Part shown: positions 1-64,000 of the stretch, piece after piece
Numbering within the stretch: position 1 is the stretch's first letter
Layout: the number at the start of each line of letters is the position of its first letter
Notes under the pieces: generated by a model
Seen by the model: the letters and a program-made list of their open reading frames with translations, nothing else
The model's database searches: none
What the model was told of the DNA's origin: nothing
Origin: Escherichia coli
GTDB lineage: Bacteria > Pseudomonadota > Gammaproteobacteria > Enterobacterales > Enterobacteriaceae
DNA length: 64,000 nucleotides
Direction: 5' to 3' (one strand)
Assembly (NCBI RefSeq): GCF_041248615.1
Contig: NZ_CP158426.1
Position numbers and translations under genes: made by a program

Positions 1-909
1 TCATTTGCTCTACTTTTTGCCAGCCATAATAGCCTGGCGGTAACTTATCCATTACCTCCAGAGGGTAGCCGTTTAGTGGGACAGTCGCTTACTGTAACTG
101 TTCCTGATCACAATACCCAGCCGCTGGAGACTTTTGCCGCACAATACGGGCAAGGGTTAAGTAACATGCTGGAAGCGAATCCGGGCGCTGATATTTTCTT
201 GCCGAAGTCAGGCTCGCAACTCACCATTCCGCAGCAACTGATTTTGCCCGCCACTATTCGTAAAGGGATTGTGGTTAACGTCGCTGAGATGCGTCTTTAT
301 TACTACCCACCAGACAGTAATTCTGTGGAAGTCTTTCCTATTGGTATCGGCCAGGCTGGGCGAGAAACCCCGCGTAACTGGGTGACTACCGTTGAACGTA
401 AACAAGAAGCACCAACCTGGACGCCAACGCCGAACACCCGGCGCGAATATGCGAAACGAGGGGAGAGTTTGCCCGCATTTGTTCCTGCGGGGCCTGATAA
501 TCCCATGGGGCTGTATGCGATTTATATTGGCAGGCTATATGCCATCCACGGTACCAATGCCAATTTTGGTATTGGGCTCCGGGTAAGTCAGGGCTGTATT
601 CGTCTGCGCAATGACGATATCAAATATCTGTTTGATAATGTTCCTGTAGGTACTCGTGTACAAATTATTGATCAGCCAGTGAAATACACAACGGAACCGG
701 ATGGATCAAAGTGGCTGGAAGTTCATGAGCCGCTGTCGCGCAATCGTGCTGAATATGAGTCTGACCGAAAAGTGCCATTGCCGGTAACCCCATCTTTGCG
801 GGCGTTTATCAACGGGCAAGAAGTTGATGTGAATCGCGCAAATGCTGCGTTGCAACGTCGATCGGGAATGCCTGTGCAAATTAGTTCTGGTTCAAGACAG
901 ATGTTTTAA
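1..909 (+). CDS. ldtA: L,D-transpeptidase ErfK/LdtA, partial (5' end upstream of window)
   Basis: Frame of ORF 76..909 is open back to position 1; YkuD-type catalytic region (HGT...SQGCIRL); matches recalled E. coli ErfK; synteny next to asnV-nac-cbl. Confidence 0.9.
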
Positions 910-935
910 GAGCGTTGGTAATTAGAAAGCAAAAA

Positions 936-960
936 GCCTGCTTGAAAGCAGGCTTTTTTG
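936..960. terminator. Rho-independent terminator hairpin (bidirectional, between erfK and asnV)
   Basis: GC stem gcctgctt/aagcaggc with 3-nt loop, followed by T-run on + strand and A-run (T-run on - strand) on the other side. Confidence 0.5.
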
Positions 961-964
961 AATT

Positions 965-1040
965 TGGCTCCTCTGACTGGACTCGAACCAGTGACATACG
1001 GATTAACAGTCCGCCGTTCTACCGACTGAACTACAGAGGA
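965..1040 (-). tRNA. asnV: tRNA-Asn (GUU anticodon)
   Basis: Reverse complement reads TCCTCTGTAGTTCAGTCGGTAGAACGGCGGACTGTTAATCCGTATGTCACTGGTTCGAGTCCAGTCAGAGGAGCCA, the canonical 76-nt enterobacterial tRNA-Asn; position between erfK and nac. Confidence 0.95.
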
Positions 1041-1366
1041 ATCGTGTGAACGGGGCGCATATTAATGGCAGTACATGGTGATGTCAAAGGGTGAAATGCA
1101 TTTTTTTGTTTGTTTGCTGTCAATTTCAACAAAGTGGTGAGCTTTCAATCTTATTGGGCAATGAACCATCGTGGTGCATACCCTCCTTTTATGGGGCAGG
1201 GGAACGCGACTGCTGATAAAAAGAACCTATGACGAATCTATCATAATCTCTTATTTGACAGTTGGTTAGCTTGTACATCAACGCCAAAATAAAACTGGCA
1301 AGCATCTTGCAGTCTGGTTGTAAGTAATGGCGGCACTTGGGCCGATTCTTAAAAACCGGAGGCAAC

Positions 1367-2284
1367 ATGAACTTCAGACGCCTGAAATACTTCGTAAAAA
1401 TTGTAGATATTGGTAGCCTGACCCAAGCTGCTGAAGTATTGCATATCGCACAACCAGCGCTCAGTCAGCAGGTTGCCACACTGGAAGGTGAGTTAAATCA
1501 ACAACTTTTGATTCGCACAAAACGGGGCGTTACGCCAACTGACGCCGGAAAAATTCTCTATACCCATGCGCGGGCCATTTTACGTCAGTGTGAGCAGGCC
1601 CAACTGGCGGTGCATAACGTTGGTCAGGCATTATCGGGGCAAGTCTCGATTGGCTTTGCGCCAGGAACCGCTGCGTCATCCATCACCATGCCCTTATTAC
1701 AGGCGGTTCGCGCTGAATTCCCGGAGGTCGTTATCTATCTTCATGAAAATAGCGGTGCAGTGCTTAACGAAAAACTGATAAATCACCAACTCGATATGGC
1801 GGTGATTTATGAGCATTCCCCTGTGGCTGGTGTATCCAGTCAGGCTTTACTGAAAGAAGATCTTTTTCTGGTAGGAACCCAAGATTGCCCGGGGCAAAGC
1901 GTTGATGTTAATGCTATTGCGCAAATGAACCTCTTTCTCCCAAGTGATTACAGTGCTATTAGACTTCGTGTTGATGAGGCTTTTTCCCTACGGCGACTCA
2001 CGGCAAAAGTCATTGGTGAAATTGAGTCTATTGCCACGCTTACCGCAGCGATTGCCAGCGGCATGGGCGTTGCAGTATTACCCGAATCGGCCGCGCGTTC
2101 GTTATGTGGCGCAGTAAATGGTTGGATGTCACGCATTACCACTCCTTCCATGAGTCTCTCTTTGTCATTAAATTTACCCGCCAGAGCGAACTTATCGCCA
2201 CAGGCACAGGCAGTGAAAGAGTTGTTAATGTCAGTGATGAGTTCTCCAGTGATGGAAAAAAGGCAGTGGCAATTGGTGAGCTAA
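1367..2284 (+). CDS. nac: LysR-family nitrogen assimilation control regulator Nac
   Basis: ORF 1337..2284; start moved to internal ATG at 1367 giving MNFRRLKYFVKIVDIGSLTQAAEVLHIAQPALSQQV (N-terminal HTH of LysR family); synteny. Confidence 0.9.
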   Translation: MNFRRLKYFVKIVDIGSLTQAAEVLHIAQPALSQQVATLEGELNQQLLIRTKRGVTPTDAGKILYTHARAILRQCEQAQLAVHNVGQALSGQVSIGFAPGTAASSITMPLLQAVRAEFPEVVIYLHENSGAVLNEKLINHQLDMAVIYEHSPVAGVSSQALLKEDLFLVGTQDCPGQSVDVNAIAQMNLFLPSDYSAIRLRVDEAFSLRRLTAKVIGEIESIATLTAAIASGMGVAVLPESAARSLCGAVNGWMSRITTPSMSLSLSLNLPARANLSPQAQAVKELLMSVMSSPVMEKRQWQLVS

Positions 2285-2385
2285 GCGTTATATCGGGATG
2301 GAATAAGATGCGGGTTTTTATTATTTGTTATGCCGGGCATTAGACTTTAACAATAACGGGATATCTGAACTGCCCGGAGTTTACC

Positions 2386-3336
2386 GTGAATTTCCAACAA
2401 CTAAAGATAATCCGCGAGGCTGCACGTCAGGATTACAACCTGACAGAGGTTGCGAATATGCTTTTTACCTCACAGTCAGGCGTCAGCCGTCACATTCGGG
2501 AACTGGAGGATGAACTTGGCATCGAAATATTTGTTCGACGAGGTAAGCGACTGCTGGGCATGACTGAACCGGGCAAAGCATTACTGGTCATTGCAGAACG
2601 CATTCTTAATGAAGCCAGTAATGTTCGTCGGCTTGCAGACCTGTTTACCAACGATACGTCTGGCGTTCTCACTATTGCAACGACGCATACTCAGGCACGT
2701 TATAGCTTGCCTGAGGTCATTAAAGCTTTTCGCGAACTTTTCCCGGAGGTTCGGCTGGAGCTAATCCAGGGTACACCACAGGAAATTGCGACGTTGTTGC
2801 AAAATGGCGAAGCTGATATTGGTATCGCCAGCGAGCGTTTGAGTAATGACCCGCAGCTCGTCGCCTTCCCGTGGTTTCGTTGGCACCATAGTTTGCTTGT
2901 TCCACTCGATCATCCCTTGACGCAAATTACACCGTTGACGCTGGAATCAATAGCGAAGTGGCCGTTAATTACTTACCGACAGGGGATTACGGGGCGCTCA
3001 CGTATTGATGACGCATTTGTCCGCAAAGGTTTGCTGGCAGATATTGTATTAAGTGCGCAGGATTCTGATGTCATTAAAACCTATGTTGCTCTTGGGCTGG
3101 GGATCGGATTAGTTGCCGAACAATCCAGTGGTGAACAAGAGGAAAAGAATTTAATCCGTCTGGATACGAGGCATCTTTTCGATGCTAATACTGTCTGGTT
3201 GGGACTGAAGCGAGGGCAACTTCAACGTAACTATGTCTGGCGCTTTCTGGAACTTTGTAATGCAGGACTGTCAGTTGAGGATATCAAGCGCCAGGTGATG
3301 GAGAATAGTGAAGAGGAAATTGATTATCAGATATAG
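2386..3336 (+). CDS. cbl: LysR-family regulator Cbl (CysB-like)
   Basis: 316-aa ORF with GTG start, LysR HTH (FTSQSGVSRHIRELEDELG) and CysB-like substrate domain; adjacent to nac as in K-12. Confidence 0.9.
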   Translation: MNFQQLKIIREAARQDYNLTEVANMLFTSQSGVSRHIRELEDELGIEIFVRRGKRLLGMTEPGKALLVIAERILNEASNVRRLADLFTNDTSGVLTIATTHTQARYSLPEVIKAFRELFPEVRLELIQGTPQEIATLLQNGEADIGIASERLSNDPQLVAFPWFRWHHSLLVPLDHPLTQITPLTLESIAKWPLITYRQGITGRSRIDDAFVRKGLLADIVLSAQDSDVIKTYVALGLGIGLVAEQSSGEQEEKNLIRLDTRHLFDANTVWLGLKRGQLQRNYVWRFLELCNAGLSVEDIKRQVMENSEEEIDYQI

Positions 3337-3342
3337 CAAAAA

Positions 3343-3366
3343 GCCCGCTATAAAAGCGGGCTTTTC
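3343..3366. terminator. Rho-independent terminator hairpin after cbl (shared with asnU on opposite strand)
   Basis: Stem gcccgct/agcgggc with 5-nt loop followed by TTTT. Confidence 0.5.
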
Positions 3367-3373
3367 AGAAATT

Positions 3374-3449
3374 TGGCTCCTCTGACTGGACTCGAACCAG
3401 TGACATACGGATTAACAGTCCGCCGTTCTACCGACTGAACTACAGAGGA
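3374..3449 (-). tRNA. asnU: tRNA-Asn (GUU anticodon)
   Basis: Identical 76-nt tRNA-Asn sequence on minus strand; located between cbl and yeeO. Confidence 0.95.
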
Positions 3450-3609
3450 ATCGCTGTTGAGGCACATCTTAACGGCGAAAAATCTTTTGTCAAACCCGAT
3501 TTTTAAATTTCCCAACTGTTTGCCGTTTCTATCAACAGTTTGTTGCATTTGCAGACAATTTGTTGGCGAAAATCTTTGCAGCTTTGCTGATTCTCCCTCA
3601 TTATTTGAA

Positions 3610-5097
3610 ATGTGGTTTCACTTTCTGCAATTAAGGTCGGCTTTGAATATCTCCTCTGCTTTACGCCAGGTTGTTCACGGCACTCGCTGGCACGCTAAAC
3701 GCAAGAGCTACAAAGTGTTGTTCTGGCGCGAGATAACCCCGCTTGCTGTTCCTATCTTCATGGAGAACGCCTGTGTCCTGTTGATGGGTGTCCTGAGCAC
3801 TTTTCTGGTCAGCTGGCTGGGAAAAGATGCGATGGCCGGCGTGGGATTGGCGGACAGCTTCAATATGGTCATTATGGCATTTTTTGCGGCTATCGATCTT
3901 GGTACCACTGTCGTTGTGGCATTTAGTCTCGGTAAGCGGGATCGACGACGAGCGAGGGTGGCGACGCGGCAGTCATTGGTGATCATGACGTTGTTTGCCG
4001 TGCTGTTGGCAACGCTTATTCATCATTTTGGCGAACAAATTATTGATTTCGTTGCGGGTGATGCCACGACAGAAGTTAAAGCACTGGCGTTGACTTATCT
4101 GGAGCTGACGGTACTTAGTTATCCAGCAGCTGCCATCACTTTGATTGGTAGCGGGGCACTTCGTGGTGCAGGGAATACGAAAATACCGCTACTGATTAAC
4201 GGTAGCCTGAATATTCTTAATATTATTATTAGCGGCATATTGATTTACGGCCTTTTCTCCTGGCCGGGACTGGGATTTGTCGGGGCTGGGTTGGGGTTAA
4301 CCATTTCTCGTTATATTGGCGCAGTGGCAATTTTGTGGGTGCTGGCGATTGGTTTTAATCCTGCGCTAAGGATTTCGTTAAAGAGCTATTTTAAACCGCT
4401 GAATTTTAGCATTATCTGGGAAGTCATGGGGATTGGTATTCCAGCAAGTGTCGAATCAGTATTATTTACCAGTGGTCGGTTATTAACCCAAATGTTCGTT
4501 GCCGGGATGGGGACCAGTGTTATTGCCGGAAATTTTATCGCGTTTTCAATTGCGGCTCTTATCAACTTACCCGGAAGTGCGCTCGGCTCTGCTTCTACGA
4601 TCATTACAGGCCGAAGGTTGGGAGTAGGGCAGATAGCGCAAGCAGAGATTCAGTTGCGGCATGTGTTCTGGCTGTCCACTCTTGGATTAACGGCCATCGC
4701 CTGGCTAACGGCTCCCTTTGCCGGGGTTATGGCATCGTTTTACACCCAGGATCCACAGGTTAAACATGTCGTTGTGATTCTGATTTGGCTAAATGCTTTA
4801 TTTATGCCTATTTGGTCTGCCTCATGGGTGCTACCCGCTGGATTTAAGGGTGCTCGCGATGCACGTTACGCCATGTGGGTTTCTATGTTGAGCATGTGGG
4901 GTTGCCGGGTTGTAGTCGGTTATGTGCTGGGAATCATGCTTGGCTGGGGTGTGGTTGGTGTCTGGATGGGAATGTTTGCCGACTGGGCTGTGCGGGCCGT
5001 GCTGTTTTACTGGCGAATGGTTACTGGACGTTGGCTGTGGAAATATCCTCGATCTGAGCCGCAAAAGTGTGAAAAAAAGCCAATTGTGTCGGAATAA
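3610..5097 (+). CDS. yeeO: MATE-family efflux transporter YeeO
   Basis: ORF 3457..5097 is highly hydrophobic multi-pass membrane protein; the 5' extension overlaps tRNA asnU, so start placed at ATG 3610 (495 aa, MWFHFLQL...). Confidence 0.85.
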   Translation: MWFHFLQLRSALNISSALRQVVHGTRWHAKRKSYKVLFWREITPLAVPIFMENACVLLMGVLSTFLVSWLGKDAMAGVGLADSFNMVIMAFFAAIDLGTTVVVAFSLGKRDRRRARVATRQSLVIMTLFAVLLATLIHHFGEQIIDFVAGDATTEVKALALTYLELTVLSYPAAAITLIGSGALRGAGNTKIPLLINGSLNILNIIISGILIYGLFSWPGLGFVGAGLGLTISRYIGAVAILWVLAIGFNPALRISLKSYFKPLNFSIIWEVMGIGIPASVESVLFTSGRLLTQMFVAGMGTSVIAGNFIAFSIAALINLPGSALGSASTIITGRRLGVGQIAQAEIQLRHVFWLSTLGLTAIAWLTAPFAGVMASFYTQDPQVKHVVVILIWLNALFMPIWSASWVLPAGFKGARDARYAMWVSMLSMWGCRVVVGYVLGIMLGWGVVGVWMGMFADWAVRAVLFYWRMVTGRWLWKYPRSEPQKCEKKPIVSE

Positions 5098-5197
5098 ACG
5101 ACAAAGTGCAGATTATTTCAGCAAACGATTTCAAATTTAAAAAACAGGCTTTGACATTGTGGATGGGCATCGCTAATATTCGCCTCGTTCTCACGAT

Positions 5198-5273
5198 TCC
5201 TCTGTAGTTCAGTCGGTAGAACGGCGGACTGTTAATCCGTATGTCACTGGTTCGAGTCCAGTCAGAGGAGCCA
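5198..5273 (+). tRNA. asnW: tRNA-Asn (GUU anticodon); integration site of island 1
   Basis: Canonical 76-nt tRNA-Asn sequence on + strand, immediately followed by a P4-type integrase gene. Confidence 0.95.
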
Positions 5274-5434
5274 AATTCAAGTTTTCATGCTTATCTGTAC
5301 GTCTCTATTTGTTTACGATTCAGTAAGTTAGCGTGAAAATCCTTCCCGGTGCGTATCTGGTTTTCTCTCTGTATCGGGATAATTTGGTGGTCAGATCTGG
5401 GGTCAGTTTGGTTCGATTCTGGAGTGACCCCCAA

Positions 5435-6696
5435 ATGTCTTTAAACGATTCTAAAATCCGCAAGTTAAAACCCTCTTCCCGTCTGGTAAAACTCTCCGAC
5501 TCTCACGGTCTGTATCTGCTCGTCAATCCGGGCGGTTCACGCATCTGGTATCTCAAATATCGTTTCAACGGAAAAGAATCCAGAGTCAGTCTTGGCGCAT
5601 ACCCGCTTGTCTCACTGGCAGAAGCCAGGCAACAGCGCGACGGTATCCGTAAGTTACTGGCGCAGAATATCAACCCGGCGCAGCAGCGCATGGCGGAGAA
5701 AGCGGCCTGCTCCCCTGAAAAGTGCTTTAAGGCAGTGGCGCTGGCCTGGCACAAAACCAACAAAAAATGGTCGGCTGATTATGCCGCCCGTATTCTCGCC
5801 AGTATGGAAAACCATATCTTCCCGGCGATTGGTCATCTGCCAGTTGCCACTCTTAAAACGCAGGATTTACTGCTTTGTTGCGGGTTATCGAGGATAAAGG
5901 CTTTCTGGAAGTCGCGTCCCGAACCCGGCAGCAACTCAGCAACATCATGTGCTATGCCGTTCAGCAGGGGCTTACCGAAAGCAATCCGGCGCAGCATCTG
6001 GATGGCGTTGTCGCCTCACCCGTAAAGAATCACTACCCCGCGTTACTGCTGGAGCGGTTGCCCGAACTGCTTGGCCGCATCGGTGACTATCAGCAGGGCC
6101 GGGAGTTAACACGGCTGGCGGTGGTGCTGACGTTGCACCTGTTTATCCGTTCCAGCGAACTGCGTTTCGCCCGCTGGAGCGAGATCGATTTCAGGCACAA
6201 AATCTGGACCATCCCCGCCACCCGCGAGGCAATCGACAAAGTACGGTTTTCGGGGCGTGGCGCAAAAATACGTACCCCGCATATCGTGCCGCTCTCCCGC
6301 CAGGCGATTGCCATTCTGAAACAGATACAGGAGCTTTCCGGCCATCTGGATCTGGTGTTTCCCGGTGATCATAACCCGTACAAGCCAATGAGTGAAAACA
6401 CCACCAACCGGGCGCTACGCCTGATGGGGTATGATACGAAAACTGAAATCTGCGGGCATGGACTCAGGGCGATGGCCTGTAGCGCCCTGGTGGAGTCGGA
6501 GCTGTGGTCACGCGATACGGTGGAGCGGCAAATGAGCCACCAGGAGCGTAACAGCGTGCGGGCAGCCTATGTGCATAAAGCGGAGCATCTGGAGGCCAGA
6601 AAGGCCATGATGCAGTGGTGGTCGGATTATCTGGATGTGTGCCGCGAGGGGTATGTTGCGCCGTACATTTATGCCCGGCAGCATAAGGCAGCCTGA
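5435..6696 (+). pseudogene. P4-family tyrosine integrase, frameshifted near 5872
   Basis: N-terminal part (MSLNDSKIRKLKP...ATLKTQDLL) is in frame 2 (ORF 5333..6025); C-terminal part (LRVIEDKG...HGLRAM...Y) is in frame 1 (ORF 5875..6696); restoring one C at about 5872 (ctgcCtttg) would give a contiguous DLLPLLRVIEDKG integrase of about 420 aa. Confidence 0.8.
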
Positions 6697-6835
6697 ATCA
6701 GAAATAACGGAAATCATTAAAAATGTAAAAGCAGATCCTGATTGACCGGGATCTGCTTATTGTATTGAGAAGTATTACCATTTTTCTGTTATTATCAATC
6801 GGAAAGTATCTAAAAATATTTGGCCCCAAATAATT

Positions 6836-7260
6836 TTGGTGAAAACCAATCAATAAACCATTTATCAATAGGTAAGTACCGGAAATTATTCCAGTAGAAT
6901 ATTTTCAGGCGATTGCCTATTAATAAATACATTATTGATAGATAAGTGCCTTCTGTGATTTGTCCGCAAATCACAGAAGATGAAAACCTATCAATACGGG
7001 ATATTTTCACGGAAATACCAATTAATACTCCAGAATATCTCCTGACCATATACTCTGAAACCTGTAAGAACTGCATCAGATATTGAGAGACCATATAGAT
7101 ATAAGTCTGAAATTATTTTGTTTCCAATGATTTCAGGCGAAAACCTATCAATGCATCTGTTTTCAATAGGCAGCCACCTTCCGTGATTAACATGTTAATC
7201 ACGGAAGGTGAAAAGCTATCAATAATCGATATTTTCACGGAATTACCACTTAATACATCC
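6836..7260. repeat. AT-rich iteron-like array: 4 copies of GAAAA(C/G)C(T/A)ATCAAT plus two long palindromes
   Basis: Motif at 6841, 6981, 7140, 7209; palindrome tctgtgatttgtccgcaaatcacaga (6952..6977) and perfect palindrome ccttccgtgattaacatgttaatcacggaagg (7177..7208); repeated gatattttcacggaa(a/t)tacca blocks. Confidence 0.55.
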
Positions 7261-8033
7261 CAAAAAATGCGCCATAAAATACCGGGCAATCTTTCCTGAT
7301 ACACATTATCACTGCACCAGCTATACAGAGACAAAATAATCTGCACCAGCCCCTGTAAATCGGTTATTTGTGCCAGTGTCCCGCCGCTCTACCTGTTCAG
7401 GGTTGTGCCAGTTTCTGGCCCTTTGGTTTTCGGCCCTTTCCGGTCAGGCGCTGTTACCCTTATTGCCCCTTAACCTTTATGACCCTTTCCCTTTCTGACG
7501 CAACCAGTTTATTTTGAAATGCTCCATGACAGTCTGCACCAGACTGTATTTTCACCACAGGATAACGATCACAAAGTGCAAAAAAATAACATGAAGCACC
7601 GAAGATTGTTAATCTATATGTAGCAGGTAATGATGTCAAAAACTGTCGCAGCATTTTTTATAAAATTATGAGACATTCTGTGGGCATATAATATATGTCA
7701 CAAGATGCAGGAAAACAAAGAGAGAGTTTTCAGATATAATCCCGCGTTAGAATTAATGTGATGCCCCGGTGAATTTACATTTTAAAATTTCCCTGTCCCG
7801 TAATATCGGTAAAAACGATTGAAACACCAACTATTAATCGGGAACGTCTCGAGTGATTACAGGGTAATCACTATAATATCCCGGCAAACTATATTGGTTA
7901 AGCAGGAGAATCTGATCAGTTGATATTTATTCGTCATGCTGTAACGATATTTTCACAATATAAACCCGTTCGCCCCCTGCGCCAGATCCGGTACAGAGGG
8001 TACGATAAATCGCTGTCGTTACGCAGTAACGTA

Positions 8034-8650
8034 CTATTTTGCGACATTCATGAATTCAGTCATTCCTCCCTCCAGCGGTAGCCGTACACCTGTTTCACCC
8101 AGCGACCGCGACCGTCGCCATGACCCAGATCCGTCGCCGTCAGCGCCAGTGACTCCTTTTCGCTGAATCCCTGCGCCAGTATCCAGGACTGTCGTATAAC
8201 GGGGACGCCCGCCTTTGGTGCCAAATACCACTTTTAGCCGGGTTTCACCGCGGGAAATGGCTTTCAGCCACGTTTTCAGCGACTGTGAACTCTGTACCGC
8301 CTCCTGCGAACGCAGCCCCATCAGCCGCGCAATCTCCAGGCTGCTGCCAGCCCTGCGTCCTGAGTACGGGCTTTCTCCATCACCTGCCTGCGTCCAGCCT
8401 GTCTCAGCACGGCCCGCAACGCTGCCATTTCGTTTTGCAACGTTCGTAAACCAATATCCAGCTCCAGCCGTTCCTCAATGTAGCATTCGATATGGCGAAC
8501 CTTGATCTGCTCCACCCGCTGGATCTGGATATTCAGCGCCCGTAAATGTTCACTGAACCGTTTTGTAATATGGATACGGTCATTCACCGTTTTGAAGCTG
8601 CCGCCCGCTTTCTTCGCCAGCGCCTTCATTTCACTGCTTAATTTACTCAT
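8034..8650 (-). pseudogene. Degenerate tyrosine-recombinase (integrase) remnant
   Basis: ORF 8321..8650 resembles an integrase N-terminal SAM-like domain; the adjacent out-of-frame ORF 8034..8321 has a GTKGGRPRYTTVLD segment resembling the TGKGGK.R..P recombinase box; no intact catalytic C-terminus. Confidence 0.4.
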
Positions 8651-9566
8651 GAATCCCTCTGCAACAAAAACAAACAGTCTCCGGCGTGTGCTTTTTGGCT
8701 GCGCCAGAACGATACCTTTACGCCGGAGTGGTAGTTTGTTGAGGTTTAGGGAGTTTCAGGCTGTACGCAGTACAGACTGCCTGCGAAGCAGGAGTGTCTC
8801 CGGGGCTTCTTGCCCCCCTCGGTATCGATCTTTTTCTCCTTTACTCTTAGCTGACAGCGGCCCCAAAGGGCATGTCAGACGGCGGAAATATGGCGCAGGC
8901 CAGAACTGGCGCGGCTTGTGGCGGTGAGTTGTGCGGCGTCACTTTGCTTTTTCGCTGGCGCGACCAAAGTGACGCCTCGTCTGGTGCAGGGGGTAAACGT
9001 TACGTTTCTGGTGCAGGGTGACGGTCACGCGGCAGCAAAGCCTGACGGCAATGCAGGCCGCAGCCCGTCAATGTAAGGCGCTGGTTGTCAGCAGAAGATA
9101 AAACCCGGCAAAGCCAGAGTGTCAGCCCGTAAAGCCGGGTATCTGGTGCAGTGATGGTGTATATGTACGTCAGTCTCAGATGCAGGTATTTTTGCATCCC
9201 CGGCGTTTTCAGAGATCAACGCCGGTAAAGGATGCCATGCTGGCGAAGCCAGGCGCTTCTTTCAGACGTGAAGCGACAAAGGGACTGCCCGGAGGCAGTT
9301 TGTTGCAGGCGGGAGACTGCGCCATTATTTCTGGTGCAGGAAGGAAAAACTGTTTCCGGGTTTAAAAGATTGTTTGCTTACCTGGTGACGGAAAAACTGC
9401 CGCGCTTCGCTTGTCTTCTCCCGGCGCGCTGCCAGCAAAAGCAGGCAGCGCGCCGGGAGAGTCTGGTTTTACTGTAACAATGCGCCTGACGGTTCAGCCA
9501 TCAGGATCGGCGTTTATGCATGAGTCTTCCGGTACGGTTGCCCCGATCATCGATGTATCTGGACGG

Positions 9567-9755
9567 TCAGATAATTTCCGGTGATGTTTCCAGCGCATCC
9601 GCAATCAGTTTTTCGCCGCGCGGCCTGGAGCGGGTCAGCGCATTTGCCAGCGTGGAAGACGCCAGCCCGGCCCTGCGGGAAACCTCAGCCAGCGATGTTC
9701 CCTTTTTTCTCAGGCCCGCGATAATATCGGCGGGGTGCCAGTCGGGTTGCATCAT
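9567..9755 (-). CDS. Ner/Nlp-like small HTH DNA-binding protein
   Basis: 62-aa ORF with WHPADIIAGLRKKGTSLAEVSRRAGLASSTLANAL, closely resembling the Ner/Nlp family. Confidence 0.6.
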   Translation of the reverse strand: MMQPDWHPADIIAGLRKKGTSLAEVSRRAGLASSTLANALTRSRPRGEKLIADALETSPEII

Positions 9756-10213
9756 GCTGGCCTCCCGTCGATAACCTGTATGCCGTCAGCAGTACATATC
9801 CAGCGTGGGGCGTTCAGATTGGCGGCAAAATACCAGACCAGTTCGCACAGCAGCCCGGTCAGCGTGGTTTCGGTTTCCGGCAGCAGCACGTGGCCGTTCA
9901 GTATCTGCGTCAGCGCCAGGCAGTAATCGCAGAGTGATCCTGCATCAGGCTCAAAACCGGGTGAAACATCGGGAAGATCATTCGTAATAAACCCGTCAAT
10001 CAGATGTGGTGGGATCGGCTCGTTCAGCGTGGGCCGCAACAGTGCAAGACAGGTATTAAGCCTGCCACAGAGCGCCGTTTTCAGCGCCGGATCGCAGCAC
10101 TCGATGAGCGTTGTGGCAACGCGATCGCAGTACTCCGCCAGATCGGTGAAATCGGTAGCGGCACTAAAGGGAACAGCAAGTAAATTGCATTCAGAGGTGA
10201 GAGTAGTCGCCAT
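9752..10213 (-). CDS. Hypothetical protein (153 aa), 4-bp overlap with downstream Ner-like gene
   Basis: ORF only; overlapping stop/start with the Ner-like gene suggests an operon; no recognised domain. Confidence 0.35.
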   Translation of the reverse strand: MATTLTSECNLLAVPFSAATDFTDLAEYCDRVATTLIECCDPALKTALCGRLNTCLALLRPTLNEPIPPHLIDGFITNDLPDVSPGFEPDAGSLCDYCLALTQILNGHVLLPETETTLTGLLCELVWYFAANLNAPRWICTADGIQVIDGRPA

Positions 10214-10734
10214 AAGGCCGTCTACAGTGAGTGATAAATATTCCAGCCACTGGAGAGGCTAATCTCACGGGTGGTGGAACCGGACGGGGTTAGCCTTACC
10301 AGCCTCACTGACACTGGCGCGTCTTTCGACGCCCCCGCCCGATCCCGCCATTGAGATGAGACCGTGCGCGACACACAAATATTGTATCGTCAGTGAGGAT
10401 CTTCAGGAGGCTAATCCCGACGCCTGATTTTGCAGGCGCGGCGCAACAATACAATGTTCGGTAATTTTCAGCAAGAGGTTTAGCGGAAGCAGACGCACAG
10501 GAAAATACAATCACGCGATAAATATTAAATACAATTATATTTATATAAAATATATATTGAGCAATATGCAGACACTTTCCAGTAAATATCCTGTCAGTTA
10601 ATTCGTCCCGTTGATATCAGTCAAAAAAATAAATGTAAAAAGAGCGTATTTCGTTTCATACAGTAACGTTATTTATCATTTTGTCCGGTGTCGCCAGCAT
10701 CAGGCCAGATGAACCATAAAAAAGGATATCAGCG

Positions 10735-13700
10735 ATGAGCGGAAAACCGGCAGCACGTCAGGGCGATGCCACAATGAAAGGTGGCCCGATAGTCCAGGGG
10801 TCGGCAGGCGTGAGGATTGGCGCGCCAACCGGCGTGGCCTGTTCAGTGTGCCCCGGCGGATTCACTTCCGGTAACCCGGTGAATCCGCTGCTCGGTGCAA
10901 AAGTACAGCCCGGCGAAACCGATTTCGCGCTGCCCGGCCCGTTACCGTTCGTGCTCTCCCGCACCTACAGCAGCTACCGGACGAAAACCCCTGCGCCCGT
11001 CGGTATCTTCGGTCCTGGCTGGAAAGCACCCTTTGATATCCGCTTACAGATACGCGATAACGAACTGATACTCAATGATAACGGTGGCAGAAGCATTCAT
11101 TTTGAGCACCTGTTTCCCGGTGAGGATGGCTTCAGCCGCAGCGAATTATTCTGGCTGGTGCGCGGCGGCGTGGCGAAACTGAATGAAAGTCACCGTCTTG
11201 CCCCACTCTGGCAGGCTCTGCCGGAAGAACTCCGCATGAGTCCGCATATTTATCTGGCGACGAACAGTCCGCAGGGGCCGTGGTGGATACTCGGCTGGAG
11301 TGAGCGGGTACCGGGTGTGGATGAGGTGCTGCCTGCGCCATTGCCGCCGTACCGGGTGCTGACCGGCCTGGTGGACCGCTTCGGGCGTACCCTGACCTTC
11401 CGGCGTGAGGCAGTTGGCGAATTTACCGGGGAAATCACCGGCGTGACCGATGGCGCAGGCCGTCAGTTCCGCCTGGTGCTGACCACGCAGGCGCAGCGGG
11501 CGGAAGAGGCCCAGCAGCAGGCGGTTGCAGCCGGAGCAAAACGACCAGATATCCCGGTTTCATTGCCGGACTATACAGAATATGGCCGGGATAACGGCAT
11601 CCGCCTGTCAGCGGTGTGGCTGACGCATGACCCGGAATACCCGGAGAATTTACCTGCCGCGCCACTGGTGCGCTACGACTGGACGCCACGCGGTGAACTG
11701 GCGGCGGTGTATGACCGCAGCGGTACGCAGATGCGCCACTTTACTTACGATGATAAATACCGGGGCCGGATGGTGGCGCACCGTTACGCAGGCAGGCCGG
11801 AGATGCGTTACCGCTACGACGACATCGGGCGCGTGACGGAACAACGTAATCCGGCGGGTTTAAGCTACACCTATCAGTATGAGAAAAACCGCATCATCAT
11901 CACCGACAGCCTGAACCGGTGCGAGGTGCTGCATACAGAAGGCGAAGCCGGGCTGAAACGGGTGGTGAAAAAAGAGCACGCTGACGACAGCGTCACACAG
12001 AGTCAGTTCGATTCCATTGGCCGCCTTCAGTCACAGACGGATGCGGCAGGCCGGACGACAGAATACAGTCCGAATGTGGTGACGGGTCTCGTCACACGCA
12101 TCACCACGCCGGACGGCAGGAAATCGGAATTTTACTATAACAACCAGAACCAGTTAACCTCAGCATCCGGGCCTGACGGACTGGAAATGCGCAGGAAATA
12201 TGATGAGTACGGGCGTCTGACGCAGGAAACCGCTCGCAACGGCGATATCACCCGCTACAGTTATGATAATCCGCACAGTGAATTACCCTCTGCAACTGAA
12301 GATGCGACGGGTAGCCGCAAGCAGATGACGTGGAGCCGTTACGGGCAGTTACTGACTTTCACCGACTGCTCAGGCTACCAGACCCGTTATGAATACGACC
12401 GCTTTGGTCAGATGACGGCGGTCCACCGTGAGGAAGGTGTCAGTCTTTACCGCAGCTATGACAGCCGTGGTCAGTTAATCTCGGTGAAAGATACGCAGGG
12501 CCGTGAAACGCAGTATGAGTACAACGGTGCAGGCGACCTGACCGCCATTATCACGCCAGACGACAACAGAAGCGAGACACAGTACGATGCGTGGGGAAAG
12601 GCCGTCAGTACCACGCAGGGCGGGCTGACGCGCAGCATGGAATACGACGTTGCCGGACGTGTCATCAGCCTGACCAACGAGAACGGCTGTCACAGCGACT
12701 TCAGTTACGATGTGCTCGACCGCCTGATACAGCAGAGCGGCTTTGACGGGCGGACGCAACGTTACCGTTACGACCTGACCGGGAAACTCACGCAGAACGA
12801 GGATGAGGGGCTTGTCACCCTCTGGCACTACGACGAATCGGACCGTATCACACACCGCACGGTGAACGGCGAACCGGCAGAGCAGTGGCGGTATAACGCC
12901 CACGGCTGGCTGAAAGAAATCAGCCACCTGAGCGAAGGTCACCGGGTGGCGGTGCATTACGGCTATAACCGTAAGGGACGTCTCACCGGCGAGCGCCAGA
13001 CGGTGCATAACCCGGAGACGGGGGAACTGCTCTGGCTGCATGAGACAAAACACGCCTACAACGAACAGGGTCTGGCAAACCGCGTCACGCCGGACTGCCT
13101 GCCTGCTGTGGAGTGGCTGACCTACGGCAGCGGTTACCTGGCGGGGATGAAGCTGGGCGACACGCCGCTGCTGGAGTACGCGCGCGACCGCCTGCACAGA
13201 GAAACGGTGCGCAGCTTTGGCAGCATGGCAGGCAGTAATGCCGCATACGAACTGACCAGCACATACACCCCCGCAGGCCAGTTACAGAGCCAGCACCTGA
13301 ACAGCCTGGTGTATGACCGTGACTATGGGTGGAATGACAACGGCGACCTGGTGCGCATCAGCGGCCCGCGACAGACGCGGGAATACGGCTACAGCGCCAC
13401 GGGCAGGCTGGCGAGTGTGCGCACCCTCGCACCGGACCTGGACATCCGCATCCCGTATGCCACGGACCCGGCGGGCAACCGGCTGCCGGACCCGGAGCTG
13501 CACCCGGACAGTACACTCACAGTGTGGCCGGATAACCGCATCGCGGAGGATGCGCACTATGTCTACCGCCACGATGAATACGGCAGGCTGACGGAGAAGA
13601 CGGACCGCATCCCGGCGGGTGTGATACGGACGGACGACGAGCGGACCCACCACTACCACTACGACAGCCAGCACCGCCTGGTGTTCTACACGCGGATACA

Positions 13701-14916
13701 GCATGGAGAGCCACTGGTCGAGAGCCGCTACCTCTACGACCCGCTGGGACGGCGAATGGCGAAAAGGGTATGGCGGCGGGAGCGTGACCTGACGGGGTGG
13801 ATGTCGCTGTCGCGTAAACCGGAGGAGACATGGTACGGGTGGGACGGCGACAGGCTGACGACGGTGCAGACTGACACCACGCGTATCCAGACGGTGTACC
13901 AGCCGGGAAGCTTCACGCCGCTCATCAGAATCGAAACAGACGTGACCGAACTGGAGAAAGCGCAGCGGCGAAGCCTGGCGGAGAAGTTACAGCAGGAAGG
14001 GAGTAAAGATGGTCACGGCGTGGTGTTCCCGCCTGAACTGGTGCGGCTGCTGGACAGGCTGGAGGGGGAAATCCGGGCAGACCGTGTGAGTGACGAAAGC
14101 CGGGCGTGGCTTGCGCAGTGCGGGCTGACGGTGGAGCGGCTGGCGGCACAGATCGAGCCAGTTTATTTGCCTGAGCGAAAAATACATCTTTATCACTGCG
14201 ACCACCGGGGACTGCCGCTGGCGCTTATCAGTACTGAAGGTGCAACGGAATGGCGTGGGGAGTATGACGAGTGGGGGAATCAGCTTAATGAGGAGAACCC
14301 GCATCATCTGTTCCAGCCATACCGCCTGCCGGGGCAGCAGTACGATGATGAATCGGGGCTGTGCTATAATCGTTATCGTTACTACGAGCCGTTACAAGGG
14401 AGGTATATTACACAGGACCCGATTGGGTTAAATGGGGGGTGGAATTTATATAAATATCCGCTGAATCCAATAAATTATGCAGATCCTCTTGGCTTAGCCG
14501 TAGATATAAACCACTTCCCAGTCAACGAAGACATACGAAATTATGCAGAGAAAGTTTGGAATAATCCTAATATCATTACAATTGGAACACATGGTGATCC
14601 TCAATCAGTATATGATGAAAATTATAATAAGATAGATGTCAAGACATTAGCTAATGAGGTTCGAAATCATCCTAAATTTAAACCTGGAATGTCAGTAAGA
14701 CTGTTATCCTGTAATACAGGAAAAGGAAATAACTCTTTTGCACAGCAATTGGCAGATGAACTAGGTGTGAGAGTCTATGCTCCTGACCAATATGACTGGT
14801 ACTATTCAAATGGTAAGGTAGAGCCTTGGGGAGGATTCTATGATGCAAACAATCAATTGCAAATGGACACGAATCAGCCTGGACATGAGTTTACATTCAA
14901 GCGAAGGAAACCATAG
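10735..14916 (+). CDS. rhs: Rhs family polymorphic toxin (RHS/YD-repeat core plus variable C-terminal toxin tip)
   Basis: 1393-aa ORF starting [11 protein letters not shown] as in E. coli Rhs proteins; many YD repeats; core ends at ...[13 protein letters not shown]...YADPLGL (about 14497), followed by an AT-rich 139-aa tip. Confidence 0.9.
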
Positions 14917-14972
14917 GTATGAGGTATTTTCTCTTTATATTTATAACAATCCCCCTTATCTCTGGAGGTCAT

Positions 14973-15521
14973 ATGAGTAATGATAGCGAAAAGATAATAT
15001 CAACATATTCGCTCAATTTTTTATCACCAGATGATGTGAGGAAAGAAGAACTTAAGGCATCACAAGGTGATAGTGATGCTGCATTTAAATTGTACAAATA
15101 TTACCTTTTTTGCGAGCCAAAATCATACAGAAAACAGCACGAATGGTTAATAATATCGGCAAATAATGGAAATGCTATAGCTCAATATAACTTATCAAGA
15201 GAACTTGAGTCAGAAGGAAAAGTAGATGAATCAATACAATGGCTGAAAAAATCAGCGGAACATGGTAATAATTATGCACAATATCAGATGTCAAAATATT
15301 TATTAAAAATAGGTGATATTAGAGGATCGGAATATTATCTAAACTTATCTGCGGATAACGGATGTGTATTTGCAATAAAAGATATTATCAAAAATATGAT
15401 GGATAGTGGAAGGTACGATGACGCCCTCATTTGGGTTGAAAAATTGAAAAAATTGTATCCTGACACAAATACCGAACTTTACATACAAAAAATAACGCAG
15501 AAAAAAAAGCAATCCAAATAA
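14973..15521 (+). CDS. Putative Rhs immunity protein with Sel1-like repeats
   Basis: Immediately downstream of the rhs tip, AT-rich like the tip; GGAGG Shine-Dalgarno before ATG 14973; repeats GNAIAQYNL / GNNYAQYQM resemble Sel1/TPR-like motifs. Confidence 0.55.
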   Translation: MSNDSEKIISTYSLNFLSPDDVRKEELKASQGDSDAAFKLYKYYLFCEPKSYRKQHEWLIISANNGNAIAQYNLSRELESEGKVDESIQWLKKSAEHGNNYAQYQMSKYLLKIGDIRGSEYYLNLSADNGCVFAIKDIIKNMMDSGRYDDALIWVEKLKKLYPDTNTELYIQKITQKKKQSK

Positions 15522-15809
15522 TAATTATATATAATTACTCGCACAGAGTTACAGTATTGCAAGAAATATATCTAGCATATAAAGTCGCCGCCAGTAAAGA
15601 TAAAGTACTGTGTAATCCTTCCTCCCATATAGGGGTAAAAACTTAGCATCCAGTGCCCTCGACTTAATTTTTAGTATTTTCTCTGTGAAGTGACACTTCG
15701 TAGGATTCAGTTCATGTTTACCAGAAAAAAGGTGGTCATTCTGGTGGTCTTGACAATCTCGATTTTTTGTTTTAGCTTTCCAATCAGCCAATTAATGGCT
15801 ACGGCGATC

Positions 15810-15825
15810 CCAGTCAGAGGAGCCA
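15810..15825 (+). repeat. 16-bp direct repeat of tRNA-Asn 3' end (distal att boundary of asnW island)
   Basis: ccagtcagaggagcca is identical to the last 16 nt of asnW (5258..5273); preceded by tacggcgatc, which is also found at the asnT-side boundary (revcomp of 30131..30140). Confidence 0.75.
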
Positions 15826-16276
15826 AATTTTAGTTTTGAGACATCTCTATGAGTCTCAAGACAGTTAAAAAATAAAAATTATTTTTACCCGGTTACCTTG
15901 TAAAAAAGTGACCGGGTTTTTTGATTTCTGTGTTTCGTGCGCTTAATCGAGTCTCACGCTTCAGTGAGCAAATTGCCCCCCAACAGACATCACGATTCGC
16001 AAGGTCAAAAACTTCGTTCCGTGAAGTACCGTACAAAGGTATAGAGAAAAATACCTTATGCTGGATGTCGCTGTCGCGTTTTTATCGGGAAACTATGCGT
16101 AATTGCCACTTTGCCTTCTGTAATCAGAAAAAGAAGAACTGGAATTTTAATAAATATTATTTCTCTGGGAATGGGGATTTTTTATAATCAATATGACGAG
16201 TTGAACATTATATTTTTATAATGATTATATGAGATTAAAGAAATCTGCCATAAAGACAGATTTCTTTAAAATATAA

Positions 16277-16993
16277 TTAGAGATTTGCGACGTTATGATA
16301 AACTTTTTGTACATCGTCGTCATCTTCAAGGGCATCAACAAGCCCTTCAAAGATTTCTAAATCTTCTGGGGAAAGCTCAACTTCAGATTGAGCAATCATT
16401 TCTAATTCTGTTGTTGAGAACTCAGTGATTCCAGCTGCTTTTAGAGCCGCGATTCCTTTATGAAGGTCAGTAGGTTCAGTATAAATAACAATATTACCTT
16501 CTTCTTCAGTTACATCACGAACATCAACTTCAGCTTCAAGTAAAATTTCAAAAATATGGTCAGGGTCTGTTCCTTTAAATACAATCACACCCGTATTGTC
16601 AAACATATAGCTGACAGAACCTGCCGCTCCGATATTGCCGCCTTTTTTATTGAAAATTGTGCGAACGTTAGCAATCGTACGGTTAACATTGGAAGTCAAG
16701 GTCTCAGCGATAATCATTGAGCCATTAGGACCAAAGCCTTCATAACGGCCCTGCACGAACGTTTCATCTCCGCCGCCTTTGGCTTTATCAATTGCTTTAT
16801 CAATAACATGCTTTGGAACTTGTGCCTGCTTTGCTCGTTCAATAACGAATTTTAAAGATGTGTTTAATTCTGGATCGGGTTCACCTTGTTTGGCAGCGGC
16901 ATAGATTTCTACACCGAATTTTGCATAAATTTTAGACGTCGCACCGTCTTTAGCCGTTTTTTTAGCAACAATATTGGCCCATTTACGTCCCAC
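16277..16993 (-). CDS. yeeN: YebC/PmpR-family transcriptional regulator YeeN
   Basis: 238-aa [30 protein letters not shown]..., typical YebC family; synteny next to amn. Confidence 0.9.
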
Positions 16994-17335
16994 TGGAATG
17001 ATCTCCTCGAAAATTTATTTACATTACTGGTAAATCGTTAACATGTGTTAATTCGGCATATTATATCATAACAGGAAAAATCTCGTCTATTAGAAATAAA
17101 AATATTCTAAAGTCATAATCTTATATTTAATTTCATAAAAAATTATATTGTTGGCGGGATTTTTTATAATTGTGTTTTGAAAGCATACTTGCTTTTAATA
17201 TGTGGGAATTATTAAGACGATAATAAAACTCGCATCTGTCCAAGAAAGCAAACAGCCCGCGTTTATTGCAGGCTATTTGCCAGATGTCTTACTTACTCCT
17301 TCACATCTATTTCTGATAAGAAGGTTCAGAACTTA

Positions 17336-18790
17336 TTATCGGAACGGCGGCTCATTAAAGGTTCGTAATTTACGTGAATGCAGTCGGTCGCCTTCTGCGC
17401 GCAGCAAATCGATCGCCCGAATGCCAATTTGCAGGTGTTCGGAAATAGCGCCTTCATAAAAACGGTTAGCCTGACCGGGAAGTTTAATCTCACCATGTAA
17501 TGGTTTATCTGAAACACACAGTAGTGTCCCGTATGGCACGCGGAAACGATATCCTTGCGCGGCAATGGTTGCACTTTCCATATCAATTGCTACGGCCCGG
17601 CTTAAGTTAAAACGAAGTGCAGAAGCTGAGTAACGTAATTCCCAGTTCCTGTCATCTGTGGTTACCACAGTACCAGTACGTAGCCGCTGTTTGACTTCCT
17701 CACCGGGCCTGCCGCTGACTAACTTGGTGGCGTCATAAAGCGCACGTTGCACTTCAGCAATACTCGGAATAGGAATATCGGGCGGCAGTACCGCATCAAG
17801 AACGTGGTCATCGCGTAAATAAGCGTGTGCAAGTACATAATCTCCAATGGCCTGGCTTTCACGTAAGCCACCACAGTGACCAATCATCAACCAGACATCC
17901 GGGCGCAGCACCGCCAGATGATCGCAGATGGTTTTAGCATTTGACGGTCCCACGCCAATATTCACCAGAGTAATACCCTGACCATCGGCGGTAATTAAAT
18001 GCCATGCGGGCATCTGGTGTTTTTTCCATGCAAGGTCGGAAATGGCTTCTTCTGGCGCTTCGGTTTCGGCGGTGATCCAGTTCCCGCCAGCACAAGAAAG
18101 GGCAATGTAGGGACTATCAGGATCGAGGATCTGGCTGCATCCCCAACGAACGAATTCATCCACATAACGTGTGTAGTTGGTAAACAAGACGAACGGCTGA
18201 AAATGTTCAACTGGCGTACCGGTATAATGGCGCAACCGCGCAAGGGAAAAATCGACGCGGCGCGCATCAAAATGCGATAGCGGGGAGAATTCCGTTGGAT
18301 GATAAATGCCGTCTGCAGTTTCATCGCCAATTTGCGCCAGTTCTGTTGTCGGGAAATAGCGAGTTAACCCAGCGCTCATTGAGCGATCAAGTGTCAATTC
18401 AGAGCCATCGATGACATAAGGATAAGGGATTTCATGCTGCGAGGGTTGCACCGAGATATGCGCACCATAATCCTGATACAGCAACGTAAGTTGTTCATTG
18501 AGATACGAACGAAAGAGAGTAGGGCGAGTAATCGTGGTGGTGTAGCTGCCTGCGTGGGTAAAACGACCAAATGCGCGCGTTTTGGGGGGATTGGTTGTGC
18601 TACCGTCCCAGGTTACGGTCAGTGATGGATAGACAAAAAGACCTTGTTTGCGGGCGTTTTCATCAGGTAATTCGCCACTTGTAATATATTTGCCAATGGC
18701 GTTGCGTAAAGCGACTACAGATTGCTCATACAGCGCGTCGAGTTTATCCAGTGCCTGAGCTGGGGTCAGACCGGAGCCCTTATTATTCAT
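17336..18790 (-). CDS. amn: AMP nucleosidase
   Basis: ORF 17336..18946; start placed at internal ATG (18790) giving 484 aa MNNKGSGLTPAQALDKL..., matching recalled E. coli Amn. Confidence 0.9.
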   Translation of the reverse strand: MNNKGSGLTPAQALDKLDALYEQSVVALRNAIGKYITSGELPDENARKQGLFVYPSLTVTWDGSTTNPPKTRAFGRFTHAGSYTTTITRPTLFRSYLNEQLTLLYQDYGAHISVQPSQHEIPYPYVIDGSELTLDRSMSAGLTRYFPTTELAQIGDETADGIYHPTEFSPLSHFDARRVDFSLARLRHYTGTPVEHFQPFVLFTNYTRYVDEFVRWGCSQILDPDSPYIALSCAGGNWITAETEAPEEAISDLAWKKHQMPAWHLITADGQGITLVNIGVGPSNAKTICDHLAVLRPDVWLMIGHCGGLRESQAIGDYVLAHAYLRDDHVLDAVLPPDIPIPSIAEVQRALYDATKLVSGRPGEEVKQRLRTGTVVTTDDRNWELRYSASALRFNLSRAVAIDMESATIAAQGYRFRVPYGTLLCVSDKPLHGEIKLPGQANRFYEGAISEHLQIGIRAIDLLRAEGDRLHSRKLRTFNEPPFR

Positions 18791-18891
18791 GTGTGTCTCC
18801 TGTTCCATACAATTACCGCACATCCGATAGTATGTCACAGGAATGTGAAACAAAAGTTTAAGGCGAAGATCGGATGATCTTCGCCAGGCTA

Positions 18892-20208
18892 TTAAGCGCG
18901 TTGATTGTCTTTCATCAACAAAGCGGTCATTGCGGAAATCAGGCATCCAGCCAGCAAATAAATAGCGACGCTATGCCAGTTCCCGGCAAAGTAAGTGATG
19001 AGTGCAGCGGCAATAAAAGGTGTAAATCCACCGCCAACCACACTGGCAACCTGATAACCGACTCCAGCGCCACTATAGCGATAACTGGCACCAAACATTT
19101 CGGTAAACATCGGTTGTTGTACACACACCACCATATCATGCGCAATGTTTGCCAGCATGATGGAGAAGAAAACTATCCAGAAAATAGATTGTGCTTCAAG
19201 CGCCATAAAGAAAGGAAATGCGCTCAACGTTCCGAATAACGCACCTGTGATATAAACCCTGCGGCGACCAAAACGATCGGCAAGCCAGGCAAAACAGGGA
19301 ATTGTCAGGCAGCTTAATCCACCGACCAGCAAACCAATATTAAGGAAAAGTTCGCGCGGTAACCCCATATTCTGGGTTGAATAATTAAGTGCAAAGGCAG
19401 TAACAATGTACATCGTCAGCAACTCGCACAGTCGTAGTGCAATAATCTTCAGGAAAGCACCGGGATGTCGTAACAGAGCTTCGATAACCGGGATGCGTTT
19501 TTTCGCGGCCGCTTGATTATGTTGCTGTTGTTCAAATTCCGCGGACTCCTCCATGCCATTGCGCACCCACAATGCTCCCAGTACCAGTACGATGCTAAAC
19601 AGGAAAGGAATGCGCCAGCCCCAGCTTAAAAACTGTTCGTCAGTCGTCATCATACTGATCAATGAAACCAGTCCGGTTGAAAGCAGTAAACCTACTCCGT
19701 AGCCAACTTGTACACCGCTACTGTAAAAGGCTTTTTTATTTTTCGGCGCACTTTCAACGGAAAGCAACGCTGCGCCTCCCCATTCGCCGCCGACGGCAAA
19801 TCCCTGAATGGCACGCAGTGTCACCAGCAAAATAGGTGCCCACCACCCAATGGTCGAGAATGAAGGAAGAATACCAATCAAGGCTGTCGCGATGCCCATC
19901 ATCCAGACGGTCAGCATTAACATGCGCTTACGTCCCAGTCGGTCGCCAAAGTGACCGAAAATGACACCGCCTAGCGGTCGGAAAAGGAAGCCGACACCAA
20001 AGGTGGCAAATGCGGCGAGCGTTCCCATCGCCGGGCTTACTTGCGGGAAAAACTCGCGATTAAACACCAGTGCGGCGGTAATGCCATAGAGTAAAAAATC
20101 ATACCAGTCGACGACGGCACCAGCGAAACTGCCTAACGCAGCTCGTCGGGCGCGACTTAACGAAAGCGTCCCTTCATCGGGACGAGTGGAGATGAGCGTG
20201 GAGTCCAT
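18892..20208 (-). CDS. shiA: Shikimate transporter (MFS)
   Basis: 438-aa MFS transporter with GxLaDRxGRR-type motif (FGHFGDRLGRKRM); synteny amn-shiA-yeeL. Confidence 0.9.
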   Translation of the reverse strand: MDSTLISTRPDEGTLSLSRARRAALGSFAGAVVDWYDFLLYGITAALVFNREFFPQVSPAMGTLAAFATFGVGFLFRPLGGVIFGHFGDRLGRKRMLMLTVWMMGIATALIGILPSFSTIGWWAPILLVTLRAIQGFAVGGEWGGAALLSVESAPKNKKAFYSSGVQVGYGVGLLLSTGLVSLISMMTTDEQFLSWGWRIPFLFSIVLVLGALWVRNGMEESAEFEQQQHNQAAAKKRIPVIEALLRHPGAFLKIIALRLCELLTMYIVTAFALNYSTQNMGLPRELFLNIGLLVGGLSCLTIPCFAWLADRFGRRRVYITGALFGTLSAFPFFMALEAQSIFWIVFFSIMLANIAHDMVVCVQQPMFTEMFGASYRYSGAGVGYQVASVVGGGFTPFIAAALITYFAGNWHSVAIYLLAGCLISAMTALLMKDNQRA

Positions 20209-20522
20209 AATGATCCTGTTTGTACTGTCTTTTTATAATTAGTATGGAAAAGGTAACTCACATTGCCGTCGATCTATAAACGAACCTTATGAGACTACCT
20301 CGACAGAGCGCATCTGCAAATGATTTTATGGCTGATTAGCGGCAACATGAAAAATTCGATGGAAGATGAAAGCACGGGCGTTGCTGGTGTTGTTTAAGGA
20401 TTAAGCAGAGCACCCACAGGTTCGAGATATGAAACATAAAAGTCCGCATATGTACAAAATAGCACCCTGATGAGTCTGATAGACTGCATTGCATTATAAC
20501 CAGTAGGGAGGCGAGGTTAGGT

Positions 20523-21575
20523 ATGTTTTTAGCATCATTGTTGAGACGTATTGCATTTAGTTACTACGATTATAAAGCTAATAATTTCAATATTGGAAAA
20601 ACAGACTTTGTTGTCATCCATATTCCCGATCAAATTGGCGATGCTATGGCCATCTTTCCAGTTATTCGGGCGATTGAAATGCATAAAATAAAGCATCTTT
20701 TAATTGTTACTTCGACTATTAATTTAGAAGTCTTTAATGCGCTCAAACTTGAACAGACTAAATTAACATTAGTTACAATGACTATGCAGGATCACGCAAC
20801 ATTAAAAGAAATAAAAAATTTAGCGAAGAACATAACACTGCAATACGGTACGCCGGATCTTTGTATAGAGGCGATGCGTAAAAAGAACCTGAAAACGATG
20901 ATATTTATCAGTCAGTTGAAAGCAAAAACGAATTTTCAGGTTGTTGGTTTAACCATGAAGTGCTATTCCCCTTTGTGTAAGGACGCGTCCCGGATGGATC
21001 AGAGTCTCCGGGCTCCCGTACCCATGACATGGGCATTTATGATGCGTGAGGCGGGTTTTCCAGCAGTCAGGCCAATATATGAATTGCCACTAAGTGAGGA
21101 TGTACTCGATGAGGTGCGCGAGGAAATGCGATCGTTAGGAGCTTACATTGCGCTCAATTTAGAAGGTAGTGCACAGGAACGTACATTTTCATTATCGATA
21201 GCAGAAAATCTAATAGCAAAAATTCAAAGTGAAACAGATATGCCAATAGTGATCGTTCATGGACCAAAAGGGGAAGATAAAGCCAGGGTATTAGTGGATT
21301 GTTATAATAATGTCTTCCGTTTATCCTTATCACCCTCGATTAAACGTTCGGCAGCAATCATAAAAGATGCTTATATCGCAATAACTCCTGACACCTCAAT
21401 ATTACATATGGCAAGTGCCTATAATACCCCCGTTGTTGCAATTTATGCTGATTACAAAACGCGATGGCCCGCAATGGCCGATGTTTCGGAGTCAGTCGTC
21501 GTTGGGCAAAAAATTGACAATATAAGTCTGGATGAATTCGCAAAGGCATTAAAAAGTGTTTTGGCGAGAATATGA
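20523..21575 (+). CDS. yeeL: Glycosyltransferase family 9 (heptosyltransferase-like), YeeL, apparently intact
   Basis: 350-aa uninterrupted ORF between shiA and yeeJ; AT-rich; family call from position and C-terminal GT9-like region. Confidence 0.65.
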   Translation: MFLASLLRRIAFSYYDYKANNFNIGKTDFVVIHIPDQIGDAMAIFPVIRAIEMHKIKHLLIVTSTINLEVFNALKLEQTKLTLVTMTMQDHATLKEIKNLAKNITLQYGTPDLCIEAMRKKNLKTMIFISQLKAKTNFQVVGLTMKCYSPLCKDASRMDQSLRAPVPMTWAFMMREAGFPAVRPIYELPLSEDVLDEVREEMRSLGAYIALNLEGSAQERTFSLSIAENLIAKIQSETDMPIVIVHGPKGEDKARVLVDCYNNVFRLSLSPSIKRSAAIIKDAYIAITPDTSILHMASAYNTPVVAIYADYKTRWPAMADVSESVVVGQKIDNISLDEFAKALKSVLARI

Positions 21576-21836
21576 GGCAGTATTTATGCATATTAATGCC
21601 GATCTGTTATGAACGGTGGTGTCATCAATACTCTGTGGCTGGTCAATCATTACAGAAAGCCAGTCTTTGGAGCAAAGCTGTACTCACCGGATACAACCAT
21701 AGTCACACCGAACGCGAATCTGGCGGTATCGCATTTTTATTTATTCATTTTCTGTGAGAGAAGGGCAAGTTCTGTAGAGGGAATGTAAAAAAGAGTGCCC
21801 CGAATGGAGCACTCTTTAAGGAATTATAGCGGAAAA

Positions 21837-29802
<7,966 letters not shown>

Positions 29803-30114
29803 GCTTACCTTCCCTGAACGAGCTAACATAAATGCGCCCTTTCTAGCACAGCGAAAAAAAGTAAATCCTGATAGCAATATGATTGAAAATTAATAACTTT
29901 TCGTTAAGCAGTTTTGGGTGTGAGTTGCAAGAGGGGAGACTACTGAATTACTCAAGTTTTATAATCGAGGGGAAAATGGTGATGGCGTCCATAGCAAAAC
30001 GCCCTCAACCATAAAGGTCGAGGGCGCTTAAGATGTCAAAAACCCGCTATCCGTTAAAAAGCAATGCTCAACTAAGGTCAGTGACATTGCGCTAAAAAGC
30101 GAATTTTTAGAATT

Positions 30115-30130
30115 TGGCTCCTCTGACTGG
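30115..30130 (-). repeat. tRNA-Asn 3'-end remnant (16 bp): att boundary of island 2 at the asnT site
   Basis: tggctcctctgactgg is the reverse complement of the tRNA-Asn 3' end; identity stops after 16 nt; adjacent island sequence is homologous to the island-1 end. Confidence 0.75.
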
Positions 30131-30479
30131 GATCGCCGTAGCCAATAACTGGCTAATAAATAAGCTAAACCTGAATTTCCTTTCTGTCAAGACCACCAAA
30201 CAGACCACCTTAAGTTATACATGTCATTCTGACCTGCTCTCAGTTGATTAGTACACCCTGAAATTAGTAATGTCATTCATATGACCCTGACCCCAAACCC
30301 TGCTCCATTCAGAAACAGAATTCCGGCATGATACATACTCCCCCTGAACCGAGGTGGTACTGATGAAAAAAATCTCGATTCACCGAAGAGCATATTGTGT
30401 TTGCCTTGACGCAGAAGTTACCAGCATGACTCAACTTCAGCCGACTCAACCACTATCCCAAACCTCTAGGATCAGAAAC

Positions 30480-31712
<1,233 letters not shown>

Positions 31713-32389
31713 GTACCACTTGGTCTGGAGCTAGTGAGCAGAATGTATGACAGTGCTGTATGGCATCTATACAGAATTACGGGCAAAACGATGCCGCGAA
31801 ATGCGGATAGACAGGCTGCTTGTCAGTTATCGGAAGGCGCTTGCGAAAGTTACTGCGCCTGCAATTCCCGCTCTGTACAATCTGAAAAAGGGTAGGGCTT
31901 TGAATGTATGTGAGAATTATAACCCATCAATGCAATCTCCTGCGATTACAGCATCAAAATCAGCATCTTTGATAGCCTCAAAGCAAGCCCCTAATACGGG
32001 GCATGGCTATGGATTGATAAATGATATCAAAACGTATCAGCTAGTTTCCACGGTTAGAGAAGATGGCTATTATACTTCAGAAACGGAACAACAGCGTTCC
32101 GTTTCTGACGGACTGATTCTTCCGTAAATTCAGGTGTAAATCGTGGTGTGCCCATACGCTCCTCCTATGCTCAAACTATAGGGCAGGATCGTCTACCGGG
32201 GTGGGGTCAGTCCACCAATGACTGAGAGGTGTCTGTTAAACCCGTGGCGATTCAGACATTACTCTTCCTATGTACACTGGAGTAGATTGAATAATCATAT
32301 AATAATCAATCGGTTGAAATCATTTAGGGCTTTTGTATTAATAGTATTGAGATGGTTTGGTCATGGTTCCAGTTCATAAGGAAATAGTT

Positions 32390-33442
32390 ATGGGAATTAG
32401 TGTTCGAGTCTTGCAAGCAAATCATGGTGATTGTTTCTTAGTTAGTTATAAGAGCTCAGATAGTGTTTACAACTTGCTAATTGATGGTGGTAATAGCGCC
32501 ACATTTATGTTTGGGGCTCAAGGGCGCTACAGTGGTGAGCTTAAATGTGTACTCGATGATTTGAAAAAAGAAGGTCAGAAAATTGACTTGGTTATCTTAA
32601 CCCATATAGATGATGATCATATCGGTGGTTTGCTTAGGGCTTTTGAAACACCAGGTTATCTATGCCAAATGGCTTCTTCTATCTGGTTTAATTCTTCAAG
32701 ATTTATCACCAAACATTTTAAGGTTGATGAAATTTCAGACAATGATGTCTGTCTTCAAAGTAACTCAACGCAGACAAGTGCTAGGCAAGGGAAGAAACTG
32801 GAAAACTTACTTGATGAAATCAATTGCGAACGGCAACCCATAGTTATTGCGGGGCAGAAGTTTACAAGGGGTCCGTTCACATTCACGATCTTATCCCCTG
32901 AAGAAGATAATCTACGTAGCCTTCTTCATAAGTGGCCAGATGAGCCAGATCCGGTTACGACATCCGGTGCTTCAAGGGATTATGGAATGAAATTTGAGGA
33001 TATTTTGTCTAATGATAAATTCCAGAGTGATCAATCTGTTTATAATGGTAGCTCAATTGCTTTCATCCTTGAAGCTGATGGTAAGGCTATGCTCTTTTTG
33101 GGCGATTCACATGATGAAAATATTGTCCGTAATTTACGATCTCTTGGTTTTAATGAAGGTAACAAGCTCAAACTCGACCTCGTGAAAATTTCTCATCATG
33201 GTAGCCAGTATAATACTAGCCCTGAATTTTTGTCGCTCATAGATGCGCAAAACTTCATTATATCCACTAATGGGAGTAAGCACGGACTTCCTGATAAGAG
33301 AACTATTGCACGGATTTTATCTTCAGGAGAAGGCAAAATCGGCTTCAATTATTCGCACATTATCCAGGAGATGCTTCACGAAAATGAGGTTCCATTGTAC
33401 TCTTCTCGCCTGGTAGCATTAAATGGAGAAATTAGGCTATAA
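32390..33442 (+). CDS. MBL-fold metallo-hydrolase (first gene of candidate defence operon)
   Basis: Motifs HGDCFLV...IDGG, LVILTHIDDDHIGG and KISHHGS are typical of the metallo-beta-lactamase fold; AGGAAA RBS before ATG 32390; stop overlaps next gene. Confidence 0.7.
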   Translation: MGISVRVLQANHGDCFLVSYKSSDSVYNLLIDGGNSATFMFGAQGRYSGELKCVLDDLKKEGQKIDLVILTHIDDDHIGGLLRAFETPGYLCQMASSIWFNSSRFITKHFKVDEISDNDVCLQSNSTQTSARQGKKLENLLDEINCERQPIVIAGQKFTRGPFTFTILSPEEDNLRSLLHKWPDEPDPVTTSGASRDYGMKFEDILSNDKFQSDQSVYNGSSIAFILEADGKAMLFLGDSHDENIVRNLRSLGFNEGNKLKLDLVKISHHGSQYNTSPEFLSLIDAQNFIISTNGSKHGLPDKRTIARILSSGEGKIGFNYSHIIQEMLHENEVPLYSSRLVALNGEIRL

Positions 33443-34727
33443 AATGACCGCTTCAAATTTGATGGCTTCTAACGCAGTGATCGTGAACGAGGGCAGTGGT
33501 GTTCTTGTTAATGCGATGACTCAAGATTATTCATACGTACTCACAGCAAAACATGTGTTAGCGAAATCAGGTAGTCAAAATATCGTTACTAATCAATATG
33601 GTAACAGTCTTAGAGTGCTTGATGTATTGGTGGGTCAGGAAGAGCATTGCGACTGTGCTGTAATCAAAATTGAATATGTACCAACTGTTGCTCAGCAGTC
33701 CTTCCCTGCAATAGCATTACCCAATTCGGCTTTGCTAAAGTTTGTTGGTTTTCCGGGAACCGAGAGACTAAGCGCTACCCCGCTGAAAATCTATGATGGG
33801 CATGTAACAGATGTAAGGGAGGGGCTGATTAGCTTCACGATAGAAGGCAGTCCCTCAAAAACCGCAATCGATGGAATGTCTGGCGGTGGAATGTATTACA
33901 TAGTTAATGAACATCCCCTCCTTGTTGGTGTAGAATTTGGGATGGACAGTATTCGTCAAGATCTACAATATGGACGTATACAATGTAAAAGTTTAATTGT
34001 TTTTGAAGAGATAATTAATTTAAACAGTGCTGCTCCAATGGTTCCCGCTTATTTGGAGTGTTTTTCACGCTTAAAAGAATATATCTTCGATTTTAATGTT
34101 GTTGATAAAAATAGAGTTCTGAATCTGAAAAACGCATTAAATATTTTTGCAGATGAACTTATAGACAAAGGTATGCCACCACCATTTGAATTAATGTCCA
34201 AATACAAAACTGATTTGTTAGTAGGTCCATATCAAGTTGACGATGTTAAAAATAAAGAATTATGGGTTGCATATTTTGAATTTCTGATAATTTGCGCAAT
34301 TCTTGATAATGTAAGTATTGCCAATAGTTCTTATATAGAAAGTTTAGAGCGGCGTAGGAGAATTCTTTATACTCCGGATGGAAGTAATTGGGTCGGAAAG
34401 CTTGATGTAATCTTAAAAGTTGCTCGAAAGTTATTAGATAAAGATGGCATAGTAATTGTGGCATCTCCAGAAAATGGAGCCGAATTATTACCGGATGATT
34501 TTGAAGTCGATAGGGTTATAAGGAATATTGCGCGAATCGCTAATTCAGGTCCACTTGCTCCTATCGATCAAGTTGAAAAAGAGATGTATAAGAGTTTTGT
34601 ATTAACGCATCTTGAAGGGCTGAGAAAAAAATGTGTTATAAACAAAGAGAGAATGTATGCAGAAGTTGAAGCTGGCTTAGACCAACTTCAGACGTTTAAG
34701 GAAAGCTTTAATGAATTTATTAAATAA
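33423..34727 (+). CDS. Trypsin-like (S1-type) serine protease with C-terminal domain of unknown function (LmuA-like effector?)
   Basis: Candidate catalytic triad in order His (VLTAKHV), Asp (DCAVIKIE), Ser (DGMSGGGMYY); about 230 further residues without recognised motif; start may be 33423 or 33444; overlaps both neighbours. Confidence 0.7.
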   Translation: MEKLGYKMTASNLMASNAVIVNEGSGVLVNAMTQDYSYVLTAKHVLAKSGSQNIVTNQYGNSLRVLDVLVGQEEHCDCAVIKIEYVPTVAQQSFPAIALPNSALLKFVGFPGTERLSATPLKIYDGHVTDVREGLISFTIEGSPSKTAIDGMSGGGMYYIVNEHPLLVGVEFGMDSIRQDLQYGRIQCKSLIVFEEIINLNSAAPMVPAYLECFSRLKEYIFDFNVVDKNRVLNLKNALNIFADELIDKGMPPPFELMSKYKTDLLVGPYQVDDVKNKELWVAYFEFLIICAILDNVSIANSSYIESLERRRRILYTPDGSNWVGKLDVILKVARKLLDKDGIVIVASPENGAELLPDDFEVDRVIRNIARIANSGPLAPIDQVEKEMYKSFVLTHLEGLRKKCVINKERMYAEVEAGLDQLQTFKESFNEFIK

Positions 34728-35262
34728 AGAATTTGATTTGGAATTTCTTAAATCTAGATTTTCTGATGCAGATTTCTATTTTTTTGTTTCTAATGATGAC
34801 TCATCTTATATTTCATGCGTAGCATGCTATTGTGAGAGCGCTAATTACGTGGTTGCGAATTGGACAGCGATTCAGAATTATTTATCTGCTTACTACCAAC
34901 CGAAGGATGAATTAGCTCTTTGGAATATATATTTAGTTTTCTTTTGTTCCGAAAAATTACCGATTTGGGATAAGTACCTTATAGATAATGATAAGTATTC
35001 TGTCAGAAAATTAATTATTGACGGGTTAACTACTCTGCCAAGTATTTCCGAAACTGTAACTTTTCTGAACAATCATCTGCTAGGCGCAGACCTAGAATTA
35101 ACTGAAATAGAGGAGAAGAAGGAGATAGAGTTATCATTAATTGAGTATATAAGTGGAACTCCTTTAGATTCAAAGGTTGAGTCGAGAGATGAGCGTATGA
35201 GCAGAATTGATAAAATTATTAATCTAGTGAGTTCAAATAAAAATGAAAATAAAAAAAGTTGA
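34711..35262 (+). CDS. Small protein (183 aa) of unknown function, translationally coupled (middle component?)
   Basis: ORF overlaps upstream gene by 17 nt and downstream gene by 20 nt; AT-rich; no recognised motif. Confidence 0.5.
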   Translation: MNLLNKEFDLEFLKSRFSDADFYFFVSNDDSSYISCVACYCESANYVVANWTAIQNYLSAYYQPKDELALWNIYLVFFCSEKLPIWDKYLIDNDKYSVRKLIIDGLTTLPSISETVTFLNNHLLGADLELTEIEEKKEIELSLIEYISGTPLDSKVESRDERMSRIDKIINLVSSNKNENKKS

Positions 35263-38200
35263 AATAGAAGGCTTTCGAGCATACAGATTCAAGGAAGATG
35301 GTACTTTCGATTTTACAAATAAAGATGATACGCCATCCAATTTTGTAGCGATCTATGCACCCAATGGCTTTGGAAAAAGTTCATTCTATGATGCGGTTGA
35401 ATGGGCTATTACTCATAATTTAGATAGATTTGCGGGTGAATATAATAAAAAAAATTATGAGCAAGCTGCCAGGAGCACGAAAGAGGACGGTGTTGCACAA
35501 AAAATACTACGTAATAAAGATGTACCAGACAATATTCCTACTCGTGTAACAGTTTTCACTACTTTACCAACTCCATTCGAACAAAGTTTAGGAACAGTTC
35601 GTTCTGATTCTAGAGATATAAGAATCGGCGAGAATAAAAATAAAATCAATGGCTATTTTAGAAAAGTGGTTCTTAGTCAAGATGAAATAGACCGTTTTTT
35701 AAAAGAAGCAAAGCCGCAAGATCGTTATAAGATGTTTATGGAGAGTTTTGGAGGTGAATGGGAAAAGGCGAGACAAGAGCTAACTATACTATTGAATGAC
35801 AATAAGGCGGTTTTGTTAAATCTCGAAAAAAACAAAAATGAACTTCAGGAACAACTAGATCAGCCTGTTGATGCGTCAACATTCATACAATTTAATAAAA
35901 TAGCATCTGAACTTGTAGCAGAAGGTGAAAGTTTACCATTAGTAGATGAAACAACTATAGTTAATACACAGCATGAGCTTTTGGAAAAAATAATCACAAG
36001 AAGTCACGAAATAAATTTTTCCTTAAACAAGAAAAAAATATTGAGAGATTCGATTTCTGAGTATATTTTAAAATTTCCTGATATCAGTTTTCGTACAACC
36101 CAGATTATCGAGAAAAAGAATAGACTAGAAAAAATAAATAAAGGGATAGAAGATGTCGGTCGTTATAAGACATTTCAGTCTACTCTTGAAAAACTGACTA
36201 TCGAAAAGAAAAAGATAAGTCAGAGCTTAAATTTTATAGAAGAATTAGATGGTTTATCCCAAGAGTTTTTAAGCTTGGAATTTAACTTGGAATCAGCTCG
36301 AAAGAAACATAGAGAGATTTCATATAATTATGAAAATGAAAAAACTCTCCTTGATAATTTATTCCAAACAAGAAACCAAAATGATGCTGATTTATCTTCA
36401 ATTGACAAGCGATGCTTATCTATACGTTCTACGTTAGAAAACGCTACGGTTACTTATTCTAATATATCTAATATACAAAATAAAATTTTAAATATAGTTT
36501 CTACGCAAACAGAATTAGAGCACAAACTTAATCAAGTTAGATCCGAATACCAAAAAAACAAATCCGAATTAAACAAAGTATCAGATTTAACAATAACCGC
36601 CAAATCATTACTTTCATCAGACTTAAGTCTAATTGATTTATCTTCAGATTTATTAAAAGAACTAAACAACTTATCGCAAGAACTAAATATATTGGTCCTA
36701 CATGATCAATCAATTCATAACACACAAGAATCTCTTTCTGCACAAATGGGAGTTCACGAACGTCTAATTGCATCGGGCCTTGAGTACTTAAGTTTATGGC
36801 CGACTAATATATGTCCTTTATGTCACAAGCCGCATGACTCTGAGTCCTCTCTTAGAGAACAAGTAACAAATACTGACGTAATATCCATGCTTAGTAAAGA
36901 GAATGCAGCTAAGCTCGAGATATCCTCAAAACGGCGGTCAGAGTTAAATGGCAAGATAGAATCCATCGTACAGAAAGCCCTTGAAATTAAAATGAGTAAA
37001 CTTGAGGTATTAAGTAAAAAGGTCAATCAACAAGGAAATGAGATACATCGAGAAGAACAGCACTATACAGCTCTTTTAGCAGAAAAACAGTCTGTCCAAA
37101 ATCAGTTAAACGAGTTGCAGAAGGCTGTAGCTGGACTAACTAAAGATGAATTATTAGCTCGCTTAGATGCTGAACTTAAAGAATTAGAGGCCAAGAAAAA
37201 TGAAGTGATAAAAAACAAGCTGACCTTGACGAAAAATATTAACGTTAAAAGAACGTTGATTACAGAGTTAAGTGGGGCGATCAATTTACTTAATACGCAA
37301 ATTCATGAAATGATGTCATCATCTAACTATTTAAAAACAAAAGCTTACTCTGAAGAAAATGGCTTGTCATCGGAGTTTTTGAAAGAACATTATGATGATA
37401 AACGCCATTTTTACCTTAAAAATATAAATGGACTCAATTTTGAGATTAATAATATTACCAGCCAATTAAATGATCTTCAGAAAGCTATGATAGCCGATGA
37501 AATGTGGCTGGATTATGAAGAAATGATTTCTGAAAAAGAGAATTTCGAGGATTATATTTCTAAATCAGAAGCGGTTTTACAATCTTATTCATCATTATTA
37601 AAGCAGCATTTTGAACTACCAAAATATGAATCTTTAGTTGAATTGAAAGATTTCCTGATAAGCTCACTTGATAAAGAAACTAGGCTTTATAATGGTCTAG
37701 AGGAACGGCTTGGAAAATATAATTTATTATCAGAACTTTTGAAAACAGCAGAGTCGTTTGTAAAAAGTATTAAGTTGCAGAATGATATTAATGAAACCTT
37801 AGGTCTTATAGAAATAAGAAAAGAAGTTGATTTAGCTCTGACTAAGGAACGAAATCAAGTAATAGAGGAACTTAGAAACTTGATAAAATCTTTCTTTTAT
37901 GAGGAACTCATTAATTCTATTTATAAGAGAATAGATCCACATCCATCACTTAAGAAAGTGGTGTTTCGCCCAGATTTTGACTCATCAGATAAACCTGGTC
38001 TTAATATAGTTGTCAGTGATGAAAAAGGTGATATGGTATCTCCAATATTATTCTTTAGTGCAGCGCAATTAAATATTCTAAGCCTTAGTGTCTTTTTAGC
38101 AAGTGCTTTGCATGCAAAAGATGATAATGGAAATGTAATTGATGTGATTATGATTGATGATCCAATTCAATCAATGGATTCAATTAATATCCTATCCACA

Positions 38201-38380
38201 ATTGATCTTCTTAGAAGTATTACCGTTAGATTCAACAAACAAATAATAATATCAACACATGACGACAATTTCTTTGGCTTGCTCCAACGTAAAATCCCTT
38301 CGGAAATATTGGGTGCCAAGTTTCTTAAATTGGAGAAATTTGGGGTTGTAGTGCCTGTTGATGATTTAAATAATACATGA
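35243..38380 (+). CDS. Rad50/SbcC/SMC-like ABC ATPase with central CxxC zinc hook (LmuB-like?)
   Basis: N-terminal Walker A (VAIYAPNGFGKSSFYD), Q-loop (VLSQDEI), long coiled-coil middle with CPLC at residues 524-527 of 1045 (nt 36812..36823), C-terminal signature-like FSAAQ, Walker B VIMIDDP, D-loop SMD and H-loop ISTHD. Confidence 0.8.
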   Translation: MKIKKVEIEGFRAYRFKEDGTFDFTNKDDTPSNFVAIYAPNGFGKSSFYDAVEWAITHNLDRFAGEYNKKNYEQAARSTKEDGVAQKILRNKDVPDNIPTRVTVFTTLPTPFEQSLGTVRSDSRDIRIGENKNKINGYFRKVVLSQDEIDRFLKEAKPQDRYKMFMESFGGEWEKARQELTILLNDNKAVLLNLEKNKNELQEQLDQPVDASTFIQFNKIASELVAEGESLPLVDETTIVNTQHELLEKIITRSHEINFSLNKKKILRDSISEYILKFPDISFRTTQIIEKKNRLEKINKGIEDVGRYKTFQSTLEKLTIEKKKISQSLNFIEELDGLSQEFLSLEFNLESARKKHREISYNYENEKTLLDNLFQTRNQNDADLSSIDKRCLSIRSTLENATVTYSNISNIQNKILNIVSTQTELEHKLNQVRSEYQKNKSELNKVSDLTITAKSLLSSDLSLIDLSSDLLKELNNLSQELNILVLHDQSIHNTQESLSAQMGVHERLIASGLEYLSLWPTNICPLCHKPHDSESSLREQVTNTDVISMLSKENAAKLEISSKRRSELNGKIESIVQKALEIKMSKLEVLSKKVNQQGNEIHREEQHYTALLAEKQSVQNQLNELQKAVAGLTKDELLARLDAELKELEAKKNEVIKNKLTLTKNINVKRTLITELSGAINLLNTQIHEMMSSSNYLKTKAYSEENGLSSEFLKEHYDDKRHFYLKNINGLNFEINNITSQLNDLQKAMIADEMWLDYEEMISEKENFEDYISKSEAVLQSYSSLLKQHFELPKYESLVELKDFLISSLDKETRLYNGLEERLGKYNLLSELLKTAESFVKSIKLQNDINETLGLIEIRKEVDLALTKERNQVIEELRNLIKSFFYEELINSIYKRIDPHPSLKKVVFRPDFDSSDKPGLNIVVSDEKGDMVSPILFFSAAQLNILSLSVFLASALHAKDDNGNVIDVIMIDDPIQSMDSINILSTIDLLRSITVRFNKQIIISTHDDNFFGLLQRKIPSEILGAKFLKLEKFGVVVPVDDLNNT

Positions 38381-38406
38381 TTTATTTAGTGTGTTAACCA
38401 TAAAAT

Positions 38407-38440
38407 AAGAACTGGGCCAGTGACGACCCAGTTCTTATTT
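38407..38440 (+). terminator. Rho-independent terminator after the four-gene operon
   Basis: 10-bp perfect stem aagaactggg / cccagttctt with 10-nt loop followed by attt; 27 nt after the stop at 38380. Confidence 0.55.
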
Positions 38441-39696
38441 ATAGGGGAACCTATTTTTATCGCAATAAATTAAGAGCGAAGATATGGTGAAAATTGTTAA
38501 AATATGAATTTTTTTAATTTTTTATCTAAAGCCCCTGTTTTCATTATCGTATAAATCAATCTGGACGATTTGTTCTTCAGGTGCAAGGGTATCCGCAAAC
38601 TAGCGCAGGCTATCACCGCCTATAAGCTCCAGAATATGATCAAGTCCATGCCCTCCTGACAACCCAATCGCCTGTAATGACCATTCAGGAATGATTTGCT
38701 CTTTTGATGACTCAACCACAAATGTATCGAGCTCAGTCTTTGCTTAGAGCAGAATTTGAGCCCAAGACTTCCACTCGTATCATCGTAGGTCAGCGTTTCT
38801 CAGAAAATAACCCATGTAACCACGGCATCCGTCTCCGAATGTTATCCTAGAAACAATATTGAGGGGGGAATGTAGAATCATAACCTCTGAATTAACGTAG
38901 ATTAAATCATTCGATCTAAATCAGAGCATTCATAGTGATGGTACACTCAGCACCAGACAAAGATCTCTAGGGGTTTGTTCTAATAAACATGGCCCTCATT
39001 CCTTCTGGTGAAATTCGGAATCTGATTGCGTAGGATAATTACATCCAGGAATCGGGCTAGCATTACAGCCCCCTAAGGGTGTTGTTTGCAACGGTTCATG
39101 TTTGTCTGAGTAACTATATTCCTGAATGTGTTGCTCCGAATTTACGGATTGCCTTGCAGAAAAGGGCTGTTCTGGCGTTGTGCTTTGAAAGGCGTACACC
39201 TGAGGAGCACAGAGCCACAGGAAGGGCAGTAGGGTGCAGCGGGCGAGTACATTCATATATTCTCCAGACAGAATTCATACCAATTATATGATATGCCAGA
39301 TTGACTCAATAAAGCGTTAACGAAGAACGAAAATATAAGACCAGGTATAGAACTCGACATGCCGATAGTCGCCGGGAAATATCGTGGCCAGATTTTTTGT
39401 TAATGCTCATAGTCAGGCAACAAGGGTCGCTGCAGTAATGACTTCTGAACCTTATAACAAATTTCGGCACGACACTTTTATCATCTTTTTCATAATAAAA
39501 CCTCCGTTTTTGTTTTAATCGTCCTCCGGATGTTTCGGACATTGGATGCCCGTAACATCCGGAGGCTGCGGGTGCGGGCGGCAAAGAGCCCGTGAAGATG
39601 CCCGGAATGAATGGCAAACCCCCTCAGGAATGAAGAAAATACGCAATCAATGCTGGGGTGCTTTGTTGATCACTTTTACTGAAGTACTTTTCTATC

Positions 39697-40416
39697 TCAG
39701 AAGTAGGTTGTCCAGAAAGAGGAAACTGGCATCGCCAGTACCAATGCAGGAAGCATACTGGCTACCGGGAAGACCTTGATACCGGAAATACGCAGGCCGG
39801 TCGCCACCATTAGAACGCCACCCACAGCTGAAAAGTCGGCCTGCATGGCAGGCGTGGTCAGGGGCAATATATATATCGCGCTGTAGGCGAGTGCTAACTG
39901 AATGATAAGCTGGGGGAAAGCGACTAATGCCACGGCGTAACCCAGGGTTGTGGCAAAAATGAGGGCGGTCAGCAAATCCAGGAACGCTTTCGCGATAAGG
40001 ATACTCGAGTCCCCGGTCATGCCTTCGTGCATCGCACCAAAAATACCGGTGCCACTGGCACAAAAAAGGACGATGATCGCCACATAGTTTTGTAAAAACT
40101 GCGCCTGTGAGTCTTTGTCTCCGGGATCGCTTTTCACGACGAGCTCCACCAACCCACGGGCTTGTCCGCCCAGGTGGCTTATCCCTTTTTCCAGATAGCA
40201 GAGCTCGCCCACCAGTGTGCCGAGAAGGACCGATAGAACCATGACGGGCATATGGCTGACACTTGTCACAAGGACGATCCCCATACACAGGGAGGCAGCA
40301 CCAAAAATGAGCGGCATTGAGGTACGTAACCTTTCAGGTAGACGTGAGCTAATGATGGCTCCTGCCATCCCGCCGATCACGACGGCAGAGCCGTTGAACC
40401 ATGGGCCTGTAATCAT
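39697..40416 (-). CDS. Multi-pass inner-membrane protein (DUF554-like?), co-operonic with UbiX/UbiD-like genes
   Basis: 239-aa very hydrophobic ORF; start overlaps stop of upstream UbiX-like gene (40413..40416). Confidence 0.55.
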   Translation of the reverse strand: MITGPWFNGSAVVIGGMAGAIISSRLPERLRTSMPLIFGAASLCMGIVLVTSVSHMPVMVLSVLLGTLVGELCYLEKGISHLGGQARGLVELVVKSDPGDKDSQAQFLQNYVAIIVLFCASGTGIFGAMHEGMTGDSSILIAKAFLDLLTALIFATTLGYAVALVAFPQLIIQLALAYSAIYILPLTTPAMQADFSAVGGVLMVATGLRISGIKVFPVASMLPALVLAMPVSSFWTTYF

Positions 40417-41027
40417 AGCGATTTACTCCTGTTATTCAGGTTGGGAGTTTCACCCCAGCGCGGCAATGTGTCGCAATCAAGGTCGAGTAAACTCAGCGCC
40501 CGCGCAACACTATGAGCGAAGATGTTCTCAGTACTTGCAGGGCGTGCATACCAGGCAGGTACGGGTGGAAAAATGATGCCGCCGGTTTCGGTAACCTGAA
40601 GCATGTTACGAAGGTGCCCGGTATGCAGCGGCGTTTCCCGTACCATCAGAACCAGCCTCCGGCGCTCTTTCAGGGTCACATCGGCTGCCCGCACCAGCAA
40701 ACTGTTGGTTAAGCCCGCCGCAACAGCGGCGAGGGTGTTCATAGAGCAGGGGACAATCAACATCCCGGATGCCCTGAACGAACCGCTGGCGATGTCGGCT
40801 GCAATATCATCAAAGGGATAAATTACATCAGCCAGCTTATGAACGTCGTCTTCTGACAAAGTGGTTTCCAGACTGCGGGTCAGATGAGCGGCAGGAGAAA
40901 TCACAACGTGACTTTCCACGTTAAGTTGTCGCAGATAACGCAGGGCCTGCACTCCATATAAAAAACCGGATGCACCACTGATCCCAATGATGACGCGCTT
41001 GCGAGGAGAACATTCAGATGTCGACAT
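40413..41027 (-). CDS. UbiX/Pad1-family flavin prenyltransferase (prenyl-FMN synthase)
   Basis: 204-aa ORF with flavoprotein signature (VIIGISGASG...PCSMNTLAAVAAGLTNSLLVRAADVTLKERRRLVLMVRETPLH). Confidence 0.85.
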   Translation of the reverse strand: MSTSECSPRKRVIIGISGASGFLYGVQALRYLRQLNVESHVVISPAAHLTRSLETTLSEDDVHKLADVIYPFDDIAADIASGSFRASGMLIVPCSMNTLAAVAAGLTNSLLVRAADVTLKERRRLVLMVRETPLHTGHLRNMLQVTETGGIIFPPVPAWYARPASTENIFAHSVARALSLLDLDCDTLPRWGETPNLNNRSKSL

Positions 41028-41037
41028 TATGGCGTCC

Positions 41038-42522
41038 TCAGTACTTGAAGTTATCCGGGAGGAAACGACTGATCTCGACCTCCATGAATTCGCTGCGGCG
41101 AAACTGGCCTTTCATCGTGAACGGAACGGTACAGTCGAAAATAGTTTTACAGGCGATCCCGTGGTCGCGGACGGAGTAACTAAAAGCCGGGTCAGAGGAC
41201 GGATCGAGGGGATGGCACCTTACGCCGGGTATGAACACCGTGCTGATATCCCCCTGATAGCGTGTCGTCATTGCCCATATCACGTCATTGAGATCGAAAA
41301 TATCCACATCGTCATCAACCAGAATCACATGCTTGAGTTCCGAGAATGCGGAGAAGGCCAGAAGAGCCGCCTGGCGCTGACGACCTTCATCGTTTGGCAG
41401 ACGTTTTTTCACCTGCAATACGGCAAGATATTTTCCGGTCCCGGGTGACGGGCAGTGAACATTTTGCACAAAGCCGGGAAGGGCGCGCTCCACCAGTTGC
41501 AGAATACTGGCCTCGGTGGGGATCCCTGCCATATTGGTATGCTCGTCACTTGGACCAATGCAGGTCTGTAGAATTGGGTGACGGCGGTGGGTGATGGCTT
41601 TCACTTTTATCACTGGCACCATTTGCTGTGCCTGTCCGGTATAGCCGGGGAATTCCGGCATGGCTTTACCACTGTTGGTATTTTGATCCTCCCTGACCCG
41701 ATAGTTAGGAATGAGTTCCCCCTCGATAACGACTTCGGCGTTCGCAATGGCCCGGGCATTCACGGTCAGACACTGGCACAGCTCAACAGGCTGTTTACGC
41801 AAGCTCCCTGCCACTGACAGTTCGTCAAAACCAAGTGGAGTTGTGGGCGGTTCGAAGCAGGCACCGATTTCAATGGCTGGGTCAACACCAATGCTGATCG
41901 AGATGGGAAGTGGGGCCCCATCTTCCTCTGCTTTCTGACGGAACAAATCCAGATGCCGACCGGGAACGAAGTACATGGATATTTCATCCCTGTTTTGCAC
42001 GCACAGTCGGTGAATAGTGATGTCATGCTCGCCGGTATGTGGATCGGCGGCGTAGCACATACCGAGAGTGAAGTAAGGACCGGCATCCTCCGGCGTATTC
42101 GTGGGTGCTGGCAGGATATTGAGGATACTGAAATCCGGATCGGATGCCAGATGGACTACTTCCTGACAGACGGCATTTTCCTGCGGAATAACGACAGGAC
42201 TTATCGGGGTGCTTACCGCGTCTTTCAGTAAAAAGGCCAGCTTATCGGGTGTGGTATCCAGTAGCCGGGCCACGCGTTTTCGCGAGGCGAGAAGACCTAT
42301 CAGCACTCGCATATCGGTATAGCCTTTAATCCGGTTAAAGAGCATGGCTGGACCGATACGAGTCGGACGCATGACCGTACCGTGTGCCCCAATGTAGCGG
42401 TACACCCCTGACAGTTCTGCACTTGGATCAACGGGTTCATCGGTTTCGATAAGCTCATCATCAAACTTGCGCAGTACGGCCAGCGCACTGCGTAGGTCAG
42501 TCACTTTTTGTGTTTGAGACAT
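41038..42522 (-). CDS. UbiD-family (prenyl-FMN-dependent) decarboxylase
   Basis: 494-aa ORF with UbiD-family architecture; immediately upstream of the UbiX-like partner. Confidence 0.85.
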   Translation of the reverse strand: MSQTQKVTDLRSALAVLRKFDDELIETDEPVDPSAELSGVYRYIGAHGTVMRPTRIGPAMLFNRIKGYTDMRVLIGLLASRKRVARLLDTTPDKLAFLLKDAVSTPISPVVIPQENAVCQEVVHLASDPDFSILNILPAPTNTPEDAGPYFTLGMCYAADPHTGEHDITIHRLCVQNRDEISMYFVPGRHLDLFRQKAEEDGAPLPISISIGVDPAIEIGACFEPPTTPLGFDELSVAGSLRKQPVELCQCLTVNARAIANAEVVIEGELIPNYRVREDQNTNSGKAMPEFPGYTGQAQQMVPVIKVKAITHRRHPILQTCIGPSDEHTNMAGIPTEASILQLVERALPGFVQNVHCPSPGTGKYLAVLQVKKRLPNDEGRQRQAALLAFSAFSELKHVILVDDDVDIFDLNDVIWAMTTRYQGDISTVFIPGVRCHPLDPSSDPAFSYSVRDHGIACKTIFDCTVPFTMKGQFRRSEFMEVEISRFLPDNFKY

Positions 42523-42698
42523 TACGTTTTCCTCAGTAAGTCGCCGGGAGACAGCATGCCCGGTGTGCTTTTATCTTCATCCTGCAGGCAATCACAGGAC
42601 GAGCCGTTACATCACTGACAGTATGTGAGGCAACATAAATCCCCGTCTAATCACATTAACGACGTTTTTAATGTGGGATTGTTATCGAAAAATAGTGA

Positions 42699-43592
42699 TT
42701 GGAGGAACGTGTGGACTATCGGTATTTGCATGCATTTGTGGTGCTTGCCAGAGAACTGCATTTTGGAAAAGCCGCACTGCGGCTCAACATCACGCAGCCA
42801 GCCTTAAGCCGTCAGATTAGAGTGCTGGAAGATCAGCTTGGCATGGTGCTATTTACGCGTGATCGTCGTCATGTGGCGCTGACTGTGGAAGGAACTCAGC
42901 TTGCAGCGGAGGCGCGGAGCGCCGTCAGTCATTACGAAAAAATGCTGAGCCGTGCGAGTAGCCTTCGAAAAGGCTATAAAGGACAACTCATACTGGGTTA
43001 TGTCGGATCTTCCATTCTTGATCCCGCCCTGACACGGTTAATCACCTGTTTTCGCGAGACTAAACCGGATGTTGAGATTGTTATTGAGGAGCACAACGTT
43101 GACGAACAGCTCACCCTCCTGCTCGACCATCAACTGGATATGGGGCTGCTCCGATCGCCTGTTCCGCATTTTGCCAACCTGGACTACGTGGATATCGCCA
43201 CCAGGTCACTCATCGCCGCAGTACCGCACACGCATCCGCAGGCAGGAGTCGGTAAAATAGAGCTGGAGACGTTGTCCGGGGATACATTTATGATCCAGAA
43301 AGATCCGCCCGGGGTCGGGCTAGGCTGGTCTGCATTACATGCCTGTGAGATGGCCAGTTTTGTCCCACCCAAAATCTATTTTACTCGCGATGTTGCGGTG
43401 GCTATTGGCATGGTGTCGATGGGAATAGGAGTTACGCTGGTGCCAGAAACCCAGCGTTCTGTAACGTTGCCTAATGTCTGCTACTGCCTGCTGCACGATC
43501 CCGAGGTCACAACGACCTTAACGCTTTGCTGGCCGAAATTCAGGAAAAGCAGGGAATTGATAGAGTTTGTACGCTCTTTAACGCTTGGTTGA
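42699..43592 (+). CDS. LysR-family transcriptional regulator, divergent from the decarboxylase operon
   Basis: N-terminal LysR HTH (FGKAALRLNITQPALSRQIRVLEDQLG) plus substrate-binding domain; divergent arrangement typical of LysR regulators. Confidence 0.8.
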   Translation: MEERVDYRYLHAFVVLARELHFGKAALRLNITQPALSRQIRVLEDQLGMVLFTRDRRHVALTVEGTQLAAEARSAVSHYEKMLSRASSLRKGYKGQLILGYVGSSILDPALTRLITCFRETKPDVEIVIEEHNVDEQLTLLLDHQLDMGLLRSPVPHFANLDYVDIATRSLIAAVPHTHPQAGVGKIELETLSGDTFMIQKDPPGVGLGWSALHACEMASFVPPKIYFTRDVAVAIGMVSMGIGVTLVPETQRSVTLPNVCYCLLHDPEVTTTLTLCWPKFRKSRELIEFVRSLTLG

Positions 43593-44133
43593 ATCTTAAG
43601 AAGCTGCAGTTGAGTCATAGCCAGCGATCAAAATTGAGAAGACAAAACCGGGGAGAGGTGCCCGCAGTTTCTGCCCCAGCTCCCATCTTCAGGAAGATGT
43701 GTTTCAGGAATGCATTCGTGATGCTGGGGATAGCGGCAAGACGATTTTCTCATCGGGTAACTCTGCGGTATCGGAACAGTTGACGACGGCAGGGTGGTGA
43801 ATGGGAACCTCAGGATGAAGCGCTCGGGCAAGAGGGATGGACTGTGCTGAAGAGAACACTGACAGAACGAGCATGATGCTTGCAAAAAGGGGACTCTGGA
43901 TATTCATTGTTTATCTCCTGATGATATTCATCGCTCCAGAGAATACGCTTGCCACTCTTTTTATTTGTTTTCCTGAATTAAAAATGCCCGGTTTTATGTG
44001 GTTCTTCCGTAAACGTTATTACATTAATTAACATCTAGTTTCTATCTCCGAAATGAGGTAAAAAAATAATTGTCGTGGTTTTTATCAAACAAATTTACCG
44101 GCAGCTCAGATCCGAACTAATACCTGGAAATTC

Positions 44134-44182
44134 AAACCCCAAACCCCAAACCCCAAACCCCAAACACCAAACCCCAAACACC
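44134..44182. repeat. Heptanucleotide microsatellite (AAACCCC/AAACACC) x7
   Basis: Direct reading: aaacccc x4, aaacacc, aaacccc, aaacacc; opposite strand is G-rich (GGGGTTT)n. Confidence 0.95.
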
Positions 44183-44412
44183 ATTTCACCGCTGGCGTGT
44201 AAGGGGCTCTATATCTGTTTATTCAGGGATAGTTTTTTCTCCCGTGTGATTTCCGTTCATGTATCTGCTTCCGGTTAATCGTTTCCCAGCACAACCCGTC
44301 CCGCAAGGGTAAATGGCACGCCTGCTGCGCCCTTGCGGGATGGAACGATGCCGGGAAAGCGAACCGTCAGGCGATACGAAGACGAAAATCACACCACTGA
44401 CGGAGAAAAAAA

Positions 44413-45357
44413 ATGACTATGTCCCTGCATACCAAGATAAGTGCCCCTAACACGACAGCGGCGACCAGCGTATCCTCGCTGGATCTGTCAGGCTCCTCAA
44501 AAACGAAATGTTCAACAGCCAGAACCGATATTTATCAGACTGTTACCGACAGCATAATTGCGGCGCTGGAAACCGGAGTAAAACCTTGGGTGTGTCCTTG
44601 GCAGCGAGCTCCCGGTATGTCCGGTTTACCGTCCAATTACGCCACTGGTAAGGCTTACAGCGGAATGAATATCATGTTGCTTTGGTGCAGCGCGTCAAAA
44701 CAGGGATTCTGTGATTCACGCTGGATGACCTACAAACAGGCAAAAGCGGTAGGTGGGCAGGTGCGCAAGGGAGAACACGGCACTACCGCGATTTTCTATA
44801 CCACGCTGGAAAAGGAAAATGATAACGGAGAAACTGACTATATTCCTATGCTGAAAGCATTCACTGTGTTTAATGTTGAACAAATTGACGGTTTACTCCT
44901 GAGTGATGATGCCGTTTTTCCGGCAGAGATCTTTGAGCCATTACCACGTGCAGAAGCACTTTTTCGTAGTAGCGGTGCAACCATTATTGAAAAAGGACAG
45001 AATGCTTTTTTTACACCATCAACCGACGAAATTCGCTTACCTGAACGGTATCTTTTTATTGATGCTGCTAATTTCTACGCAACCGGCCTGCATGAGCTCG
45101 TTCACTGGAGTGGGGCAAAAAGTCGGCTGAACCGTGAAATGAAAGGGAAATTTGGCAGCGAGGGGTATGCGTTTGAAGAGTTGATCGCTGAGCTGGGGAG
45201 CGCATTCCTGATGGCGGATCTGGGGATAGTTGGAGAAGTTCTGCATGACAGTTATATCGCTTCCTGGCTTAAAGCACTGAGGAATGATAAACGCTATATT
45301 TTCAAGGCCGCCAGCGCGGCATCGAAAGCACATCGCTATTTGATGGATAAAAGCTGA
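44413..45357 (+). CDS. ArdC-like anti-restriction protein (N-terminal ssDNA-binding domain plus HExxH metalloprotease-like domain)
   Basis: 314-aa ORF; HELVHW motif in the C-terminal half; architecture and size fit ArdC/DUF1738 proteins of conjugative elements. Confidence 0.6.
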   Translation: MTMSLHTKISAPNTTAATSVSSLDLSGSSKTKCSTARTDIYQTVTDSIIAALETGVKPWVCPWQRAPGMSGLPSNYATGKAYSGMNIMLLWCSASKQGFCDSRWMTYKQAKAVGGQVRKGEHGTTAIFYTTLEKENDNGETDYIPMLKAFTVFNVEQIDGLLLSDDAVFPAEIFEPLPRAEALFRSSGATIIEKGQNAFFTPSTDEIRLPERYLFIDAANFYATGLHELVHWSGAKSRLNREMKGKFGSEGYAFEELIAELGSAFLMADLGIVGEVLHDSYIASWLKALRNDKRYIFKAASAASKAHRYLMDKS

Positions 45358-46200
45358 GTAGCAAAAAGCCGCAAAGGAATGCGGCTTAATGGGCTGGGGG
45401 TACTAAACCAGTAAAGGTTTAGTCAGTAATATTAGTGAAGCAGAGCAAGTATCGAACAGTCATATTCCTGTAGTGGTATTAAGACAACCTTAAGAAGGGA
45501 CTGATGTATAGCTACTCTTGTATACCCATCCATGGAAAATTCGGTTGTATTGCCGGGTTGATATGTGCAGGTTGGTCCCGACCCAAGAAGTTTTTACTGT
45601 GAAAATTGTCAAACTATATCAATGTGGTAACAGCTTCTCTTGTCCCTTTGGTTATTTCAAATTGGACCGGGCTATCTGTTGCAACACGGTTGCTCTGCTT
45701 GAAACAGAGTTAACATATGCAACATCAGATACTTTGAGTTTGATCAGATCATAGCCTCGTAGCTTACTGTCCAAGGTCATATTGAACAGAGTTAAATCGC
45801 GCATTTTACCTTCCATTTCAAGCCTGATTCGGATCCCCCCTGATATGAGATATCTGAAGTGGTCTTTTTGGTCAGTGATACTTACAATACGGTCTTTGTC
45901 CCACGGTGACGTGTTCATACTCAAAGCTCCTGTAATGTTGGAGATTTGAGCATGGTTATCCCTCATGAGCGAGGAACGGACAATGTCCCTTGCGCGATCC
46001 AAGATTGATTTTTCTTATTAAATTAAGCTATGGCTGACCTACGAACGATAGGCAAAATGCTCCTAAAGCTACGGCTTATGACAGTAAAAAACATATTGAT
46101 AAAAATCTGAGCTGGTTTAGAATGCTATAATGGAATAATTATTTATTTTCGGCCTTCAGTTTGATCATTTTTAGAAATCACCCTTTTGAAGGAATCTACA

Positions 46201-46995
46201 ATGGAATCAGAAGAAACGAAAGAAGAGAGTTATCAACAGCGTTCGGAGTTTATCAGAAAAATAATTCAACAGCCTGTTGAGGGTGTCATATCTTCATGCA
46301 CTATACCAAAAAAAATAATTCAATTTTGGGATTCATCCAATACTATCCCTAATGATGTCAGACATTGCATGAAATCATGGCGTATCTTAGAACCTTTTGG
46401 GTATGAGTATTTACTATATGATTTCGTTAGCGCCCAAGAATTTATTAAACATAATTTGGGTGAAACATACAGTGAAGCTTTTGCCAAGTGTACTCATCCT
46501 GCTATGCAATCAGATTATTTCCGATTATGTTATATCTCGGTAAACGGGGGATTTTATGTTGACACTGATGATGTTTATCTGGGTAGTGAGATAAGTAGTT
46601 TTTTCACGGATGATAAGTTAAAAATACAACCTTTATGCTACGATATTTCCACCGATTCTATGATTCCACCAGAAATTTTTACAAAGGAAAATACTTATGA
46701 AGAATCTTGGATTTTTTATTTCAACAACAACCCGTTAATTGCTCCGCCTCATCATGTTATCATTGATAAGGCACTAGAGCAATCCACATACTTACTTAAT
46801 AAATCAAGCTATCCTCTCACAGATATTCAGTCAACAACTGGTCCTGGTAATCTATCTAAATCTATTTTCTCGTGTCGCGAGGAAATAGATTTATTATCCC
46901 AGATTACGGTAGTATCAAACTGGCAAGATATTGCAGAAACTAAGTGGGATTTAGAATACAGAGCTGATTCTAGAAATTGGCGCTTGATGAATTAA
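46201..46995 (+). CDS. DXD-motif glycosyltransferase (Gly_transf_sug-like)
   Basis: QFWDS...AMQSDYFRLCYISVNGGFYVDTDDV motif pattern; GAAGGAA RBS before ATG 46201 (track start 46186 is TTG); AT-rich. Confidence 0.55.
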   Translation: MESEETKEESYQQRSEFIRKIIQQPVEGVISSCTIPKKIIQFWDSSNTIPNDVRHCMKSWRILEPFGYEYLLYDFVSAQEFIKHNLGETYSEAFAKCTHPAMQSDYFRLCYISVNGGFYVDTDDVYLGSEISSFFTDDKLKIQPLCYDISTDSMIPPEIFTKENTYEESWIFYFNNNPLIAPPHHVIIDKALEQSTYLLNKSSYPLTDIQSTTGPGNLSKSIFSCREEIDLLSQITVVSNWQDIAETKWDLEYRADSRNWRLMN

Positions 46996-47010
46996 CATGG
47001 ATTTTTAATA

Positions 47011-49212
47011 ATGAACATTAAAAATAATTTGAAAGGTATTAGCCGTTTTTTTTATTCTTTTTACTTACGCTCTCGGTTACTTCTCCCAGCGCAAAAATCA
47101 TCGACCTTTAATACATTAAATCAGAATGAAGGCGTTATTAGCAGGATTTACGCTATAAACTTAGAACGGGAAGCGATTAGATGGGCAGATTTAAATAAAG
47201 AACTGGGTAAAATACTAGATAAATCTAATAAAAAATTAACGAGCCAATTAACCAGATTCTCTGCTATAAACGCCAAAGAAATGTCAGACATTCTCAATGA
47301 GGAAGAGGTTATTCCTTATTATACTTTAGCAGACCAGTTGTACGTTGACCCTCAACCAAAAATCTTACCCGATAAATTTGATCTCGATGTCCCTATAAAA
47401 ATGAGTAAAGCGGAAATTGCTGTAGCATTATCGCATCTAAATGTTATTAGGCTTGTTGCAGAAGGTTCTGATGCATATGCTTTAGTGCTTGAGGATGACG
47501 TGTATTTTGAAAGAGATTTTGCCAAAACCTTAGATGCTGCTTGGTCTGAAATGATTCAAGCTGACAGATCTTCACCTGGTTTTGATATCTTATATTTGTC
47601 ATTTAAAGAGGTTATGAATGGCGCGAAAAAGAAAATTATTTCGAAAAGCATATTTAAACCAGAGCGAGGGTTATGGTATTTTTCAGGATATGTATTATCT
47701 AAGAAAGGAGCAAATAAAATCCTCTCACTCCTCCCAACTTATGGACCAATTGACTTATGGATAAATCATCAATTTGAGAAACTCGATGTGAGGGCAGTAT
47801 ATAAGTCGATCATTTCTCAGAGGTTGGATTTTAACTCTTCAAATTCCTATTCAATATTACCTACCTTAGTGAAGATTGGTATTATTGACAATGAAAAAGC
47901 TTCCAGTTTTAATGAACTTCCAAATTATTGGCCTGTTTTTGCATTTGGTGTAAGTGGTTCGGGTATTTCTTCTTTGGGTATGGCACTATCAATGCTTGGC
48001 TATAAGTGTTGTAGTGATATTGATAGACTTCCCAATGCAGACTTAAAAAATCTATTAAGTAATTCAGAGCAGAATGAATTCAATGCTTATGTAAATGTTG
48101 GCTGTCTCAGTAAGTATATCGGCATATTAAAAAAACAATATCCAAAAGCAAAATTTATAATTACCACGAGTGAATCAAAAGAAATCGAAGATGTTATTTT
48201 TAATATAATTGAGGAGATCGTTGATACTGACTATGTTGTATTGCATTCAGATGAAAAAAACAAATGGAAGGTTATATGTGAATACCTTCAATGCCCACCA
48301 CCTATTTCAGCGTACCCAGAAATGGCTGACATTATTCCTAGGCAGATTATAGATATCACCAGTGCAGCACAAATCAATAATTCAGAAATTAACATGATAC
48401 ATGACATTTCCCCTTGGATATTAGAAAGAAAGAATTTTTCAGGAAATGGTTTTTTTATAAAAGATAATCCGAAGAGAATTGAAAAAGAGCTTGCTGATTT
48501 CTTCATTAATGATTCACTACAAAATATTAATAATAACTATTGGGAAATTCGCGATGATACTTTCCCTGGAAATCTTGGACTGTTTCGACCTCAAAATGTG
48601 ATTCAAAATGATATTAGTGGTTTAGGTCTTGTAGTTAAGGAGGAACAGTTAGGCGTTAGAGAGTTTAGTGCTGCTGCGATTTCAAGTAGAATGAAGTTCC
48701 TATATGGCCGATTTGAAGTGTCCCTACGAGCGGCAAATGTTGCAGGGATAGTAACCGGCTTCTTTTTACATAGAGATTCGCCTCGTCAAGAAATCGATAT
48801 TGAGTTTGTTGGAAATCGATCTGATCATATGTTGATCAATGTTTTTTATAATCCTGGTGATGAAGGTGCAAAGTTTGATTATGGATATCGTGGTACACCA
48901 ACTCTTATTCCTTTAGGTTTTGATGCTTCTGAAGAGTTTCATGATTACATGATTGAATGGAGTCCTGATGAGATAAAATGGTTTGTGGATGGAGTTATGG
49001 TTTATCGTAGAGGAGTTTGGGGGCCTACACCTATACCTCATTTACCCATGACCCTTCATGCTAACACTTGGCCAACCCGTTCCAAGGAACTGGCGGGACG
49101 TCTCCACACGCGTTCCTTACCCTGTATCACTTATATTAGGAAAATATGTATTGATGCAACAATGGATGTTAATAATCCAAAATTAAATGACCAGACAGTA
49201 GTGGCTGGTTAA
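47011..49212 (+). CDS. Multidomain protein: N-terminal GT25-like glycosyltransferase, central P-loop-like region, C-terminal GH16-like domain
   Basis: N-terminal YAINLEREAIRWADL...LSHLNVIRL resembles family-25 LPS glycosyltransferases; C-terminal EIDIEFVG matches the GH16 ExDxxE catalytic motif; AT-rich. Confidence 0.5.
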   Translation: MNIKNNLKGISRFFYSFYLRSRLLLPAQKSSTFNTLNQNEGVISRIYAINLEREAIRWADLNKELGKILDKSNKKLTSQLTRFSAINAKEMSDILNEEEVIPYYTLADQLYVDPQPKILPDKFDLDVPIKMSKAEIAVALSHLNVIRLVAEGSDAYALVLEDDVYFERDFAKTLDAAWSEMIQADRSSPGFDILYLSFKEVMNGAKKKIISKSIFKPERGLWYFSGYVLSKKGANKILSLLPTYGPIDLWINHQFEKLDVRAVYKSIISQRLDFNSSNSYSILPTLVKIGIIDNEKASSFNELPNYWPVFAFGVSGSGISSLGMALSMLGYKCCSDIDRLPNADLKNLLSNSEQNEFNAYVNVGCLSKYIGILKKQYPKAKFIITTSESKEIEDVIFNIIEEIVDTDYVVLHSDEKNKWKVICEYLQCPPPISAYPEMADIIPRQIIDITSAAQINNSEINMIHDISPWILERKNFSGNGFFIKDNPKRIEKELADFFINDSLQNINNNYWEIRDDTFPGNLGLFRPQNVIQNDISGLGLVVKEEQLGVREFSAAAISSRMKFLYGRFEVSLRAANVAGIVTGFFLHRDSPRQEIDIEFVGNRSDHMLINVFYNPGDEGAKFDYGYRGTPTLIPLGFDASEEFHDYMIEWSPDEIKWFVDGVMVYRRGVWGPTPIPHLPMTLHANTWPTRSKELAGRLHTRSLPCITYIRKICIDATMDVNNPKLNDQTVVAG

Positions 49213-49490
49213 TCATTAGAGTGAAAAGTAAATATTAGTAAGGCACTGGTAAAAATGTAGACACTATCAGTGCCTTAGTAGTTATCCCTCTGGATGGTTT
49301 TTTGACAATAATTTCCGTTTCTGGCACGGAACGGACAGAAAGCAGGGCCACCAAATCTCTCACGAGCCAAAAACCTAAATTATGATCTGACAGATACATG
49401 TATCAATGAAACTGTCGCTGTCAGATCAATTACGCCTTACTATCTGAAAATTATTTGATTTTCTGCATCGTGCATTCAAATTAACAATGT

Positions 49491-50342
49491 TCAGGAGGCA
49501 TAAACTGAAAGGAGTTCTTTAGCTGCCAATTGACCAAGTGCGTTGGCTGCAAAAGGACTGTCACCTGTCAGTACCTTACGATCTTTGTATACGCTTCCTT
49601 TAATATCATCATTAACAATATTCATCCCCATTTGCTTAAGTGCATCGCCAAAATACCATGTGAGATGGCCCGGCATATAACCAATGTCAGGCGTCTGCTT
49701 ATCAGCTGAATCAGGGAAAGCGCAAATAGAATACTCTTTTAGAGGGTTTTCACCATTGCGCAGCGAAAGGAATGCTGCTGGGCCATGGCAAAGGGATATG
49801 ACGAAGCGGTCATTGTCCATGAACCAGCGAAGAGTATCGGCTACTGCGCTGCTTTCTGGCAGCCCAATCAGTGCGCCGTGGCCACCAGGAATAAACACGG
49901 CAGCATATTCACTTTGCTTGTTCAGGCTATTCAATACATCAGACAATTTTTCAGGATTTTGGAACTTGTCTCTATACCGGCTGAAAAATGGCATAACTTT
50001 CTCATCCTTGTGCGGCATGGCCCAGTATTCGAACTTTGTCATGTAACCTGAGATTGTCGCAATGTCAAAATCAAAACCAGCAGCATGCAGGTGATACATT
50101 GGAATAAGCGTTTCAACAGGATGGTTTCCCGTTGAGAACAGAGCCCCGCTATCAGTCATCAGGTAACGCTCATCCGCAGCGATGACCAGCACCTTCTTCC
50201 CTCCCATGCACTGTTTGGGATAGTCGTAGTCACTAAGGTCAGATACGGGGCTGGTAAACTGACTAAGGGAATAGTCAGAGGGGAAAAATGCGTTTTCTTC
50301 AGCATGATCCACTTTCGGATGTTTACTTTTATCATTTGTCAT
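49491..50342 (-). CDS. HchA/Hsp31-like glyoxalase (DJ-1/PfpI family), island-borne paralog
   Basis: ORF 49491..50504; start placed at ATG 50342 (MTNDKSKHPKVDHAEENAFFPSDYSLSQFTSPVSDL...), 283 aa, strongly resembling recalled E. coli HchA including ...SLCHGPAAF...; the longer ORF reads into the IS2 end. Confidence 0.85.
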   Translation of the reverse strand: MTNDKSKHPKVDHAEENAFFPSDYSLSQFTSPVSDLSDYDYPKQCMGGKKVLVIAADERYLMTDSGALFSTGNHPVETLIPMYHLHAAGFDFDIATISGYMTKFEYWAMPHKDEKVMPFFSRYRDKFQNPEKLSDVLNSLNKQSEYAAVFIPGGHGALIGLPESSAVADTLRWFMDNDRFVISLCHGPAAFLSLRNGENPLKEYSICAFPDSADKQTPDIGYMPGHLTWYFGDALKQMGMNIVNDDIKGSVYKDRKVLTGDSPFAANALGQLAAKELLSVYAS

Positions 50343-50514
50343 TACGTATTCCTCGTTGATTGGTGTTAACTCTCTTTCTCGGGCCTGAATTCGCCTGTTA
50401 TATGGGCGACCAGGATAGCCTGATAGACTGGCCCCATGAATCTCCAGACAACCAATATCACTTAAATAAGTGATAGTCTTAATACTAGTTTTTAGACTAG
50501 TCATTGGAGAGCAG

Positions 50515-50880
50515 ATGATTGATGTCTTAGGACCGGAGAAACGCAGACGGCGTACTACACAGGAAAAGATCGCTATTGTTCAGCAGAGTTTTGAACCGGG
50601 AATGAAGGTCTCCCTTGTTGCCCGGCAACACGGTGTGGCAGCCAGCCAGTTATTTCTCTGGCGCAAGCAATACCAGGAGGGAAGTCTTACTGCTGTGGCC
50701 GCAGGAGAGCAGGTCGTTCCTGCCTCTGAACTTGCTGCTGCCATGAAGCAGATTAAAGAACTCCAGCGCCTGCTCGGCAAAAAAACGATGGAAAATGAAC
50801 TCCTTAAAGAAGCCGTTGAATACGGGCGTGCAAAAAAGTGGATAGCGCACGCGCCCTTATTGCCCGGGGATGGGGAGTAA
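50515..50880 (+). CDS. insC: IS2 transposase OrfA (InsC)
   Basis: [53 protein letters not shown]... matches recalled IS2 InsC. Confidence 0.85.
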
Positions 50881-51743
50881 GCTTAGTCAGCCGTTGTCTC
50901 CGGGTGTCGCGTGCGCAGTTGCACGTAATTCTCAGACGAACCGATGACTGGAAAGATGGTCGCCGCAGCCGTCACTCAGATGATACGGATGTGCTTCTCC
51001 GTATACACCATGTTATCGGAGAGCTGCCCACGTATGGTTATCGTCGGGTATGGGCGCTGCTTCGCAGACAGGCCGAACTTGATGGTACGCCTGCGATCAA
51101 TGCCAAACGTGTTTACCGGATCATGCGCCAGAATGCGCTGTTGCTTGAGCGAAAAACCGCTGTACCGCCATCGAAACGGGCACATACTGGCAAAGTGGCC
51201 GTGAAAGAAAGCAATCAACGATGGTGCTCTGACGGGTTCGAGTTCCGCTGTGATAACGGAGAAAAACTGCGAGTCACGTTCGCGCTGGACTGCTGTGACC
51301 GTGAGGCACTGCACTGGGCAGTCACTACGGGCGGCTTCGACAGTGAAACAGTACAGGACGTCATGCTGGGAGCGGTGGAACGCCGCTTCGGCAACGAGCT
51401 TCCGGCGTCTCCAGTAGAGTGGCTGACGGATAATGGTTCATGCTACCGGGCTAATGAAACACGGCAGTTTGCCCGGATATTGGGGCTTGAACCGAAGAAC
51501 ACGGCGGTGCGGAGTCCGGAGAGTAACGGCATAGCAGAGAGCTTCGTGAAAACGATAAAGCGTGACTACATCAGTATCATGCCTAAACCAGACGGGTTAA
51601 CGGCAGCAAAGAACCTTGCAGAGGCGTTCGAGCATTATAACGAATGGCATCCGCATAGTGCACTGGGTTATCGCTCGCCACGGGAATATCTGCGGCAGCA
51701 GGCCAGTAATGGGTTAAGTGATAACAGGTGTCTGGAAATATAG
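50838..51743 (+). CDS. insD: IS2 transposase OrfB (InsD, DDE integrase domain)
   Basis: 301-aa ORF overlapping orfA in another frame, as in IS3-family OrfAB arrangement; DDE-type catalytic region. Confidence 0.85.
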
Positions 51744-52342
51744 GGGCAAATCCACCTGAGTAGTGGTAGTCTCTTCCATACGGTTGCGTACGTATCTCAG
51801 GTGGTTTGCTACAGCATGCGGAGATAGTCCCAGTAAACCAAGAACCACTTTAGCTTTTGATGACTCATACCCCCAATCTGAACACTCCTTTAATACCCAT
51901 ATTGCCGAATACAGGAATCATAATGTCGTGCAAAATACCACTAACAAAATTATGACAATTTAATAACTTTGAACGTGGCTTTGTGTTCCAGTTTTATGCC
52001 AGGAGAAATCATTCGATATCTTTATAAAATATCGTTCTAACTGTAAGTAATTAATATGATTTTTCTCATAAAAAAACTTAAAATCAGTTAACTTCAGCCC
52101 GGAATATGCGTTCACTGAGCGGCCTCTTCATGAACGAAACCGAGAAAAAATAGGCTACAGTCACAACCACACTGTAGAGCAACTTCTCTCACGTGCTGTT
52201 TCAGAGAATAGATCTTCTTGCATCTGAAGAATGGTATCCAGAGCTATCCTGATCACCCCTGAATGCAATAGTTGCGTATACTAGGCGCATGACAGAATCA
52301 TAAAATGAGAGCTATCCCTTATTATCATGACTTCAGTAAAAT

Positions 52343-53098
52343 TTAAATTTGCATTGAGGTAGCGATATCGAGACGTTGCAGTTCGTCAATCGTGTAGATG
52401 CGGAACACATTCCTGTGGCGGGTTTCCAGTGGGATGTGTTGATGATTCACGATGACGTACTGGATGCTGTCAAACAGCCGTTCAAGACCGAGTTTTTTTT
52501 GCGGGTCTGGCACAATATAAAAAACGTAGATCCAGTCTTTACGCGTTCGGGCCAGTAAATGACTGGCTATGATCGACTGGTAACGGGCTTTGGTTTTCAG
52601 ATGGCGCTCGGTCTCGATGGCGATCACCGTGCCGCTGGGGAGGGCAATTAGCCCGTCCGGGCGGTGACTGACCTGATAACGACTCAGGAAAGTTGTGCGA
52701 TCGCCATGTATCCAGCCGCATGCGCCTTTTTTTTCGAGGATGATCCGCGCCATCTGATTATCAAGGTGATGTTCCAGCGTCCAGCCTGTGAGTTTTGAAG
52801 GCTCAAACCGGGCCGGGAAAATTTCATCATCAGGCTGTATTACGACCGCCAGCCCGTCGTTGGTTATTCCCCACAATGAAATTTTCTTCGTACGTGATAC
52901 CAGGACGTGTTTTTGTATTAACCCCATTCCCTCAACTTTTGAAAGCAGGGAATACAGTGATTTATGATCCCTGAAGCCGAACAGCAGCATCAGTGTTGTA
53001 AAATCACTGTACGTTTCTTCTTTCAGGAAATTCAGCAGTCGTATTATCTTCTCGCGATGTCGGGTCTGGCGCTCGCGGTATGCGGTGATAAGCATCAT
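52343..53098 (-). CDS. Hypothetical wHTH-containing protein adjacent to T4CP gene (relaxosome/replication-relaxation-like?)
   Basis: 251-aa ORF immediately downstream of the coupling protein gene; N-terminal segment looks like a winged helix; possible PD-(D/E)xK-like RPDG...IAIETERHLK; family not confidently recognised. Confidence 0.35.
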   Translation of the reverse strand: MMLITAYRERQTRHREKIIRLLNFLKEETYSDFTTLMLLFGFRDHKSLYSLLSKVEGMGLIQKHVLVSRTKKISLWGITNDGLAVVIQPDDEIFPARFEPSKLTGWTLEHHLDNQMARIILEKKGACGWIHGDRTTFLSRYQVSHRPDGLIALPSGTVIAIETERHLKTKARYQSIIASHLLARTRKDWIYVFYIVPDPQKKLGLERLFDSIQYVIVNHQHIPLETRHRNVFRIYTIDELQRLDIATSMQI

Positions 53099-53106
53099 TT
53101 CCCCTT

Positions 53107-55032
53107 CTAAAAGTTCAGTAACGAGGGATGATCCTCTTTACCTGCACCTGCACCTGCACCTGCACCTGCACTTGTTGTTGTGTGTTTCTCGTCCGGCTTG
53201 TCAAAAAAGAGATCGGGTTGTGTTGTCGTGATAACTGATGTTGATGACGGTCCGGATGACATTTCTTCCTCGTCAAAATTCAGGGCAATGTTGACTCTTG
53301 CGGCGGTGGCGGCAACAGCGGGCGATACGGCACAGATCGCCAGTTCCCTTTTTTTAACCCTGATGGGAGAAATTAGTGAAGCAGAGGGGAGGGCTTTGGT
53401 GGTGAATATAAAACTGACAAAATCAGGCAGGTTCAGCACCATATTACTGTCGATAAAGAAACGCTCGGCCTGCCTGATGGTGCGTTCACTATCGATAGTC
53501 TCTGTCAGCACCGCATCTGTTTTGGCTTTGCGGACTTCGTCATCGACTAATATGGTGCCTGACATTCTTGCCACCCAGTCAGCGGTATCAGGGTCCATGA
53601 CACGATAAACCAGCTTGAATTTGGCATTCTCCACAACTGCACCCACCACGGCATCGCTTTTCAAATCCGCCGGGCAATCTTTTAAATCGGCAATGGATTG
53701 GTGGTCCATAATAATGTGTACACCTTTATCCCGTGCCGCACCTAAGCCTTCCAGCGCAGGCTTGGATAAATGGTATTTCAGTTCGGAAAGGTAAATAGCA
53801 ATAGGGCGGGGTGTGTGGTTTACCCGATCGCGCCTTTCTGCCAGCTGGTACAGGCGAACCAGCAGCATGCGCTGAGCGGTAATAATTTTGCTGTTGCGCA
53901 TCGAGCCAATCACATAGCAGCAACCACCGTTATCAAATATTGTATTGAGGGAAAATCCTGCCGGTGCATTGATGGCATTGAGTAAGGCCAGCTCCTCAAT
54001 TTTCCCGAAAAAGGCTTTTATCTTATCAGCGATACTTTGGACGTATTCCCCGTTATACACATCCCGAATGGTTGAGGTCGTATTACGGGCGACAAATTGT
54101 GCAGCTATTCGGGCTGCTTTGCGATCGTCAATGCGATAAAAGTCAGACTCTTGTCCTTTCTCTGCCAGACTGAAACCCGCGACAAAAAGTTCTTCCAGTT
54201 CATCAGCGGTGATATCGTTAATCAGGTTTAGCTGGTATGCCTGTTTCCTCAGGTCAATTAGGGCAAAGGATTTCCCTGCATCCTCGCAGGCTTTCCGGTA
54301 AAGGTGTGGGGCCCACTCATCATCTTTGGGGTCCATAACAAATACGCCTTCACCGGCCAAAATACTCTGATAAAGTAATATCCCGGTGGCCACCCCTTTA
54401 CCGGCCCCCGTGGTCCCGATGATATCGGCATGTTGTTTTTGCCAGTCTTTTAACGGCAGGTACATCGGCTGTTTCATTCTGTTCATGCCGATAAAAATAC
54501 CTTTACTCAGGTTAATATAATCCTCCGGGTTATAGTGCAATGTTTCCGGTAGCAGCGATTTCACCGTTCGGACATCAGTACGTAATTCCCTTTCCAGAGT
54601 GGTTTTTCTGACGAACCGACTTTTTACTTTATCGAGTTCAGGTGTTAACACCCTGCGCAGAAGAATATGGAAAACAAAACCGGCTGCGGTAGAGGTAATC
54701 AGTATCAGCCAGGAGAGGACAGTATTGCTGGTGGCTATCTTTATTCGGTATATCCATTGAAATAATTCGTTCACCACGGGCGCTATTGTGCCAAACAAAA
54801 AGCACAGTATGGAAAAAACTATCACCAGCTTTTTCCATAAAGGGGCTTTGAGTCGTTCATCGCTTTTCATCGACGCGAAGAATGGCATGGTCAGCCCTGA
54901 GAATAGCGCCAAAATAGGTTGATGCTGGTGCATAAAAACGAGCAGTCCCAGCATGCCGTCCACTATCGGTGATAGTGAAACGATCAGCTTATTTAACACC
55001 ATAATGCTTCCTTTATCGGCCATTCGCCCCAC
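53107..55032 (-). CDS. virD4: Type IV coupling protein (VirD4/TraG-like ATPase)
   Basis: N-terminal hydrophobic segments, Walker A IIGTTGAGKGV, DPK motif (VFVMDPKDDEW); C-terminal (Ala-Gly)5 tail. Confidence 0.75.
   Translation of the reverse strand: MGRMADKGSIMVLNKLIVSLSPIVDGMLGLLVFMHQHQPILALFSGLTMPFFASMKSDERLKAPLWKKLVIVFSILCFLFGTIAPVVNELFQWIYRIKIATSNTVLSWLILITSTAAGFVFHILLRRVLTPELDKVKSRFVRKTTLERELRTDVRTVKSLLPETLHYNPEDYINLSKGIFIGMNRMKQPMYLPLKDWQKQHADIIGTTGAGKGVATGILLYQSILAGEGVFVMDPKDDEWAPHLYRKACEDAGKSFALIDLRKQAYQLNLINDITADELEELFVAGFSLAEKGQESDFYRIDDRKAARIAAQFVARNTTSTIRDVYNGEYVQSIADKIKAFFGKIEELALLNAINAPAGFSLNTIFDNGGCCYVIGSMRNSKIITAQRMLLVRLYQLAERRDRVNHTPRPIAIYLSELKYHLSKPALEGLGAARDKGVHIIMDHQSIADLKDCPADLKSDAVVGAVVENAKFKLVYRVMDPDTADWVARMSGTILVDDEVRKAKTDAVLTETIDSERTIRQAERFFIDSNMVLNLPDFVSFIFTTKALPSASLISPIRVKKRELAICAVSPAVAATAARVNIALNFDEEEMSSGPSSTSVITTTQPDLFFDKPDEKHTTTSAGAGAGAGAGKEDHPSLLNF
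53141..53170. repeat. Hexanucleotide repeat (CCTGCA)x5 inside the 3' end of the T4CP gene
   Basis: cctgca repeated 5 times in frame, encoding AGAGAGAGAG at the protein C-terminus. Confidence 0.95.
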
Positions 55033-55552
55033 GACATCGCCCCCTCAATTCGCCCCACGGTGTTGGGCGAAAAGCTGGGGTGAAAGCAGGGGCAAACAGA
55101 GGTGGCTGCGGTGCAGCCATGTGCCGGTAGATAGACTTTCCGGCCCGAAACGACGTGCACCAGTTCATGCGGGCTGGACGCCCTTATTGCCTGGCGCATG
55201 GGGGTAATGGCGTGGCTGTACGCCGCGCCAAAACCCCCAGGGTCAACGGCGGCACACCGTCGCCCGCTACGCGCGACCAACCCCTTTAAGACGCGCGTTT
55301 CGCCTGTTTTTTTCTCGCAAGCTCCAAAAAACGGGAACGCTGCTTTAAAGGGGTTGGTCGCGCCTGATTGGTAATATCCCCGCTGGGGCGGGAAATATTA
55401 CCTGGCTTGACGGTGTGCGGGGCAAGCCCCCCACAAAAAACGGCACGTGGGCGTGCCTTTTTGCTCGCTGGGGCGGCAAAATTTTTGCGGCTCCCCCGGC
55501 CTGCTTAATTCGCTGTGGGCGAATGTGCGCAGATGGATGCGGTACCTGAAAA

Positions 55553-55633
55553 TTAACAATTTCTGCGAAATTGAATTTTCTGTCCGCGTTCCACTGGCTT
55601 ATTTCACGGCTTAACAATTTCTCCGAAATTGAA
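55553..55633. promoter_or_regulatory. Two copies of palindromic operator-like site TTAACAATTTC(T)GCGAAATTGAA upstream of the T4CP gene
   Basis: 55553..55575 and 55611..55633 differ at one base; each contains inverted repeat caatttc-N3-gaaattg; lies in a 680-bp non-coding gap. Confidence 0.4.
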
Positions 55634-55709
55634 GCCAGAAATTAGCCAGCCTCAACCCCGCCGTCTGTCAGTCTGTGGCGCTGTGAGGCATAGTGTAATG
55701 TCCGGTGGT

Positions 55710-56015
55710 TCACACCTGTTCGCGATATATTTCAGCCCGGCATTCCTGTTCAGCCTTTAATACCTCCCGGTAGGTTTCATCATCGACTTTCGTTCCCTGA
55801 TTTTCGGCGTATCGTCTGAGTTTGTCAGCATCCTGTTCATTAAGACGCGAAAGATGATGTCGCAATAAACTGATCAGTCTACTTTCATAGATCTCATAGT
55901 AAAGGCCGCATCCCTGATTCGCTTCCTCAGAGAACTTTCTGTACACGGCTCCGACCGATATTCTGTCATGATGCATTGAGTGGATGTTGGAAATAAAAAG
56001 GTTTTCTTTATCCAT
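55710..56015 (-). CDS. Hypothetical protein (101 aa)
   Basis: ORF only; position between TrbM-like gene and T4CP. Confidence 0.3.
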   Translation of the reverse strand: MDKENLFISNIHSMHHDRISVGAVYRKFSEEANQGCGLYYEIYESRLISLLRHHLSRLNEQDADKLRRYAENQGTKVDDETYREVLKAEQECRAEIYREQV

Positions 56016-56063
56016 ATTTATTTCTCCCCAAAAAAAGGTACTAACATAATGGCCGGGGGGTTA

Positions 56064-56366
56064 TTATCCTCTGAGCCTACCAAATCTGGACAGGATTTTA
56101 TTCACCGCCTCTGGGTCGGCACTGGCACATTCTCCGAGGAAAGCTTTTCTGGCATTCAGTGTATGACCGGGTAAAAATCCGTGTTTATTCTTTTTGACGA
56201 TATTAAAGAAAGTTTTTTCAGCTGAATGGCACTCACTCCCTCCACTGTTTCCGGTCGCTTTCCCGTACATACAAAGCACGACTTCGCATGGGTCAGAGGC
56301 GAAGCAATAAACAGGGAGCACAATGGCAATGCACAGCATTACCGTCGCAATGGAGGCGTATTTCAT
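56064..56366 (-). CDS. Secreted TrbM/KikA-like protein (putative)
   Basis: 100-aa ORF with N-terminal signal peptide and conserved Cys pattern (DPCEVVLC); position after virB11 as in IncN-like transfer regions. Confidence 0.4.
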   Translation of the reverse strand: MKYASIATVMLCIAIVLPVYCFASDPCEVVLCMYGKATGNSGGSECHSAEKTFFNIVKKNKHGFLPGHTLNARKAFLGECASADPEAVNKILSRFGRLRG

Positions 56367-56410
56367 GATGAAGTCCTTACCATAATTTCTGTACCAGGAT
56401 ATCGGTATAT

Positions 56411-56806
56411 TTAATGTGAAAAATAAATATAGGTATCGCTACACGTCAGGCACTGAGTTGCAGGTTGATATTCAATAACACCATTTGCGCCATGCTGGCG
56501 AAGCCAGCTTGTTGCAGTAAAGAATGCTGTGCCTGATGGTGCAGCAACAACAATACGCGTCGAATGCGCAACTGCGTAAAATACGTCGGGGGTCCAAAGT
56601 GTCTCGTTAAACTGCGTTGAGTGAACGGACAATAACCACTTCCCATTAACGATTGGGGAAGGATTAATAACGGGGGTGTCATTCCATTGCGATAAATTGA
56701 TATTCACTGACTCGCCCGATTTATCCCATTCAACAGATACCGGTGGGGGTGGTGACGAACAGCCGGTAAGCACCATTAAAAATAACAGTATATTGATGGT
56801 TTTCAT
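56411..56806 (-). CDS. Lipoprotein of unknown function in T4SS operon
   Basis: Lipobox LTGC after signal peptide (MKTINILLFLMVLTGCSSPP); start overlaps virB11 stop. Confidence 0.5.
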   Translation of the reverse strand: MKTINILLFLMVLTGCSSPPPPVSVEWDKSGESVNINLSQWNDTPVINPSPIVNGKWLLSVHSTQFNETLWTPDVFYAVAHSTRIVVAAPSGTAFFTATSWLRQHGANGVIEYQPATQCLTCSDTYIYFSH

Positions 56807-57849
56807 TATGCTTTCATCTCCTCGAAGAAGGCATTACGGTGCAGTGGCCGGAAATAGATATCATTCATTCGGCGCACGTTGCCGTCTAAATCAATACTGA
56901 CAATAACATCCAGACTGTCCAGCACTTTGCGTAACATAAACGTGTAGGGCAGCCGGGCGCATTGTGGGTTTTCATAACAGCGAGTAATAAAACCGTCTAC
57001 CGCTTCTATTGCTGAACCCGCATGCAGGGAAGTCATACTGCCTTCATGGCCGGAGCCGGTTATTTTGAGAAAATCCCAGGCTTCACCACCGCGCACTTCG
57101 GTTAACAATATACGGTCGGGGTTCATGCGATAATTCCAGCGCAGAAGACTGGCTGGCGTCACAATCGAGCCTTTTTCATCTGCTGATTCGGACGGATAGA
57201 AGAGGTGGACATAGTTTTTATGAACAAAAAAGGTGATTTCCGGATTATCTTCAATGGTCGTAATACGCAAATGGCGAGGAATAAAACCAATCAGCATCTT
57301 CATGTAGGTTGTTTTCCCGGTACCGGTTTCCCCGGCCACCGCGATAGTTTTACCGTACTCCACGCACTTCTCCATAAAGCGCGGGATATCTTTGGCGGTA
57401 TACAGGCTCAACAATTCCTGATCGTGCGTCTGGGTGGTTTCTGAGCCCGTCACCCTGTTATAAAAACCGGCGTCGATATAGCTCTGGTGGGGAATTTGTA
57501 CCTGTGACGGCTTTCGGATAGTAATGGAGACGGTGTTGCGCTCACAGGCCGGAGGGACAATAACCTGACAACGTTCACCGGATTCCAGCGTGGCTGACAG
57601 CCCCGGTTTGATATCTTCAATATTGTCGCAGTGATGCTTTGCCAGGCATCTGGCGAAGTTGTAGCACCCCTCATAATCCAGCGAAACACTGTGCAGCTCC
57701 CAGATACCATTAATTTTGGTAAATAGCTCGCCCGGGCGGTTGACGGCGATTTCTGTTAGTCCAGGATGAGCAATAAAATCGCCAAAAAATCGCTGTGTAT
57801 AGCGATCGAGAGAGATGTTTTTCATGTGATATCCTTGTATCGGATACAT
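56806..57849 (-). CDS. virB11: VirB11-family T4SS ATPase
   Basis: Walker A GETGTGKTT, Walker B-like RILLTEVRG, His box GSMTSLHAG; 347 aa. Confidence 0.85.
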   Translation of the reverse strand: MYPIQGYHMKNISLDRYTQRFFGDFIAHPGLTEIAVNRPGELFTKINGIWELHSVSLDYEGCYNFARCLAKHHCDNIEDIKPGLSATLESGERCQVIVPPACERNTVSITIRKPSQVQIPHQSYIDAGFYNRVTGSETTQTHDQELLSLYTAKDIPRFMEKCVEYGKTIAVAGETGTGKTTYMKMLIGFIPRHLRITTIEDNPEITFFVHKNYVHLFYPSESADEKGSIVTPASLLRWNYRMNPDRILLTEVRGGEAWDFLKITGSGHEGSMTSLHAGSAIEAVDGFITRCYENPQCARLPYTFMLRKVLDSLDVIVSIDLDGNVRRMNDIYFRPLHRNAFFEEMKA

Positions 57850-57862
57850 TTGTGGAGGGAGT

Positions 57863-58870
57863 ATGTCGAAGACGAAAGTACTGTTCGCTTATTGCCATGA
57901 ACTCGGGCGCTGTTTGTCCATTGATGAAGCGCGAATGGAATTTTTTTCCAGAAAGCCGGAAGAAAGGAAGCGGTTCACTTTTTCATGTAGCGATCGCAAC
58001 TGTGATGTCACCATTAGCGGTGTTAACTATCACGTCAAAGCTGAAGATGGTGAGAAATTCAAGGCTGCGCACTTCCGTTCACCTCATCCTCACAAGTTCG
58101 GATGTGAATGGCTCGAATTCACCGAGGATGCGGATCAGGACCGGCGTCCAGACGAGTCAGAGGCTGATTTCACAGAACGAAAAGCAAAGCAAAAGCTGAC
58201 GGACTATATCAACTGCTTTGACCCTTCAATAGATGATCCTGATGGCGAACCATCCGATCCCGTGAAGCTTGTTACGCCTGTTCACACAAGAAAAACTGTC
58301 GGGGATGATGATAAAACGGGTACAAATGAAGAGCCCCGCTGGAGTCGCTACACGCGAACCAACCAGCTTCAGCGACTTATCGACACATGGCAGGAAGCGA
58401 AAGAAACGCTGCCTCAGGATGAGTTCCGGGCGTTGAGACTCAGGATCATGCACCATGATCAGGTCTATCTACATGAATATATAACGCATATACAGCGTGG
58501 ATTGGCTAATCCGTATTCGGGCGTCATCTATGGTGGTGGGACCCTAATGCATCGGTATGGTCGGGGTTTTCTGATTAATTTCTTTGATAAACATGAGGGG
58601 AAGCCTGTTCGCCTGTATGTCAGTAAAGATCTGATGGCGAAAGGACGGTTTGGTCATTATATCGATGAGATTCTGGACACTAAAAACGTCAGATATTTCC
58701 GTATATTTTTACTCAATCCGGTTGTTTCCGAACGGGAAAACAGCACAGGAAAAAGCGTTATCAACCTTGAAATATCAAAGCTGCGTCAACTGGCTATTTA
58801 CTACGAACTGAACTCCAGCAGAGAAGATGAATCTTCATCGGTGGAGACGGAGGGGGAAAGTCCGGCGTAG
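57863..58870 (+). CDS. Hypothetical protein (335 aa) encoded antisense inside the T4SS operon
   Basis: Only long ORF on either strand across 57860..58800; acidic stretches; no recognised domain. Confidence 0.45.
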   Translation: MSKTKVLFAYCHELGRCLSIDEARMEFFSRKPEERKRFTFSCSDRNCDVTISGVNYHVKAEDGEKFKAAHFRSPHPHKFGCEWLEFTEDADQDRRPDESEADFTERKAKQKLTDYINCFDPSIDDPDGEPSDPVKLVTPVHTRKTVGDDDKTGTNEEPRWSRYTRTNQLQRLIDTWQEAKETLPQDEFRALRLRIMHHDQVYLHEYITHIQRGLANPYSGVIYGGGTLMHRYGRGFLINFFDKHEGKPVRLYVSKDLMAKGRFGHYIDEILDTKNVRYFRIFLLNPVVSERENSTGKSVINLEISKLRQLAIYYELNSSREDESSSVETEGESPA

Positions 58871-59187
58871 CGGGCTAATGTTGTCACAAGAATGAGTATA
58901 TCGGTGACGTCAGGCAGCGATATCTGCTTATGTGCCAGCCGGATATCGTCCGGGGAAAAAGGCGGTGCATCCAAAGGGCCTTCACTGATGGTGATACAGA
59001 ACGGTTGCTCTTCTCCTGAGTCAATACTGAGTTCTATCAATGCGCCCCCGGCACGATAGCATGTCATGACTATTCTTCTGATTCCGGTAAGGTGTGACAG
59101 TAAGTCGTTGACGACAGCGTTGCTGAAATCGTCCCTTACGATGACGTCTGTCGCCGTAACACCAAACAAAAACTTTCGATTACTCAC
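58801..59187 (-). CDS. Hypothetical protein (128 aa) downstream of virB10
   Basis: ORF start overlaps virB10 stop by 8 nt, suggesting co-transcription; no recognised motif. Confidence 0.35.
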   Translation of the reverse strand: MSNRKFLFGVTATDVIVRDDFSNAVVNDLLSHLTGIRRIVMTCYRAGGALIELSIDSGEEQPFCITISEGPLDAPPFSPDDIRLAHKQISLPDVTDILILVTTLARYAGLSPSVSTDEDSSSLLEFSS

Positions 59188-60430
59188 TCTTCATCCTCAG
59201 CGTGTAGATGCCTGAAAAATCAATATCCTGCCCTGTGACCAGGTTGATGATTTCACCCTGATTTTTGTAGAGCGTCGGTGGGATATTAATGCTGTTTTCC
59301 AGCGTGGTACGTGCCATATCCGCCATAGCCTGACGGCTGTTTTCTGTATAGTCGGTATTCCGATCTTTCTGACCGGCGCTGTTGGATGCCCATGCCCCAA
59401 TATCAGGGATCATACCGACCAGTAATGCACCTCCAAATCGCTCCCTGAAATGCGAGTCTATCCAGCCATCAACGCCAGCCTCGCCCAGTTCTCCGGCAGC
59501 ATTCGTATCGACCAGCGGAATATCAAGGAAAGGGGGCTGGCGGGTACGCAGTTTCGTGATGATGATGAATGCGCGTCCCTGTCCATGCGTCATTCCTGTT
59601 TCTGCACCAGTCTGGTACATCCCCGTGGCGGTGGTCCCTTTTTCTATCAGCTTTGTATTACCGCTGGCGCTCCAGATGTCTTCGGCGATCGTGCAGCGGA
59701 TTTTTCCAGCCCGATCTGAGACAAAACGGTAATCCAGTGAGCAGGGAATAGCGGTATTTTCCGGCACGTACAGATCGGGATTATAAGGAATTCGCCGGAC
59801 CGCTGTCGGGGACTGTTCCGGCTGTGGCGACGAGGTGTTTAGCGGCTGACCGGTATCAGAATATTGTGTCTCTGACGGCTGTCTGGCTGAGGATGCCTGC
59901 GTCATTTCCTGATACCGGGTCCGTACCGGATTTCGTACCGCTGAACCTGAACCCTCCCGGCGCACCAGAAAACGGGCTTTATCTAAGTCGGGCAGAGCCT
60001 CCGATCCGTTGGGTGTCGTACTACCAGGGTTGTTGTCCGCCGGTTCTGGTGTTTTCGCGTCGATATAGTGCGTACCCAGATCGGTACGCTGTCGAGAATC
60101 GGTCCGATCTGTCGGGGCCACAGTTTCCTGAGGCTTTTCTTTACCTGGCTGCCAAAGAAGATTGTGGTATATCCAGTTACCCCCCCACGCCAGTGCAATC
60201 AGGGCAACGGCAGCGAATGCCAGAAAAGCGGTGGCTTTCCCCTGCTGGCGCTTTTTCAGTTTATTGACAGCCGGCTGTATTGGATCGTTATTGTCATCAT
60301 CCTGCCAGGTGTGAAGCACAGCTTCACGCTTTGCGCGGGCCTCGCGCTCAAGCGCAGCAATATCATCATCCTTCTGTGTCGGACAGGACCTGGATTCATC
60401 TGGCACAGGATGCAGATGTTCGTCATTCAT
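59180..60430 (-). CDS. virB10: VirB10/TrbI-family T4SS protein
   Basis: N-terminal cytoplasmic/TM segment, Pro-rich linker, C-terminal VirB10-type domain (…GAETGMTHGQGRAFIIITKL…VDGWIDSHF…). Confidence 0.8.
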   Translation of the reverse strand: MNDEHLHPVPDESRSCPTQKDDDIAALEREARAKREAVLHTWQDDDNNDPIQPAVNKLKKRQQGKATAFLAFAAVALIALAWGGNWIYHNLLWQPGKEKPQETVAPTDRTDSRQRTDLGTHYIDAKTPEPADNNPGSTTPNGSEALPDLDKARFLVRREGSGSAVRNPVRTRYQEMTQASSARQPSETQYSDTGQPLNTSSPQPEQSPTAVRRIPYNPDLYVPENTAIPCSLDYRFVSDRAGKIRCTIAEDIWSASGNTKLIEKGTTATGMYQTGAETGMTHGQGRAFIIITKLRTRQPPFLDIPLVDTNAAGELGEAGVDGWIDSHFRERFGGALLVGMIPDIGAWASNSAGQKDRNTDYTENSRQAMADMARTTLENSINIPPTLYKNQGEIINLVTGQDIDFSGIYTLRMKSE

Positions 60431-60449
60431 GTGTACAGTTCCTCAGCTG

Positions 60450-61349
60450 TTAATTGGTTGCGGTTTTTACCACTCGCTCAACTTGCGGGGAGACTGTGGC
60501 ACCATCTGCGACCTGAACCCTGCCGAAACCACGATTTTCCAGGCCGACCACAGCGCCACCGGAACGGAGGACCAGACGGGGGGTAACTTCCTGAATAACC
60601 AGTACGGTGAAGTTGCCTTTCCTGCGGACACTGCTGTTAACCACATGCTCCTGGCCGTTTAGCTCTTTTGTCAAAGAGGGAATGGATTTGGCTGGGGAGA
60701 AGCCCACGAACGTAAAGCGACCATCGTCATAGGCGAAGTCCGGAACGATACGTGTGCTATTGCTCCCCGGATATTTGAGATAGTCCCAGTTTCGTGGCGT
60801 CTGCGCGGCGTTAAGAGCCTGCTGGATATCGGCCTGCTGTTGTTTCTGCTCCCGTTCCCGCGCTTTGGTTGTGACTTCACGGCCCGATTTTTCGTGTGCT
60901 TCATCGGGATAGCGATAACTCACCTGAAAAGCAGGCTGCTGCGATGATTTTTCATCGATGACGTTTAGCTCGACGTTATACAGCCGCCGAGTGGTAACGA
61001 TTAGCATGTTGGTATGCCAGTCGTGACTGTTGGGAGGAATGACCACCTGCGCTGTATTACCGTCCACTCCGGGGGCACCCTGAATCAGGGCTACCGGGCG
61101 GATACTGACCCGGTTTGCGTCTGTTGTGGCTTCCCATGCGTCCTCAAAACCTGGTTTAGCACTGATAACCGCTTCGTCATTGTCAAAGATGAGCGTGGTT
61201 ACGAAACCGGGTCGGGTATTGACGACAGTGACGTTAAACGGGTTATAGACAACCTGCTGGAGACGGGCGTCGTAGCGGCTTGCTTGTGGTATTGCAGCAC
61301 CCCAGGCTATACCGCACATCGCCAGTGCGAAAAGGATGATAATTTTCAT
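60450..61349 (-). CDS. virB9: VirB9/TrbG-family T4SS outer-membrane component
   Basis: Signal peptide and VirB9-like domains; position between virB8 and virB10. Confidence 0.75.
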   Translation of the reverse strand: MKIIILFALAMCGIAWGAAIPQASRYDARLQQVVYNPFNVTVVNTRPGFVTTLIFDNDEAVISAKPGFEDAWEATTDANRVSIRPVALIQGAPGVDGNTAQVVIPPNSHDWHTNMLIVTTRRLYNVELNVIDEKSSQQPAFQVSYRYPDEAHEKSGREVTTKAREREQKQQQADIQQALNAAQTPRNWDYLKYPGSNSTRIVPDFAYDDGRFTFVGFSPAKSIPSLTKELNGQEHVVNSSVRRKGNFTVLVIQEVTPRLVLRSGGAVVGLENRGFGRVQVADGATVSPQVERVVKTATN

Positions 61350-62032
61350 TATTCAACTCCTCTGATTTCACGATCTGCCTGCCAACTTGTCACCGTAAAA
61401 CCGAACGGGTTAACTTCCCGCTCTGTATCGCTCATTTCCTTACTTGGGTCGGAGTGGAATGTCAGGTGGGCATCCCAGTATTCTGTACGCGTACTGCTAT
61501 CAGCGAGGCGGCGGATAGTTTTTTTGTAACGGAGGGTGGCGACTTTATCGGGGGCAGTGCCTTCGGTGATCTGATTAGACAGGATGTCGATATGTACGGT
61601 GTGGGCCTCATTCTGGTACACCTTATCCGGGGCGTCTTTTCCTGAATAAAGTGCCAGATAATCATCATTAACCTGAGGGCTGTTATAGACCTGTACCGTT
61701 GAATAATCGTCCTGTAGGGCAGGGTAAATGTAACGTTCACGCACTCTGACGTAACTTGAGGTCATCGCCTTCTGATAAGCTTCTTCCGCTGTCAGACTCG
61801 TTTGTGACGCTCGGGTGACGTGTTCCAACCGTCCGGTATGATTATCAACAGCATACAGCTCAATAACTGTCTGTTTCAGCGGTAATATCAGCACCACAGT
61901 GGTGAGTGCCAGTATGGCAATGAGTAAGCCCGCGCCACCAACCATAAATCCCGCCTTCGTGGCGCGTTTGTCCCGCTCAATCATTTTCTGCTCAAAGGTG
62001 CGGGAATCAGCAATGATTGACTGTTCACTCAT
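61349..62032 (-). CDS. virB8: VirB8-family T4SS protein
   Basis: Single N-terminal TM helix (GFMVGGAGLLIAILALTTVVLIL) followed by a periplasmic domain; position. Confidence 0.75.
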   Translation of the reverse strand: MSEQSIIADSRTFEQKMIERDKRATKAGFMVGGAGLLIAILALTTVVLILPLKQTVIELYAVDNHTGRLEHVTRASQTSLTAEEAYQKAMTSSYVRVRERYIYPALQDDYSTVQVYNSPQVNDDYLALYSGKDAPDKVYQNEAHTVHIDILSNQITEGTAPDKVATLRYKKTIRRLADSSTRTEYWDAHLTFHSDPSKEMSDTEREVNPFGFTVTSWQADREIRGVE

Positions 62033-62162
62033 GATTGTTTAACTCCGCCATCATCTGAGGCGTGTTTACCGGGATGCCATTCCCACTAAAGGCCAGGGGA
62101 TGGGGTGACTGTGCACAGCCGTAAAGCGCGCACAGTAAAATCAGCGCAATCAAGCGTTTCAT
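62025..62162 (-). CDS. virB7: VirB7-like small lipoprotein (45 aa), absent from the ORF track
   Basis: Hand translation of minus strand: MKRLIALILLCALYGCAQSPHPLAFSGNGIPVNTPQMMAELNNHE; lipobox LYGC; stop overlaps virB8 start. Confidence 0.5.
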   Translation of the reverse strand: MKRLIALILLCALYGCAQSPHPLAFSGNGIPVNTPQMMAELNNHE

Positions 62163-62245
62163 GGGATGTTTCCTCAGTGGGTTGGATAGAGGGTAGTGTT
62201 AGCGCCGGGGGGATTGACGGAAATAGTATGCAAGGGATGACAAGT

Positions 62246-63310
62246 TTAACGATGAAATTTCTGAACGGTTGTTTCTCTTGATTTTGCCAGCCGTCGGGCC
62301 TCGTTCCTGGCGATCATTTGCTCAATGGCATACTTACGTGCCTGAGCAGCTCTGTATCCCGGGCCGCTGCCGGGTTTATCTGTACTGGCATCTCTCCATC
62401 CCTGAAGATTGTCCTGAATTGCGCGGTTTGTCTGCTTCCCGGCTCCTGCGGCTAATTTCCCTGCACCAAACGCCGCTGCGCCTATACCCACGGCGGACAG
62501 TCCCTGCATGGAGACAGTCGCTCCCGCCCCGGCTAGTGCTCCGGCCAGTTTTGCGGAAAGGTATACCATTATTGCCGCGCAGACCCCGGCGAGACAGACC
62601 TGAGCGCCTAGCTCCACAATATTAGATTGTGCAGATATTTGTGTGGCAATATCTAAGCGGGAGTTTAAATAATTAACGACCACTCGTAGCGACAATGCAG
62701 AAAACAGAACCGTTAATATGGCTGCGAAAATATTTTGCAGCCAGTTGTTAAACATGGGACGTAAAAAGCCATACATGAGACAAAAGATGAAAACGGGGGC
62801 TGTGATGCTGAGCAGCAAAACCATGACCTCTGCGATCATTGCAACAAAGGCTGTAATAGTCATTAAAACGAATATCCCAAGCCACACATAAAATTGAGCT
62901 GTGATGCCCTCGTCTTTTATGTACGTTGAATTATCCATGTCGTGTAACGTTTTGCCTAATACCTTCGCTTTATCCCATAAGCTATCCAGTAGTTGCCATA
63001 TATTATCGTTGCCGGAAAAGCCGTCTTTTAAGCCATTGATAGCGTCAATGACCCCGTCGAGATAACCGCTGACATTGGCCACAAAGGACAGGATGATGGC
63101 CATTCTTATGATGTCCCACATGACGTCCTCCATGGGTGCGGACAACTTACCTGCCAGGCTCTGGTATCCACGCCACATGATATAAAGTGTCGCTGACGTT
63201 GCCGCCAGTCCCAGCATCATGGCGGAGTATGACATCATCAGTCCCTTTGTTGCGTCGGTGACTCCCCCTATCAGGTGTTTTTCAACACCGATAAATACAC
63301 CACCAGGCAT
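62246..63310 (-). CDS. virB6: VirB6/TrbL-family T4SS inner-membrane protein
   Basis: 354-aa polytopic membrane protein with Gly/Ala-rich C-terminal region; position between eex and virB7. Confidence 0.75.
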   Translation of the reverse strand: MPGGVFIGVEKHLIGGVTDATKGLMMSYSAMMLGLAATSATLYIMWRGYQSLAGKLSAPMEDVMWDIIRMAIILSFVANVSGYLDGVIDAINGLKDGFSGNDNIWQLLDSLWDKAKVLGKTLHDMDNSTYIKDEGITAQFYVWLGIFVLMTITAFVAMIAEVMVLLLSITAPVFIFCLMYGFLRPMFNNWLQNIFAAILTVLFSALSLRVVVNYLNSRLDIATQISAQSNIVELGAQVCLAGVCAAIMVYLSAKLAGALAGAGATVSMQGLSAVGIGAAAFGAGKLAAGAGKQTNRAIQDNLQGWRDASTDKPGSGPGYRAAQARKYAIEQMIARNEARRLAKSRETTVQKFHR

Positions 63311-63320
63311 ATTAACCTCA

Positions 63321-63548
63321 CTATGAATTCAGGTTGGGAGTGGGGGCATTTAACTGTTGAATCTGAAAATGAGCTTCATTGGCATTTTTACAGTTTTCAG
63401 AGGCATCGCCGGTTTTCAGGCATTTTTCATATACTGTTTTCAGCTCATCGGGATGATCTTTGTACCACTGGGTAGTTTTGGTTTCGTCTCTGCAGCCGCA
63501 AATGATGAGGAATAAAATGGACAGGAACGAAAGGGTTAATAAACGCAT
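63321..63548 (-). CDS. eex: Entry-exclusion-like lipoprotein between virB5 and virB6
   Basis: Start placed at MRLLTLSFLSILFLIICGC (lipobox); small lipoprotein at the position where IncN/IncW systems carry eex. Confidence 0.5.
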   Translation of the reverse strand: MRLLTLSFLSILFLIICGCRDETKTTQWYKDHPDELKTVYEKCLKTGDASENCKNANEAHFQIQQLNAPTPNLNS

Positions 63549-63559
63549 GTGAAACTCCT

Positions 63560-64000
63560 TTAACGGTTTAAATCGGAGGTTGGTGCAGTTAACTGCTGCT
63601 GGTTCCACTGTTTGAGACGCTCATCCTCCAGCACTTTCCCGCGTTTTTCTGCCGCCTTCACACTCATTTCCCATTGATCAGTGAGCGTGTTCAGCATCAC
63701 TGATTTCAACTGAATACTGTTGGCAAGGTCCAGCGACTCCTTTGAGTCTTTAGAGAGTGCAATCCGGTTTGAAAGATTATTGATCTCACCCAATGTTTGG
63801 CTGACCTGATCCTGGATCTCGTCAGTCTGCTCAAACTGAATTGCCTTATTGATAACCTGTTGTTTGCAGATATCGGCATAGCTTCCGGACTGCGCCGCGT
63901 TGCACGTATCGAAAACCCGGTACTTTGCGTATAGCGCATCGAACTGCCCGGCGATGCCACCAGAAAGTAGCAGGTCGTTGAGTGTCTGGCCCGGCTTACG
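63560..64000 (-). CDS. virB5: VirB5-like T4SS minor pilin, partial (5' end beyond window)
   Basis: Minus-strand frame is open from window end to stop at 63560 (…GIAGQFDALYAKYRVFDTCNAAQSGSYADICKQQVINKAIQFEQ…); helical, Cys pair; position. Confidence 0.55.
   Translation of the reverse strand, partial: RKPGQTLNDLLLSGGIAGQFDALYAKYRVFDTCNAAQSGSYADICKQQVINKAIQFEQTDEIQDQVSQTLGEINNLSNRIALSKDSKESLDLANSIQLKSVMLNTLTDQWEMSVKAAEKRGKVLEDERLKQWNQQQLTAPTSDLNR

Follow-up and report, generated by a model that had tools for sequence, protein, structure and literature searches.

A probable tRNA-associated integrative island at asnW of Escherichia coli NRZ14408 carries an Rhs toxin gene and a putative immunity gene

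What is the 10.5-kb block that separates asnW from yeeN in E. coli NRZ14408, how did it come to be there, can it still move, and what might it do for its host? We examined these questions in a window of 64,000 nucleotides, the whole stretch of DNA that was analysed. The original prediction had regarded the block as an insertion, asnW and yeeN being close neighbours in K-12. Alignment bears out both points: the two genes are adjacent in K-12, where the left flank up to position 5277 joins the right flank from 15830, placing an insertion of exactly 10,552 bp between them. The proposed comparison with island-free E. coli likewise revealed a precise empty site, with the uninterrupted yeeO-asnW-yeeN junction present in 4,980 of 5,426 complete genomes and 80% or more of the island in only 121, which excludes its being a constituent of all E. 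coli. The boundaries of the insertion are defined by the following features.

5198..5273, + strand: asnW, tRNA-Asn(GTT), the integration target (ARAGORN, Rfam tRNA model and PGAP annotation)
5258..5277, + strand: left direct repeat (attL core), 20 bp, its first 16 bp forming the tRNA 3' end
15727..15809, + strand: right-end segment, common to all family members whatever their cargo; presumed integrase arm region
15810..15829, + strand: right direct repeat (attR core), 20 bp, an exact copy of the attL core

A direct repeat had been predicted here, and it is real, but its length is 20 bp (CCAGTCAGAGGAGCCAAATT, at 5258-5277 and 15810-15829) and not 16 bp, the shorter figure being the part contributed by the tRNA. 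The 16-mer of the tRNA 3' end would be expected 0.01 times in the window by chance; scanning the window found it five times, in three asn tRNA genes, in the attR of the island and at 30115-30130. In LF82, an unrelated island terminates in the same right-end segment. The block is very probably a tRNA-associated integrative genomic island with a P4-type integrase and an asn-tRNA attachment site.

The integrase lies immediately inside the left boundary.

5435..6696, + strand: P4-type tyrosine integrase pseudogene (Pfam and NCBIfam matches; 'frameshifted' in PGAP; alignment with intact homologues)

All three expected domains (Arm-DNA-bind_3, Phage_int_M and Phage_integrase) are present, spread over two frames, and a single 1-bp deletion after 5868 breaks the gene into ORFs at 5333-6025 and 5875-6696, as the predicted frameshift required. 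Independent assemblies from three countries (Belgium, Mali and Japan) share the identical deletion allele, and a near-identical island at asnW of PCN033 (98.5–99.4% identity) has an intact allele; the frameshift is therefore genuine. No functional integrase accordingly lies beside asnW in this strain, although the gene is intact in sister copies. We conclude that the island is likely immobilised and that it is probably now inherited vertically.

We say only likely because an integrative and conjugative element (ICE) at asnT of the same genome encodes a related and intact integrase. This enzyme shares 71% identity with the integrase type of the island and recognizes the same 3' end of the tRNA, and just inside attL the two elements have motifs in common (TTAGCGTGAAAA and GGGA(T/A)AAnTTGGTGGTCAnATCTGG). 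Given that both 20-bp repeats of the island are intact, the ICE integrase might act on it in trans to excise or move it, or it might pass between the identical asn tRNA genes by RecA-dependent exchange. We consider this rather improbable: 71% identity between integrases does not establish cross-recognition of arm sites, the presence of the frameshifted allele in isolates from three continents suggests stable vertical inheritance, and a Pfam and NCBIfam scan of the nine island ORFs of at least 50 aa yielded no match to a recombination directionality factor (AlpA/Xis type).

Other islands are known to use these tRNA genes. The pks (colibactin) island and the HPI have the same target, the 3' end of asnW/U/V/T, are bounded by short tRNA-derived direct repeats, carry their integrase gene immediately downstream of the tRNA and occupy different asn tRNA genes; such islands tend toward fixation by decay (PMC8209727). 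The asnW island is set apart from them by its integrase, whose gene shares only about 72% of its nucleotides with the common HPI/pks types, by its size (10.5 kb against 54 kb for pks and about 35 kb for the HPI), by an unrelated backbone (EFASI RNA with an Integrase_1 recombinase, a C4 RNA, a 153-aa ORF and an HTH_35 regulator), and by a cargo comprising a putative type VI secretion system (T6SS) effector and not a secondary-metabolite pathway. EARL (ROD21-like) islands also combine an Asn-tRNA site, a P4-type integrase beside the tRNA and flanking direct repeats, but their description, with 35.7–39.2% GC, hns homologues and, at the end distal to the integrase, a gene for a recombination directionality factor (PMC7074111), separates them from the asnW island, which has 51.6% GC and gave no match to that factor or to an hns family in the scan of its nine ORFs.

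Between the integrase and the rhs gene lie the elements of this backbone.

6898..7256, no strand: a ~130-bp unit present twice, at 6898-7028 and 7126-7256, the copies being 73% identical
8034..8650, - strand: second tyrosine recombinase pseudogene (Phage_int_SAM_2 and Integrase_1)
8706..8833, - strand: EFASI RNA motif (Rfam RF02957), directly 5' of the second recombinase
9567..9755, - strand: Ner/SfsB-like HTH_35 regulator, C-terminally truncated
9752..10213, - strand: 153-aa ORF, overlapping the start of the HTH gene in the same operon and conserved in family members
10267..10452, - strand: C4-type antisense RNA region, with the RNA at 10267-10355 and a1/b1-like targets upstream at 10400-10452

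Each ~130-bp unit contains a perfect palindrome, at 6950-6979 with 13-bp arms and at 7175-7210 with 17-bp arms, and the half-site CTTCYGTGATTW is kept in all family members in one or two copies. Of the 'iteron/palindrome array' that had been proposed here the palindromes stand, but the iteron array does not and is replaced by these two units. The predicted integrase remnants correspond to the second recombinase, a protein of 294 aa that is intact in relatives and has decayed here through a frameshift and a deletion; relative to PCN033 there is a gap of about 87 bp. The EFASI match is strong (100.8 bits against a gathering score of 51.2; E 2e-20). A Ner-like regulator is also present as anticipated, though shortened to 62 aa from the 84 aa seen in relatives, a loss of 22 aa. 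The adjoining 153-aa ORF gave no match in Pfam, NCBIfam or PHROG.

The C4 region scores 62.2 bits with RF01695 (gathering score 45) and 43.8 bits with RF03163, below its gathering score of 46.7. A complementarity search pairs its loops, GTCAGTGAGG and AGGCTAA, with upstream sites at 10389-10398 and 10408-10414, and the same loops with sites at 10225-10231 and 10256-10262 in the leader of the 153-aa ORF. Complementarity both upstream and in the leader is the arrangement of P1/P7 immI, in which a C4 RNA controls icd-ant, and of Salmonella IsrK, but the genes linked to C4 here are the 153-aa ORF and the Ner-like regulator in place of icd/ant. Comparison of the island with P4, P1 and deposited phage genomes found no similarity beyond two short unannotated fragments.

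In the right-hand part of the island is an intact rhs gene (10735-14916, + strand; 1,393 aa), followed by a smaller ORF.

10735..14496, + strand: rhs core, aa 1-1254, with an N-terminal motif, DUF6531, YD repeats and an RHS core ending in DPLGL
14497..14916, + strand: AT-rich Rhs C-terminal toxin domain, aa 1255-1393 (139 aa), of predicted caspase-like fold
14973..15521, + strand: putative immunity protein with Sel1/TPR repeats; an ATG preceded by GGAGGT gives 182 aa

The protein scores 2592 bits with the RHS_core equivalog NF041261 (cut-off 2000), contains seven RHS_repeat matches and an RHS domain, and ends its core at aa 1254 with a PxxxxDPxGL-type motif. This organization, a GC-rich core closed by DPxGL and followed by an AT-rich, variable tip and an immunity gene, is that of E. 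coli RhsA-E (clade I) and of T6SS-linked vgrG-rhs loci, for example the aspV cluster of O157 Sakai, as is C-terminal displacement (PMC2935791). The asnW copy differs from these in lying inside an integrase-bounded type of tRNA island found at three asn tRNA sites and in having no vgrG, H-rpt or orphan tips alongside.

How could such a protein be delivered? Its core is 71% identical to that of the T6SS-linked Rhs at aspV in the same strain, and its N-terminus resembles that protein as well, with DUF6531 as the only Pfam match there and no PAAR model. The aspV T6SS of the strain (NZ_LT599825.1) is apparently complete, with hcp, vgrG, rhs, tssA/B/C/E/F/G/H/J/K/L/M and tagH annotated as intact, tssL under the name icmH/DotU. 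Since the asnW island has no vgrG, PAAR or chaperone gene, the connection between its Rhs and the aspV system is one that we infer. The original prediction of a complete Rhs toxin/immunity module accordingly stands for the intact pair, but the module needs a T6SS and a VgrG from elsewhere, both of which this strain has. We searched upstream of rhs for a sigma-70 promoter and found no convincing one.

The toxin tip is predicted to adopt a caspase-like (clan CD) fold with His1286 and Cys1326 as its catalytic pair. All homologues that extend over the position have the His of GHG (His1286), the Cys of SCNTG (Cys1326) is invariant among homologues, and the histidine precedes the cysteine, the clan CD order. 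With a mean pLDDT of 72.8, the structural model is of intermediate quality, and a Foldseek search gave no match at E <= 0.001, TM-scores being around 0.35. The best structural matches are the cysteine protease domains (CPDs) of RtxA and TcdA and Tce1. By sequence, the tip matches neither Pfam Peptidase_C80 nor DUF4347 nor any PDB chain significantly, and among its homologues sub-threshold C80 matches occur in two of eight (E 0.025) and a DUF4347 match in one (E 0.004). Tox-Caspase (Zhang et al. 2012), the C80 CPDs of MARTX, TcdA and TcdB, and Tce1/Tce2 resemble the tip in their predicted caspase-hemoglobinase fold and His-Cys pair, and in being C-terminal in Rhs/PAAR toxins or internal and repeated in giant toxins. 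The asnW tip is shorter, about 135 aa against about 200 aa for CPDs, and is paired with a Sel1-repeat protein in place of Imm36 or Imm57.

These resemblances raise the question of whether bacteria are the target at all. The CPDs and Tce1/Tce2 of P. aeruginosa act in eukaryotic cells, Tce1 and Tce2 lack immunity genes, and Tce2 is toxic in yeast and not in E. coli (PMC13323088). Moreover, many relatives of the tip have the domain internally, repeated three to seven times in giant proteins, or placed before ART or RelA_SpoT domains, as expected of a peptidase that releases its neighbours (PMC3482391). The tip could thus be aimed at eukaryotic cells in the manner of Tce2, or serve autoprocessing like the InsP6-activated CPDs of MARTX and TcdA/B, in which case the Sel1 protein would be no immunity factor. 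The architecture of the asnW gene makes this doubtful, and we hold it to be quite unlikely: the domain is the only one after DPLGL, which leaves nothing to release; the linked downstream ORF is kept at 98–99% even in copies with a broken rhs; homologues of the toxin also occur in orphan toxin/immunity arrays beside Imm26 and similar genes; and C-terminal Tox-Caspase copies were predicted to be toxins by Zhang et al. (PMC3482391).

We therefore retain the reading of the tip as a candidate antibacterial toxin. The predicted pairing of an intact rhs with a downstream immunity ORF holds in that both ORFs are intact, the immunity role of the second being putative. The Sel1/TPR ORF has an alternative start at 14919, which would give 200 aa. 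Downstream of homologous toxins lie unrelated small ORFs and no Sel1 proteins. Could the pair be kept chiefly as an addiction (toxin-antitoxin-like) module, or purely for immunity, and not as a weapon that is fired? This appears unlikely to us, because all 4.2 kb of the rhs ORF remain open in the window, ST2747, MLI106K3 and PCN033, the protein differing by only 8–9 aa in ST2747 and MLI106K3, which would be unexpected of a dispensable delivery domain, and because the host has a full T6SS. Presumably the two genes are kept because they help in competition with other bacteria, shield the cell from kin that deploy the same toxin, or do both.

We then asked whether the island stands by itself. The same island is found at asnW, asnU and asnT in different strains, and the asnW island is one member of this asn-tRNA island family, a relationship that is new here. 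An island at asnT of MB22 is colinear with ours up to 14496, diverges exactly at the border of the Rhs core and resumes at 15727; its cassette is a different toxin/immunity pair, showing that the tip has been exchanged. In other members this position is taken by different T6SS genes, namely vgrG, PAAR and tssF/G.

A composite origin could also be envisaged, in which the integrase island entered asnW first and rhs was transposed or recombined into it later without being true cargo. E. coli clade I rhs genes have been described as spreading by transposition, and Jackson et al. 2009 placed the rhs loci of this species outside mobile elements, unlike those of Salmonella SPI-6 and ROD9 (PMC2935791); in addition, the island is compositionally mosaic and about 10 other rhs-homologous places in the same genome could have acted as recombination donors. 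Against this, integrase, backbone, 153-aa ORF, a spacer of about 0.5 kb, rhs, cassette, right end and repeat follow in one order at three asn tRNA genes, and other members have T6SS cargo at the same position, so that we judge later capture very improbable. Given that gene order is constant at three asn tRNA genes in different strains, movement as a unit is the simplest explanation.

Taken together, it is very probable that the locus holds a site-specific integrative island of the asn-tRNA family that brought in an auxiliary T6SS effector module and has decayed in this lineage. Islands of this family use a P4-type tyrosine integrase to enter E. coli asn tRNA genes, all four of which have the same 3' end. 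In such a history, attP would have recombined with the 3' end of asnW, generating the 20-bp repeats; the 1-bp deletion in the integrase, the frameshift and deletion in the second recombinase and the truncation of the Ner-like regulator mark its decay. The YD-repeat shell of Rhs would enclose the 139-aa toxin, be mounted on the spike protein VgrG of the aspV T6SS and be fired into neighbouring bacteria. Self-cleavage at DPLGL would free the caspase-like cysteine protease domain (His1286/Cys1326) to cut an essential target, an effect that the Sel1 protein would prevent in sibling cells. Delivery route, protease activity and immunity function, like the loss of mobility, are what the sequence leads us to propose.

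For the family as a whole, we propose a backbone made up of the P4-type integrase, the palindrome units, an Integrase_1 recombinase with its EFASI RNA, and an operon under C4 RNA control; its variable part would be a slot for rhs with swappable tips, vgrG, PAAR or DUF2169. Our broader suggestion, a tentative one that may well prove wrong, is that these small asn-tRNA elements form a family not described before, with a fixed backbone and a slot for T6SS ammunition, and that the caspase-like toxin is antibacterial and immunity-paired. If true, the family would be a vehicle by which E. coli strains pass on and exchange Rhs toxins horizontally, offering an answer to the question, left open by Jackson et al. 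2009, of how new tips are acquired, and the asnW island would provide the first antibacterial, immunity-paired caspase-like (CPD/Tce-like) protease toxin in a tractable E. coli system.

The window aligns at 100% identity with the chromosome of E. coli NRZ14408 (NZ_LT599825.1). The island lies between asnW and yeeN, in the gene order nac, cbl, asnU, yeeO, asnW, island, yeeN, amn, shiA. Three tRNA-Asn genes occur in the window:

965-1040, minus strand, asnV, tRNA-Asn gene
3374-3449, minus strand, asnU, tRNA-Asn gene
5198-5273, plus strand, asnW, tRNA-Asn gene, the third of the three

The direct repeat reported in the original prediction is present and slightly longer than claimed, CCAGTCAGAGGAGCCAAATT occupying 5258-5277 with a second copy at 15810-15829; its 16-bp tRNA-derived part would be expected by chance 0.01 times in the window. 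Alignment with K-12 MG1655, in which asnW adjoins yeeN, shows the window's left flank to 5277 running directly into its right flank from 15830, so the island is an insertion of exactly 10,552 bp. The yeeO-asnW-yeeN junction is uninterrupted in 4,980 of 5,426 complete E. coli genomes, and 121 of the 5,426 carry at least 80% of the island. Both the insertion at asnW and, overall, the observation and interpretation offered earlier were essentially correct.

Two recombinase genes on the island are broken:

5435-6696, P4-type integrase, with arm-binding, central and catalytic domains spread across two reading frames
8034-8650, minus strand, second recombinase (Phage_int_SAM_2 and Integrase_1 domains), broken

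Aligned with intact homologues, the P4-type integrase differs by a sole indel, a 1-bp deletion after position 5868, which agrees with the frameshift previously called. The identical allele is annotated in ST2747 (Belgium), MLI106K3 (Mali) and EC556 (Japan), so a sequencing or assembly error can be ruled out by three independent assemblies. The second recombinase, an intact 294-aa protein in relatives, is likewise annotated as frameshifted in these three strains. The integrase deletion is ancestral to an asnW-island lineage now spread over hosts and continents. PCN033 carries the island at the same site, 98.5–99.4% identical and with both 20-bp repeats, together with an intact integrase allele.

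The intact rhs gene and downstream ORF that had been proposed are both present:

10735-14916, plus strand, rhs, intact ORF of 1,393 aa
14973-15521, plus strand, TPR/Sel1 ORF, the putative immunity gene, with GGAGGT ahead of its start

Residues 1-1254 of Rhs, ending in DPLGL, match the NCBI RHS_core equivalog (2592 bits), and the last 139 residues form the C-terminal toxin domain, or tip. The DNA of the tip and the TPR/Sel1 ORF is AT-rich (34.7% GC versus 59.8% for the core). A promoter scan upstream of rhs gave no more hits than shuffled sequence. Conservation of the immunity ORF stays at 98–99% even in strains whose rhs has been truncated, frameshifted or lost by deletion, as would be expected were immunity useful by itself.

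The island belongs to a wider family. Its backbone (6700-10734) is found at 80% coverage or more in 266 genomes and its integrase type at 90% identity or more in 479, whereas the common HPI/pks-type integrases are just ~72% identical to it. Four members illustrate the range of sites and cargo:

2014C-3655, at asnU: no break in either recombinase; frameshift in rhs; tip and immunity gene as in the window
MB22, at asnT: colinear with the window over 5174-14496 and 15727-15832; carries another tip, followed by an ORF of 130 aa
O145 RM10425, at asnT: same backbone and right end; cargo of tssG, tssF, vgrG, two ORFs and PAAR
EC0585, at asnW: Ash-family gene, DUF2169 fragment, IS3 and orphan rhs fragments; a second element in tandem

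Homology with MB22 ends exactly at the border between Rhs core and tip (14496/14497), a clean C-terminal displacement within the island. The complete unit (integrase, backbone, rhs, cassette, right end and repeat) has been found at three separate asn tRNA genes, which is most simply explained if rhs is genuine cargo of a mobile element and did not arrive later. The cargo slot has been filled repeatedly with T6SS-related genes. In EC0585 the tandem elements at asnW lie, in locus coordinates, within 19,997-39,990, with copies of the right end at 31161-31256 and from 39890 onward; IS100 and genes for a radical SAM protein and a DUF6375 protein are found on the second of them.

The right-end segment itself (~87 bp, window 15723-15809) is found at 85–95% identity in ~68 genomes without this Rhs tip. 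It is not specific to the family, since in LF82 it also forms the end (6001-6087 in locus coordinates) of an unrelated island at another locus, with genes for an ATP-dependent nuclease and a UvrD-helicase. The segment may therefore be an island terminus or integrase arm region that different islands share.

Between integrase and rhs, the backbone contains paired repeat units, structured RNAs and small genes:

6898-7256, a ~130-bp unit present twice (copies 73% identical), with a perfect palindrome at the centre of each
6950-6979, palindrome with 13-bp arms
7175-7210, palindrome with 17-bp arms
8706-8833, minus strand, EFASI RNA motif (Rfam RF02957, 100.8 bits), adjoining the second recombinase on its 5' side
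9567-9755, minus strand, HTH_35 gene, Ner/SfsB-like
9752-10213, minus strand, 153-aa ORF overlapping the HTH_35 gene
10267-10355, minus strand, C4-type antisense RNA (62.2 bits; gathering score 45)
10400-10452, minus strand, a1/b1-like targets of the C4-type RNA

The 'iteron/palindrome array' of the original prediction survives in part: the palindromes are real and perfect, but the region comprises two ~130-bp units and not an iteron array, Tandem Repeats Finder returning nothing in 6898-7256 and, in that part of the island, only a 33-bp array at 7467-7499. One or two copies of the palindrome are kept in every family member examined, and differences between versions are mirrored in both arms, as would suit a hairpin or a protein site with dyad symmetry. 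Rfam describes EFASI as lying ahead of integrase genes in Enterobacteriaceae (cited in PMC12370729); its frequent companion, the STAXI RNA, was not found in an Rfam search at E ≤ 1. Compared with its relatives, the HTH_35 gene is 22 residues short at the C-terminal end. Two loop sequences of the C4-type RNA (GTCAGTGAGG and AGGCTAA) are complementary both to sites further upstream and to the 153-aa ORF's leader, the same arrangement as in the immI region of P1/P7; here it covers 10225-10452. Origin of the backbone from a P4-like satellite or another phage was considered and rejected for lack of evidence: distant blastn with 6700-10734 and tblastn with the 153-aa ORF against 50,697 phage records gave just two short unannotated fragments, and matches in PHROGs were to generic integrase and repressor families only.

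For the tip, neither Pfam nor NCBIfam nor phmmer and profile searches against the PDB gave a significant match. Only fold comparison was informative, and Foldseek returned, weakly, the caspase-like clan CD. The nine homologues retrieved by a word-indexed protein search suggested a very rare domain, a view overturned by an exhaustive profile search that yielded 3,742 clusters at 50% identity. Homologues share the motifs GHG...SCNTG...FAQQLA...AP, of which the Cys never varies and the His is kept in all homologues that cover its region. The domain forms the C-terminal end of PAAR-Rhs proteins, stands alone in small orphan proteins, adjoins ART or RelA_SpoT domains, and is found in 3–7 copies within giant proteins of 3,000–6,800 aa; two homologues belong to orphan cassettes, where a small ORF overlaps the end of each. 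Copies that are repeated or adjoin ART/RelA_SpoT domains are probably self-releasing peptidases and not toxins. These contexts agree with the Tox-Caspase class of Zhang et al. 2012 (PMC3482391), whose internal copies were predicted to be releasing peptidases and whose C-terminal copies toxins. On the strength of the conserved motifs, fold matches, domain contexts and agreement with Tox-Caspase, we predict that the tip is a cysteine protease toxin with His1286 and Cys1326 as its catalytic pair, neutralised by the Sel1 protein. The closest structural relatives of the tip are eukaryote-directed: those with solved structures act in eukaryotic cells, and Tce1 and Tce2 are without immunity genes (PMC13323088), a caveat on this prediction.

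No vgrG is present on the island. By synteny in the NRZ14408 chromosome record (NZ_LT599825.1), we located a T6SS at aspV comprising hcp, vgrG, rhs and tssA, B, C, E, F, G, H, J, K, L, M and tagH, all annotated intact (tssL as icmH/DotU), in a layout identical to the T6SS cluster of O157 Sakai. The island Rhs is 71% identical to the Rhs linked to this system over the whole core, including the N-terminal PAAR-like stretch, and we infer that its delivery by the aspV T6SS is plausible. This apparently complete system has its own hcp-vgrG-rhs with an immunity-like ORF, and a second hcp copy has an internal stop. A Flag-2 lateral flagellar cluster adjoins it, these features lying outside the window in NZ_LT599825.1 4,186,797-4,225,176 and 4,238,277-4,267,781.

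The island itself is likely immobilised, with the caveat that it might be mobilised in trans: the same genome holds an ICE at asnT with a related intact integrase. This ~52-kb element (NZ_LT599825.1 2,081,786-2,133,602) covers window 30115-64000 and continues to ~81,931 in window-equivalent coordinates, with its outer 16-bp repeat at 30115-30130 (minus strand). Its P4-type integrase, beside asnT just outside the window, shares 71% identity with the island type, and inside attL the ICE and the island have similar sequences. The ICE also encodes a virB-type T4SS, mobC, a coupling protein, ArdC and AlpA, and its cargo includes UbiD/UbiX, glycosyl hydrolases and IS3 copies. A predicted defence locus within it (window ~32390-38380) carries, by PGAP names, a ComEC/Rec2-family gene, an 'ABC-three component system' protein, middle component 1 and a 1,045-aa AAA ATPase. 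Elsewhere in the window, a yeeJ-like gene for a giant Ig-like adhesin (21837-29802, minus strand) is annotated as frameshifted in NRZ14408.

The island belongs to a family of integrative islands at tRNA-Asn genes, has decayed, and carries an auxiliary Rhs effector. Its parts are of known kinds: a P4-type tRNA island, an Rhs polymorphic toxin and a Tox-Caspase domain. What the analysis adds is recognition of the family, its use of all three of asnT, asnU and asnW, the exchange of cassettes where the core ends, and the prediction of a protease toxin. We found no earlier description of an Rhs island at asnW or of this asn-tRNA island family, the asn tRNA literature covering pks, HPI/ICE and EARL. 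Jackson et al. 2009 (PMC2935791) described E. coli rhs loci as, unlike those of Salmonella, not housed on mobile elements.

In E. coli, clade I rhs genes tend to be viewed as fixed chromosomal loci; the finding shows that they can travel as cargo of a site-specific island that uses any of the four asn tRNA genes, and such an island with cassette exchange at the core border offers a concrete route for horizontal acquisition of Rhs toxins. For genome annotation, the asn tRNA hotspot gains a third kind of occupant besides pks and HPI/ICE. The island family provides matched natural variants for experiments (integrase intact or broken, rhs intact or broken, and a choice of two tips). As a protein domain, the tip is one of a large group of predicted caspase-like proteases outside Pfam coverage, and an immunity-paired member in E. 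coli would allow the bacterial target of this toxin class to be identified.

Follow-up and report, generated by a model that had tools for sequence, protein, structure and literature searches.

The asnW locus and its island

The window, that is, the whole stretch of 64,000 nucleotides of Escherichia coli DNA analysed here, is 100% identical to positions 2051672-2115671 of the chromosome of E. coli NRZ14408 (NZ_LT599825.1). Its left end carries ldtA, a tRNA-Asn gene (965-1040, minus strand), nac, cbl, a second tRNA-Asn gene (3374-3449, minus strand), yeeO and a third tRNA-Asn gene on the plus strand. The order is thus asnV-nac-cbl-asnU-yeeO-asnW, and a cluster of asnV, asnU and asnW with yeeO and cbl has been described (PMC8209727). 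The third tRNA gene was identified as asnW because of its synteny, as it lies between yeeO on one side and the island and yeeN on the other.

An island of 10,556 bp (5274-15829) is inserted at the 3' end of asnW. It is bounded by two identical 20-bp direct repeats, a pair for which 0 matches are expected by chance, and the left repeat takes in the final 16 nt of asnW and the 4 nt that follow. The features of the island are collected in Table 1. They comprise a P4-family integrase gene, a second recombinase gene, a winged-HTH gene, a hypothetical gene and, as cargo, a gene for an Rhs core protein followed by one for a TPR/Sel1-like protein. A 52-aa ORF is also present between the second recombinase and the HTH gene. 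From its position directly downstream of rhs, the TPR/Sel1-like protein is a putative immunity or partner protein. Because of its location at asnW, we first expected the island to be the pks (colibactin) island. This candidate was rejected, as the island contains no giant PKS/NRPS ORFs, measures just 10.6 kb and has an Rhs cargo. Our literature search on Rhs islands at asn tRNA genes returned only general papers on the asn-tRNA islands pks and HPI, and a paper on Rhs evolution drew no link between Rhs and integrases.

The GC content of the island is 51.6%, against 47-48% in its flanks, and is heterogeneous within the island, from 38% in 6697-8059 to 58% in rhs. The first of these segments is a 1.36-kb AT-rich stretch between the two recombinase genes, without any annotated gene. 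A 131-nt direct repeat, whose copies (6898-7028 and 7126-7256) are 73% identical, and a 41-nt imperfect palindrome (6922-7007) lie in it and are candidate arm-type or regulatory sites. Within the same stretch, segment 6756-7523 is far more divergent than its flanks in strain Z142-2, which suggests a recombination patch. Outside the island, a yeeJ-like gene for an Ig-domain adhesin (21837-29802, minus strand) is annotated as frameshifted in this strain.

Table 1. Features of the asnW island, in window coordinates
Feature	Position	Strand	Basis or remark
tRNA-Asn(GTT), asnW	5198..5273	+	ARAGORN; RefSeq annotation and gene order
Left direct repeat (attL core), CCAGTCAGAGGAGCCAAATT	5258..5277	+	Pattern search, sequence comparison
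P4-family tyrosine integrase pseudogene	5435..6696	+	Pfam, similarity to P4 Int, PGAP 'frameshifted'
Product predicted for the mutant gene	5435..6025	+	Translation: 144 native residues and 52 out-of-frame residues, then stop
Orphaned frame-1 segment: remaining core-binding domain and catalytic domain	5854..6696	+	Translation, motifs, PF00589
Lesion: one C deleted	5868..5869 (between)	+	Alignment to intact and other 1263-nt alleles
Second recombinase pseudogene (PF12834 + PF12835 type)	8060..8650	-	Alignment to the intact 885-nt gene of 2014C-3075; Pfam
Winged-HTH gene (PF13693, HTH_35), truncated	9567..9755	-	W63 to stop, TGG to TGA at 9567-9569
Hypothetical 153-aa gene, no Pfam match	9752..10213	-	PGAP, Pfam
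Rhs core protein, intact, 1393 aa (DUF6531, RHS repeats, RHS core, variable C-terminus); cargo	10735..14916	+	Pfam, PGAP
TPR/Sel1-like protein	14973..15521	+	PGAP; TPR matches weak, below gathering score
Right direct repeat (attR core), identical 20 bp	15810..15829	+	Just before yeeN

The integrase gene and its frameshift

The integrase pseudogene is 1262 nt long, while intact alleles have 1263 nt and encode 420 aa, the length already proposed in the first-pass annotation. An N-terminal arm-type DNA-binding domain is present (PF13356, E = 1.9e-25, residues 3-87), and the first 81 residues match the 'CP4-like integrase' of PDB entry 3jtz (E = 2.9e-35). The core-binding domain PF22022 is also present but split: the frame-2 piece matches profile positions 1-49, and the frame-1 piece positions 52-95. 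The frame-1 piece contains the catalytic domain PF00589 (E = 7.4e-17). Its set of catalytic residues, assigned by motif rather than by structure, is complete: R239 (IRSSEL), K278 (GAKIR), H342 and R345 (HGLRA), H369 (SHQERN) and Y379 (AAYVH), in the numbering of the intact protein. Once repaired, the protein shares 49.5% identity with phage P4 Int at 98% coverage (E = 1e-126). A search of NCBIfam was uninformative, returning only the domain model PRK09692 below threshold (231 bits against a cut-off of 434). According to this domain architecture and similarity, the label of P4-type integrase is correct. The uninterrupted ORF expected of a P4-family tyrosine integrase is lacking, due to the 1-bp deletion at codon 145, and judged by its sequence the gene is a pseudogene member of that family.

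The frame-2 ORF runs from the ATG at 5435 to a stop at 6023-6025, while the frame-1 remainder is open from 5854 to a stop at 6694-6696 and has no ATG before 5947. Both these ORFs and the distribution of PF22022 over the two pieces bear out the switch from frame 2 to frame 1 that had been noticed from the sequence. The exact position of the lesion was another matter. A 420-codon ORF is opened by adding a single base anywhere between 5854 and at least 5884, where testing ended, and thus an open ORF cannot by itself locate the lesion. We therefore rely on the alignment with six 1263-nt relatives, three of them with intact ORFs (strain 1190, at asnW; 2014C-3075 and O145:H28 12E115, at asnT). All six reference alignments place a single gap between 5868 and 5869, and this placement is unique. 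The ancestral reading is GAT TTC ACT, where TTC is codon 145 of 420, against GAT TT- ACT in the window, that is, GATTT[C]ACTGC; at the lesion site the window has GATTTACT, and the C-containing form is GATTTCACT.

Restoring the C at this point yields a 420-aa ORF whose sole stop is the terminal one. The ancestral peptide is DFTALLRVIEDKG and not DLLPLL; the repaired protein reads ...KTQDFTALLRVIEDKG... and matches the intact proteins there, whereas the repair proposed earlier would give ...DLLPLLRVIEDKG. That repair, the insertion of a C at 5873 (ctgctttg to ctgcctttg), does open a 420-codon ORF, but the alignment does not support it as the ancestral state: it lies 4 nt downstream of the real gap and introduces three wrong residues, LLP for FTA. 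The supposed short C run likewise did not hold, since the deleted C was a lone base between TTT and A, and no homopolymer of five or more bases occurs in 5801-6030.

The 144 native residues of the predicted product correspond to the arm-binding domain and half of the core-binding domain. As solved core-binding domains (PDB 2kkv and 2kj9) match integrase residues ~95-202, a deletion in codon 145 cuts this domain, and it is predicted to sever the DNA-binding N-terminus from the catalytic domain.

The two frames could also be read as a case of recoding, in which a full-length integrase is produced by -1 ribosomal frameshifting, or in which the fragments, or the arm-binding fragment alone, keep a function such as regulating or blocking excision. 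The frames overlap (5854-6025), the catalytic residues are all retained, and the lesion creates the sequence T_TTA; slippage by -1 at this point would produce the repaired protein with the single change F145L. However, a slippery heptamer of the form X_XXY_YYZ is absent from the overlap (5851-6025 searched), and P4 Int and all other relatives, near or distant, are encoded by single ORFs. The existence of near-identical intact alleles marks the frameshift as derived by mutation rather than conserved. Moreover, the neighbouring mobility genes are broken too, and a conserved arginine, R173, was later lost in this strain. Recoding or retained function of the fragments is thus very improbable. A programmed frameshift or transcriptional slippage was rejected, there being neither heptamer nor homopolymer, while a rare spontaneous -1 slip at T_TTA could still provide trace integrase activity.

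Distribution of the deletion and decay of the mobility module

Of 5426 complete E. coli genomes, 49 contain the exact frameshifted 81-mer (5829-5909) and 22 the matching intact 82-mer; only ~477 have an integrase gene with an identity of at least 90% to that of the window. We sampled seven carriers of the frameshift: NRZ14408, 362 (Spain), Z142-2 (China), CFSAN018748 (Denmark), N3, O139:H1 W13-16 (from a French wild boar) and Br_167 (Brazil). These strains differ in country, host and yeeO/cbl protein alleles. In 7/7 the copy lies at asnW, downstream of yeeO-asnW, and in 7/7 it is annotated by PGAP as 'frameshifted'. Compared with the 1190-type intact 82-mer, every frameshift record listed shows the gap plus one mismatch at 5842 (A5842), a constant combination that fits a single historical event. 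Strain 1190 also has this island at asnW, and there the integrase (WP_000055678.1) is intact; its allele is 99.4% identical to that of the window, from which it differs by 6 SNPs and the C. Strain H19, considered as an intact close allele on account of a 1602-base match, was discarded: the additional base of H19 falls beyond the gene, which does not differ from that of the window.

It had also been suggested that the frameshift could be a sequencing error, in which case the real genome would contain the extra C and the integrase would be intact. The source is indeed a single assembly, and, of the five strains compared, NRZ14408 alone has a further 1-bp deletion, at ~8340 in the second recombinase, which could be a strain-specific mutation or an assembly error of this kind. 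Against such an error in the integrase, the identical deletion is present in those 49 complete genomes, which were assembled independently and come from a wide range of laboratories, hosts and countries. It is linked to A5842 among the records listed and to two other island lesions in the four copies aligned, and its site, TTT followed by A, is not a long homopolymer. We regard an assembly error as extremely improbable and, with the frameshift annotation of all seven sampled copies, as effectively excluded.

The with-C and without-C states occur in near-identical alleles at the same locus, as would be expected if the integrase were switched on and off by slipped-strand mispairing. Nevertheless, the deleted C is a single base between TTT and A without a repeat tract, and the two states are split by the linked 5842 SNP in every record listed, as well as by other fixed lesions in the copies aligned over the whole island. 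The linked SNP and the fixed lesions point to one historical event instead of repeated switching, and phase variation is extremely improbable. Consequently, we consider it very likely that the lesion is a genuine, inherited 1-bp deletion, predicted to abolish integrase function, and that the integrase is a pseudogene in a decaying asnW Rhs island. The frameshift is ordinary rather than novel, being already annotated by RefSeq/PGAP, and the early claim that a P4-type integrase adjoining asnW is broken by a single-base frameshift is supported. The comparison with intact homologues that had been called for agrees: intact alleles keep the C.

Lesions are not confined to the integrase. The second recombinase has a 194-bp deletion near 8180, common to the window and strain 1190, and a 99-bp deletion near 8388, present in all four aligned frameshift copies and absent from strain 1190. 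The HTH gene encodes 84 aa in its intact form (strain 1190); position 9567 is T in all four aligned frameshift copies and C in strain 1190. In 2014C-3075, where the island lies at asnT, both recombinases are intact. This type of island is found at asnW in the window and in strain 1190, so that its location varies among strains. In strain 2014C-3307 (locus 3546-6881), a related intact integrase lies by a tRNA-Asn gene, with yeeO inverted relative to the window. This corresponds to an inversion of the asnW-yeeO-asnU segment, as reported for pks-positive strains, with the island at the other asn gene.

In its integrase, the frameshift lineage has acquired two further non-synonymous changes, P17L and R173C, of which R173C affects the conserved NIMRYAV motif. 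Comparisons of intact alleles gave 50/13 and 44/16 synonymous/non-synonymous differences, an excess of synonymous changes that indicates purifying selection on the integrase before the lesion. The substitutions that followed the frameshift are too few for relaxed selection to show statistically.

Probable loss of mobility, and related islands

On this basis, our preferred reading is that codon 145 (TTC) of the island's P4-family integrase lost its C and that this loss was inherited vertically. Translation from the ATG would yield the arm-binding domain and half of the core-binding domain, followed by 52 off-frame codons and the stop, and the catalytic domain keeps all its motif residues yet sits in the other frame without a proper start. 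In this lineage of the island, the mobility and regulatory module is decaying as a whole, through the deletions in the second recombinase and the nonsense codon in the HTH gene, while the Rhs cargo is kept. Retention of cargo with decay of mobility genes is the usual pattern of island fixation. The integrase pseudogene and the decay of the module thus suggest that the island no longer excises by its own integrase and is becoming fixed as a chromosomal Rhs locus; we infer from the sequence that integrase activity and excision have been lost.

Immobilisation had been put forward as a possible consequence of the frameshift. The evidence is best read as a loss of autonomous mobility, since the aligned frameshift copies are also defective in two more genes of the recombination and regulation module. 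Full immobilisation is a stronger claim, given that both repeats are intact and that the same chromosome has a paralogous integrase. This intact integrase (WP_172408808.1), encoded by an element at asnT, has 72% amino acid identity to the asnW integrase and conserves the catalytic motifs. With intact direct repeats and an intact asnT paralogue, excision in trans is conceivable, and the island may be mobilisable in that way.

The asnT element spans ~51 kb: from its distal att repeat at window positions 30115-30136 (minus strand) it extends past the end of the window to the asnT tRNA gene, at ~2133602 of the record. Its distal repeat is the third asn att repeat of the window, and the element is integrative and probably conjugative. 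Its PGAP-annotated genes include VirB/Trb type IV secretion, MobC, a coupling protein, UbiD/UbiX decarboxylases and glycosyltransferases/glycosylhydrolases; an 'ABC-three component system' with an AAA ATPase is found at 33423-38380. The right end of the asnW island (15797-15829) and the distal end of the asnT element (30115-30148) share 13 bases, GGCTACGGCGATC, directly outside the 20-bp repeat, which suggests that both have related attP regions.

The frameshifted allele might still not be dead, either by yielding the F145L protein through low-level slippage or because a stable 144-residue arm-binding fragment acts as a dominant inhibitor of excision. Such a fragment might occupy the arm sites, blocking excision also by the integrase of the asnT element. 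If true, either route would actively lock the Rhs island, and this could explain the presence of the allele in 49 genomes; we give this proposal only a slim chance.

Loss of the asnW integrase has a parallel in the asnT integrases. Sampled copies, ~95% identical, carry an independent nonsense mutation of Q177 (CAG to TAG, locus coordinates 4529-4531). The exact 81-mer with this stop is found in 265/5426 complete genomes, ATCC 8739 among them. As Q177stop is independent of the loss of the C, integrase loss appears to be recurrent. From the exact matches, the majority of the copies that complete E. coli genomes have of this integrase are predicted pseudogenes, with at least two independent lesions.

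Thus, the asnW Rhs island of this lineage would have lost its own integrase, a textbook route to domesticated genomic islands. The frameshift has little importance beyond annotation hygiene, and the corrected position (between 5868 and 5869), the intact ancestor-type allele of strain 1190 and the linked lesions are useful for excision tests or as a lineage marker.

The closest relatives of this island show the same organization. Strains 1190 and 2014C-3075 have a gene order like that of the window: integrase, second recombinase, small ORF, HTH, hypothetical and Rhs. In the stretch examined of O145:H28 12E115 only the integrase, second recombinase, HTH and hypothetical genes are found, with a HigA antitoxin gene between them. 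The alleles of these three strains keep the C and encode 420-aa proteins; that of the window does not. A further group of ~2130 genomes, ST131 and ATCC 25922 backgrounds included, contains a ~72%-identical integrase gene, whose nucleotide identity to the asnW integrase is far from allelic. We take these to be, probably, the integrases of HPI and pks.

Among known systems, the integrase resembles those of phage P4 and the CP4 type in its PF13356, PF22022 and PF00589 architecture, and the island resembles P4/CP4-type tRNA islands, with its integrase gene immediately following a tRNA gene and the tRNA 3' end repeated directly at the opposite boundary. P4 targets a tRNA-Leu site. Unlike P4 integrase, the asnW copy is a pseudogene, with a 1-bp deletion at codon 145, and its target is a tRNA-Asn gene. 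The island is also similar to the pks (asnW/asnU/asnV) and HPI (asnT) islands, which share the same hotspot, a P4-like integrase and repeats of ~17-20 bp of the asn tRNA 3' end. Those islands have been found at different asn genes, and the HPI of E. coli is described as immobilised, without its right repeat (PMC8209727). The asnW island differs from both in its cargo, an Rhs toxin instead of colibactin or yersiniabactin genes. It would resemble the immobilised E. coli HPI of the literature in having lost its mobility, but the damage is of another kind: the HPI lost a repeat, whereas the asnW island was hit by a point lesion in its integrase gene and kept both repeats.

Follow-up and report, generated by a model that had tools for sequence, protein, structure and literature searches.

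Genes and features at the locus

The window analysed here is a 64-kb stretch of Escherichia coli DNA that includes an island of 10.5 kb at tRNA-Asn (asnW). Within the island, an array of palindromes and repeats occupies the 3'-to-3' spacer between a frameshifted P4-type integrase gene and a truncated PF12835 gene, in agreement with a preliminary description which had located it next to a broken integrase. The RefSeq annotation of an identical locus shows the P4-type tyrosine integrase (5435..6696, + strand) as frameshifted, and a Pfam scan of an intact allele identifies the domains Arm-DNA-bind_3, Phage_int_M and Phage_integrase. Facing it on the - strand, the gene with PF12835 (Integrase_1) and PF12834 (8060..8651) is of the MpsA/MOB_M relaxase class; truncated and frameshifted, it has a 294-nt gap relative to intact alleles, the intact form having 294 aa in allele L005, from E. 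coli 2015C-3107 (NZ_CP027317.1, at about 994.9-998.7 kb), whose integrase gene is intact as well. In most E. coli alleles inspected, either the integrase or the relaxase-type gene is pseudogenised. PF12835 serves as an MpsA-like signature (PMC10484663). Since the neighbour carries this signature of tyrosine-recombinase-type relaxases (MpsA/MOB_M), the element is an integrative mobilisable element and not a P4-like satellite, in contrast to the earlier suggestion of a satellite-phage or plasmid-like element.

The region upstream of the relaxase-type gene (8652-9560) includes, just upstream of that gene, the EFASI RNA (8706..8833, - strand; Rfam score of 100.8 bits against a gathering score of 51.2), which is found at the same position in all related loci. 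Next to it lies a conserved GC-rich region (8834-9094), the counterpart here of the SGI1 oriT region. A small 'hypothetical protein' annotated at 8918-9076 is domain-free and looks spurious. The conserved module comprises c4/isrK RNAs, EFASI, the relaxase-type gene, a GGCCCTTT-repeat segment, a terminator, the integrase and the tRNA.

Two non-coding pieces of this module delimit the array. On the left, the Escherichia-specific insert begins at a hairpin terminator (6729..6758) common to the convergent integrase and relaxase-type genes; it was found by the terminator scan of the + strand, inspection of the sequence showed its T-run on the - strand, and it is kept in all genera compared, where it lies about 150 bp from the stop of the relaxase-type gene. 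It is the only hairpin in the region that qualifies as a Rho-independent terminator, P1 and P2 (see below) being without following T-runs. The right border is the GGCCCTTT-repeat segment (7402..7478), the sole part of the integrase-relaxase spacer common to other genera, with 79-86% identity to Klebsiella, Cedecea, Salmonella arizonae, Erwinia and Pseudocitrobacter. Beyond it, a second Escherichia-specific segment (7480-8059) contains the small palindrome P3 (7851..7873, AGTGATTAC agg GTAATCACT), whose half-site GTGATTA is as in P2. A promoter-like site on the - strand (7901..7873) abuts P3.

Architecture of the array

The box GAAAASCWATCAAT occurs four times, as previously described; the exact copies found by motif search, all on the + strand, start at 6841, 6982, 7139 and 7210, irregularly spaced (141, 157 and 71 bp), and no further exact copy exists within the 64 kb, in which up to two mismatches give 8 matches against 2.7 expected. 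The near-duplicate blocks hold up as well: 6898-7028 and 7126-7256, of 131 nt each, are 73% identical and lie 228 bp apart, and a second pair (6819-6872 and 7117-7170, 54 nt) is 70% identical. Both strong palindromes are present, but the sizes first given, 26 and 32 bp, were too small: P1 (6950-6979) measures 30 bp, with 13-bp arms and a 4-bp centre, and P2 (7175-7210) is a perfect palindrome of 36 bp. Their proposed gtgatt...aatcac core is indeed GTGATT-N8-AATCAC in both, and the same half-site is found in P1, P2 and P3 at near-equal spacing (8, 8 and 7 bp). The whole window has five perfect palindromes with arms of at least 11 bp, two of them in the array, and locally composition-matched shuffles contain none in 19 of 20 trials and one in the remaining trial. 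The stretch is also AT-rich as stated, with a GC content of 0.335 over 6801-7200 against 0.52 upstream. Overlooked at first were the palindrome P0 (6812-6837), a quasi-palindrome at 6849-6939, the related P3 (7851-7873, GTGATTAcagGGTAATCAC), and the inverted repeat GTGAAAA-N17-TTTTCAC, which follows each main palindrome on its right-hand side. A role of the boxes as arm-type sites of the integrase was considered and rejected: the P4-arm-like (TGGGGTCA-like) sites are at ~5390-5435, by attL, and are unrelated to the boxes.

From left to right, the array starts with a degenerate unit, unit 0 (6789..6928, + strand; covariance model R1, 37.5 bits, E = 3e-5), which contains TATCAAT at 6793, P0 at 6812-6837 (AAAAATATTTGG cc CCAAATAATTTT) and the box GGTGAAAACCAATCAAT at 6838-6854. 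It overlaps a tail-to-tail quasi-palindrome (6849..6939, centre 6894), recovered by inverted-repeat search and by folding, whose left arm reads ATCAAT / TATCAATAGG and whose right arm reads CCTATTAATA / ATTGAT; symmetry is perfect only close to the centres and decays outward, to 77% complementarity over the 43-nt arms here, and this pairing is loosely kept among alleles (helix 3, with 89% of cells paired and numerous pairs broken). Unit 1 (6929..7032, + strand; R1, 119.6 bits) has the order TTGATAG, P1, ATGAAAACCTATCAATA, GGGATATTTTCACGGAA, TACCAATTAATAC, and 9 of the 100 columns in 6931-7030 are variable, against 22% overall. A further tail-to-tail quasi-palindrome (7095..7148, centre near 7121; helix 6), with 23-nt arms that are 74% complementary, has a right arm ending in the third box copy (7139-7152). 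In unit 2 (7157..7260, + strand; R1, 123.6 bits) the order is TTCAATAGG, P2, GGTGAAAAGCTATCAATAATCGATATTTTCACGG (7206-7240, a quasi-palindrome in its own right) and TTACCACTTAATAC. The model R1 does not detect P3 as a unit.

Each unit is a quasi-palindrome of roughly 100-170 bp, with a central palindrome of core T(G/T)ATT-N8-AAT(C/A)A, outer arms that are variable yet complementary, TATCAA boxes placed symmetrically on the palindrome flanks and, after the palindrome, GTGAAAA-N17-TTTTCAC. The symmetry centres fall at 6824.5, 6894, 6964.5, 7121.5 and 7192.5; a module of ~70 bp is repeated in alternating orientation, so that every junction is palindromic. The heptad WATCAMN is present in 11 copies against 2.7 expected (a number attained in none of 500 shuffles), in both orientations and symmetrically about the palindromes. 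Folded as single-stranded DNA, either strand of the array is far more stable than its shuffles (z = -7.9 and -8.2).

Coding potential

The open reading frames predicted across the array had been considered spurious, and the alleles bear this out: across 24 of them, every ORF is interrupted by indels, which measure 14, 8 and 1-2 nt. Variable sites lack a 3-base periodicity (codon phases 23/16/18 and 13/12/17), and the 94-aa ORF has homologues in E. coli and Shigella only, with lengths between 63 and 126 aa and devoid of Pfam domains. A coding gene or a pseudogene relic is ruled out by these frame-breaking indels, by the absent periodicity and by the species-limited homologues of variable length. 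The array should not be annotated as protein-coding, as it is in some RefSeq records; it is a cis element within an integrative mobilisable element, non-coding and specific to its lineage.

Distribution

The same module is found in Klebsiella, Cedecea, Erwinia, Salmonella arizonae and Pseudocitrobacter, where the spacer is only ~200 bp long. The array is absent from seven loci in six other genera (Klebsiella indica, Cedecea, Erwinia, Salmonella arizonae, Serratia and Pseudocitrobacter), in which the relaxase-type gene is 63-77% identical at the protein level; its spot is occupied by unrelated cargo ORFs in Serratia (L012) and in one Cedecea locus (L015), and by nothing in the remaining genera. 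In E. coli, the array family was found in 460 of 5,426 genomes and at one kind of locus only. To judge from these sequences, the array is an Escherichia-only insertion with one to three units per strain.

Similar sequences were sought, and not found, in 72,556 plasmids, 50,697 phages and IMG/VR. Distant-mode blastn at E <= 10, queried with the entire spacer or with individual units, gave chance matches only among plasmids (including PLSDB) and phages, and a pattern scan of IMG/VR had no match. Likewise, the unit covariance model revealed no diverged units in the other genera, the plasmid relatives or P4; palindrome arrays sought downstream of plasmid-borne relatives of the gene were not found, STAXI being present there instead; and Rfam, at E <= 1, returned just a chance-level microRNA match over P1 (E = 0.3). 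The array as operator of the Ner-like HTH_35 protein is a rejected candidate: the two do not co-occur, the array being alone in L005, L007 and L008 and the gene alone in five other genera.

Variation and symmetry among alleles

In the gapless register of 15 distinct units, 7 of the 13 palindrome pairs have changed on both arms, and 97% of cells are complementary; the number of pairs so changed is 2.8 +/- 0.8 in shuffles, none of 500 attaining 7, and at most 2 in slid controls. Over the full alignment of 24 alleles, nine pairs are altered on both sides, as compared with 3.2 in shuffles. One arm pair of P2 goes from G-C through G-T (four alleles) to A-T (L028), and the P2 centre has changed symmetrically from ACATGT to ACGCGT in L004. 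Three unrelated arm sequences (P1-, P2- and L009-type) have in common the position of the centre and the core TNATT...AATNA, the boxes being conserved across the three types too. The slot of P0 holds a different palindrome, AAAATTATTCACyGGTGAATAATTTT, in L007, L009 and L011. P2 is mismatched in 8 of 20 alleles, and wobble-type mismatches number 14 G-T against 7 A-C, a count in which the choice of pairs is biased towards the + strand.

The rate of change is uneven. In 19 aligned multi-unit alleles, 22% of columns vary overall against 6-9% in boxes and palindromes, and the P1 arms (26 nt) are invariant. The multi-unit alleles that differ from the window at the integrase (L002, L003, L005 and L007) diverge from it by 3-6% in the unit cores, by mostly 8-21% in the flanking non-coding DNA and by 7-12% at the fastest integrase codon position; on this comparison, unit cores appear to diverge about half as fast as the flanks.

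Origin, partition site or origin of transfer

The region had been thought to look like an origin or a partition site. An iteron-type origin of the P4 ori/crr kind, or a centromere for the partition of a satellite or plasmid-like element, would suit an AT-rich stretch with repeated boxes and a P4-type integrase in the same element; moreover, P4 crr has two 120-bp repeats, to which the pair of ~130-bp direct repeats seen here bears a superficial resemblance. P4 iterons are of type-1 octamer TGTTCACC, bound by the alpha primase-helicase; similar octamers occur in the array in both orientations, TTTTCAC(C/G) and GGTGAAAA being 1-2 mismatches off the type-1 repeats, and the L009-type palindrome contains TATTCACC, which is identical to one of the variants in P4 crr. 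Yet only five such octamers (1-2 mismatches) are found in 6800-7600, and the array is dominated by motifs other than P4 iterons, namely TATCAAT and the palindromes built on GTGATT. Smith-Waterman comparison with P4 4200-4640 and 9086-9600, on both strands, gave no significant alignment, with scores of 18-24 against shuffle means of ~21 and 32-200 of 200 shuffles scoring as high. P4 crr is situated between alpha and attP, not downstream of int, and orf153 is unrelated to P4 ORF151. No alpha-primase or other primase-helicase, Rep, ParA or ParB gene is encoded in any of the ~20 island versions or in the other genera, no DnaA box exists within one mismatch, and the plasmid and phage collections contain no counterpart beyond chance-level matches. 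A Rep gene, regular iterons of 17-22 bp and DnaA boxes, by which an iteron-type plasmid origin is recognised, are thus all wanting, and an origin or centromere is a highly improbable explanation.

For relaxases of the MpsA/MOB_M type, the origin of transfer is expected upstream of the relaxase gene, within the first large intergenic region, as in SGI1, in pIGRK and in the search method of the Rocha lab. The array lies downstream of the relaxase-type gene and is not conserved together with it, as the array-less loci of the six other genera indicate.

Comparison with known systems

Among known elements, STAXI (RF01728) offers a close parallel: non-coding structured units, two or three in tandem, by a PF12835-type 'integrase' gene, with EFASI upstream and a c4 RNA nearby at both loci. 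STAXI is known near 'XerDC-type integrase', ssb and antirestriction genes and c4 RNAs. In plasmid relatives of the relaxase-type gene, STAXI lies upstream, and in a Pantoea plasmid (L058) it also lies 52 nt downstream of the gene, which is the slot of the array here. However, the STAXI covariance model has no match in 5000-11000 at E <= 1, although it finds STAXI readily in L058 and L059, and STAXI units are GC-balanced pseudoknots with UUCG loops, unlike the AT-rich, Escherichia-only array units of palindromes and boxes.

The SGI1 module (oriT, sgm-sRNA, mpsA, mpsB) is similar in that the neighbouring gene belongs to the Pfam family that serves as the MpsA-like signature, that a structured sRNA (EFASI here, sgm-sRNA there) separates the gene from a GC-rich inverted-repeat region, and that the SGI1 oriT is itself an inverted-repeat array, a likeness drawn from its description. 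It differs in that the SGI1 oriT, of 125 bp, is GC-rich and upstream of mpsA, whereas the array is AT-rich, follows the relaxase-type gene and is missing in most relatives, and in that the E. coli island has no mpsB equivalent. Single-strand initiation sites provide a further analogy. The ssi of pIGRK, predicted just downstream of the MOB_M gene mobK (PMC8152469), is hairpin-rich non-coding DNA right after a relaxase gene, in a small mobilisable element without its own primase. No common sequence links such ssi and sso sites to the array. An ssi is defined functionally, by the priming of complementary-strand synthesis. The sso of ICEBs1 is located downstream of nicK. The known ssi elements are single-copy, not one to three alternating inverted modules. 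REP/BIME sequences, finally, share palindromic units in alternating orientation gathered between convergent genes; REPs are GC-rich, ~35 nt long and dispersed in hundreds of copies, in contrast to an AT-rich array at a single kind of locus.

What the array may be

The reading favoured here, and only tentatively, is that the array serves the mobilisation module as an accessory DNA site in hairpin or cruciform form. Its palindromes would extrude as hairpins or cruciforms when the DNA of the element is single-stranded or negatively supercoiled, presumably on the occasion of transfer driven by a MOB_M-type relaxase or of rolling-circle copying of the excised island, and the conserved core and boxes might then be read by a protein on the extruded structure. 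The array would act as a single-strand initiation or priming signal, or as a secondary relaxosome site, and would be neither the primary oriT nor a vegetative replication origin nor a coding region. This is consistent with its non-coding nature, with its position in the 3'-to-3' spacer adjoining a MOB_M-type gene, with its folding as single-stranded DNA (a stable structure near transfer genes, as looked for in ssi and sso sites), with the changes on both arms and with the slow unit cores. The discoverers of STAXI, too, considered that it may act as single-stranded DNA (PMC2864571). On the other side, the experimentally mapped oriT of SGI1 is upstream of mpsA and GC-rich, the mobility genes are decayed in most alleles, and P2 has mismatches in two fifths of those compared; no candidate for a protein binding the array was identified among the island genes; and, the array being missing from the same module in other genera, transfer there evidently proceeds independently of it. 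Spacer-less perfect palindromes are equally typical of duplex sites for dimeric proteins, which counts against a hairpin site. A bolder version, distinctly unlikely, would make the array a hairpin-based cis site of a new kind, read by MOB_M relaxases or helpers: an alternative or secondary transfer, termination or priming site acquired by Escherichia elements, with relaxase-mediated recombination between units setting their copy number.

The palindrome symmetry, even the change at the centre of P2 in L004, could be maintained free of selection, via hairpin-templated repair or template switching. A functionless relic is to be weighed against the accessory site, as a possible though doubtful account: an AT-rich insert at a recurrent cargo spot, expanded by local inverted and tandem duplication, its symmetry maintained by hairpin-templated correction (quasi-palindrome template switching) and its unit number drifting by slippage. 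Such a history would suit an Escherichia-only array at a spot taken by unrelated cargo in Serratia and Cedecea, a unit number varying from 1 to 3, a deletion in L010 whose junction is inside a short identity block common to the boxes, decaying neighbour mobility genes, symmetry that fades outward from the centres with many broken pairs in helix 3, and searches that yielded no partner protein, known RNA family or homologue elsewhere. It fits less well with unit cores that are roughly twofold slower than both the adjacent non-coding DNA and the fastest integrase codon position, with P1 arms unchanged in all 19 multi-unit alleles amid so many variable columns, and with a core and boxes kept across three otherwise unrelated palindrome types.

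Those conserved parts might instead be bound as duplex, in line with the multi-operator control region that the preliminary description had named as one option. A dimeric protein of the host, the helper or the island, on GTGATT-N8-AATCAC and WATCAAT boxes, could keep the convergent integrase and relaxase-type genes silent or insulated, or the array could be a centromere-like site for the partition system of a helper; SGI1 is reported to hijack the parABS system of its helper (PMC10954446). The half-site common to P1, P2 and P3, the excess of WATCAMN with its symmetry around the palindromes, and the change at the exact centre of P2 in L004, which suits symmetry at the DNA level better than a hairpin loop, all point this way. 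Nonetheless an operator or nucleoprotein array seems rather improbable, given that HTH_35 and other island regulators are missing from array-bearing L005, L007 and L008 and that island regulators are present in genera without the array. No PLSDB plasmid site resembles it even at E = 10, the outer arms differ by unit and are still self-complementary, which the specificity of one protein fails to explain, promoter-like sites score only 9/12 and are no commoner than in shuffles, no terminator-like site lies inside, and neither an exact IHF site nor a DnaA box was found. It is unlikely, too, that the array works as RNA, transcribed as a long 3' UTR of the relaxase-type mRNA (to the shared terminator) or as small RNAs of its own, its hairpins having a stabilising or processing role that would be analogous to that of tandem STAXI repeats. 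No terminator-like site on the - strand intervenes between the relaxase-type stop and the shared terminator, the P2 arm pair would read G-C, G-U and A-U along its path, and related plasmid loci carry STAXI, as two or three tandem structured repeats, downstream of the gene; EFASI and STAXI have, besides, been detected by RT-qPCR in E. coli vesicle preparations (PMC12370729). Still, the array matches no Rfam family beyond the chance microRNA hit, no unit has a convincing promoter and terminator pair of its own, the spacer-less P2 has central bases that co-vary, neither of which a hairpin loop needs, the structure is equally good on both strands, and the AT-rich stems are unlike typical stabiliser hairpins.

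Significance

A recent report describes MOB_M relaxases as the most frequent kind on the chromosomes of several pathogens, where they nearly always adjoin an integrase (bioRxiv 10.64898/2026.01.13.699239), and their cis-acting DNA or RNA requirements are known for just three elements. In Escherichia, a structured palindrome array has been added to a conserved module of this class. If its role in DNA processing is true, the array would be an accessory signal of a poorly understood transfer system and may offer a handle on relaxase recognition; if it is a relic, it would represent a clean natural case of how palindromes are maintained, and how the number of units drifts, in a spacer devoid of genes.

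Genomic context and class of the element

In the asn-tRNA region of E. coli, which in the window reads ldtA, asnV, nac, cbl, asnU, yeeO, asnW, yeeN, asnW is the insertion point of a 10.5-kb island bounded by direct repeats of the tRNA-Asn 3' end (5253-5273 and 15805-15825; 10.55 kb). Reading from the tRNA, the island comprises a frameshifted P4-type integrase (5435-6696, plus strand), a 1.36-kb stretch without annotated gene (6697-8059) that contains the AT-rich array of palindromes and boxes, a truncated relaxase-type gene (8060-8651, minus strand), the EFASI RNA (8706-8833, minus strand), a winged-helix HTH_35 gene and one further ORF, a c4-type antisense RNA with isrK-like elements (10267-10452, minus strand) and, listed last, an Rhs toxin gene, which together with a TPR protein forms the cargo. 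At 10267-10452 the C4 antisense RNA, an a1/b1 target motif and the isrK-like element make up a P1/P7-type immunity RNA module; it precedes orf153 and the HTH_35 gene, an order kept in other genera. In other strains the left-end module stands at the head of type VI secretion islands or of islands adjacent to yeeJ, the sites being asnT, asnU, asnV, asnW or aspV.

The intact form of the relaxase-type gene, found in other strains, encodes 294 aa with Pfam domains PF12834 and PF12835, the latter serving in one study as the signature of MpsA-like "DTR-like integrases"; MpsA, encoded by Salmonella genomic island 1 (SGI1), is an atypical relaxase from the tyrosine-recombinase family (PMC10484663). According to a 2026 preprint, MOB_M relaxases are the commonest among chromosomal relaxases, 96% of them adjoin an integrase, and they occur with MPF_G systems or in relaxase-only mobilisable islands (bioRxiv 10.64898/2026.01.13.699239). 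Consistent with the MPF_G association, a Pantoea plasmid encoding a 47%-identical protein is typed MPF_G without a recognised relaxase. Judged by this PF12835/MOB_M-type gene and its known associations, the element is an integrative mobilisable element and not a P4-like satellite; the alpha, sid, delta and psu genes are all missing. As for orf153, it proved unrelated to P4 ORF151.

Architecture of the array

The repeats and palindromes described previously were all recovered on re-examination of the window. In a motif search, the box repeat GAAAASCWATCAAT gave four exact matches and none elsewhere in the 64 kb, and two near-duplicate blocks (6898-7028 and 7126-7256) share 73% identity over 131 nt. 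Palindrome P1 (6950-6979) has 13-bp arms about a 4-bp centre, and P2 (7175-7210) is perfectly symmetric over 36 bp; the window has only five perfect palindromes whose arms reach 11 bp or more, against essentially none in shuffles. Missed at first were a further palindrome, P0 (6812-6837), a pair of long tail-to-tail quasi-palindromes (6849-6939 and 7095-7148), a GTGAAAA-N17-TTTTCAC inverted repeat to the right of each main palindrome, and a small related palindrome, P3 (7851-7873, AGTGATTACaggGTAATCACT). Since the symmetry centres are spaced in approximately 70-bp steps, and the covariance model of the unit also matches the opposite strand in mirrored register (about 50 bits), the array is best described as a module of some 70 bp in alternating orientation, which makes each unit a quasi-palindrome of roughly 100-170 bp.

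P3 lies directly downstream of a minus-strand promoter-like site, TTAACC-17-TATTAT, the two together spanning 7851-7901, and a better-scoring one, TTGACA-17-TAGATT, lies at 7639-7611 on the same strand; no convincing downstream gene was identified for either. A second palindrome family, CGTTACnnnGTAACG, adjoins the stop codon of the relaxase-type gene (8017-8031), and is represented once in the window, twice in the aspV-type island (L009, 4658-4737) and four times in E. albertii (L011, 2924-3363).

Non-coding status, possible constraint and symmetry

The earlier suspicion that the ORFs predicted here are spurious is borne out by 24 distinct alleles, drawn from 9 E. coli genomes, E. whittamii and 38 metagenome contigs, in which indels of 14, 8 and 1-2 nt fall inside every ORF. 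Codon periodicity is absent among the variable sites, the ORFs have no match in Pfam, and in a search of 5.8 billion proteins relatives of the 94-aa ORF were limited to E. coli and Shigella (63-126 aa, no domain). In some genomes RefSeq places a "hypothetical protein" across the array (e.g. WP_180192641.1 of E. coli O145 RM9873-C1, locus L003, 6130-6429, minus strand), a gene call that is judged spurious.

Across the 19 multi-unit alleles compared, the share of variable columns is 22% overall but only 6-9% in boxes, P1 and P2, as against 24-43% in the outer flanks, the P1 arms being invariant. In those multi-unit alleles that differ from the window at the integrase, the unit cores show a pairwise difference of 3-6% from the window, neighbouring non-coding DNA mostly 8-21%, and the fastest integrase codon position 7-12%. 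In a gapless alignment of 15 distinct units, 7 of 13 palindrome pairs have changed on both arms while 97% of cells are still complementary; both-arm changes affect 2.8 pairs in shuffled controls and at most 2 in slid ones. One P2 arm pair passes from G-C through G-T (L007 group) to A-T (L028), the P2 centre ACATGT reads ACGCGT in L004, and a single palindrome slot holds three unrelated arm sequences sharing the core TNATT-N8-AATNA only; the symmetry of P2 itself is incomplete in 8 of 20 alleles. This persistence of symmetry through change could reflect selection, either for the formation of hairpins or cruciforms or for a protein site that is symmetric; it would also fit hairpin-templated mutation, a bias for which quasi-palindromes are known.

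Distribution and the integrase-relaxase spacer

Of 5,426 complete E. coli genomes, 460 contain array-like sequences, which never occur on plasmids and in every inspected locus have the PF12835 gene on one side and an integrase at tRNA-Asn or tRNA-Asp on the other. A protein-guided scan beyond Escherichia (one genome per species) recovered the whole module, in the order c4/isrK, orf153, HTH_35, EFASI, PF12835 gene, terminator, integrase, tRNA-Asn, in Klebsiella indica, Cedecea colo, Erwinia mallotivora, Salmonella arizonae, Serratia marcescens, Pseudocitrobacter and one further enterobacterium. There the spacer measures only about 200 bp and consists of a common hairpin terminator, 1-3 CTGCGCCAG motifs and a GGCCCTTT-repeat segment (window 7402-7478); on this comparison, Escherichia alone has added the array (approximately 6760-7400) and a second segment (7480-8059). 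Matches to the unit covariance model are confined to Escherichia loci. The number of units runs from one (L004, E. albertii and the aspV-type island) up to two and a degenerate third (the window).

At the array's point, Serratia marcescens (L012, ~5880-6600) and Cedecea colo (L015, ~5880-6870) carry unrelated small cargo genes, and the spacer appears to be a place where insertions recur. The Cedecea insert, with a P-loop ATPase-like ORF, has on either side a 23-nt direct repeat, which takes in the 3' half of the terminator. The GGCCCTTT-repeat segment is the sole non-coding part of the spacer conserved across genera, with an identity (79-86%) on a par with that of the flanking genes, which suggests a cis-acting site or a 3'-UTR element of the relaxase-type gene.

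Possible roles of the array

An origin or partition site, as first proposed, is very improbable: an initiator gene is lacking and, although P4 crr is built from two direct repeats of 120 bp carrying octamer iterons, to which some array octamers are near-matches, local alignment with P4 ori/crr is no better than with shuffled sequence, and the position of crr/ori within P4 differs from that of the array. Scans of the array for DnaA boxes, with up to one mismatch allowed, and for exact IHF sites were negative, and plasmid and phage collections, IMG/VR and Rfam yielded nothing. Sites resembling P4 integrase arm repeats adjoin attL and are unrelated to the boxes.

It is possible, tentatively, that the array serves the mobilisation module as an accessory DNA site of hairpin or cruciform type, whose maintained palindromes would be used as hairpins by the transfer machinery, every step between being one that I infer. 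A functionless inverted-duplication relic is a little less probable; hairpin-templated mutation would account for its symmetry, and the low variability of boxes, P1 and P2 has to be set beside it. A duplex operator or nucleoprotein array, for which a symmetric protein site would be expected, is rather unlikely, and an RNA-level element more doubtful still. The Ner-like HTH_35 protein was discarded as a partner, its gene and the array failing to co-occur across loci.

Comparison with mobilisation modules

Structured elements behind a gene of this kind have two precedents. In pIGRK, a single-strand initiation site is predicted just downstream of mobK (PMC8152469), and in the Pantoea plasmid the homologous gene is followed after 52 nt by a STAXI motif. 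For STAXI, whose structured repeats stand in tandem, the discoverers considered single-stranded DNA action possible (PMC2864571); the array does not match the STAXI covariance model, the likeness being confined to format and position. STAXI flanks plasmid-borne relaxase-type relatives in Pantoea (L058, 2152-2302 and 3940-4088) and Klebsiella (L059, 2160-2317), upstream of EFASI and, in one plasmid, also just downstream of the gene.

A 9-10-nt motif occurs as TCTGGTGCAG upstream of the relaxase-type gene (8981, 9008, 9143, 9331) and, in opposite orientation, as CTGCAYCAG downstream (7071, 7312, 7341, 7534, 7977). Of its 18 copies in the window, 14 lie within 5200-10800, and the CTGCGCCAG copies in the short spacers of other genera are related to it. 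The motif may be bound by the relaxase or by an accessory protein.

The order in SGI1 is oriT, sgm-sRNA, mpsA, mpsB, its oriT being a GC-rich, 125-bp inverted-repeat array. EFASI occupies the slot that the essential sgm-sRNA holds there, between oriT and mpsA: in 14 of 14 loci, on chromosomes and two plasmids (L058, 2730-2880; L059, 2722-2871), it shares its strand with the PF12835 gene and precedes it by approximately 55-110 nt. By analogy, EFASI may be the counterpart of this RNA in mobilisation, and what its name calls "integrases" may really be relaxases. The conserved GC-rich region beyond EFASI (8834-9094), and not the array, is the natural candidate for the primary oriT.

Follow-up and report, generated by a model that had tools for sequence, protein, structure and literature searches.

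Protease tips are rare among the Rhs toxins that have been studied, and we know of no clan-CD protease for which killing of bacteria has been demonstrated. The nearest catalogued class is Tox-Caspase, a computationally predicted group with a caspase-like fold and a conserved histidine and cysteine (Zhang et al., 2012; PMC3482391). Its domains occur on RHS proteins, including those of type VI secretion systems (T6SS), mostly as internal releasing peptidases and sometimes as C-terminal toxins. The partners catalogued for them are Imm36 and Imm57, the latter being common to Tox-LD-peptidase and Tox-Caspase (PMC3482391). The only T6SS effectors of caspase-like fold studied at the bench are Tce1 (PA0256, DUF4347) and Tce2 (PA2372) of Pseudomonas aeruginosa, both loaded into Hcp3 (PMC13323088, 2026). 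The toxicity of Tce2 to yeast depends on Cys115, and this effector is antifungal, not antibacterial; Tce1 and Tce2 are both harmless to E. coli expressing them, have no immunity gene, and are proposed to be directed against eukaryotes (PMC13323088). A 2025 preprint reports a single cluster of Peptidase_C80 Rhs tips in Ralstonia, as pseudogenes only. In E. coli O157:H7, the C-terminus of EDL933 RhsA has been modelled in silico onto TcdA (3HO6), and its partner z5018 has Sel1/TPR repeats (PMC7216683). The resemblance to TcdA was read in that 2020 study as GTPase inhibition, a reading that is unsupported because the TcdA domain matched is the protease domain. The same paper cites PA5087 and PA5088, Sel1-repeat immunity proteins against a T6SS phospholipase D effector (PMC7216683). 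For the K-12 genes yibG and yibJ, which belong to the same family as the locus described here, our literature search found no functional paper.

The locus lies in the window, by which we mean the whole 64,000-nucleotide stretch of E. coli DNA that was analysed. It consists of the variable tip of an Rhs protein and the gene directly downstream, and by sequence comparison this pair is a rarer, divergent allele of the yibJ–yibG-type module, whose family has been predicted computationally only. Our main reading, to which we give a probability of about 0.6, is that the tip is an antibacterial Rhs toxin built on a minimal clan-CD peptidase, most likely acting in the periplasm or envelope, and that the downstream Sel1-repeat protein would confer immunity by binding it.

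The rhs gene stands on the E. coli chromosome, with yeeN, amn and shiA as flanking genes, in an island of ~10.55 kb at a tRNA-Asn gene (asnW), the limits of which are as follows.

5198–5273, + strand: tRNA-Asn (GTT), at which the island is integrated (ARAGORN; strain N3 annotation)
5253–5277: left att repeat copy, the 3' end of tRNA-Asn (direct repeat)
15805–15829, + strand: attR, the right-hand copy of the tRNA-Asn 3'-end repeat, where the island ends (direct repeat)

The only intact cargo of the island is the rhs gene and its partner. RefSeq annotates a frameshifted integrase gene after tRNA-Asn in strain N3, whose sequence is identical (100%) to that of the window over 14497–15521. To the right of the attR repeat the DNA is backbone in 5414 of 5426 E. 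coli genomes. The annotation of the island genes includes no vgrG, and no extension was found of the 18-nt repeat between the rhs core and the backbone. Of 5426 complete E. coli genomes, 91 (1.7%) have the tip and partner ORF together, as a single copy with no less than 99% identity. A distant blastn search over E. coli genomes turned up no diverged copies at the DNA level.

The open reading frame at 10735–14916 encodes an Rhs protein, with YD/RHS repeats, a core ending in DPxGL...DPxGL and a variable tip after it. The parts of this gene and of its partner are listed here.

10735–14916, + strand: rhs gene, 1393 aa, core plus variable tip (ORF list, Pfam, NCBIfam)
14416–14496, + strand: Rhs core end, DPIGL...(17 aa)...DPLGL (sequence, Rhs_assc_core)
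14497–14913, + strand: toxin tip, 139 aa, predicted clan-CD cysteine-peptidase-like domain
14590–14592, + strand: codon of His32 (GTHG), predicted general base, at the C-terminal end of strand 26–30
14710–14712, + strand: codon of Cys72 (LLSCNTG), predicted nucleophile, at the C-terminal end of strand 66–70
14919–15521, + strand: putative immunity gene, Sel1-like repeat protein, 200 aa (PDB matches, downstream homologues)
14919–14969, + strand: hydrophobic N-terminal leader MRYFLFIFITIPLISGG, probable Sec signal or anchor (aligns with leaders of homologues)
15054–15299, + strand: Sel1-like repeat region, residues ~46–127 (phmmer to LpnE and C5321)

Residues 1–1254 of the Rhs protein match NCBIfam RHS_core, an equivalog model, at 2592 bits against a cut-off of 2000, and TIGR03696 (Rhs_assc_core, NCBIfam) covers residues 1177–1254, ending at ...YADPLGL; the Pfam matches are RHS_repeat (11 times), DUF6531 and RHS. 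Since RHS_core ends at residue 1254, the tip comprises residues 1255–1393, the same 139 residues after the YADPLGL core end that a preliminary description of this DNA had set apart. The abrupt shift to AT-rich sequence that it had pointed out in the tip and next ORF is borne out by base composition, with GC falling from about 0.63 to 0.33 (0.60–0.66 in the core and 0.31–0.38 over the tip and next ORF, in 300-nt segments). Rhs proteins of the T6SS-delivered subclass have an N-terminal PAAR domain, adjacent VgrG/chaperone genes, or both; here a match to PAAR_motif at the N-terminus of the protein is partial and weak, a remnant at most (residues 2–20, E = 0.044). Self-cleavage after DPxGL is established for Rhs/TcC proteins, and by analogy an aspartyl self-cleavage site is presumed directly before the tip, at DPLGL. 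Within the tip, residues 27–35 read ITIGTHGDP and residues 69–77 read LLSCNTGKG.

The paralogue in E. coli O157 and K-12 was found through a literature lead combined with a scan of the rhsA locus with the HMM of the tip family. The tip of EDL933 (O157:H7) RhsA aligns with the window tip at 40% identity (E = 3e-25), and YibG with the window partner at 28% identity (E = 3e-13), in an alignment that starts at the signal peptide. The tip-family HMM gives 115 and 111 bits to the O157 RhsA and K-12 yibJ paralogues, and O157 RhsA and the window Rhs protein are of the same core type. The K-12 version of this module, yibJ/yibG, is an orphan in which the toxin is a pseudogene, with an in-frame stop within the conserved FAQ motif, and yibG is intact. 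Among the 5,426 complete genomes of E. coli, 3,508 (65%) have DNA of the yibJ/yibG type. The two alleles differ in location, the window allele lying in the 10.5 kb asnW island and the O157/K-12 paralogue at the rhsA locus. They also differ in length: the window tip is without the C-terminal extension of ~25 aa found in the O157 tip, and the window immunity protein is longer than YibG (200 aa against 153 aa). Cross-immunity between the window pair and the O157/K-12 pair is unlikely. Two orphan modules after yibJ, K-12 carries yibV (PF15596, which is Imm57), and the Imm57 link in the literature may stem from this closeness.

No model of Pfam or NCBIfam recognises the tip, and there is no Pfam C80 match at E ≤ 1. 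Searches of the PDB with phmmer, and with hmmsearch using 8- and 51-sequence profiles, gave chance-level tip matches only; across these and the Pfam and NCBIfam searches, LRR_10, Atu3015, an alpha/beta hydrolase and Cmr6 came up at chance level and were rejected. Only nine relatives among 5.8 billion proteins came out of a word-indexed search, which wrongly implied a tiny family. When the profile of the nine-relative alignment (A1) was run exhaustively against 1.84 billion cluster representatives, it matched 3,540 proteins at E ≤ 1e-3, of which 1,490 reached E ≤ 1e-10; the family is distributed over Proteobacteria, Firmicutes and giant T7SS proteins. Two architectures are found in the family. 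In one, the domain is the C-terminal-most, following DPxGL (Rhs/YD), following HINT, or on CdiA-type proteins with DUF637; in the other, it stands in 2–7 internal copies within giant proteins of 2–7 kaa. The motif 'DVDxNGxFDVIAHG' marks a second toxin subfamily, whose members are encoded by standalone genes or sit on proteins of the CdiA and HINT types; its partner is a different protein, a leaderless Zn-ribbon protein.

An alignment of 51 sequences with 22–49% identity to the tip (A2) has five invariant columns, H32, C72, L85, G106 and G129; conservation reaches at least 90% at G33, L69, G75, W101 and a V-x-A-P strand, and the residue before Cys72 is Ser or Ala. No Lys or Arg is among the invariant or ≥90% columns, which is indirect evidence, at the level of this alignment, against an InsP6-binding basic pocket. 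DUF4347 (PF14252) gives sub-threshold matches in 13 of the 51 family members (best 4.9e-5), the window tip having none, and Peptidase_C80 (PF11713) does so in 7 (best E = 1e-3). In two giant proteins (P0010 and P0013), DUF4347 matches of 56.9 bits, against a cut-off of 24.6, coincide with the positions of the tip-family profile. As both models mark the same domains, the tip can be taken as a divergent relative that falls outside the current DUF4347 model.

The AlphaFold model of the tip, with A2 as input, has a mean pLDDT of 97.6 and shows a small alpha/beta sheet. In a Foldseek search, a check suggested in the preliminary description, the top 14 matches in the PDB are all C80 cysteine protease domains (CPDs) of TcdA, TcdB and Vibrio MARTX, at a probability of 1.00. 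GPI transamidase and legumain-type ligases are also among the fold matches, and no clan-CD peptidoglycan hydrolase is. The predicted structure has the clan CD caspase–hemoglobinase fold, the alpha/beta fold common to caspases, legumain, gingipain and CPDs, and His32 and Cys72 match the canonical clan-CD dyad: His precedes Cys, the two occur as His-Gly and Ser/Ala-Cys, and a hydrophobic strand leads into each. The possible catalytic pair proposed earlier from the two motifs is strengthened by this position and by the invariance of both residues in the 51 homologues; a known domain active independently of the two residues had been named as the alternative, and the family matched depends on that pair. 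The spacing from His to Cys is 40 aa in the tip, and 45 in TcdB, 50 in Tce2 and 54 in Tce1 (PMC13323088). Together, the model, the fold matches and the weak but consistent matches to DUF4347 and C80 point to a divergent minimal member of clan CD, closest to C80 and DUF4347. The tip fits the Tox-Caspase group (clan CD, C80/DUF4347-related), so that the label 'unrecognised toxin type' given at first has to be dropped in favour of this caspase-like group (PMC3482391), with O157 RhsA/YibG and K-12 yibJ/yibG as paralogues.

The downstream ORF encodes a Sel1-like repeat (SLR) protein, a type built of tandem repeats of ~36 aa, as judged from phmmer matches to the solved Sel1 proteins LpnE (6deh, E = 1.7e-12) and C5321 (4bwr, E = 7.2e-12) and to five further Sel1 entries in the PDB. 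The Pfam Sel1 match, at residues 87–117, scores 16.8 bits, below the cut-off of 30.7; Pfam TPR matches are also sub-threshold, and Pfam gives no match to Imm57 or Imm36 in this ORF. Ten genome loci were fetched with a five-sequence alignment of close relatives (two of Rheinheimera, a gammaproteobacterial MAG, Arsukibacterium, Delftia and five oral Streptococcus); metagenome contigs and the rhsA loci of EDL933 and K-12 were examined as well. In the 'VD(I/L)NLF' subfamily, every locus examined has a Sel1-like homologue of the window ORF directly downstream, as seen in the 10 genome loci, in 5 loci from metagenomes and in both O157 and K-12 of E. coli. In pairwise blastp, the partner homologues give E values from 2e-16 to 9e-6 (one query against a small subject set), and they score 42–89 bits with the HMM of alignment A4. 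Common to them are the motifs 'STGS..F.s.de', at the N-terminus, and 'AAFrLYkYY...WL..aA..G...AQyNL'. The partner is intact where the toxin is broken, in K-12 yibJ and in four Streptococcus loci with a frameshifted toxin (L015–L018), as is expected of an immunity gene. With its variable terminal domain and co-travelling small gene, the pair has the sequence features of a polymorphic toxin–immunity module, and we infer that the Sel1-like protein, a partner conserved from Streptococcus to E. coli, is the specific putative immunity protein of the tip. The proposal of the preliminary description that the next ORF is a Sel1-like immunity gene has thus held up, with Sel1 matches in the PDB at E ~1e-12 and a partnership conserved across phyla.

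This partnership also bears on whether the tip is antibacterial at all. It might instead serve in release or processing, as the CPDs do, or be an anti-eukaryotic effector like Tce2, with the Sel1 protein as an accessory; we regard this as very improbable. Precedents for it are the mostly internal, releasing role of Tox-Caspase domains (PMC3482391), the family members with 2–7 internal copies in giant proteins, and the antifungal rather than antibacterial activity of Tce2 (PMC13323088). Rhs cores, however, self-cleave at their own aspartyl site, and a releasing role is unlikely for the tip because nothing lies C-terminal of it to be released. A tightly linked and co-varying downstream gene, found from Streptococcus to E. 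coli and kept beside pseudogene toxins, is moreover a signature of immunity. Activation by InsP6 as in CPDs is unlikely too, since the family has no conserved basic residue, which argues against an InsP6 pocket, and since InsP6 is, to our knowledge, absent from bacteria.

If the tip is an antibacterial peptidase, the start of the partner gene may indicate the compartment in which it acts. The ATG at 14919 lies 2 nt past the rhs stop codon, with AAGGA 10 nt upstream, and the leader read from it, MRYFLFIFITIPLISGG, has a basic n-region and an h-region of 12–14 residues. The RefSeq start at 14973 (Met19, 182 aa), which is preceded by GGAGG at a distance of 4 nt, leaves out the leader; public gene calls for the partner differ, with 200-, 182- and 224-aa versions. 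The window leader aligns with those of YibG (MKACLLLFFYFSFICQLHG, followed by AD), the Delftia partner (MMRYIFILFMLVTMTNIANS) and the Rheinheimera partner (MKLFFLIILVTTMTGFNA, followed by KS), and also with two leaders that have a lipobox (LAGC in L022, LPGC in L028). An N-terminal leader is present in 11 of 12 distinct Gram-negative-type loci, both E. coli paralogues included. Leaders are lacking in the Streptococcus partners and in a single betaproteobacterial one (L020), which sits in a VgrG–DUF2169–PAAR–Rhs operon, a T6SS locus. Because the homologous Gram-negative copies almost all carry a leader, the comparison suggests that 14919 is a better call than 14973, and both starts could be used. 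The window partner protein is probably exported. Export leaders on the immunity homologues favour action in the periplasm or envelope and, provided that the tip is toxic, we put this site in Gram-negatives at slightly better than even odds.

The leaderless homologues leave room for a cytoplasmic target. The same clan-CD protease toxin could act in the cytoplasm, with the immunity protein intercepting it en route or being made in the cytosol from 14973, and we consider this rather unlikely. Leaderless immunity homologues in Streptococcus and in the T6SS locus would suit it, as would the strong GGAGG of the RefSeq start and the leaderless Zn-ribbon partner of the sister subfamily on CdiA/HINT toxins. 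It is harder to square with leaders that are present in 11 of 12 Gram-negative-type loci, some with a lipobox, and that align with one another, and with the coupling of ATG 14919 to the rhs stop codon.

The mixture of exported and non-exported immunity proteins in the family is also compatible with a caspase fold used for a non-proteolytic or non-protein reaction, for instance one in which peptidoglycan stem peptides or lipid-linked precursors are cleaved or transpeptidated. Speculatively, as peptidoglycan precursors are found on both sides of the membrane, such a target would reconcile the exported and the leaderless proteins. Clan CD does take in transamidases and ligases, of which GPI transamidase and the legumain type are among the fold matches, and the sharing of Imm57 by Tox-LD-peptidase and Tox-Caspase (PMC3482391) points the same way. 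We nevertheless judge this improbable, as the fold matches include no clan-CD peptidoglycan hydrolase and the Imm57 link may reflect neighbouring orphan modules, given yibV near K-12 yibJ.

On the main reading, that of a periplasmic or envelope-acting peptidase toxin, we infer the following course. The tip would be encapsulated in the Rhs shell and cut free by self-cleavage after DPLGL; once released, it would be delivered to neighbouring bacteria, presumably through a T6SS encoded elsewhere. There it would cleave a target by His32/Cys72 catalysis, proteolysis being the presumed toxic activity, and so poison the cell, while in protected cells the Sel1-repeat protein would bind the tip and block it. 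The wider proposition that the tip and the yibJ/RhsA-CT toxins are the first antibacterial caspase-fold toxins, with a periplasmic envelope target and an exported Sel1 blocker, is more tentative, and we lean against it without dismissing it. If it is true, the K-12 'y-ome' gene yibG would be an orphan immunity gene, and the tips would form a new enzymatic class of envelope-targeting T6SS/Rhs effector; the tested relatives are only Tce2, which is antifungal, and the self-processing CPDs. Identification of the substrate would reveal a new way in which bacteria attack the proteome or envelope of others, and the K-12 genes yibJ and yibG would both gain an annotation. The family offers a genetic handle in its His/Cys dyad and its probably exported immunity partner, and a copy is present in most E. 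coli.

In comparison with known systems, the tip is most like Tox-Caspase, with which it shares an alpha/beta fold and the order of His then Cys, and both Tox-Caspase architectures (C-terminal-most, and internal or repeated) occur in its family. It differs in its partner, which is Sel1-like and belongs to a family usually bearing an export leader, whereas the Tox-Caspase catalogue has no Sel1-repeat protein. The CPDs of Vibrio MARTX and of C. difficile TcdA/TcdB are internal domains of 200–250 aa, activated by InsP6 and self-processing, in host-directed toxins. The tip, in contrast, has 139 aa, is terminal, shows no conserved basic InsP6 residue, scores below the C80 threshold and has a putative immunity gene. 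Tce1 and Tce2 are cargo of the Hcp lumen, while the window domain is an Rhs tip, and no similarity of the tip to either was found at the HMMER level. PA5087 and PA5088 are like the window partner in their Sel1-like type of repeat, but their cognate toxin is a lipase and that of the window partner a predicted peptidase. The kind of toxin is already known, as a predicted family, and the window pair is a sound lead within it rather than a surprise in kind.

The rhs/immunity pair is carried by an island of about 10.55 kb inserted at a tRNA-Asn gene, with edges formed by a 21–25-nt direct repeat that copies the 3' end of tRNA-Asn. An integrase gene with a frameshift lies just within the left end of the island, and the DNA rightward of 15830 is backbone, present in 5414 of the 5426 complete E. 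coli genomes searched.

Island and tRNA-Asn genes of the window
5198-5277 to 15805-15829, island with the rhs/immunity pair
965-1040, further tRNA-Asn gene
3374-3449, further tRNA-Asn gene

An exact 18-nt repeat, TGGATGTCGCTGTCGCGT, occurs in the rhs core (13798-13815) and in the backbone between attR and yeeN (16062-16079); similarity between these two places does not continue past the 18 nt, and the repeat is probably of no relevance.

In several genomes, from ETEC and other strains (H36-H40, H49), the sole annotation over the window-type tip is a 'RHS repeat-associated core domain-containing protein' marked as truncated, and here the tip alignments are 1 nt shorter. Another strain (H46) has an IS1 insertion in the tip region. 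The compared genomes indicate that the window-type allele is decaying across part of its range.

Public gene calls give the Sel1-like protein 200, 182 or 224 aa. The RefSeq/PGAP start is Met19, at 14973 (182 aa), and the leader lost in this way is hydrophobic and can be aligned with homologues' signal peptides; the upstream ATG is at 14919. As both ATGs are preceded by a Shine-Dalgarno-like motif, it is conceivable that the gene yields two isoforms, one from each start.

Relatives of the tip are found in E. coli and well beyond it.

Loci of tip relatives
L027 (E. coli K-12 MG1655) 6222-7639, yibJ/yibG; yibJ a pseudogene of the window tip's caspase-fold toxin family
L027 7640-8681, orphan modules: Rhs-tip fragments yibS/yibW, then yibV, two modules past yibJ/yibG
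L026 (EDL933) 7508-12210, yibJ-type tip fused to full-length RhsA in O157:H7
L015-L018 (Streptococcus timonensis/oralis) ~3930-4710, toxin/Sel1 loci
L015 5129-5509, second Sel1 paralogue
L006 1234-2068 and L030 1798-6110, sister-subfamily toxin domain, then Zn-ribbon gene

The yibJ/yibG type of module occurs in 3508/5426 complete E. coli genomes. K-12 yibJ is broken by an in-frame stop within the conserved FAQ motif, and YibG, a Sel1 protein with a signal peptide, is its predicted immunity partner, retained. A frameshift splits the toxin ORF in four of the five oral streptococcal loci, where the leaderless 107-aa Sel1 partner is intact; in layout, these loci resemble orphan toxin/immunity cassettes set out in arrays.

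Giant proteins of 2–7 kaa (P0010, P0013, P0017; also P0011-P0016, P0020-P0027) hold 3–7 copies of the protease-like domain, interspersed with PI3/4-kinase-like, HipA-like, Fam20C-like or RelA/SpoT domains, and several have an N-terminal WXG100-like (T7SS) domain. Their architecture looks like that of multi-effector toxins that would cut themselves into pieces.

The sister subfamily (motif 'DVDxNGxFDVIAHG') is seen in standalone 163-aa genes and in a CdiA/DUF637 protein. In place of the Sel1 protein, the next gene encodes a leaderless Zn-ribbon protein of ~117–120 aa, and the two examples resemble each other. An Imm57-Tox-Caspase association has been published (Zhang 2012); K-12 yibV is annotated as PF15596 (Imm57), and that link might reflect the proximity of yibV to yibJ/yibG rather than true pairing.

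Follow-up and report, generated by a model that had tools for sequence, protein, structure and literature searches.

The gene yeeL is found within a stretch of 64,000 nt of Escherichia coli DNA (contig NZ_CP158426.1, assembly GCF_041248615.1), here called the window, between shiA on one side and the 3' end of yeeJ on the other. The features of the locus are listed in Table 1. According to both the ORF list and the sequence, the reading frame starts with ATG and contains no internal stop, in line with the original prediction of an uninterrupted gene for a 350-aa protein between shiA and yeeJ. Two Shine-Dalgarno-like boxes precede it, namely GGGAGG (20506-20511) and GAGG (20513-20516), the latter 6 nt before the ATG, and both are unchanged in the K-12, O157 and B2 alleles. 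The frame is evidently not a chance ORF, because 350 codons stay open at a GC content of 39% and the product aligns end to end with orthologues of four genera. Between shiA and yeeL, a scan for promoters returned 5 sites compared with 5.5 expected in shuffled sequences; it shows no enrichment and is uninformative on expression. A 61-codon ORF on the plus strand (21572..21757), whose start overlaps the stop codon of yeeL as ATGA, was treated as spurious and is probably not a gene. Its frame is uninterrupted in both the window and O157 and carries an internal stop in K-12, and its C-terminus diverges in the alleles of an APEC B2 strain and of SCU-105.

Table 1 Features of the yeeL locus. Positions refer to the window
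Feature	Position	Strand	Basis
shiA	18892..20208	-	
Shine-Dalgarno-like sequence GGGAGGCGAGG, 5' of the yeeL ATG	20506..20516	+	Read from sequence
yeeL, intact family 9 (GT-B) glycosyltransferase-like ORF, 350 codons	20523..21575 (stop included)	+	Six-frame ORF list
Codons G39-D40, N-terminal Gly-Asp motif, aligned with WaaC Asp13	20637..20642	+	Invariant column
Codon R220, aligned with WaaC Lys192	21180..21182	+	hhalign of family profile and alignment
Codon 235, CAA (Gln) in the window, TAA in K-12/BL21(DE3)	21225..21227	+	MG1655 comparison and 41-mer census
Codons D290-T-S-I-L-H295, putative nucleotide-sugar motif, aligned with WaaC D261-T-G-L-S-H	21390..21407	+	PDB profile search, hhalign
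GC-rich, terminator-like hairpin with T-run on the yeeJ strand, between convergent yeeL and yeeJ	21790..21817	-	Pattern scan only
yeeJ, inverse autotransporter adhesin, split into three ORFs, apparent pseudogene	21837..29877	-	ORF list, tblastn, RefSeq

The closest relative is E. coli KE55. Its yeeL is 100% identical, but an ISEc31 element separates shiA from yeeL there, directly 5' of yeeL and at a point that corresponds to about position 20400 of the window, so that yeeL expression could be altered in this strain. Similarity to KE55 stops at about position 30130, inside the position of the tRNA-Asn gene asnT, and ARAGORN detects no tRNA there. From this point to position 64000 the window is occupied by a large island with an IS3 remnant, a ComEC/Rec2-like gene, UbiD/UbiX genes, ArdC, an ABC-three-component (ABC-3C) system with a 1045-aa AAA ATPase, GT32 and GH16 genes, a second hchA copy, MobC and a VirB-type type IV secretion system. 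This composition suggests an integrative conjugative element at asnT, and the first 7.9 kb of the island are covered to at least 80% in only 4 of 5,426 genomes. Another island (about 5400-15500) adjoins a tRNA-Asn gene and contains, judged by the KE55 annotation, degraded integrase genes, a TPR protein gene and an RHS element core gene of high GC content (56-61%). By the respective annotations, the RHS gene is intact in E. coli NRZ14408 (NZ_LT599825.1) and frameshifted in KE55.

The window gene was compared with its counterpart in the K-12 reference genome. In NC_000913.3 (MG1655), the positions 2052276-2053328 are annotated as "pseudogene yeeL b4497" (formerly yeeL_1/yeeL_2), and PGAP gives yeeL the label "internal stop" both in BL21(DE3) and in a derivative of MG1655. 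The two genes are orthologues because they share their position (shiA, yeeL, yeeJ) as well as a full-length, collinear alignment of high identity. Both measure 1053 nt and align without gaps at 95.6% nucleotide identity, with 46 nucleotide differences and 22 differing amino-acid positions, 21 of them besides codon 235. In this pairwise comparison, the sole disabling change is a C-to-T transition that converts CAA into TAA at codon 235 of K-12. The K-12 lesion is neither a frameshift nor an insertion: the genes are of equal length, and that of K-12 carries a single nonsense change. The K-12/BL21 protein is further altered at two family-invariant positions (A117G and L143I). The alignment thus bears out the original prediction that K-12 yeeL is a disrupted pseudogene: the K-12 gene equals the window gene in length but is not intact, and the nonsense codon occurs on the K-12 side only.

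To determine how common each allele is, 5,426 complete E. coli genomes were searched, 5,284 of which contain the 1.6-kb yeeL region. The alleles were distinguished by 41-mer probes centred on the polymorphic base, for which the 28-nt exact word of megablast forces a match of the central base; a separate probe was used for the O157-type CAA alleles, in which one flanking base differs. CAA was found with the common flank in 3,628 genomes and with the O157-type flank in 481 genomes, hence in at least 4,109 of the 5,426 genomes (at least 76%). TAA was found in 770 genomes (about 14%), always on the chromosome and in a single copy. Its carriers comprise K-12 and B/BL21 derivatives as well as isolates from humans, cattle, chickens, a goose, a cat and a frog; in the one bovine feedlot isolate that was inspected, yeeL is annotated with "internal stop". 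Because wild isolates carry TAA, the stop codon is a natural lineage polymorphism and not a laboratory artefact. The remaining genomes with the locus, around 400, have other yeeL variants or partial genes, and in strain 0-4 the gene is truncated by IS elements.

An intact yeeL was confirmed in O157:H7 SS17, APEC E19035 (B2) and SCU-105. A single cluster in the protein database unites 10,923 sequences of 350 aa. Across the 7.9 kb compared, the window is 100% identical to NRZ14408, and RefSeq already annotates the yeeL of that strain as an intact family 9 glycosyltransferase (WP_000477867.1). Intact yeeL is therefore the ordinary, majority and already annotated allele, and any implication that it is noteworthy falls away. 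Both the pseudogene status in K-12 (reference annotation) and the intact protein (a RefSeq entry common to many genomes) are already known. As a separate observation, the nucleotide sequence of the window allele is only 94.7-96.3% identical to that of most other E. coli, only 102 of 5,285 records reach at least 99%, and in a comparison of six alleles nine amino-acid changes proved private to the window allele.

Full-length YeeL homologues are also present outside the common E. coli alleles. Their identity to the window protein is 73% for a divergent Escherichia-type locus (P0043), 67% for E. albertii, 66% for Pseudocitrobacter, 60-63% for Erwinia and 52-56% for Rosenbergiella. The alignment of 17 YeeL sequences contains 100 invariant positions. 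None of the 16 homologues aligned (E. coli, E. albertii, Pseudocitrobacter, Erwinia and Rosenbergiella) has a stop at codon 235. Because every one of them is open there, the sense codon is the ancestral state and TAA the derived one. The suggestion that the window allele is of the ancestral form agrees with this distribution and with CAA being commoner than TAA. Among the 13 homologues that are not of the E. coli type, 112 positions are invariant, of which the window protein keeps 111; the exception, L51I, is conservative. Between E. coli yeeL alleles, dN/dS ranges from 0.15 to 0.49 (Nei-Gojobori) and is below 1 in all pairs, which indicates purifying selection, though not a strong one, given that the values exceed the expectation for a strongly constrained enzyme. 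Repeated losses, through the nonsense allele in about 14% of genomes and through the IS truncation in strain 0-4, show that the gene is dispensable. Modest purifying selection together with repeated losses describes a gene that is dispensable and nevertheless maintained.

The same data can be read less favourably, with yeeL as an open but decaying or silent gene, a cryptic low-GC remnant that is nearing loss and that is "intact" without being "functional". The GC content of 39% compared with about 50% in the flanking core genes fits such a remnant and may also mean that yeeL is H-NS-silenced. Likewise, dN/dS values of up to 0.49 between some alleles, inactivation on independent occasions (TAA in 770 genomes, IS elements in strain 0-4), promoter-like sites upstream that do not exceed the background, and the ISEc31 insertion in KE55 are compatible with decay. 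Against this reading, no fewer than 76% of complete genomes keep the frame open, as do the orthologues of four other genera, which are 52-67% identical. The window allele also retains every catalytic-motif residue and 111 of 112 family-invariant positions, and dN/dS is below 1 in every pair. We thus regard a silent remnant as unlikely and an ordinary, maintained allele as the better description of the window gene.

The product was assigned to an enzyme class by profile searches and structure prediction. The Pfam family 9 glycosyltransferase profile (PF01075) matches YeeL with 29.1 bits, above its gathering cut-off of 22, which supports the family-9-like product that had been proposed from the sequence; the match spans residues 233-321 only. 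Six members of the YeeL family likewise score above the PF01075 threshold. Against the heptosyltransferase equivalogs (TIGR02193, TIGR02195, TIGR02201 and NF007742), the best score is 38.1 bits (HepI) compared with a cut-off of 185.3, and each of the others is below 19 bits. As these values are far under the NCBIfam equivalog cut-offs, YeeL was rejected as an orthologue of WaaC, WaaF or WaaQ. Sequence searches of the PDB returned nothing significant, with best E-values of 1.5 for the single sequence (WaaF) and 0.13 for the profile (WaaC); the weak alignments nonetheless fall on the nucleotide-sugar motif of WaaC/WaaF. Sequence and profile searches as well as hhalign failed to match the N-terminal acceptor domain significantly to either WaaC or WaaF.

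An AlphaFold2 model of YeeL was built from the 17-sequence alignment (mean pLDDT 85, pTM 0.84, residues 142-162 being the exception). The top ranks of a Foldseek search with this model are taken by 3TOV, WaaF (1PSW) and WaaC (2GT1, 2H1F, 2H1H and 6DFE), with E-values from 2.6e-13 to 9e-11 against the family 9 structures. The model thus predicts a GT-B fold that is nearest to solved family 9 enzymes (WaaC and WaaF); 3TOV is a family 9 protein as well, though an uncharacterised one. Six columns are invariant across the YeeL family and E. coli WaaC, WaaF and WaaU, namely G39, D40, D290, H295, A299 and P303. WaaC depends on its catalytic Asp13 and on Asp261 for activity, and its Lys192 makes contact with the phosphates of ADP. 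The Arg at position 220 of YeeL is invariant in the 17 homologues and is a conservative replacement at the position of Lys192.

YeeL also differs from the characterised enzymes. It shares 12-15% identity with WaaC (HepI) and WaaF (HepII), has around 28 extra N-terminal residues and is encoded outside the waa cluster. A further similar enzyme is WaaU, the putative heptosyltransferase IV of the K-12 core, which resembles YeeL in size and in the N-terminal extension before Gly-Asp (IIHDNNKLGD versus VIHIPDQIGD). Of the three waa enzymes it gives the best hhalign match (E 1.9e-5, 71 C-terminal columns), but its identity to YeeL is 15% and the significant alignment is confined to the C-terminal motif region. 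WaaC and WaaF have no sequence-similar counterpart of the YeeL loop 142-162 (window 20946-21008). The model is of low confidence (pLDDT <50) in this loop only, although the loop is among the most conserved stretches of the Enterobacterales orthologues (GLTMKCYSPxCxxASRMDQxxRAP), with C147, C152, D159, Q160 and R163 as the invariant residues of the stretch. It may be an acceptor-binding or a redox/metal loop. A metal-binding cysteine cluster of C114, C147 and C152 was rejected, as C152 is not conserved in more distant relatives and a fourth ligand is not evident.

The three yeeJ ORFs of the window encode 1702, 128 and 818 aa and correspond in tblastn to three frames of the intact 2660-aa YeeJ of KE55. 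Relative to KE55, one nucleotide is missing at 24389/24390 and 16 nt are missing at 24785/24786, and the 143-aa stretch between these deletions is only 88% identical to KE55. RefSeq labels the yeeJ of NRZ14408 as "frameshifted". In the window, the adhesin gene is thus broken and yeeL intact, the reverse of the state in K-12.

The proximity of both genes raises the question of whether YeeL could be a protein glycosyltransferase that heptosylates the adhesin YeeJ, as Aah does with AIDA-I and TibC with TibA. Like YeeL, the enzymes of this BAHT family combine a GT-B, family-9-like fold with a gene beside an adhesin gene, and in E. coli yeeL and yeeJ are adjoining and convergent. The synteny of the orthologues argues otherwise. 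No inverse autotransporter gene adjoins them in Erwinia, E. albertii, Pseudocitrobacter or Rosenbergiella, and both Pseudocitrobacter and the 73% identical Escherichia-type locus show the order amn-shiA-yeeL-mtfA without yeeJ, which suggests that yeeJ was inserted later at this locus. The pseudogene states of the two genes are uncoupled as well: yeeL is intact and yeeJ degraded in the window and in APEC E19035, while yeeJ is intact and yeeL dead in K-12, BL21 and USMARC-51688. A conserved linkage of yeeL to an autotransporter substrate was accordingly found neither among the orthologues of four genera nor among these E. coli strains. Finally, YeeL has no detectable homology to TibC/Aah, and its predicted fold is nearer to the LPS enzymes than to TibC. 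On synteny, pseudogene states and fold ranking, YeeL as the YeeJ-modifying enzyme was rejected and is considered very improbable.

The preferred reading, to which we assign a probability of about 0.8, is that the window carries an ordinary intact allele of the gene that is the nonsense pseudogene b4497 in K-12 and B, and that its product is a family 9 transferase with a putative acceptor among the envelope glycans. Indications of the acceptor come from more distant relatives. In E. coli and in close orthologues, yeeL is solitary and lies outside waa, O-antigen and other glycan clusters, so that its context gives no clue to the acceptor. Three full-length relatives with 33-35% identity, in contrast, are encoded in clusters with Wzy_C (ligase/polymerase family), Bac_transf, WecG-type, GT2 and GT4 genes, and one of these clusters has another family 9 gene as well as an ABC1-type kinase-like gene. 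The glycan clusters of these relatives point to LPS or lipid-linked envelope glycans.

From its fold and conserved residues, YeeL would be an active, cytoplasmic, inverting GT-B glycosyltransferase of CAZy family 9. The C-terminal domain would hold the nucleotide sugar via D290, T291 and H295 together with R220, and the analogy to WaaC and WaaF makes ADP-heptose the likeliest donor. Asp40 would act as the general base, and the sugar would be transferred with inversion to an acceptor that is bound by the divergent N-terminal domain with its family-specific conserved loop. Based on the gene neighbourhoods of the distant relatives, and hence with less weight, the acceptor may be an envelope glycolipid or oligosaccharide, such as the LPS core or a related lipid-linked glycan. 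YeeL would then be a stand-alone, dispensable decorating enzyme outside the essential core pathway. That it is an active family 9 enzyme which decorates the LPS core or another envelope glycan with heptose or a different sugar in most wild E. coli is a possibility that we put forward tentatively. If true, the modification would be invisible to K-12-based genetics and LPS chemistry, as K-12 and B/BL21 share the nonsense allele.

No literature on the function of YeeL was found; matches to the name are chiefly unrelated (e.g. author names) or stem from strain tables and lists of insertion sites. The K-12 gene serves metabolic and strain engineering as a "neutral" site for chromosomal integration (PMC11566304), and under the older split name yeeL_1 it is tabulated among insertion sites (PMC4390576). 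For most chassis derived from wild or probiotic E. coli, the integration site would not be a pseudogene. More generally, both standard laboratory lineages of E. coli lack a conserved family 9 glycosyltransferase, and its product, if any, would be missing from the knowledge of the envelope that is derived from K-12.

Follow-up and report, generated by a model that had tools for sequence, protein, structure and literature searches.

Upstream of yeeJ, in a 64,000-nucleotide stretch of an Escherichia coli chromosome (the window), a short copy of the 3' end of tRNA-Asn stands outside any tRNA gene. We asked what this remnant marks. A sequence-only reading had taken it for the distal end of an ICE in a tRNA-Asn gene, related to the high-pathogenicity island (HPI), with the intact tRNA gene, the integrase and any siderophore module lying beyond the window. 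We found that 30109-30210 is very probably the attR junction of a 51.7-kb ICE in asnT, whose backbone belongs to the HPI-ICE family (ICEEc1 / ICEKp1).

The junction upstream of yeeJ and the far end at asnT

The remnant is real. Its distance to yeeJ is 313 bp by the RefSeq start (29802) and 238 bp by the start of the longest open reading frame (29877). The tRNA-Asn 3' end, CCAGTCAGAGGAGCCA, has five matches with at most one mismatch in the window, three in tRNA-Asn genes and two outside them (Table 1). At this junction the repeat proved longer than the 16 bp first noted: the core is a 22-bp direct repeat, compared with 20 bp at the island in asnW, and it is identical to the copy at an intact asnT 51.7 kb away. 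The empty asnT site of K-12 reads asnT, core, and then AATTCTAAAAATTCGC. To the left of 30115 the window follows the K-12 asnT downstream flank, exactly so from 30114 leftwards, while the DNA to the right of 30130 is foreign. In the junction alignment, K-12 asnT and its flank equal the left half of attL joined to the right half of attR. The DNA from 30131 to the end of the window had been called accessory, and this is borne out: it is absent from K-12, its GC content is mosaic (32-54%), and the region was found in four records (three strains) among 5426 E. coli genomes.

We read the sequence beyond 64000 in E. coli NRZ14408 (NZ_LT599825.1), where the window corresponds to 2051672-2115671 with 100% identity. 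The element ends 17.9 kb past the window, with the tRNA 3' core at 81856-81871 in window-equivalent coordinates. As had been predicted, the tRNA gene and an integrase are there: an intact asnT and an intact 423-aa integrase lie on the inner side, and mtfA and serU lie on the outer side. The integrase is a P4-type tyrosine integrase, encoded 161 bp from asnT on the same strand. It has the Pfam domains Arm-DNA-bind_3, Phage_int_M, and Phage_integrase and shares 82% identity with the HPI integrase encoded between asnT and ybtS in an HPI-positive E. coli. Just past mtfA, serU is occupied by a lambdoid prophage whose integrase is frameshifted (record 2134711-2150840); therefore, the asnT ICE adjoins another mobile element.

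The left part of the window is syntenic with K-12 and runs ldtA, asnV (965-1040, minus strand), nac, cbl, asnU (3374-3449, minus strand), yeeO, and asnW (5198-5273, plus strand). A 10.5-kb island, yeeN, amn, shiA, a GT9 gene, and a frameshifted yeeJ follow, and the accessory DNA begins at 30131. Because of this synteny, the names asnT and asnW given earlier to the two sites are correct. The yeeJ gene (21837-29802, minus strand) encodes an inverse autotransporter adhesin and carries a frameshift in its annotation; in NCTC9087, yeeJ is truncated beside a related island end.

Table 1. Features of the two tRNA-Asn islands in the window
Feature	Position	Strand	Remarks
CCAGTCAGAGGAGCCA in tRNA-Asn genes	965-980; 3374-3389; 5258-5273	-; -; +	
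CCAGTCAGAGGAGCCA outside tRNA genes	15810-15825; 30115-30130	+; -	
asnW and degenerate island	5198..15825	+	island 10.5 kb, 20-bp direct repeat
asnW-island integrase, frameshifted	5435-6696		halves 64-75% aa identity (about 71%) to ICE integrase
asnW-island second integrase fragment	8060-8650		
asnW-island Rhs core protein	10735-14916		island also has a TPR protein
asnW-island attR arm	15730-15809		core 15810-15825
attR core, 22-bp direct repeat	30109..30130	-	tRNA-Asn 3' end (30115-30130) plus AATTCT (30109-30114)
Island terminus, attR / P' arm, 80 bp	30131..30210	-	four-island alignment, identity profile, 72-arm consensus
Imperfect inverted repeat AGCCAGTTATTGGCT	30140-30154		in 80-bp terminus
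TAGCTT	30162-30167		candidate box in 80-bp terminus
TTGACA	30185-30190		candidate box in 80-bp terminus
GGTGGTC repeats, two	30191-30197; 30203-30209		in 80-bp terminus
IS3-family transposase, frameshifted	30488..31640	-	just inside attR end; RefSeq
Lamassu-type (ABC-three-component) anti-phage system	32390..38380	+	four genes; PADLOC, RefSeq names
Variable cargo	39697..50342		DUF554, UbiX, UbiD, LysR, ArdC, integrase fragment, GT32, GH16, second hchA
IS3-family element, intact	50515..51743	+	between cargo and transfer module
MobC-family relaxase	52343-53095	-	85% aa identity to K71-77 ybt-ICE
VirD4/MobB-type coupling protein (T4CP)	53107-55002	-	79% aa identity to K71-77 ybt-ICE
Candidate oriT, non-coding	55033..55709	-	upstream of coupling-protein gene
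Mating-pair formation genes	55710..64000	-	hypothetical, TrbM, Cag12, VirB11/10/9/8/6, EexN, VirB5 (cut at window end)
335-aa ORF	57863-58870	+	opposite strand, between virB11 and virB10, in 1.3-kb insertion

Transfer backbone and recent movement

Read from the integrase side, the backbone encodes a 306-aa hypothetical protein, AlpA, DUF2857, TraR, VirB1, VirB2, VirB3/4, VirB5, EexN, and VirB6, followed by a small ORF, VirB8, VirB9, VirB10, the 335-aa ORF, VirB11, Cag12, TrbM, and a hypothetical protein, and then by a 0.68-kb non-coding stretch, the coupling protein, and MobC. The genes for VirB3/4, VirB2, VirB1, TraR, DUF2857, and AlpA/Xis lie past 64000. The same order, beginning at fyuA, is found in E. 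coli strain K71-77, which thus has a yersiniabactin ICE (ybt-ICE). VirB1, 2, 3/4, 5, 6, 8, 9, 10, and 11 are all annotated as intact and are collinear with their K71-77 counterparts at 70-88% amino acid identity; int, AlpA, T4CP, and MobC are likewise annotated as intact. Over the whole set, protein identity to the K71-77 ICE ranges from 45 to 88%, with VirB11 at 88%, VirB4 at 86%, the 61-aa AlpA-family excisionase at 85%, ArdC at 79%, and DUF2857 and a hypothetical protein lowest at 45-46%. Together with the 82% identity of the integrase, this collinear VirB/VirD4/MobC set upholds the proposal that the remnant is the distal (attR) end of an asn-tRNA ICE with kin in the HPI family.

In the non-coding stretch located upstream of the coupling-protein gene, nucleotide identity to the K71-77 equivalent reaches 90%, compared with 76-78% over the mobC-coupling protein segment of which it is part. 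The stretch contains a long perfect inverted repeat (GCGCGACCAACCCCTTTAA...) and two copies of a 12-bp direct repeat, AGAAATTGTTAA. The oriT of ICEKp1/ICEEc1 has inverted repeats, a direct repeat, and nic motifs (PMC4891358). The stretch has the position and architecture of that oriT and is a candidate for the same role. Because gene order, identities, and the oriT-like region agree, the element has, at the sequence level, every backbone feature of ICEEc1/ICEKp1 that we tested and lacks only the yersiniabactin cargo. A search with mobC and coupling-protein DNA hit about 185 E. coli chromosomes, K71-77 among them, with identities of 76-78%, and the mob module was present at an identity of at least 95% in 4 or 5 records among 5426 complete E. 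coli genomes.

The K71-77 ybt-ICE is without the 1.3-kb insertion that holds the 335-aa ORF, and its virB10 and virB11 overlap. Neither Pfam, even with the cutoff relaxed to E = 10, nor PADLOC gave a match for the ORF. This insertion, or the IS3 element between mobC and the cargo, could impair transfer of the NRZ14408 copy.

The integrase protein (WP_172408808.1) is identical in NRZ14408, YF-1, and 2018-06-4CC. In the latter two strains the same ICE (99.8%) is in asnV, in the order ldtA, attR...int-tRNA, nac, with the same attR arm and core. At its right end, the 2018-06-4CC copy carries ISApl1 and an S1 peptidase gene that are absent in NRZ14408 (NZ_AP021893.1 1819343-1826325); ISApl1 is the insertion sequence tied to mcr-1 mobilisation. 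In the public assembly collection, 76 blocks contain the identical integrase. In the ten contigs that we read, the 11.5-kb int-proximal part was 99.76-100% identical, and the flanks were those of E. coli asnT, of E. coli asnV, or, in four contigs, of non-E. coli chromosomes, in which the orthologous genes beside the element show only 72-78% identity to those of E. coli. Judged by sequence identity, the ICE would have to have moved recently between genera and into different tRNA-Asn copies, because copies that are at least 99.8% identical occur in asnT, in asnV, and in hosts with such 72-78% flanks. The HPI of Yersinia pseudotuberculosis and the pks island likewise insert in different tRNA-Asn copies (PMC8209727).

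These data bear on whether the locus is instead a fixed, decayed island like the truncated HPI, with the 16-bp repeat as a functionless fossil scar. The HPI is truncated in most E. coli. Some erosion or accretion is evident here, since the element has IS3 twice, a fragment of an unrelated integrase, and the extra ORF in the virB operon. The neighbouring asnW island, which has a frameshifted integrase and occurs in 206 of the 5426 complete E. coli genomes, is just such a fossil. However, the 22-bp repeats of the asnT element are identical, its int, AlpA, VirB, T4CP, and MobC genes are annotated as intact, and its near-identical copies occupy two tRNA-Asn genes as well as hosts of other genera. 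We consider decay quite unlikely.

Cargo and the slot of the yersiniabactin genes

Beyond the frameshifted IS3 copy at the attR end lies the Lamassu-type system, for which PADLOC gave matches to LmuA (6.8e-125), LmuA (1.2e-122), LmuC (1.8e-44), and LmuB (1.6e-269). It has a GC content of 32-40% and includes an MBL-fold LmuA variant. In the right-end region of related islands, K71-77 carries Hachiman and CBASS and strain 0H26 carries Qat. Because these islands also have defence genes there, the right end of the ICE appears to be a defence-gene hotspot.

The remaining cargo is varied. Genes for a UbiD decarboxylase, a UbiX prenyltransferase, DUF554, and a divergent LysR regulator at 39697-43592 form a probable aromatic-acid decarboxylase cluster. 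The pair encoded at 46201-49212 (plus strand, GC 34-38%), a GT32 glycosyltransferase and a GH16 glycosyl hydrolase of 733 aa, had no match to a defence family. The ICE also carries a copy of hchA (glyoxalase III) at 49491-50342 (minus strand); hchA is usually a chromosomal E. coli gene, sited near this region. An integrase pseudogene at 45517-45918 was considered as an internal asn-type integrase and rejected as unrelated, because tblastn with the ICE and HPI integrases matched 5435-6678/6681 only.

Could the cargo near attR come from another element? Tandem accretion at asn tDNAs has been described (PMC2801613, PMC4891358), and a small asn-tRNA island might lie beside the ICE, in which case the attR at 30115 would not be that of the VirB element. 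The very different GC content of the attR-proximal part and the unrelated integrase fragment would fit such a tandem composite. However, the whole 51.7-kb element has only two copies of the core, one per end, and a search allowing up to two mismatches found no internal core between them. Moreover, in asnV of YF-1 the whole 30.1-36 kb right end accompanies the same int and left end, and the K71-77 ybt-ICE has the same layout, its defence genes likewise lying between MobC and the right end. A tandem composite is thus highly unlikely.

The integrase, the att arms, and the transfer module are of the HPI-ICE type, as they would be in a yersiniabactin HPI-ICE proper (ICEEc1/ICEKp) with ybt past the window, where a siderophore module had been anticipated. 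This expectation failed: the complete 51.7-kb element contains no ybt, irp, or fyuA genes, and none lie between int and AlpA in the complete record. Instead, the ybt slot (int to the hypothetical protein/AlpA; record 2122659-2131829) encodes a porin, a LuxR-type regulator, an ABC ATPase, a FecCD/BtuC-type permease, a Peripla_BP_2 binding protein, a DHA2 MFS exporter, AmiA, and an OmpC/PhoE-like porin. This is an uptake/export set without biosynthesis genes or a TonB-dependent receptor. The same porin/ABC/MFS/AmiA content fills the slot in all ten other contigs with the identical integrase that we read, and the yersiniabactin reading is refuted.

The conserved island end and its family

The asnT element and the asnW island had been said to share the flank beside their cores. 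The likeness is real, with two mismatches in the first 24 bp beside the core, but its extent had been understated at about 35 bp: aligning both island ends gave 60 identities over 80 ungapped positions (75%), and the sequences are random with respect to each other beyond 80 bp. With blastn, the sole match between the ICE DNA of the window and the asnW island was 81 bp at 75.3% identity (E = 2e-9). That homologous ends imply related integrases also holds (64-75% amino acid identity, with the asnW copy frameshifted); such ends are not, however, special to these two islands and are found throughout the family. The pks island of strain 536 has a matching attR arm (86.8% over 106 bp), as does the Qat-defence island at asnT in strain 0H26 (88.8%). 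The right-end flank of HPI-ICEEh1, agttactggcaaaggcgatc (from PMC2801613 Table 1), matches the NRZ14408 arm at 17 of 20 positions, and the ICEKp1 F_attR primer GGTTTAGCTTACTTATTAGCCAGTTATTGG together with the Taqman-attR/P probe CAAAGGCGATCCCAGTCAGAGGAGCCA matches the reverse complement of 30115-30171 at 54 of 57. That the 16-bp match arose by chance in ordinary intergenic DNA can be dismissed, since shuffled sequences gave a mean of 0.01 matches, the adjoining 80 bp are homologous to other asn-island ends, and island-free K-12 has asnT itself here, with an exact junction.

We scanned the species-representative genomes of the Enterobacterales for GGTGGTCTTGACA-N(44-50)-GGCGATC followed by the core. 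This right-end pattern matched 82 stretches, in hosts that include Yersinia pestis, Klebsiella, Citrobacter, Enterobacter, Raoultella, Serratia, Pantoea, Erwinia, Pectobacterium, Dickeya, Brenneria, Rahnella, and Sodalis. The spacer was exactly 47 in 79 of the 80 retrievable matches. Among 72 unique arms, the sequences conserved outside the fixed pattern were an upstream second GGTGGTCA repeat, TTTAGCTT, and AGCCAnTTAnTGGC, and conservation in the consensus ended sharply 80 bp from the core. In annotation, the right end of this island family is marked precisely by GGTGGTCTTGACA-N47-GGCGATC with the tRNA-Asn core after it.

What might the conserved end do? According to a 2026 study of ICEKp1 (PMC13023037), the conserved 3' end of that element carries a sigma-70 promoter, P3'end, which was demonstrated experimentally. 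In the integrated element, int is transcribed from the tRNA-Asn promoter and through three stem-loops that attenuate it; after excision, P3'end transcribes int across attP, and the final 15 bp of the 3' end lift the attenuation. A similar switch of the int promoter is described there for ICEEc1. Alignment shows the 80-bp terminus of the asnT element to be homologous to this 3'-end region, which makes it a candidate promoter. As the best candidate boxes we infer TTGACA and TAGCTT, separated by a 17-nt variable spacer, on the basis of conservation and the ICEKp1 paper rather than a consensus scan. A strict sigma-70 consensus scan of 29900-30500 called no promoter, because TAGCTT matches TATAAT at only three of six positions, and at both island ends strict sigma-70 and terminator scans were negative. 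For ICEKp1 the transcription start site is given as 15 bp upstream of the joint, some 9 bp further downstream than TTGACA-17-TAGCTT would predict, and the exact boxes are therefore only candidates. The attR arm contains two copies of GGTGGTC, and the attL arm contains one, along with GGGGTC. These repeats are plausible arm-type Int sites, because the integrase has an arm-binding domain. Folding predicts three stem-loops for the int leader, the number reported for ICEKp1, with the last covering the GGAG ribosome-binding site, and in the predicted minimum free energy fold of the reconstructed attP leader the terminal UUGGCUACGGC pairs with the GGUGGUCAA segment. These features broaden the ICEKp1 3'-end observation to the family as a sharply bounded, conserved 80-bp module across the Enterobacterales, and the module is consistent with a putative promoter plus integrase-binding role.

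By homology with ICEKp1 and the HPI, Int and Xis would recombine the 22-bp attL and attR cores to form a circle, in which the 80-bp terminus would lie directly upstream of the core and int. The candidate promoter would then read over attP into int, taking over from the asnT promoter, which would drive int while the element is integrated. The GGTGGTC repeats of both arms would be the likely binding sites for the arm-binding part of Int. MobC would nick oriT, the VirB system would transfer the strand, and Int would reinsert the element at any identical tRNA-Asn gene. Thus understood, the NRZ14408 element would be self-transmissible, its excision and transfer being proposed by homology.

The K71-77 ybt-ICE, ICEEc1, and HPI-ICEEh1 likewise sit in the 3' end of tRNA-Asn and have the same core repeat; the direct repeat of the family is given as at least 17 bp, CCAGTCAGAGGAGCCAA (PMC2801613 Table 1). 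This group shares with the NRZ14408 element the HPI-type integrase and the backbone order, followed by ArdC-containing variable cargo. The NRZ14408 element differs in that it lacks ybt/irp/fyuA, in its backbone (76-78% nucleotide and 45-88% amino acid identity), in the extra ORF between virB10 and virB11, and in its own cargo of Lamassu, UbiD/X, GH16/GT32, and hchA. ICEKp1, which we compared through published primers and a probe, has the same att core and nearly the same 3' end, and its primer F6 (GAAAAATTGGTGGTCAAATCTGGG) matches the int 5' flank in NRZ14408. By analogy, the int promoter switch of ICEKp1 between the integrated and excised states is expected in the NRZ14408 element. However, ICEKp is defined by ybt, which is missing here, and ICEKp1 also has iro and rmpA.

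The non-mobile E. coli HPI at asnT has a related integrase and the same attL arm. It no longer has the right repeat or the transfer genes (PMC8209727), whereas the NRZ14408 element has kept both ends and the full transfer module. The pks island (asnW/U/V) has the same integrase family and attR arm but no full transfer module. The asn-tDNA islands of Klebsiella pneumoniae form 12 homology groups, including GIE492 (Marcoleta 2016, PMC4891358); they have a common 17-20-bp repeat, integrases with 74-89% identity, a conserved oriT, and different cargo, and integrase cross-talk has been proposed for them (PMC4891358). They were described in Klebsiella, and none was matched here to the NRZ14408 cargo set. 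The MobC and coupling-protein pair also occurs in CloDF13-type MobB/MobC systems and pMET1/pCRY-like plasmids, at about 70% nucleotide identity on many E. coli plasmids. The resemblance of pMET1/pCRY-like plasmids to these ICEs has been noted (PMC2262945); unlike the NRZ14408 element, they have no integrase or att module. A literature search found no specific description of this ybt-less element or of the NRZ14408 chromosomal islands.

Two further readings, which we graded jointly, are tentative and on the whole doubtful. One is that the block replacing ybt is a transferable uptake/envelope module. If so, it could exploit a metallophore or another small molecule from other bacteria and would be a "cheater" counterpart of the yersiniabactin island, spreading between genera on the same ICE chassis. 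The other is that the Rhs-bearing asnW island can be excised by the ICE integrase. A search against the ICE found no oriT-like sequence in this island, with the 81-bp attR arm as the only shared stretch. Excision in trans is conceivable because its att arms remain of the family type, and a like event has been suggested for asn islands of Klebsiella (PMC4891358).

The mechanism and the ICE family are both known; what is new is a member without ybt that carries Lamassu. Current understanding is unchanged by this clean, well-supported case. The conjugative chassis of the HPI and ICEKp circulates without its signature virulence cargo and carries phage-defence and transport genes instead. The element is near-identical in E. 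coli and in bacteria of other genera, and it uses any tRNA-Asn copy.
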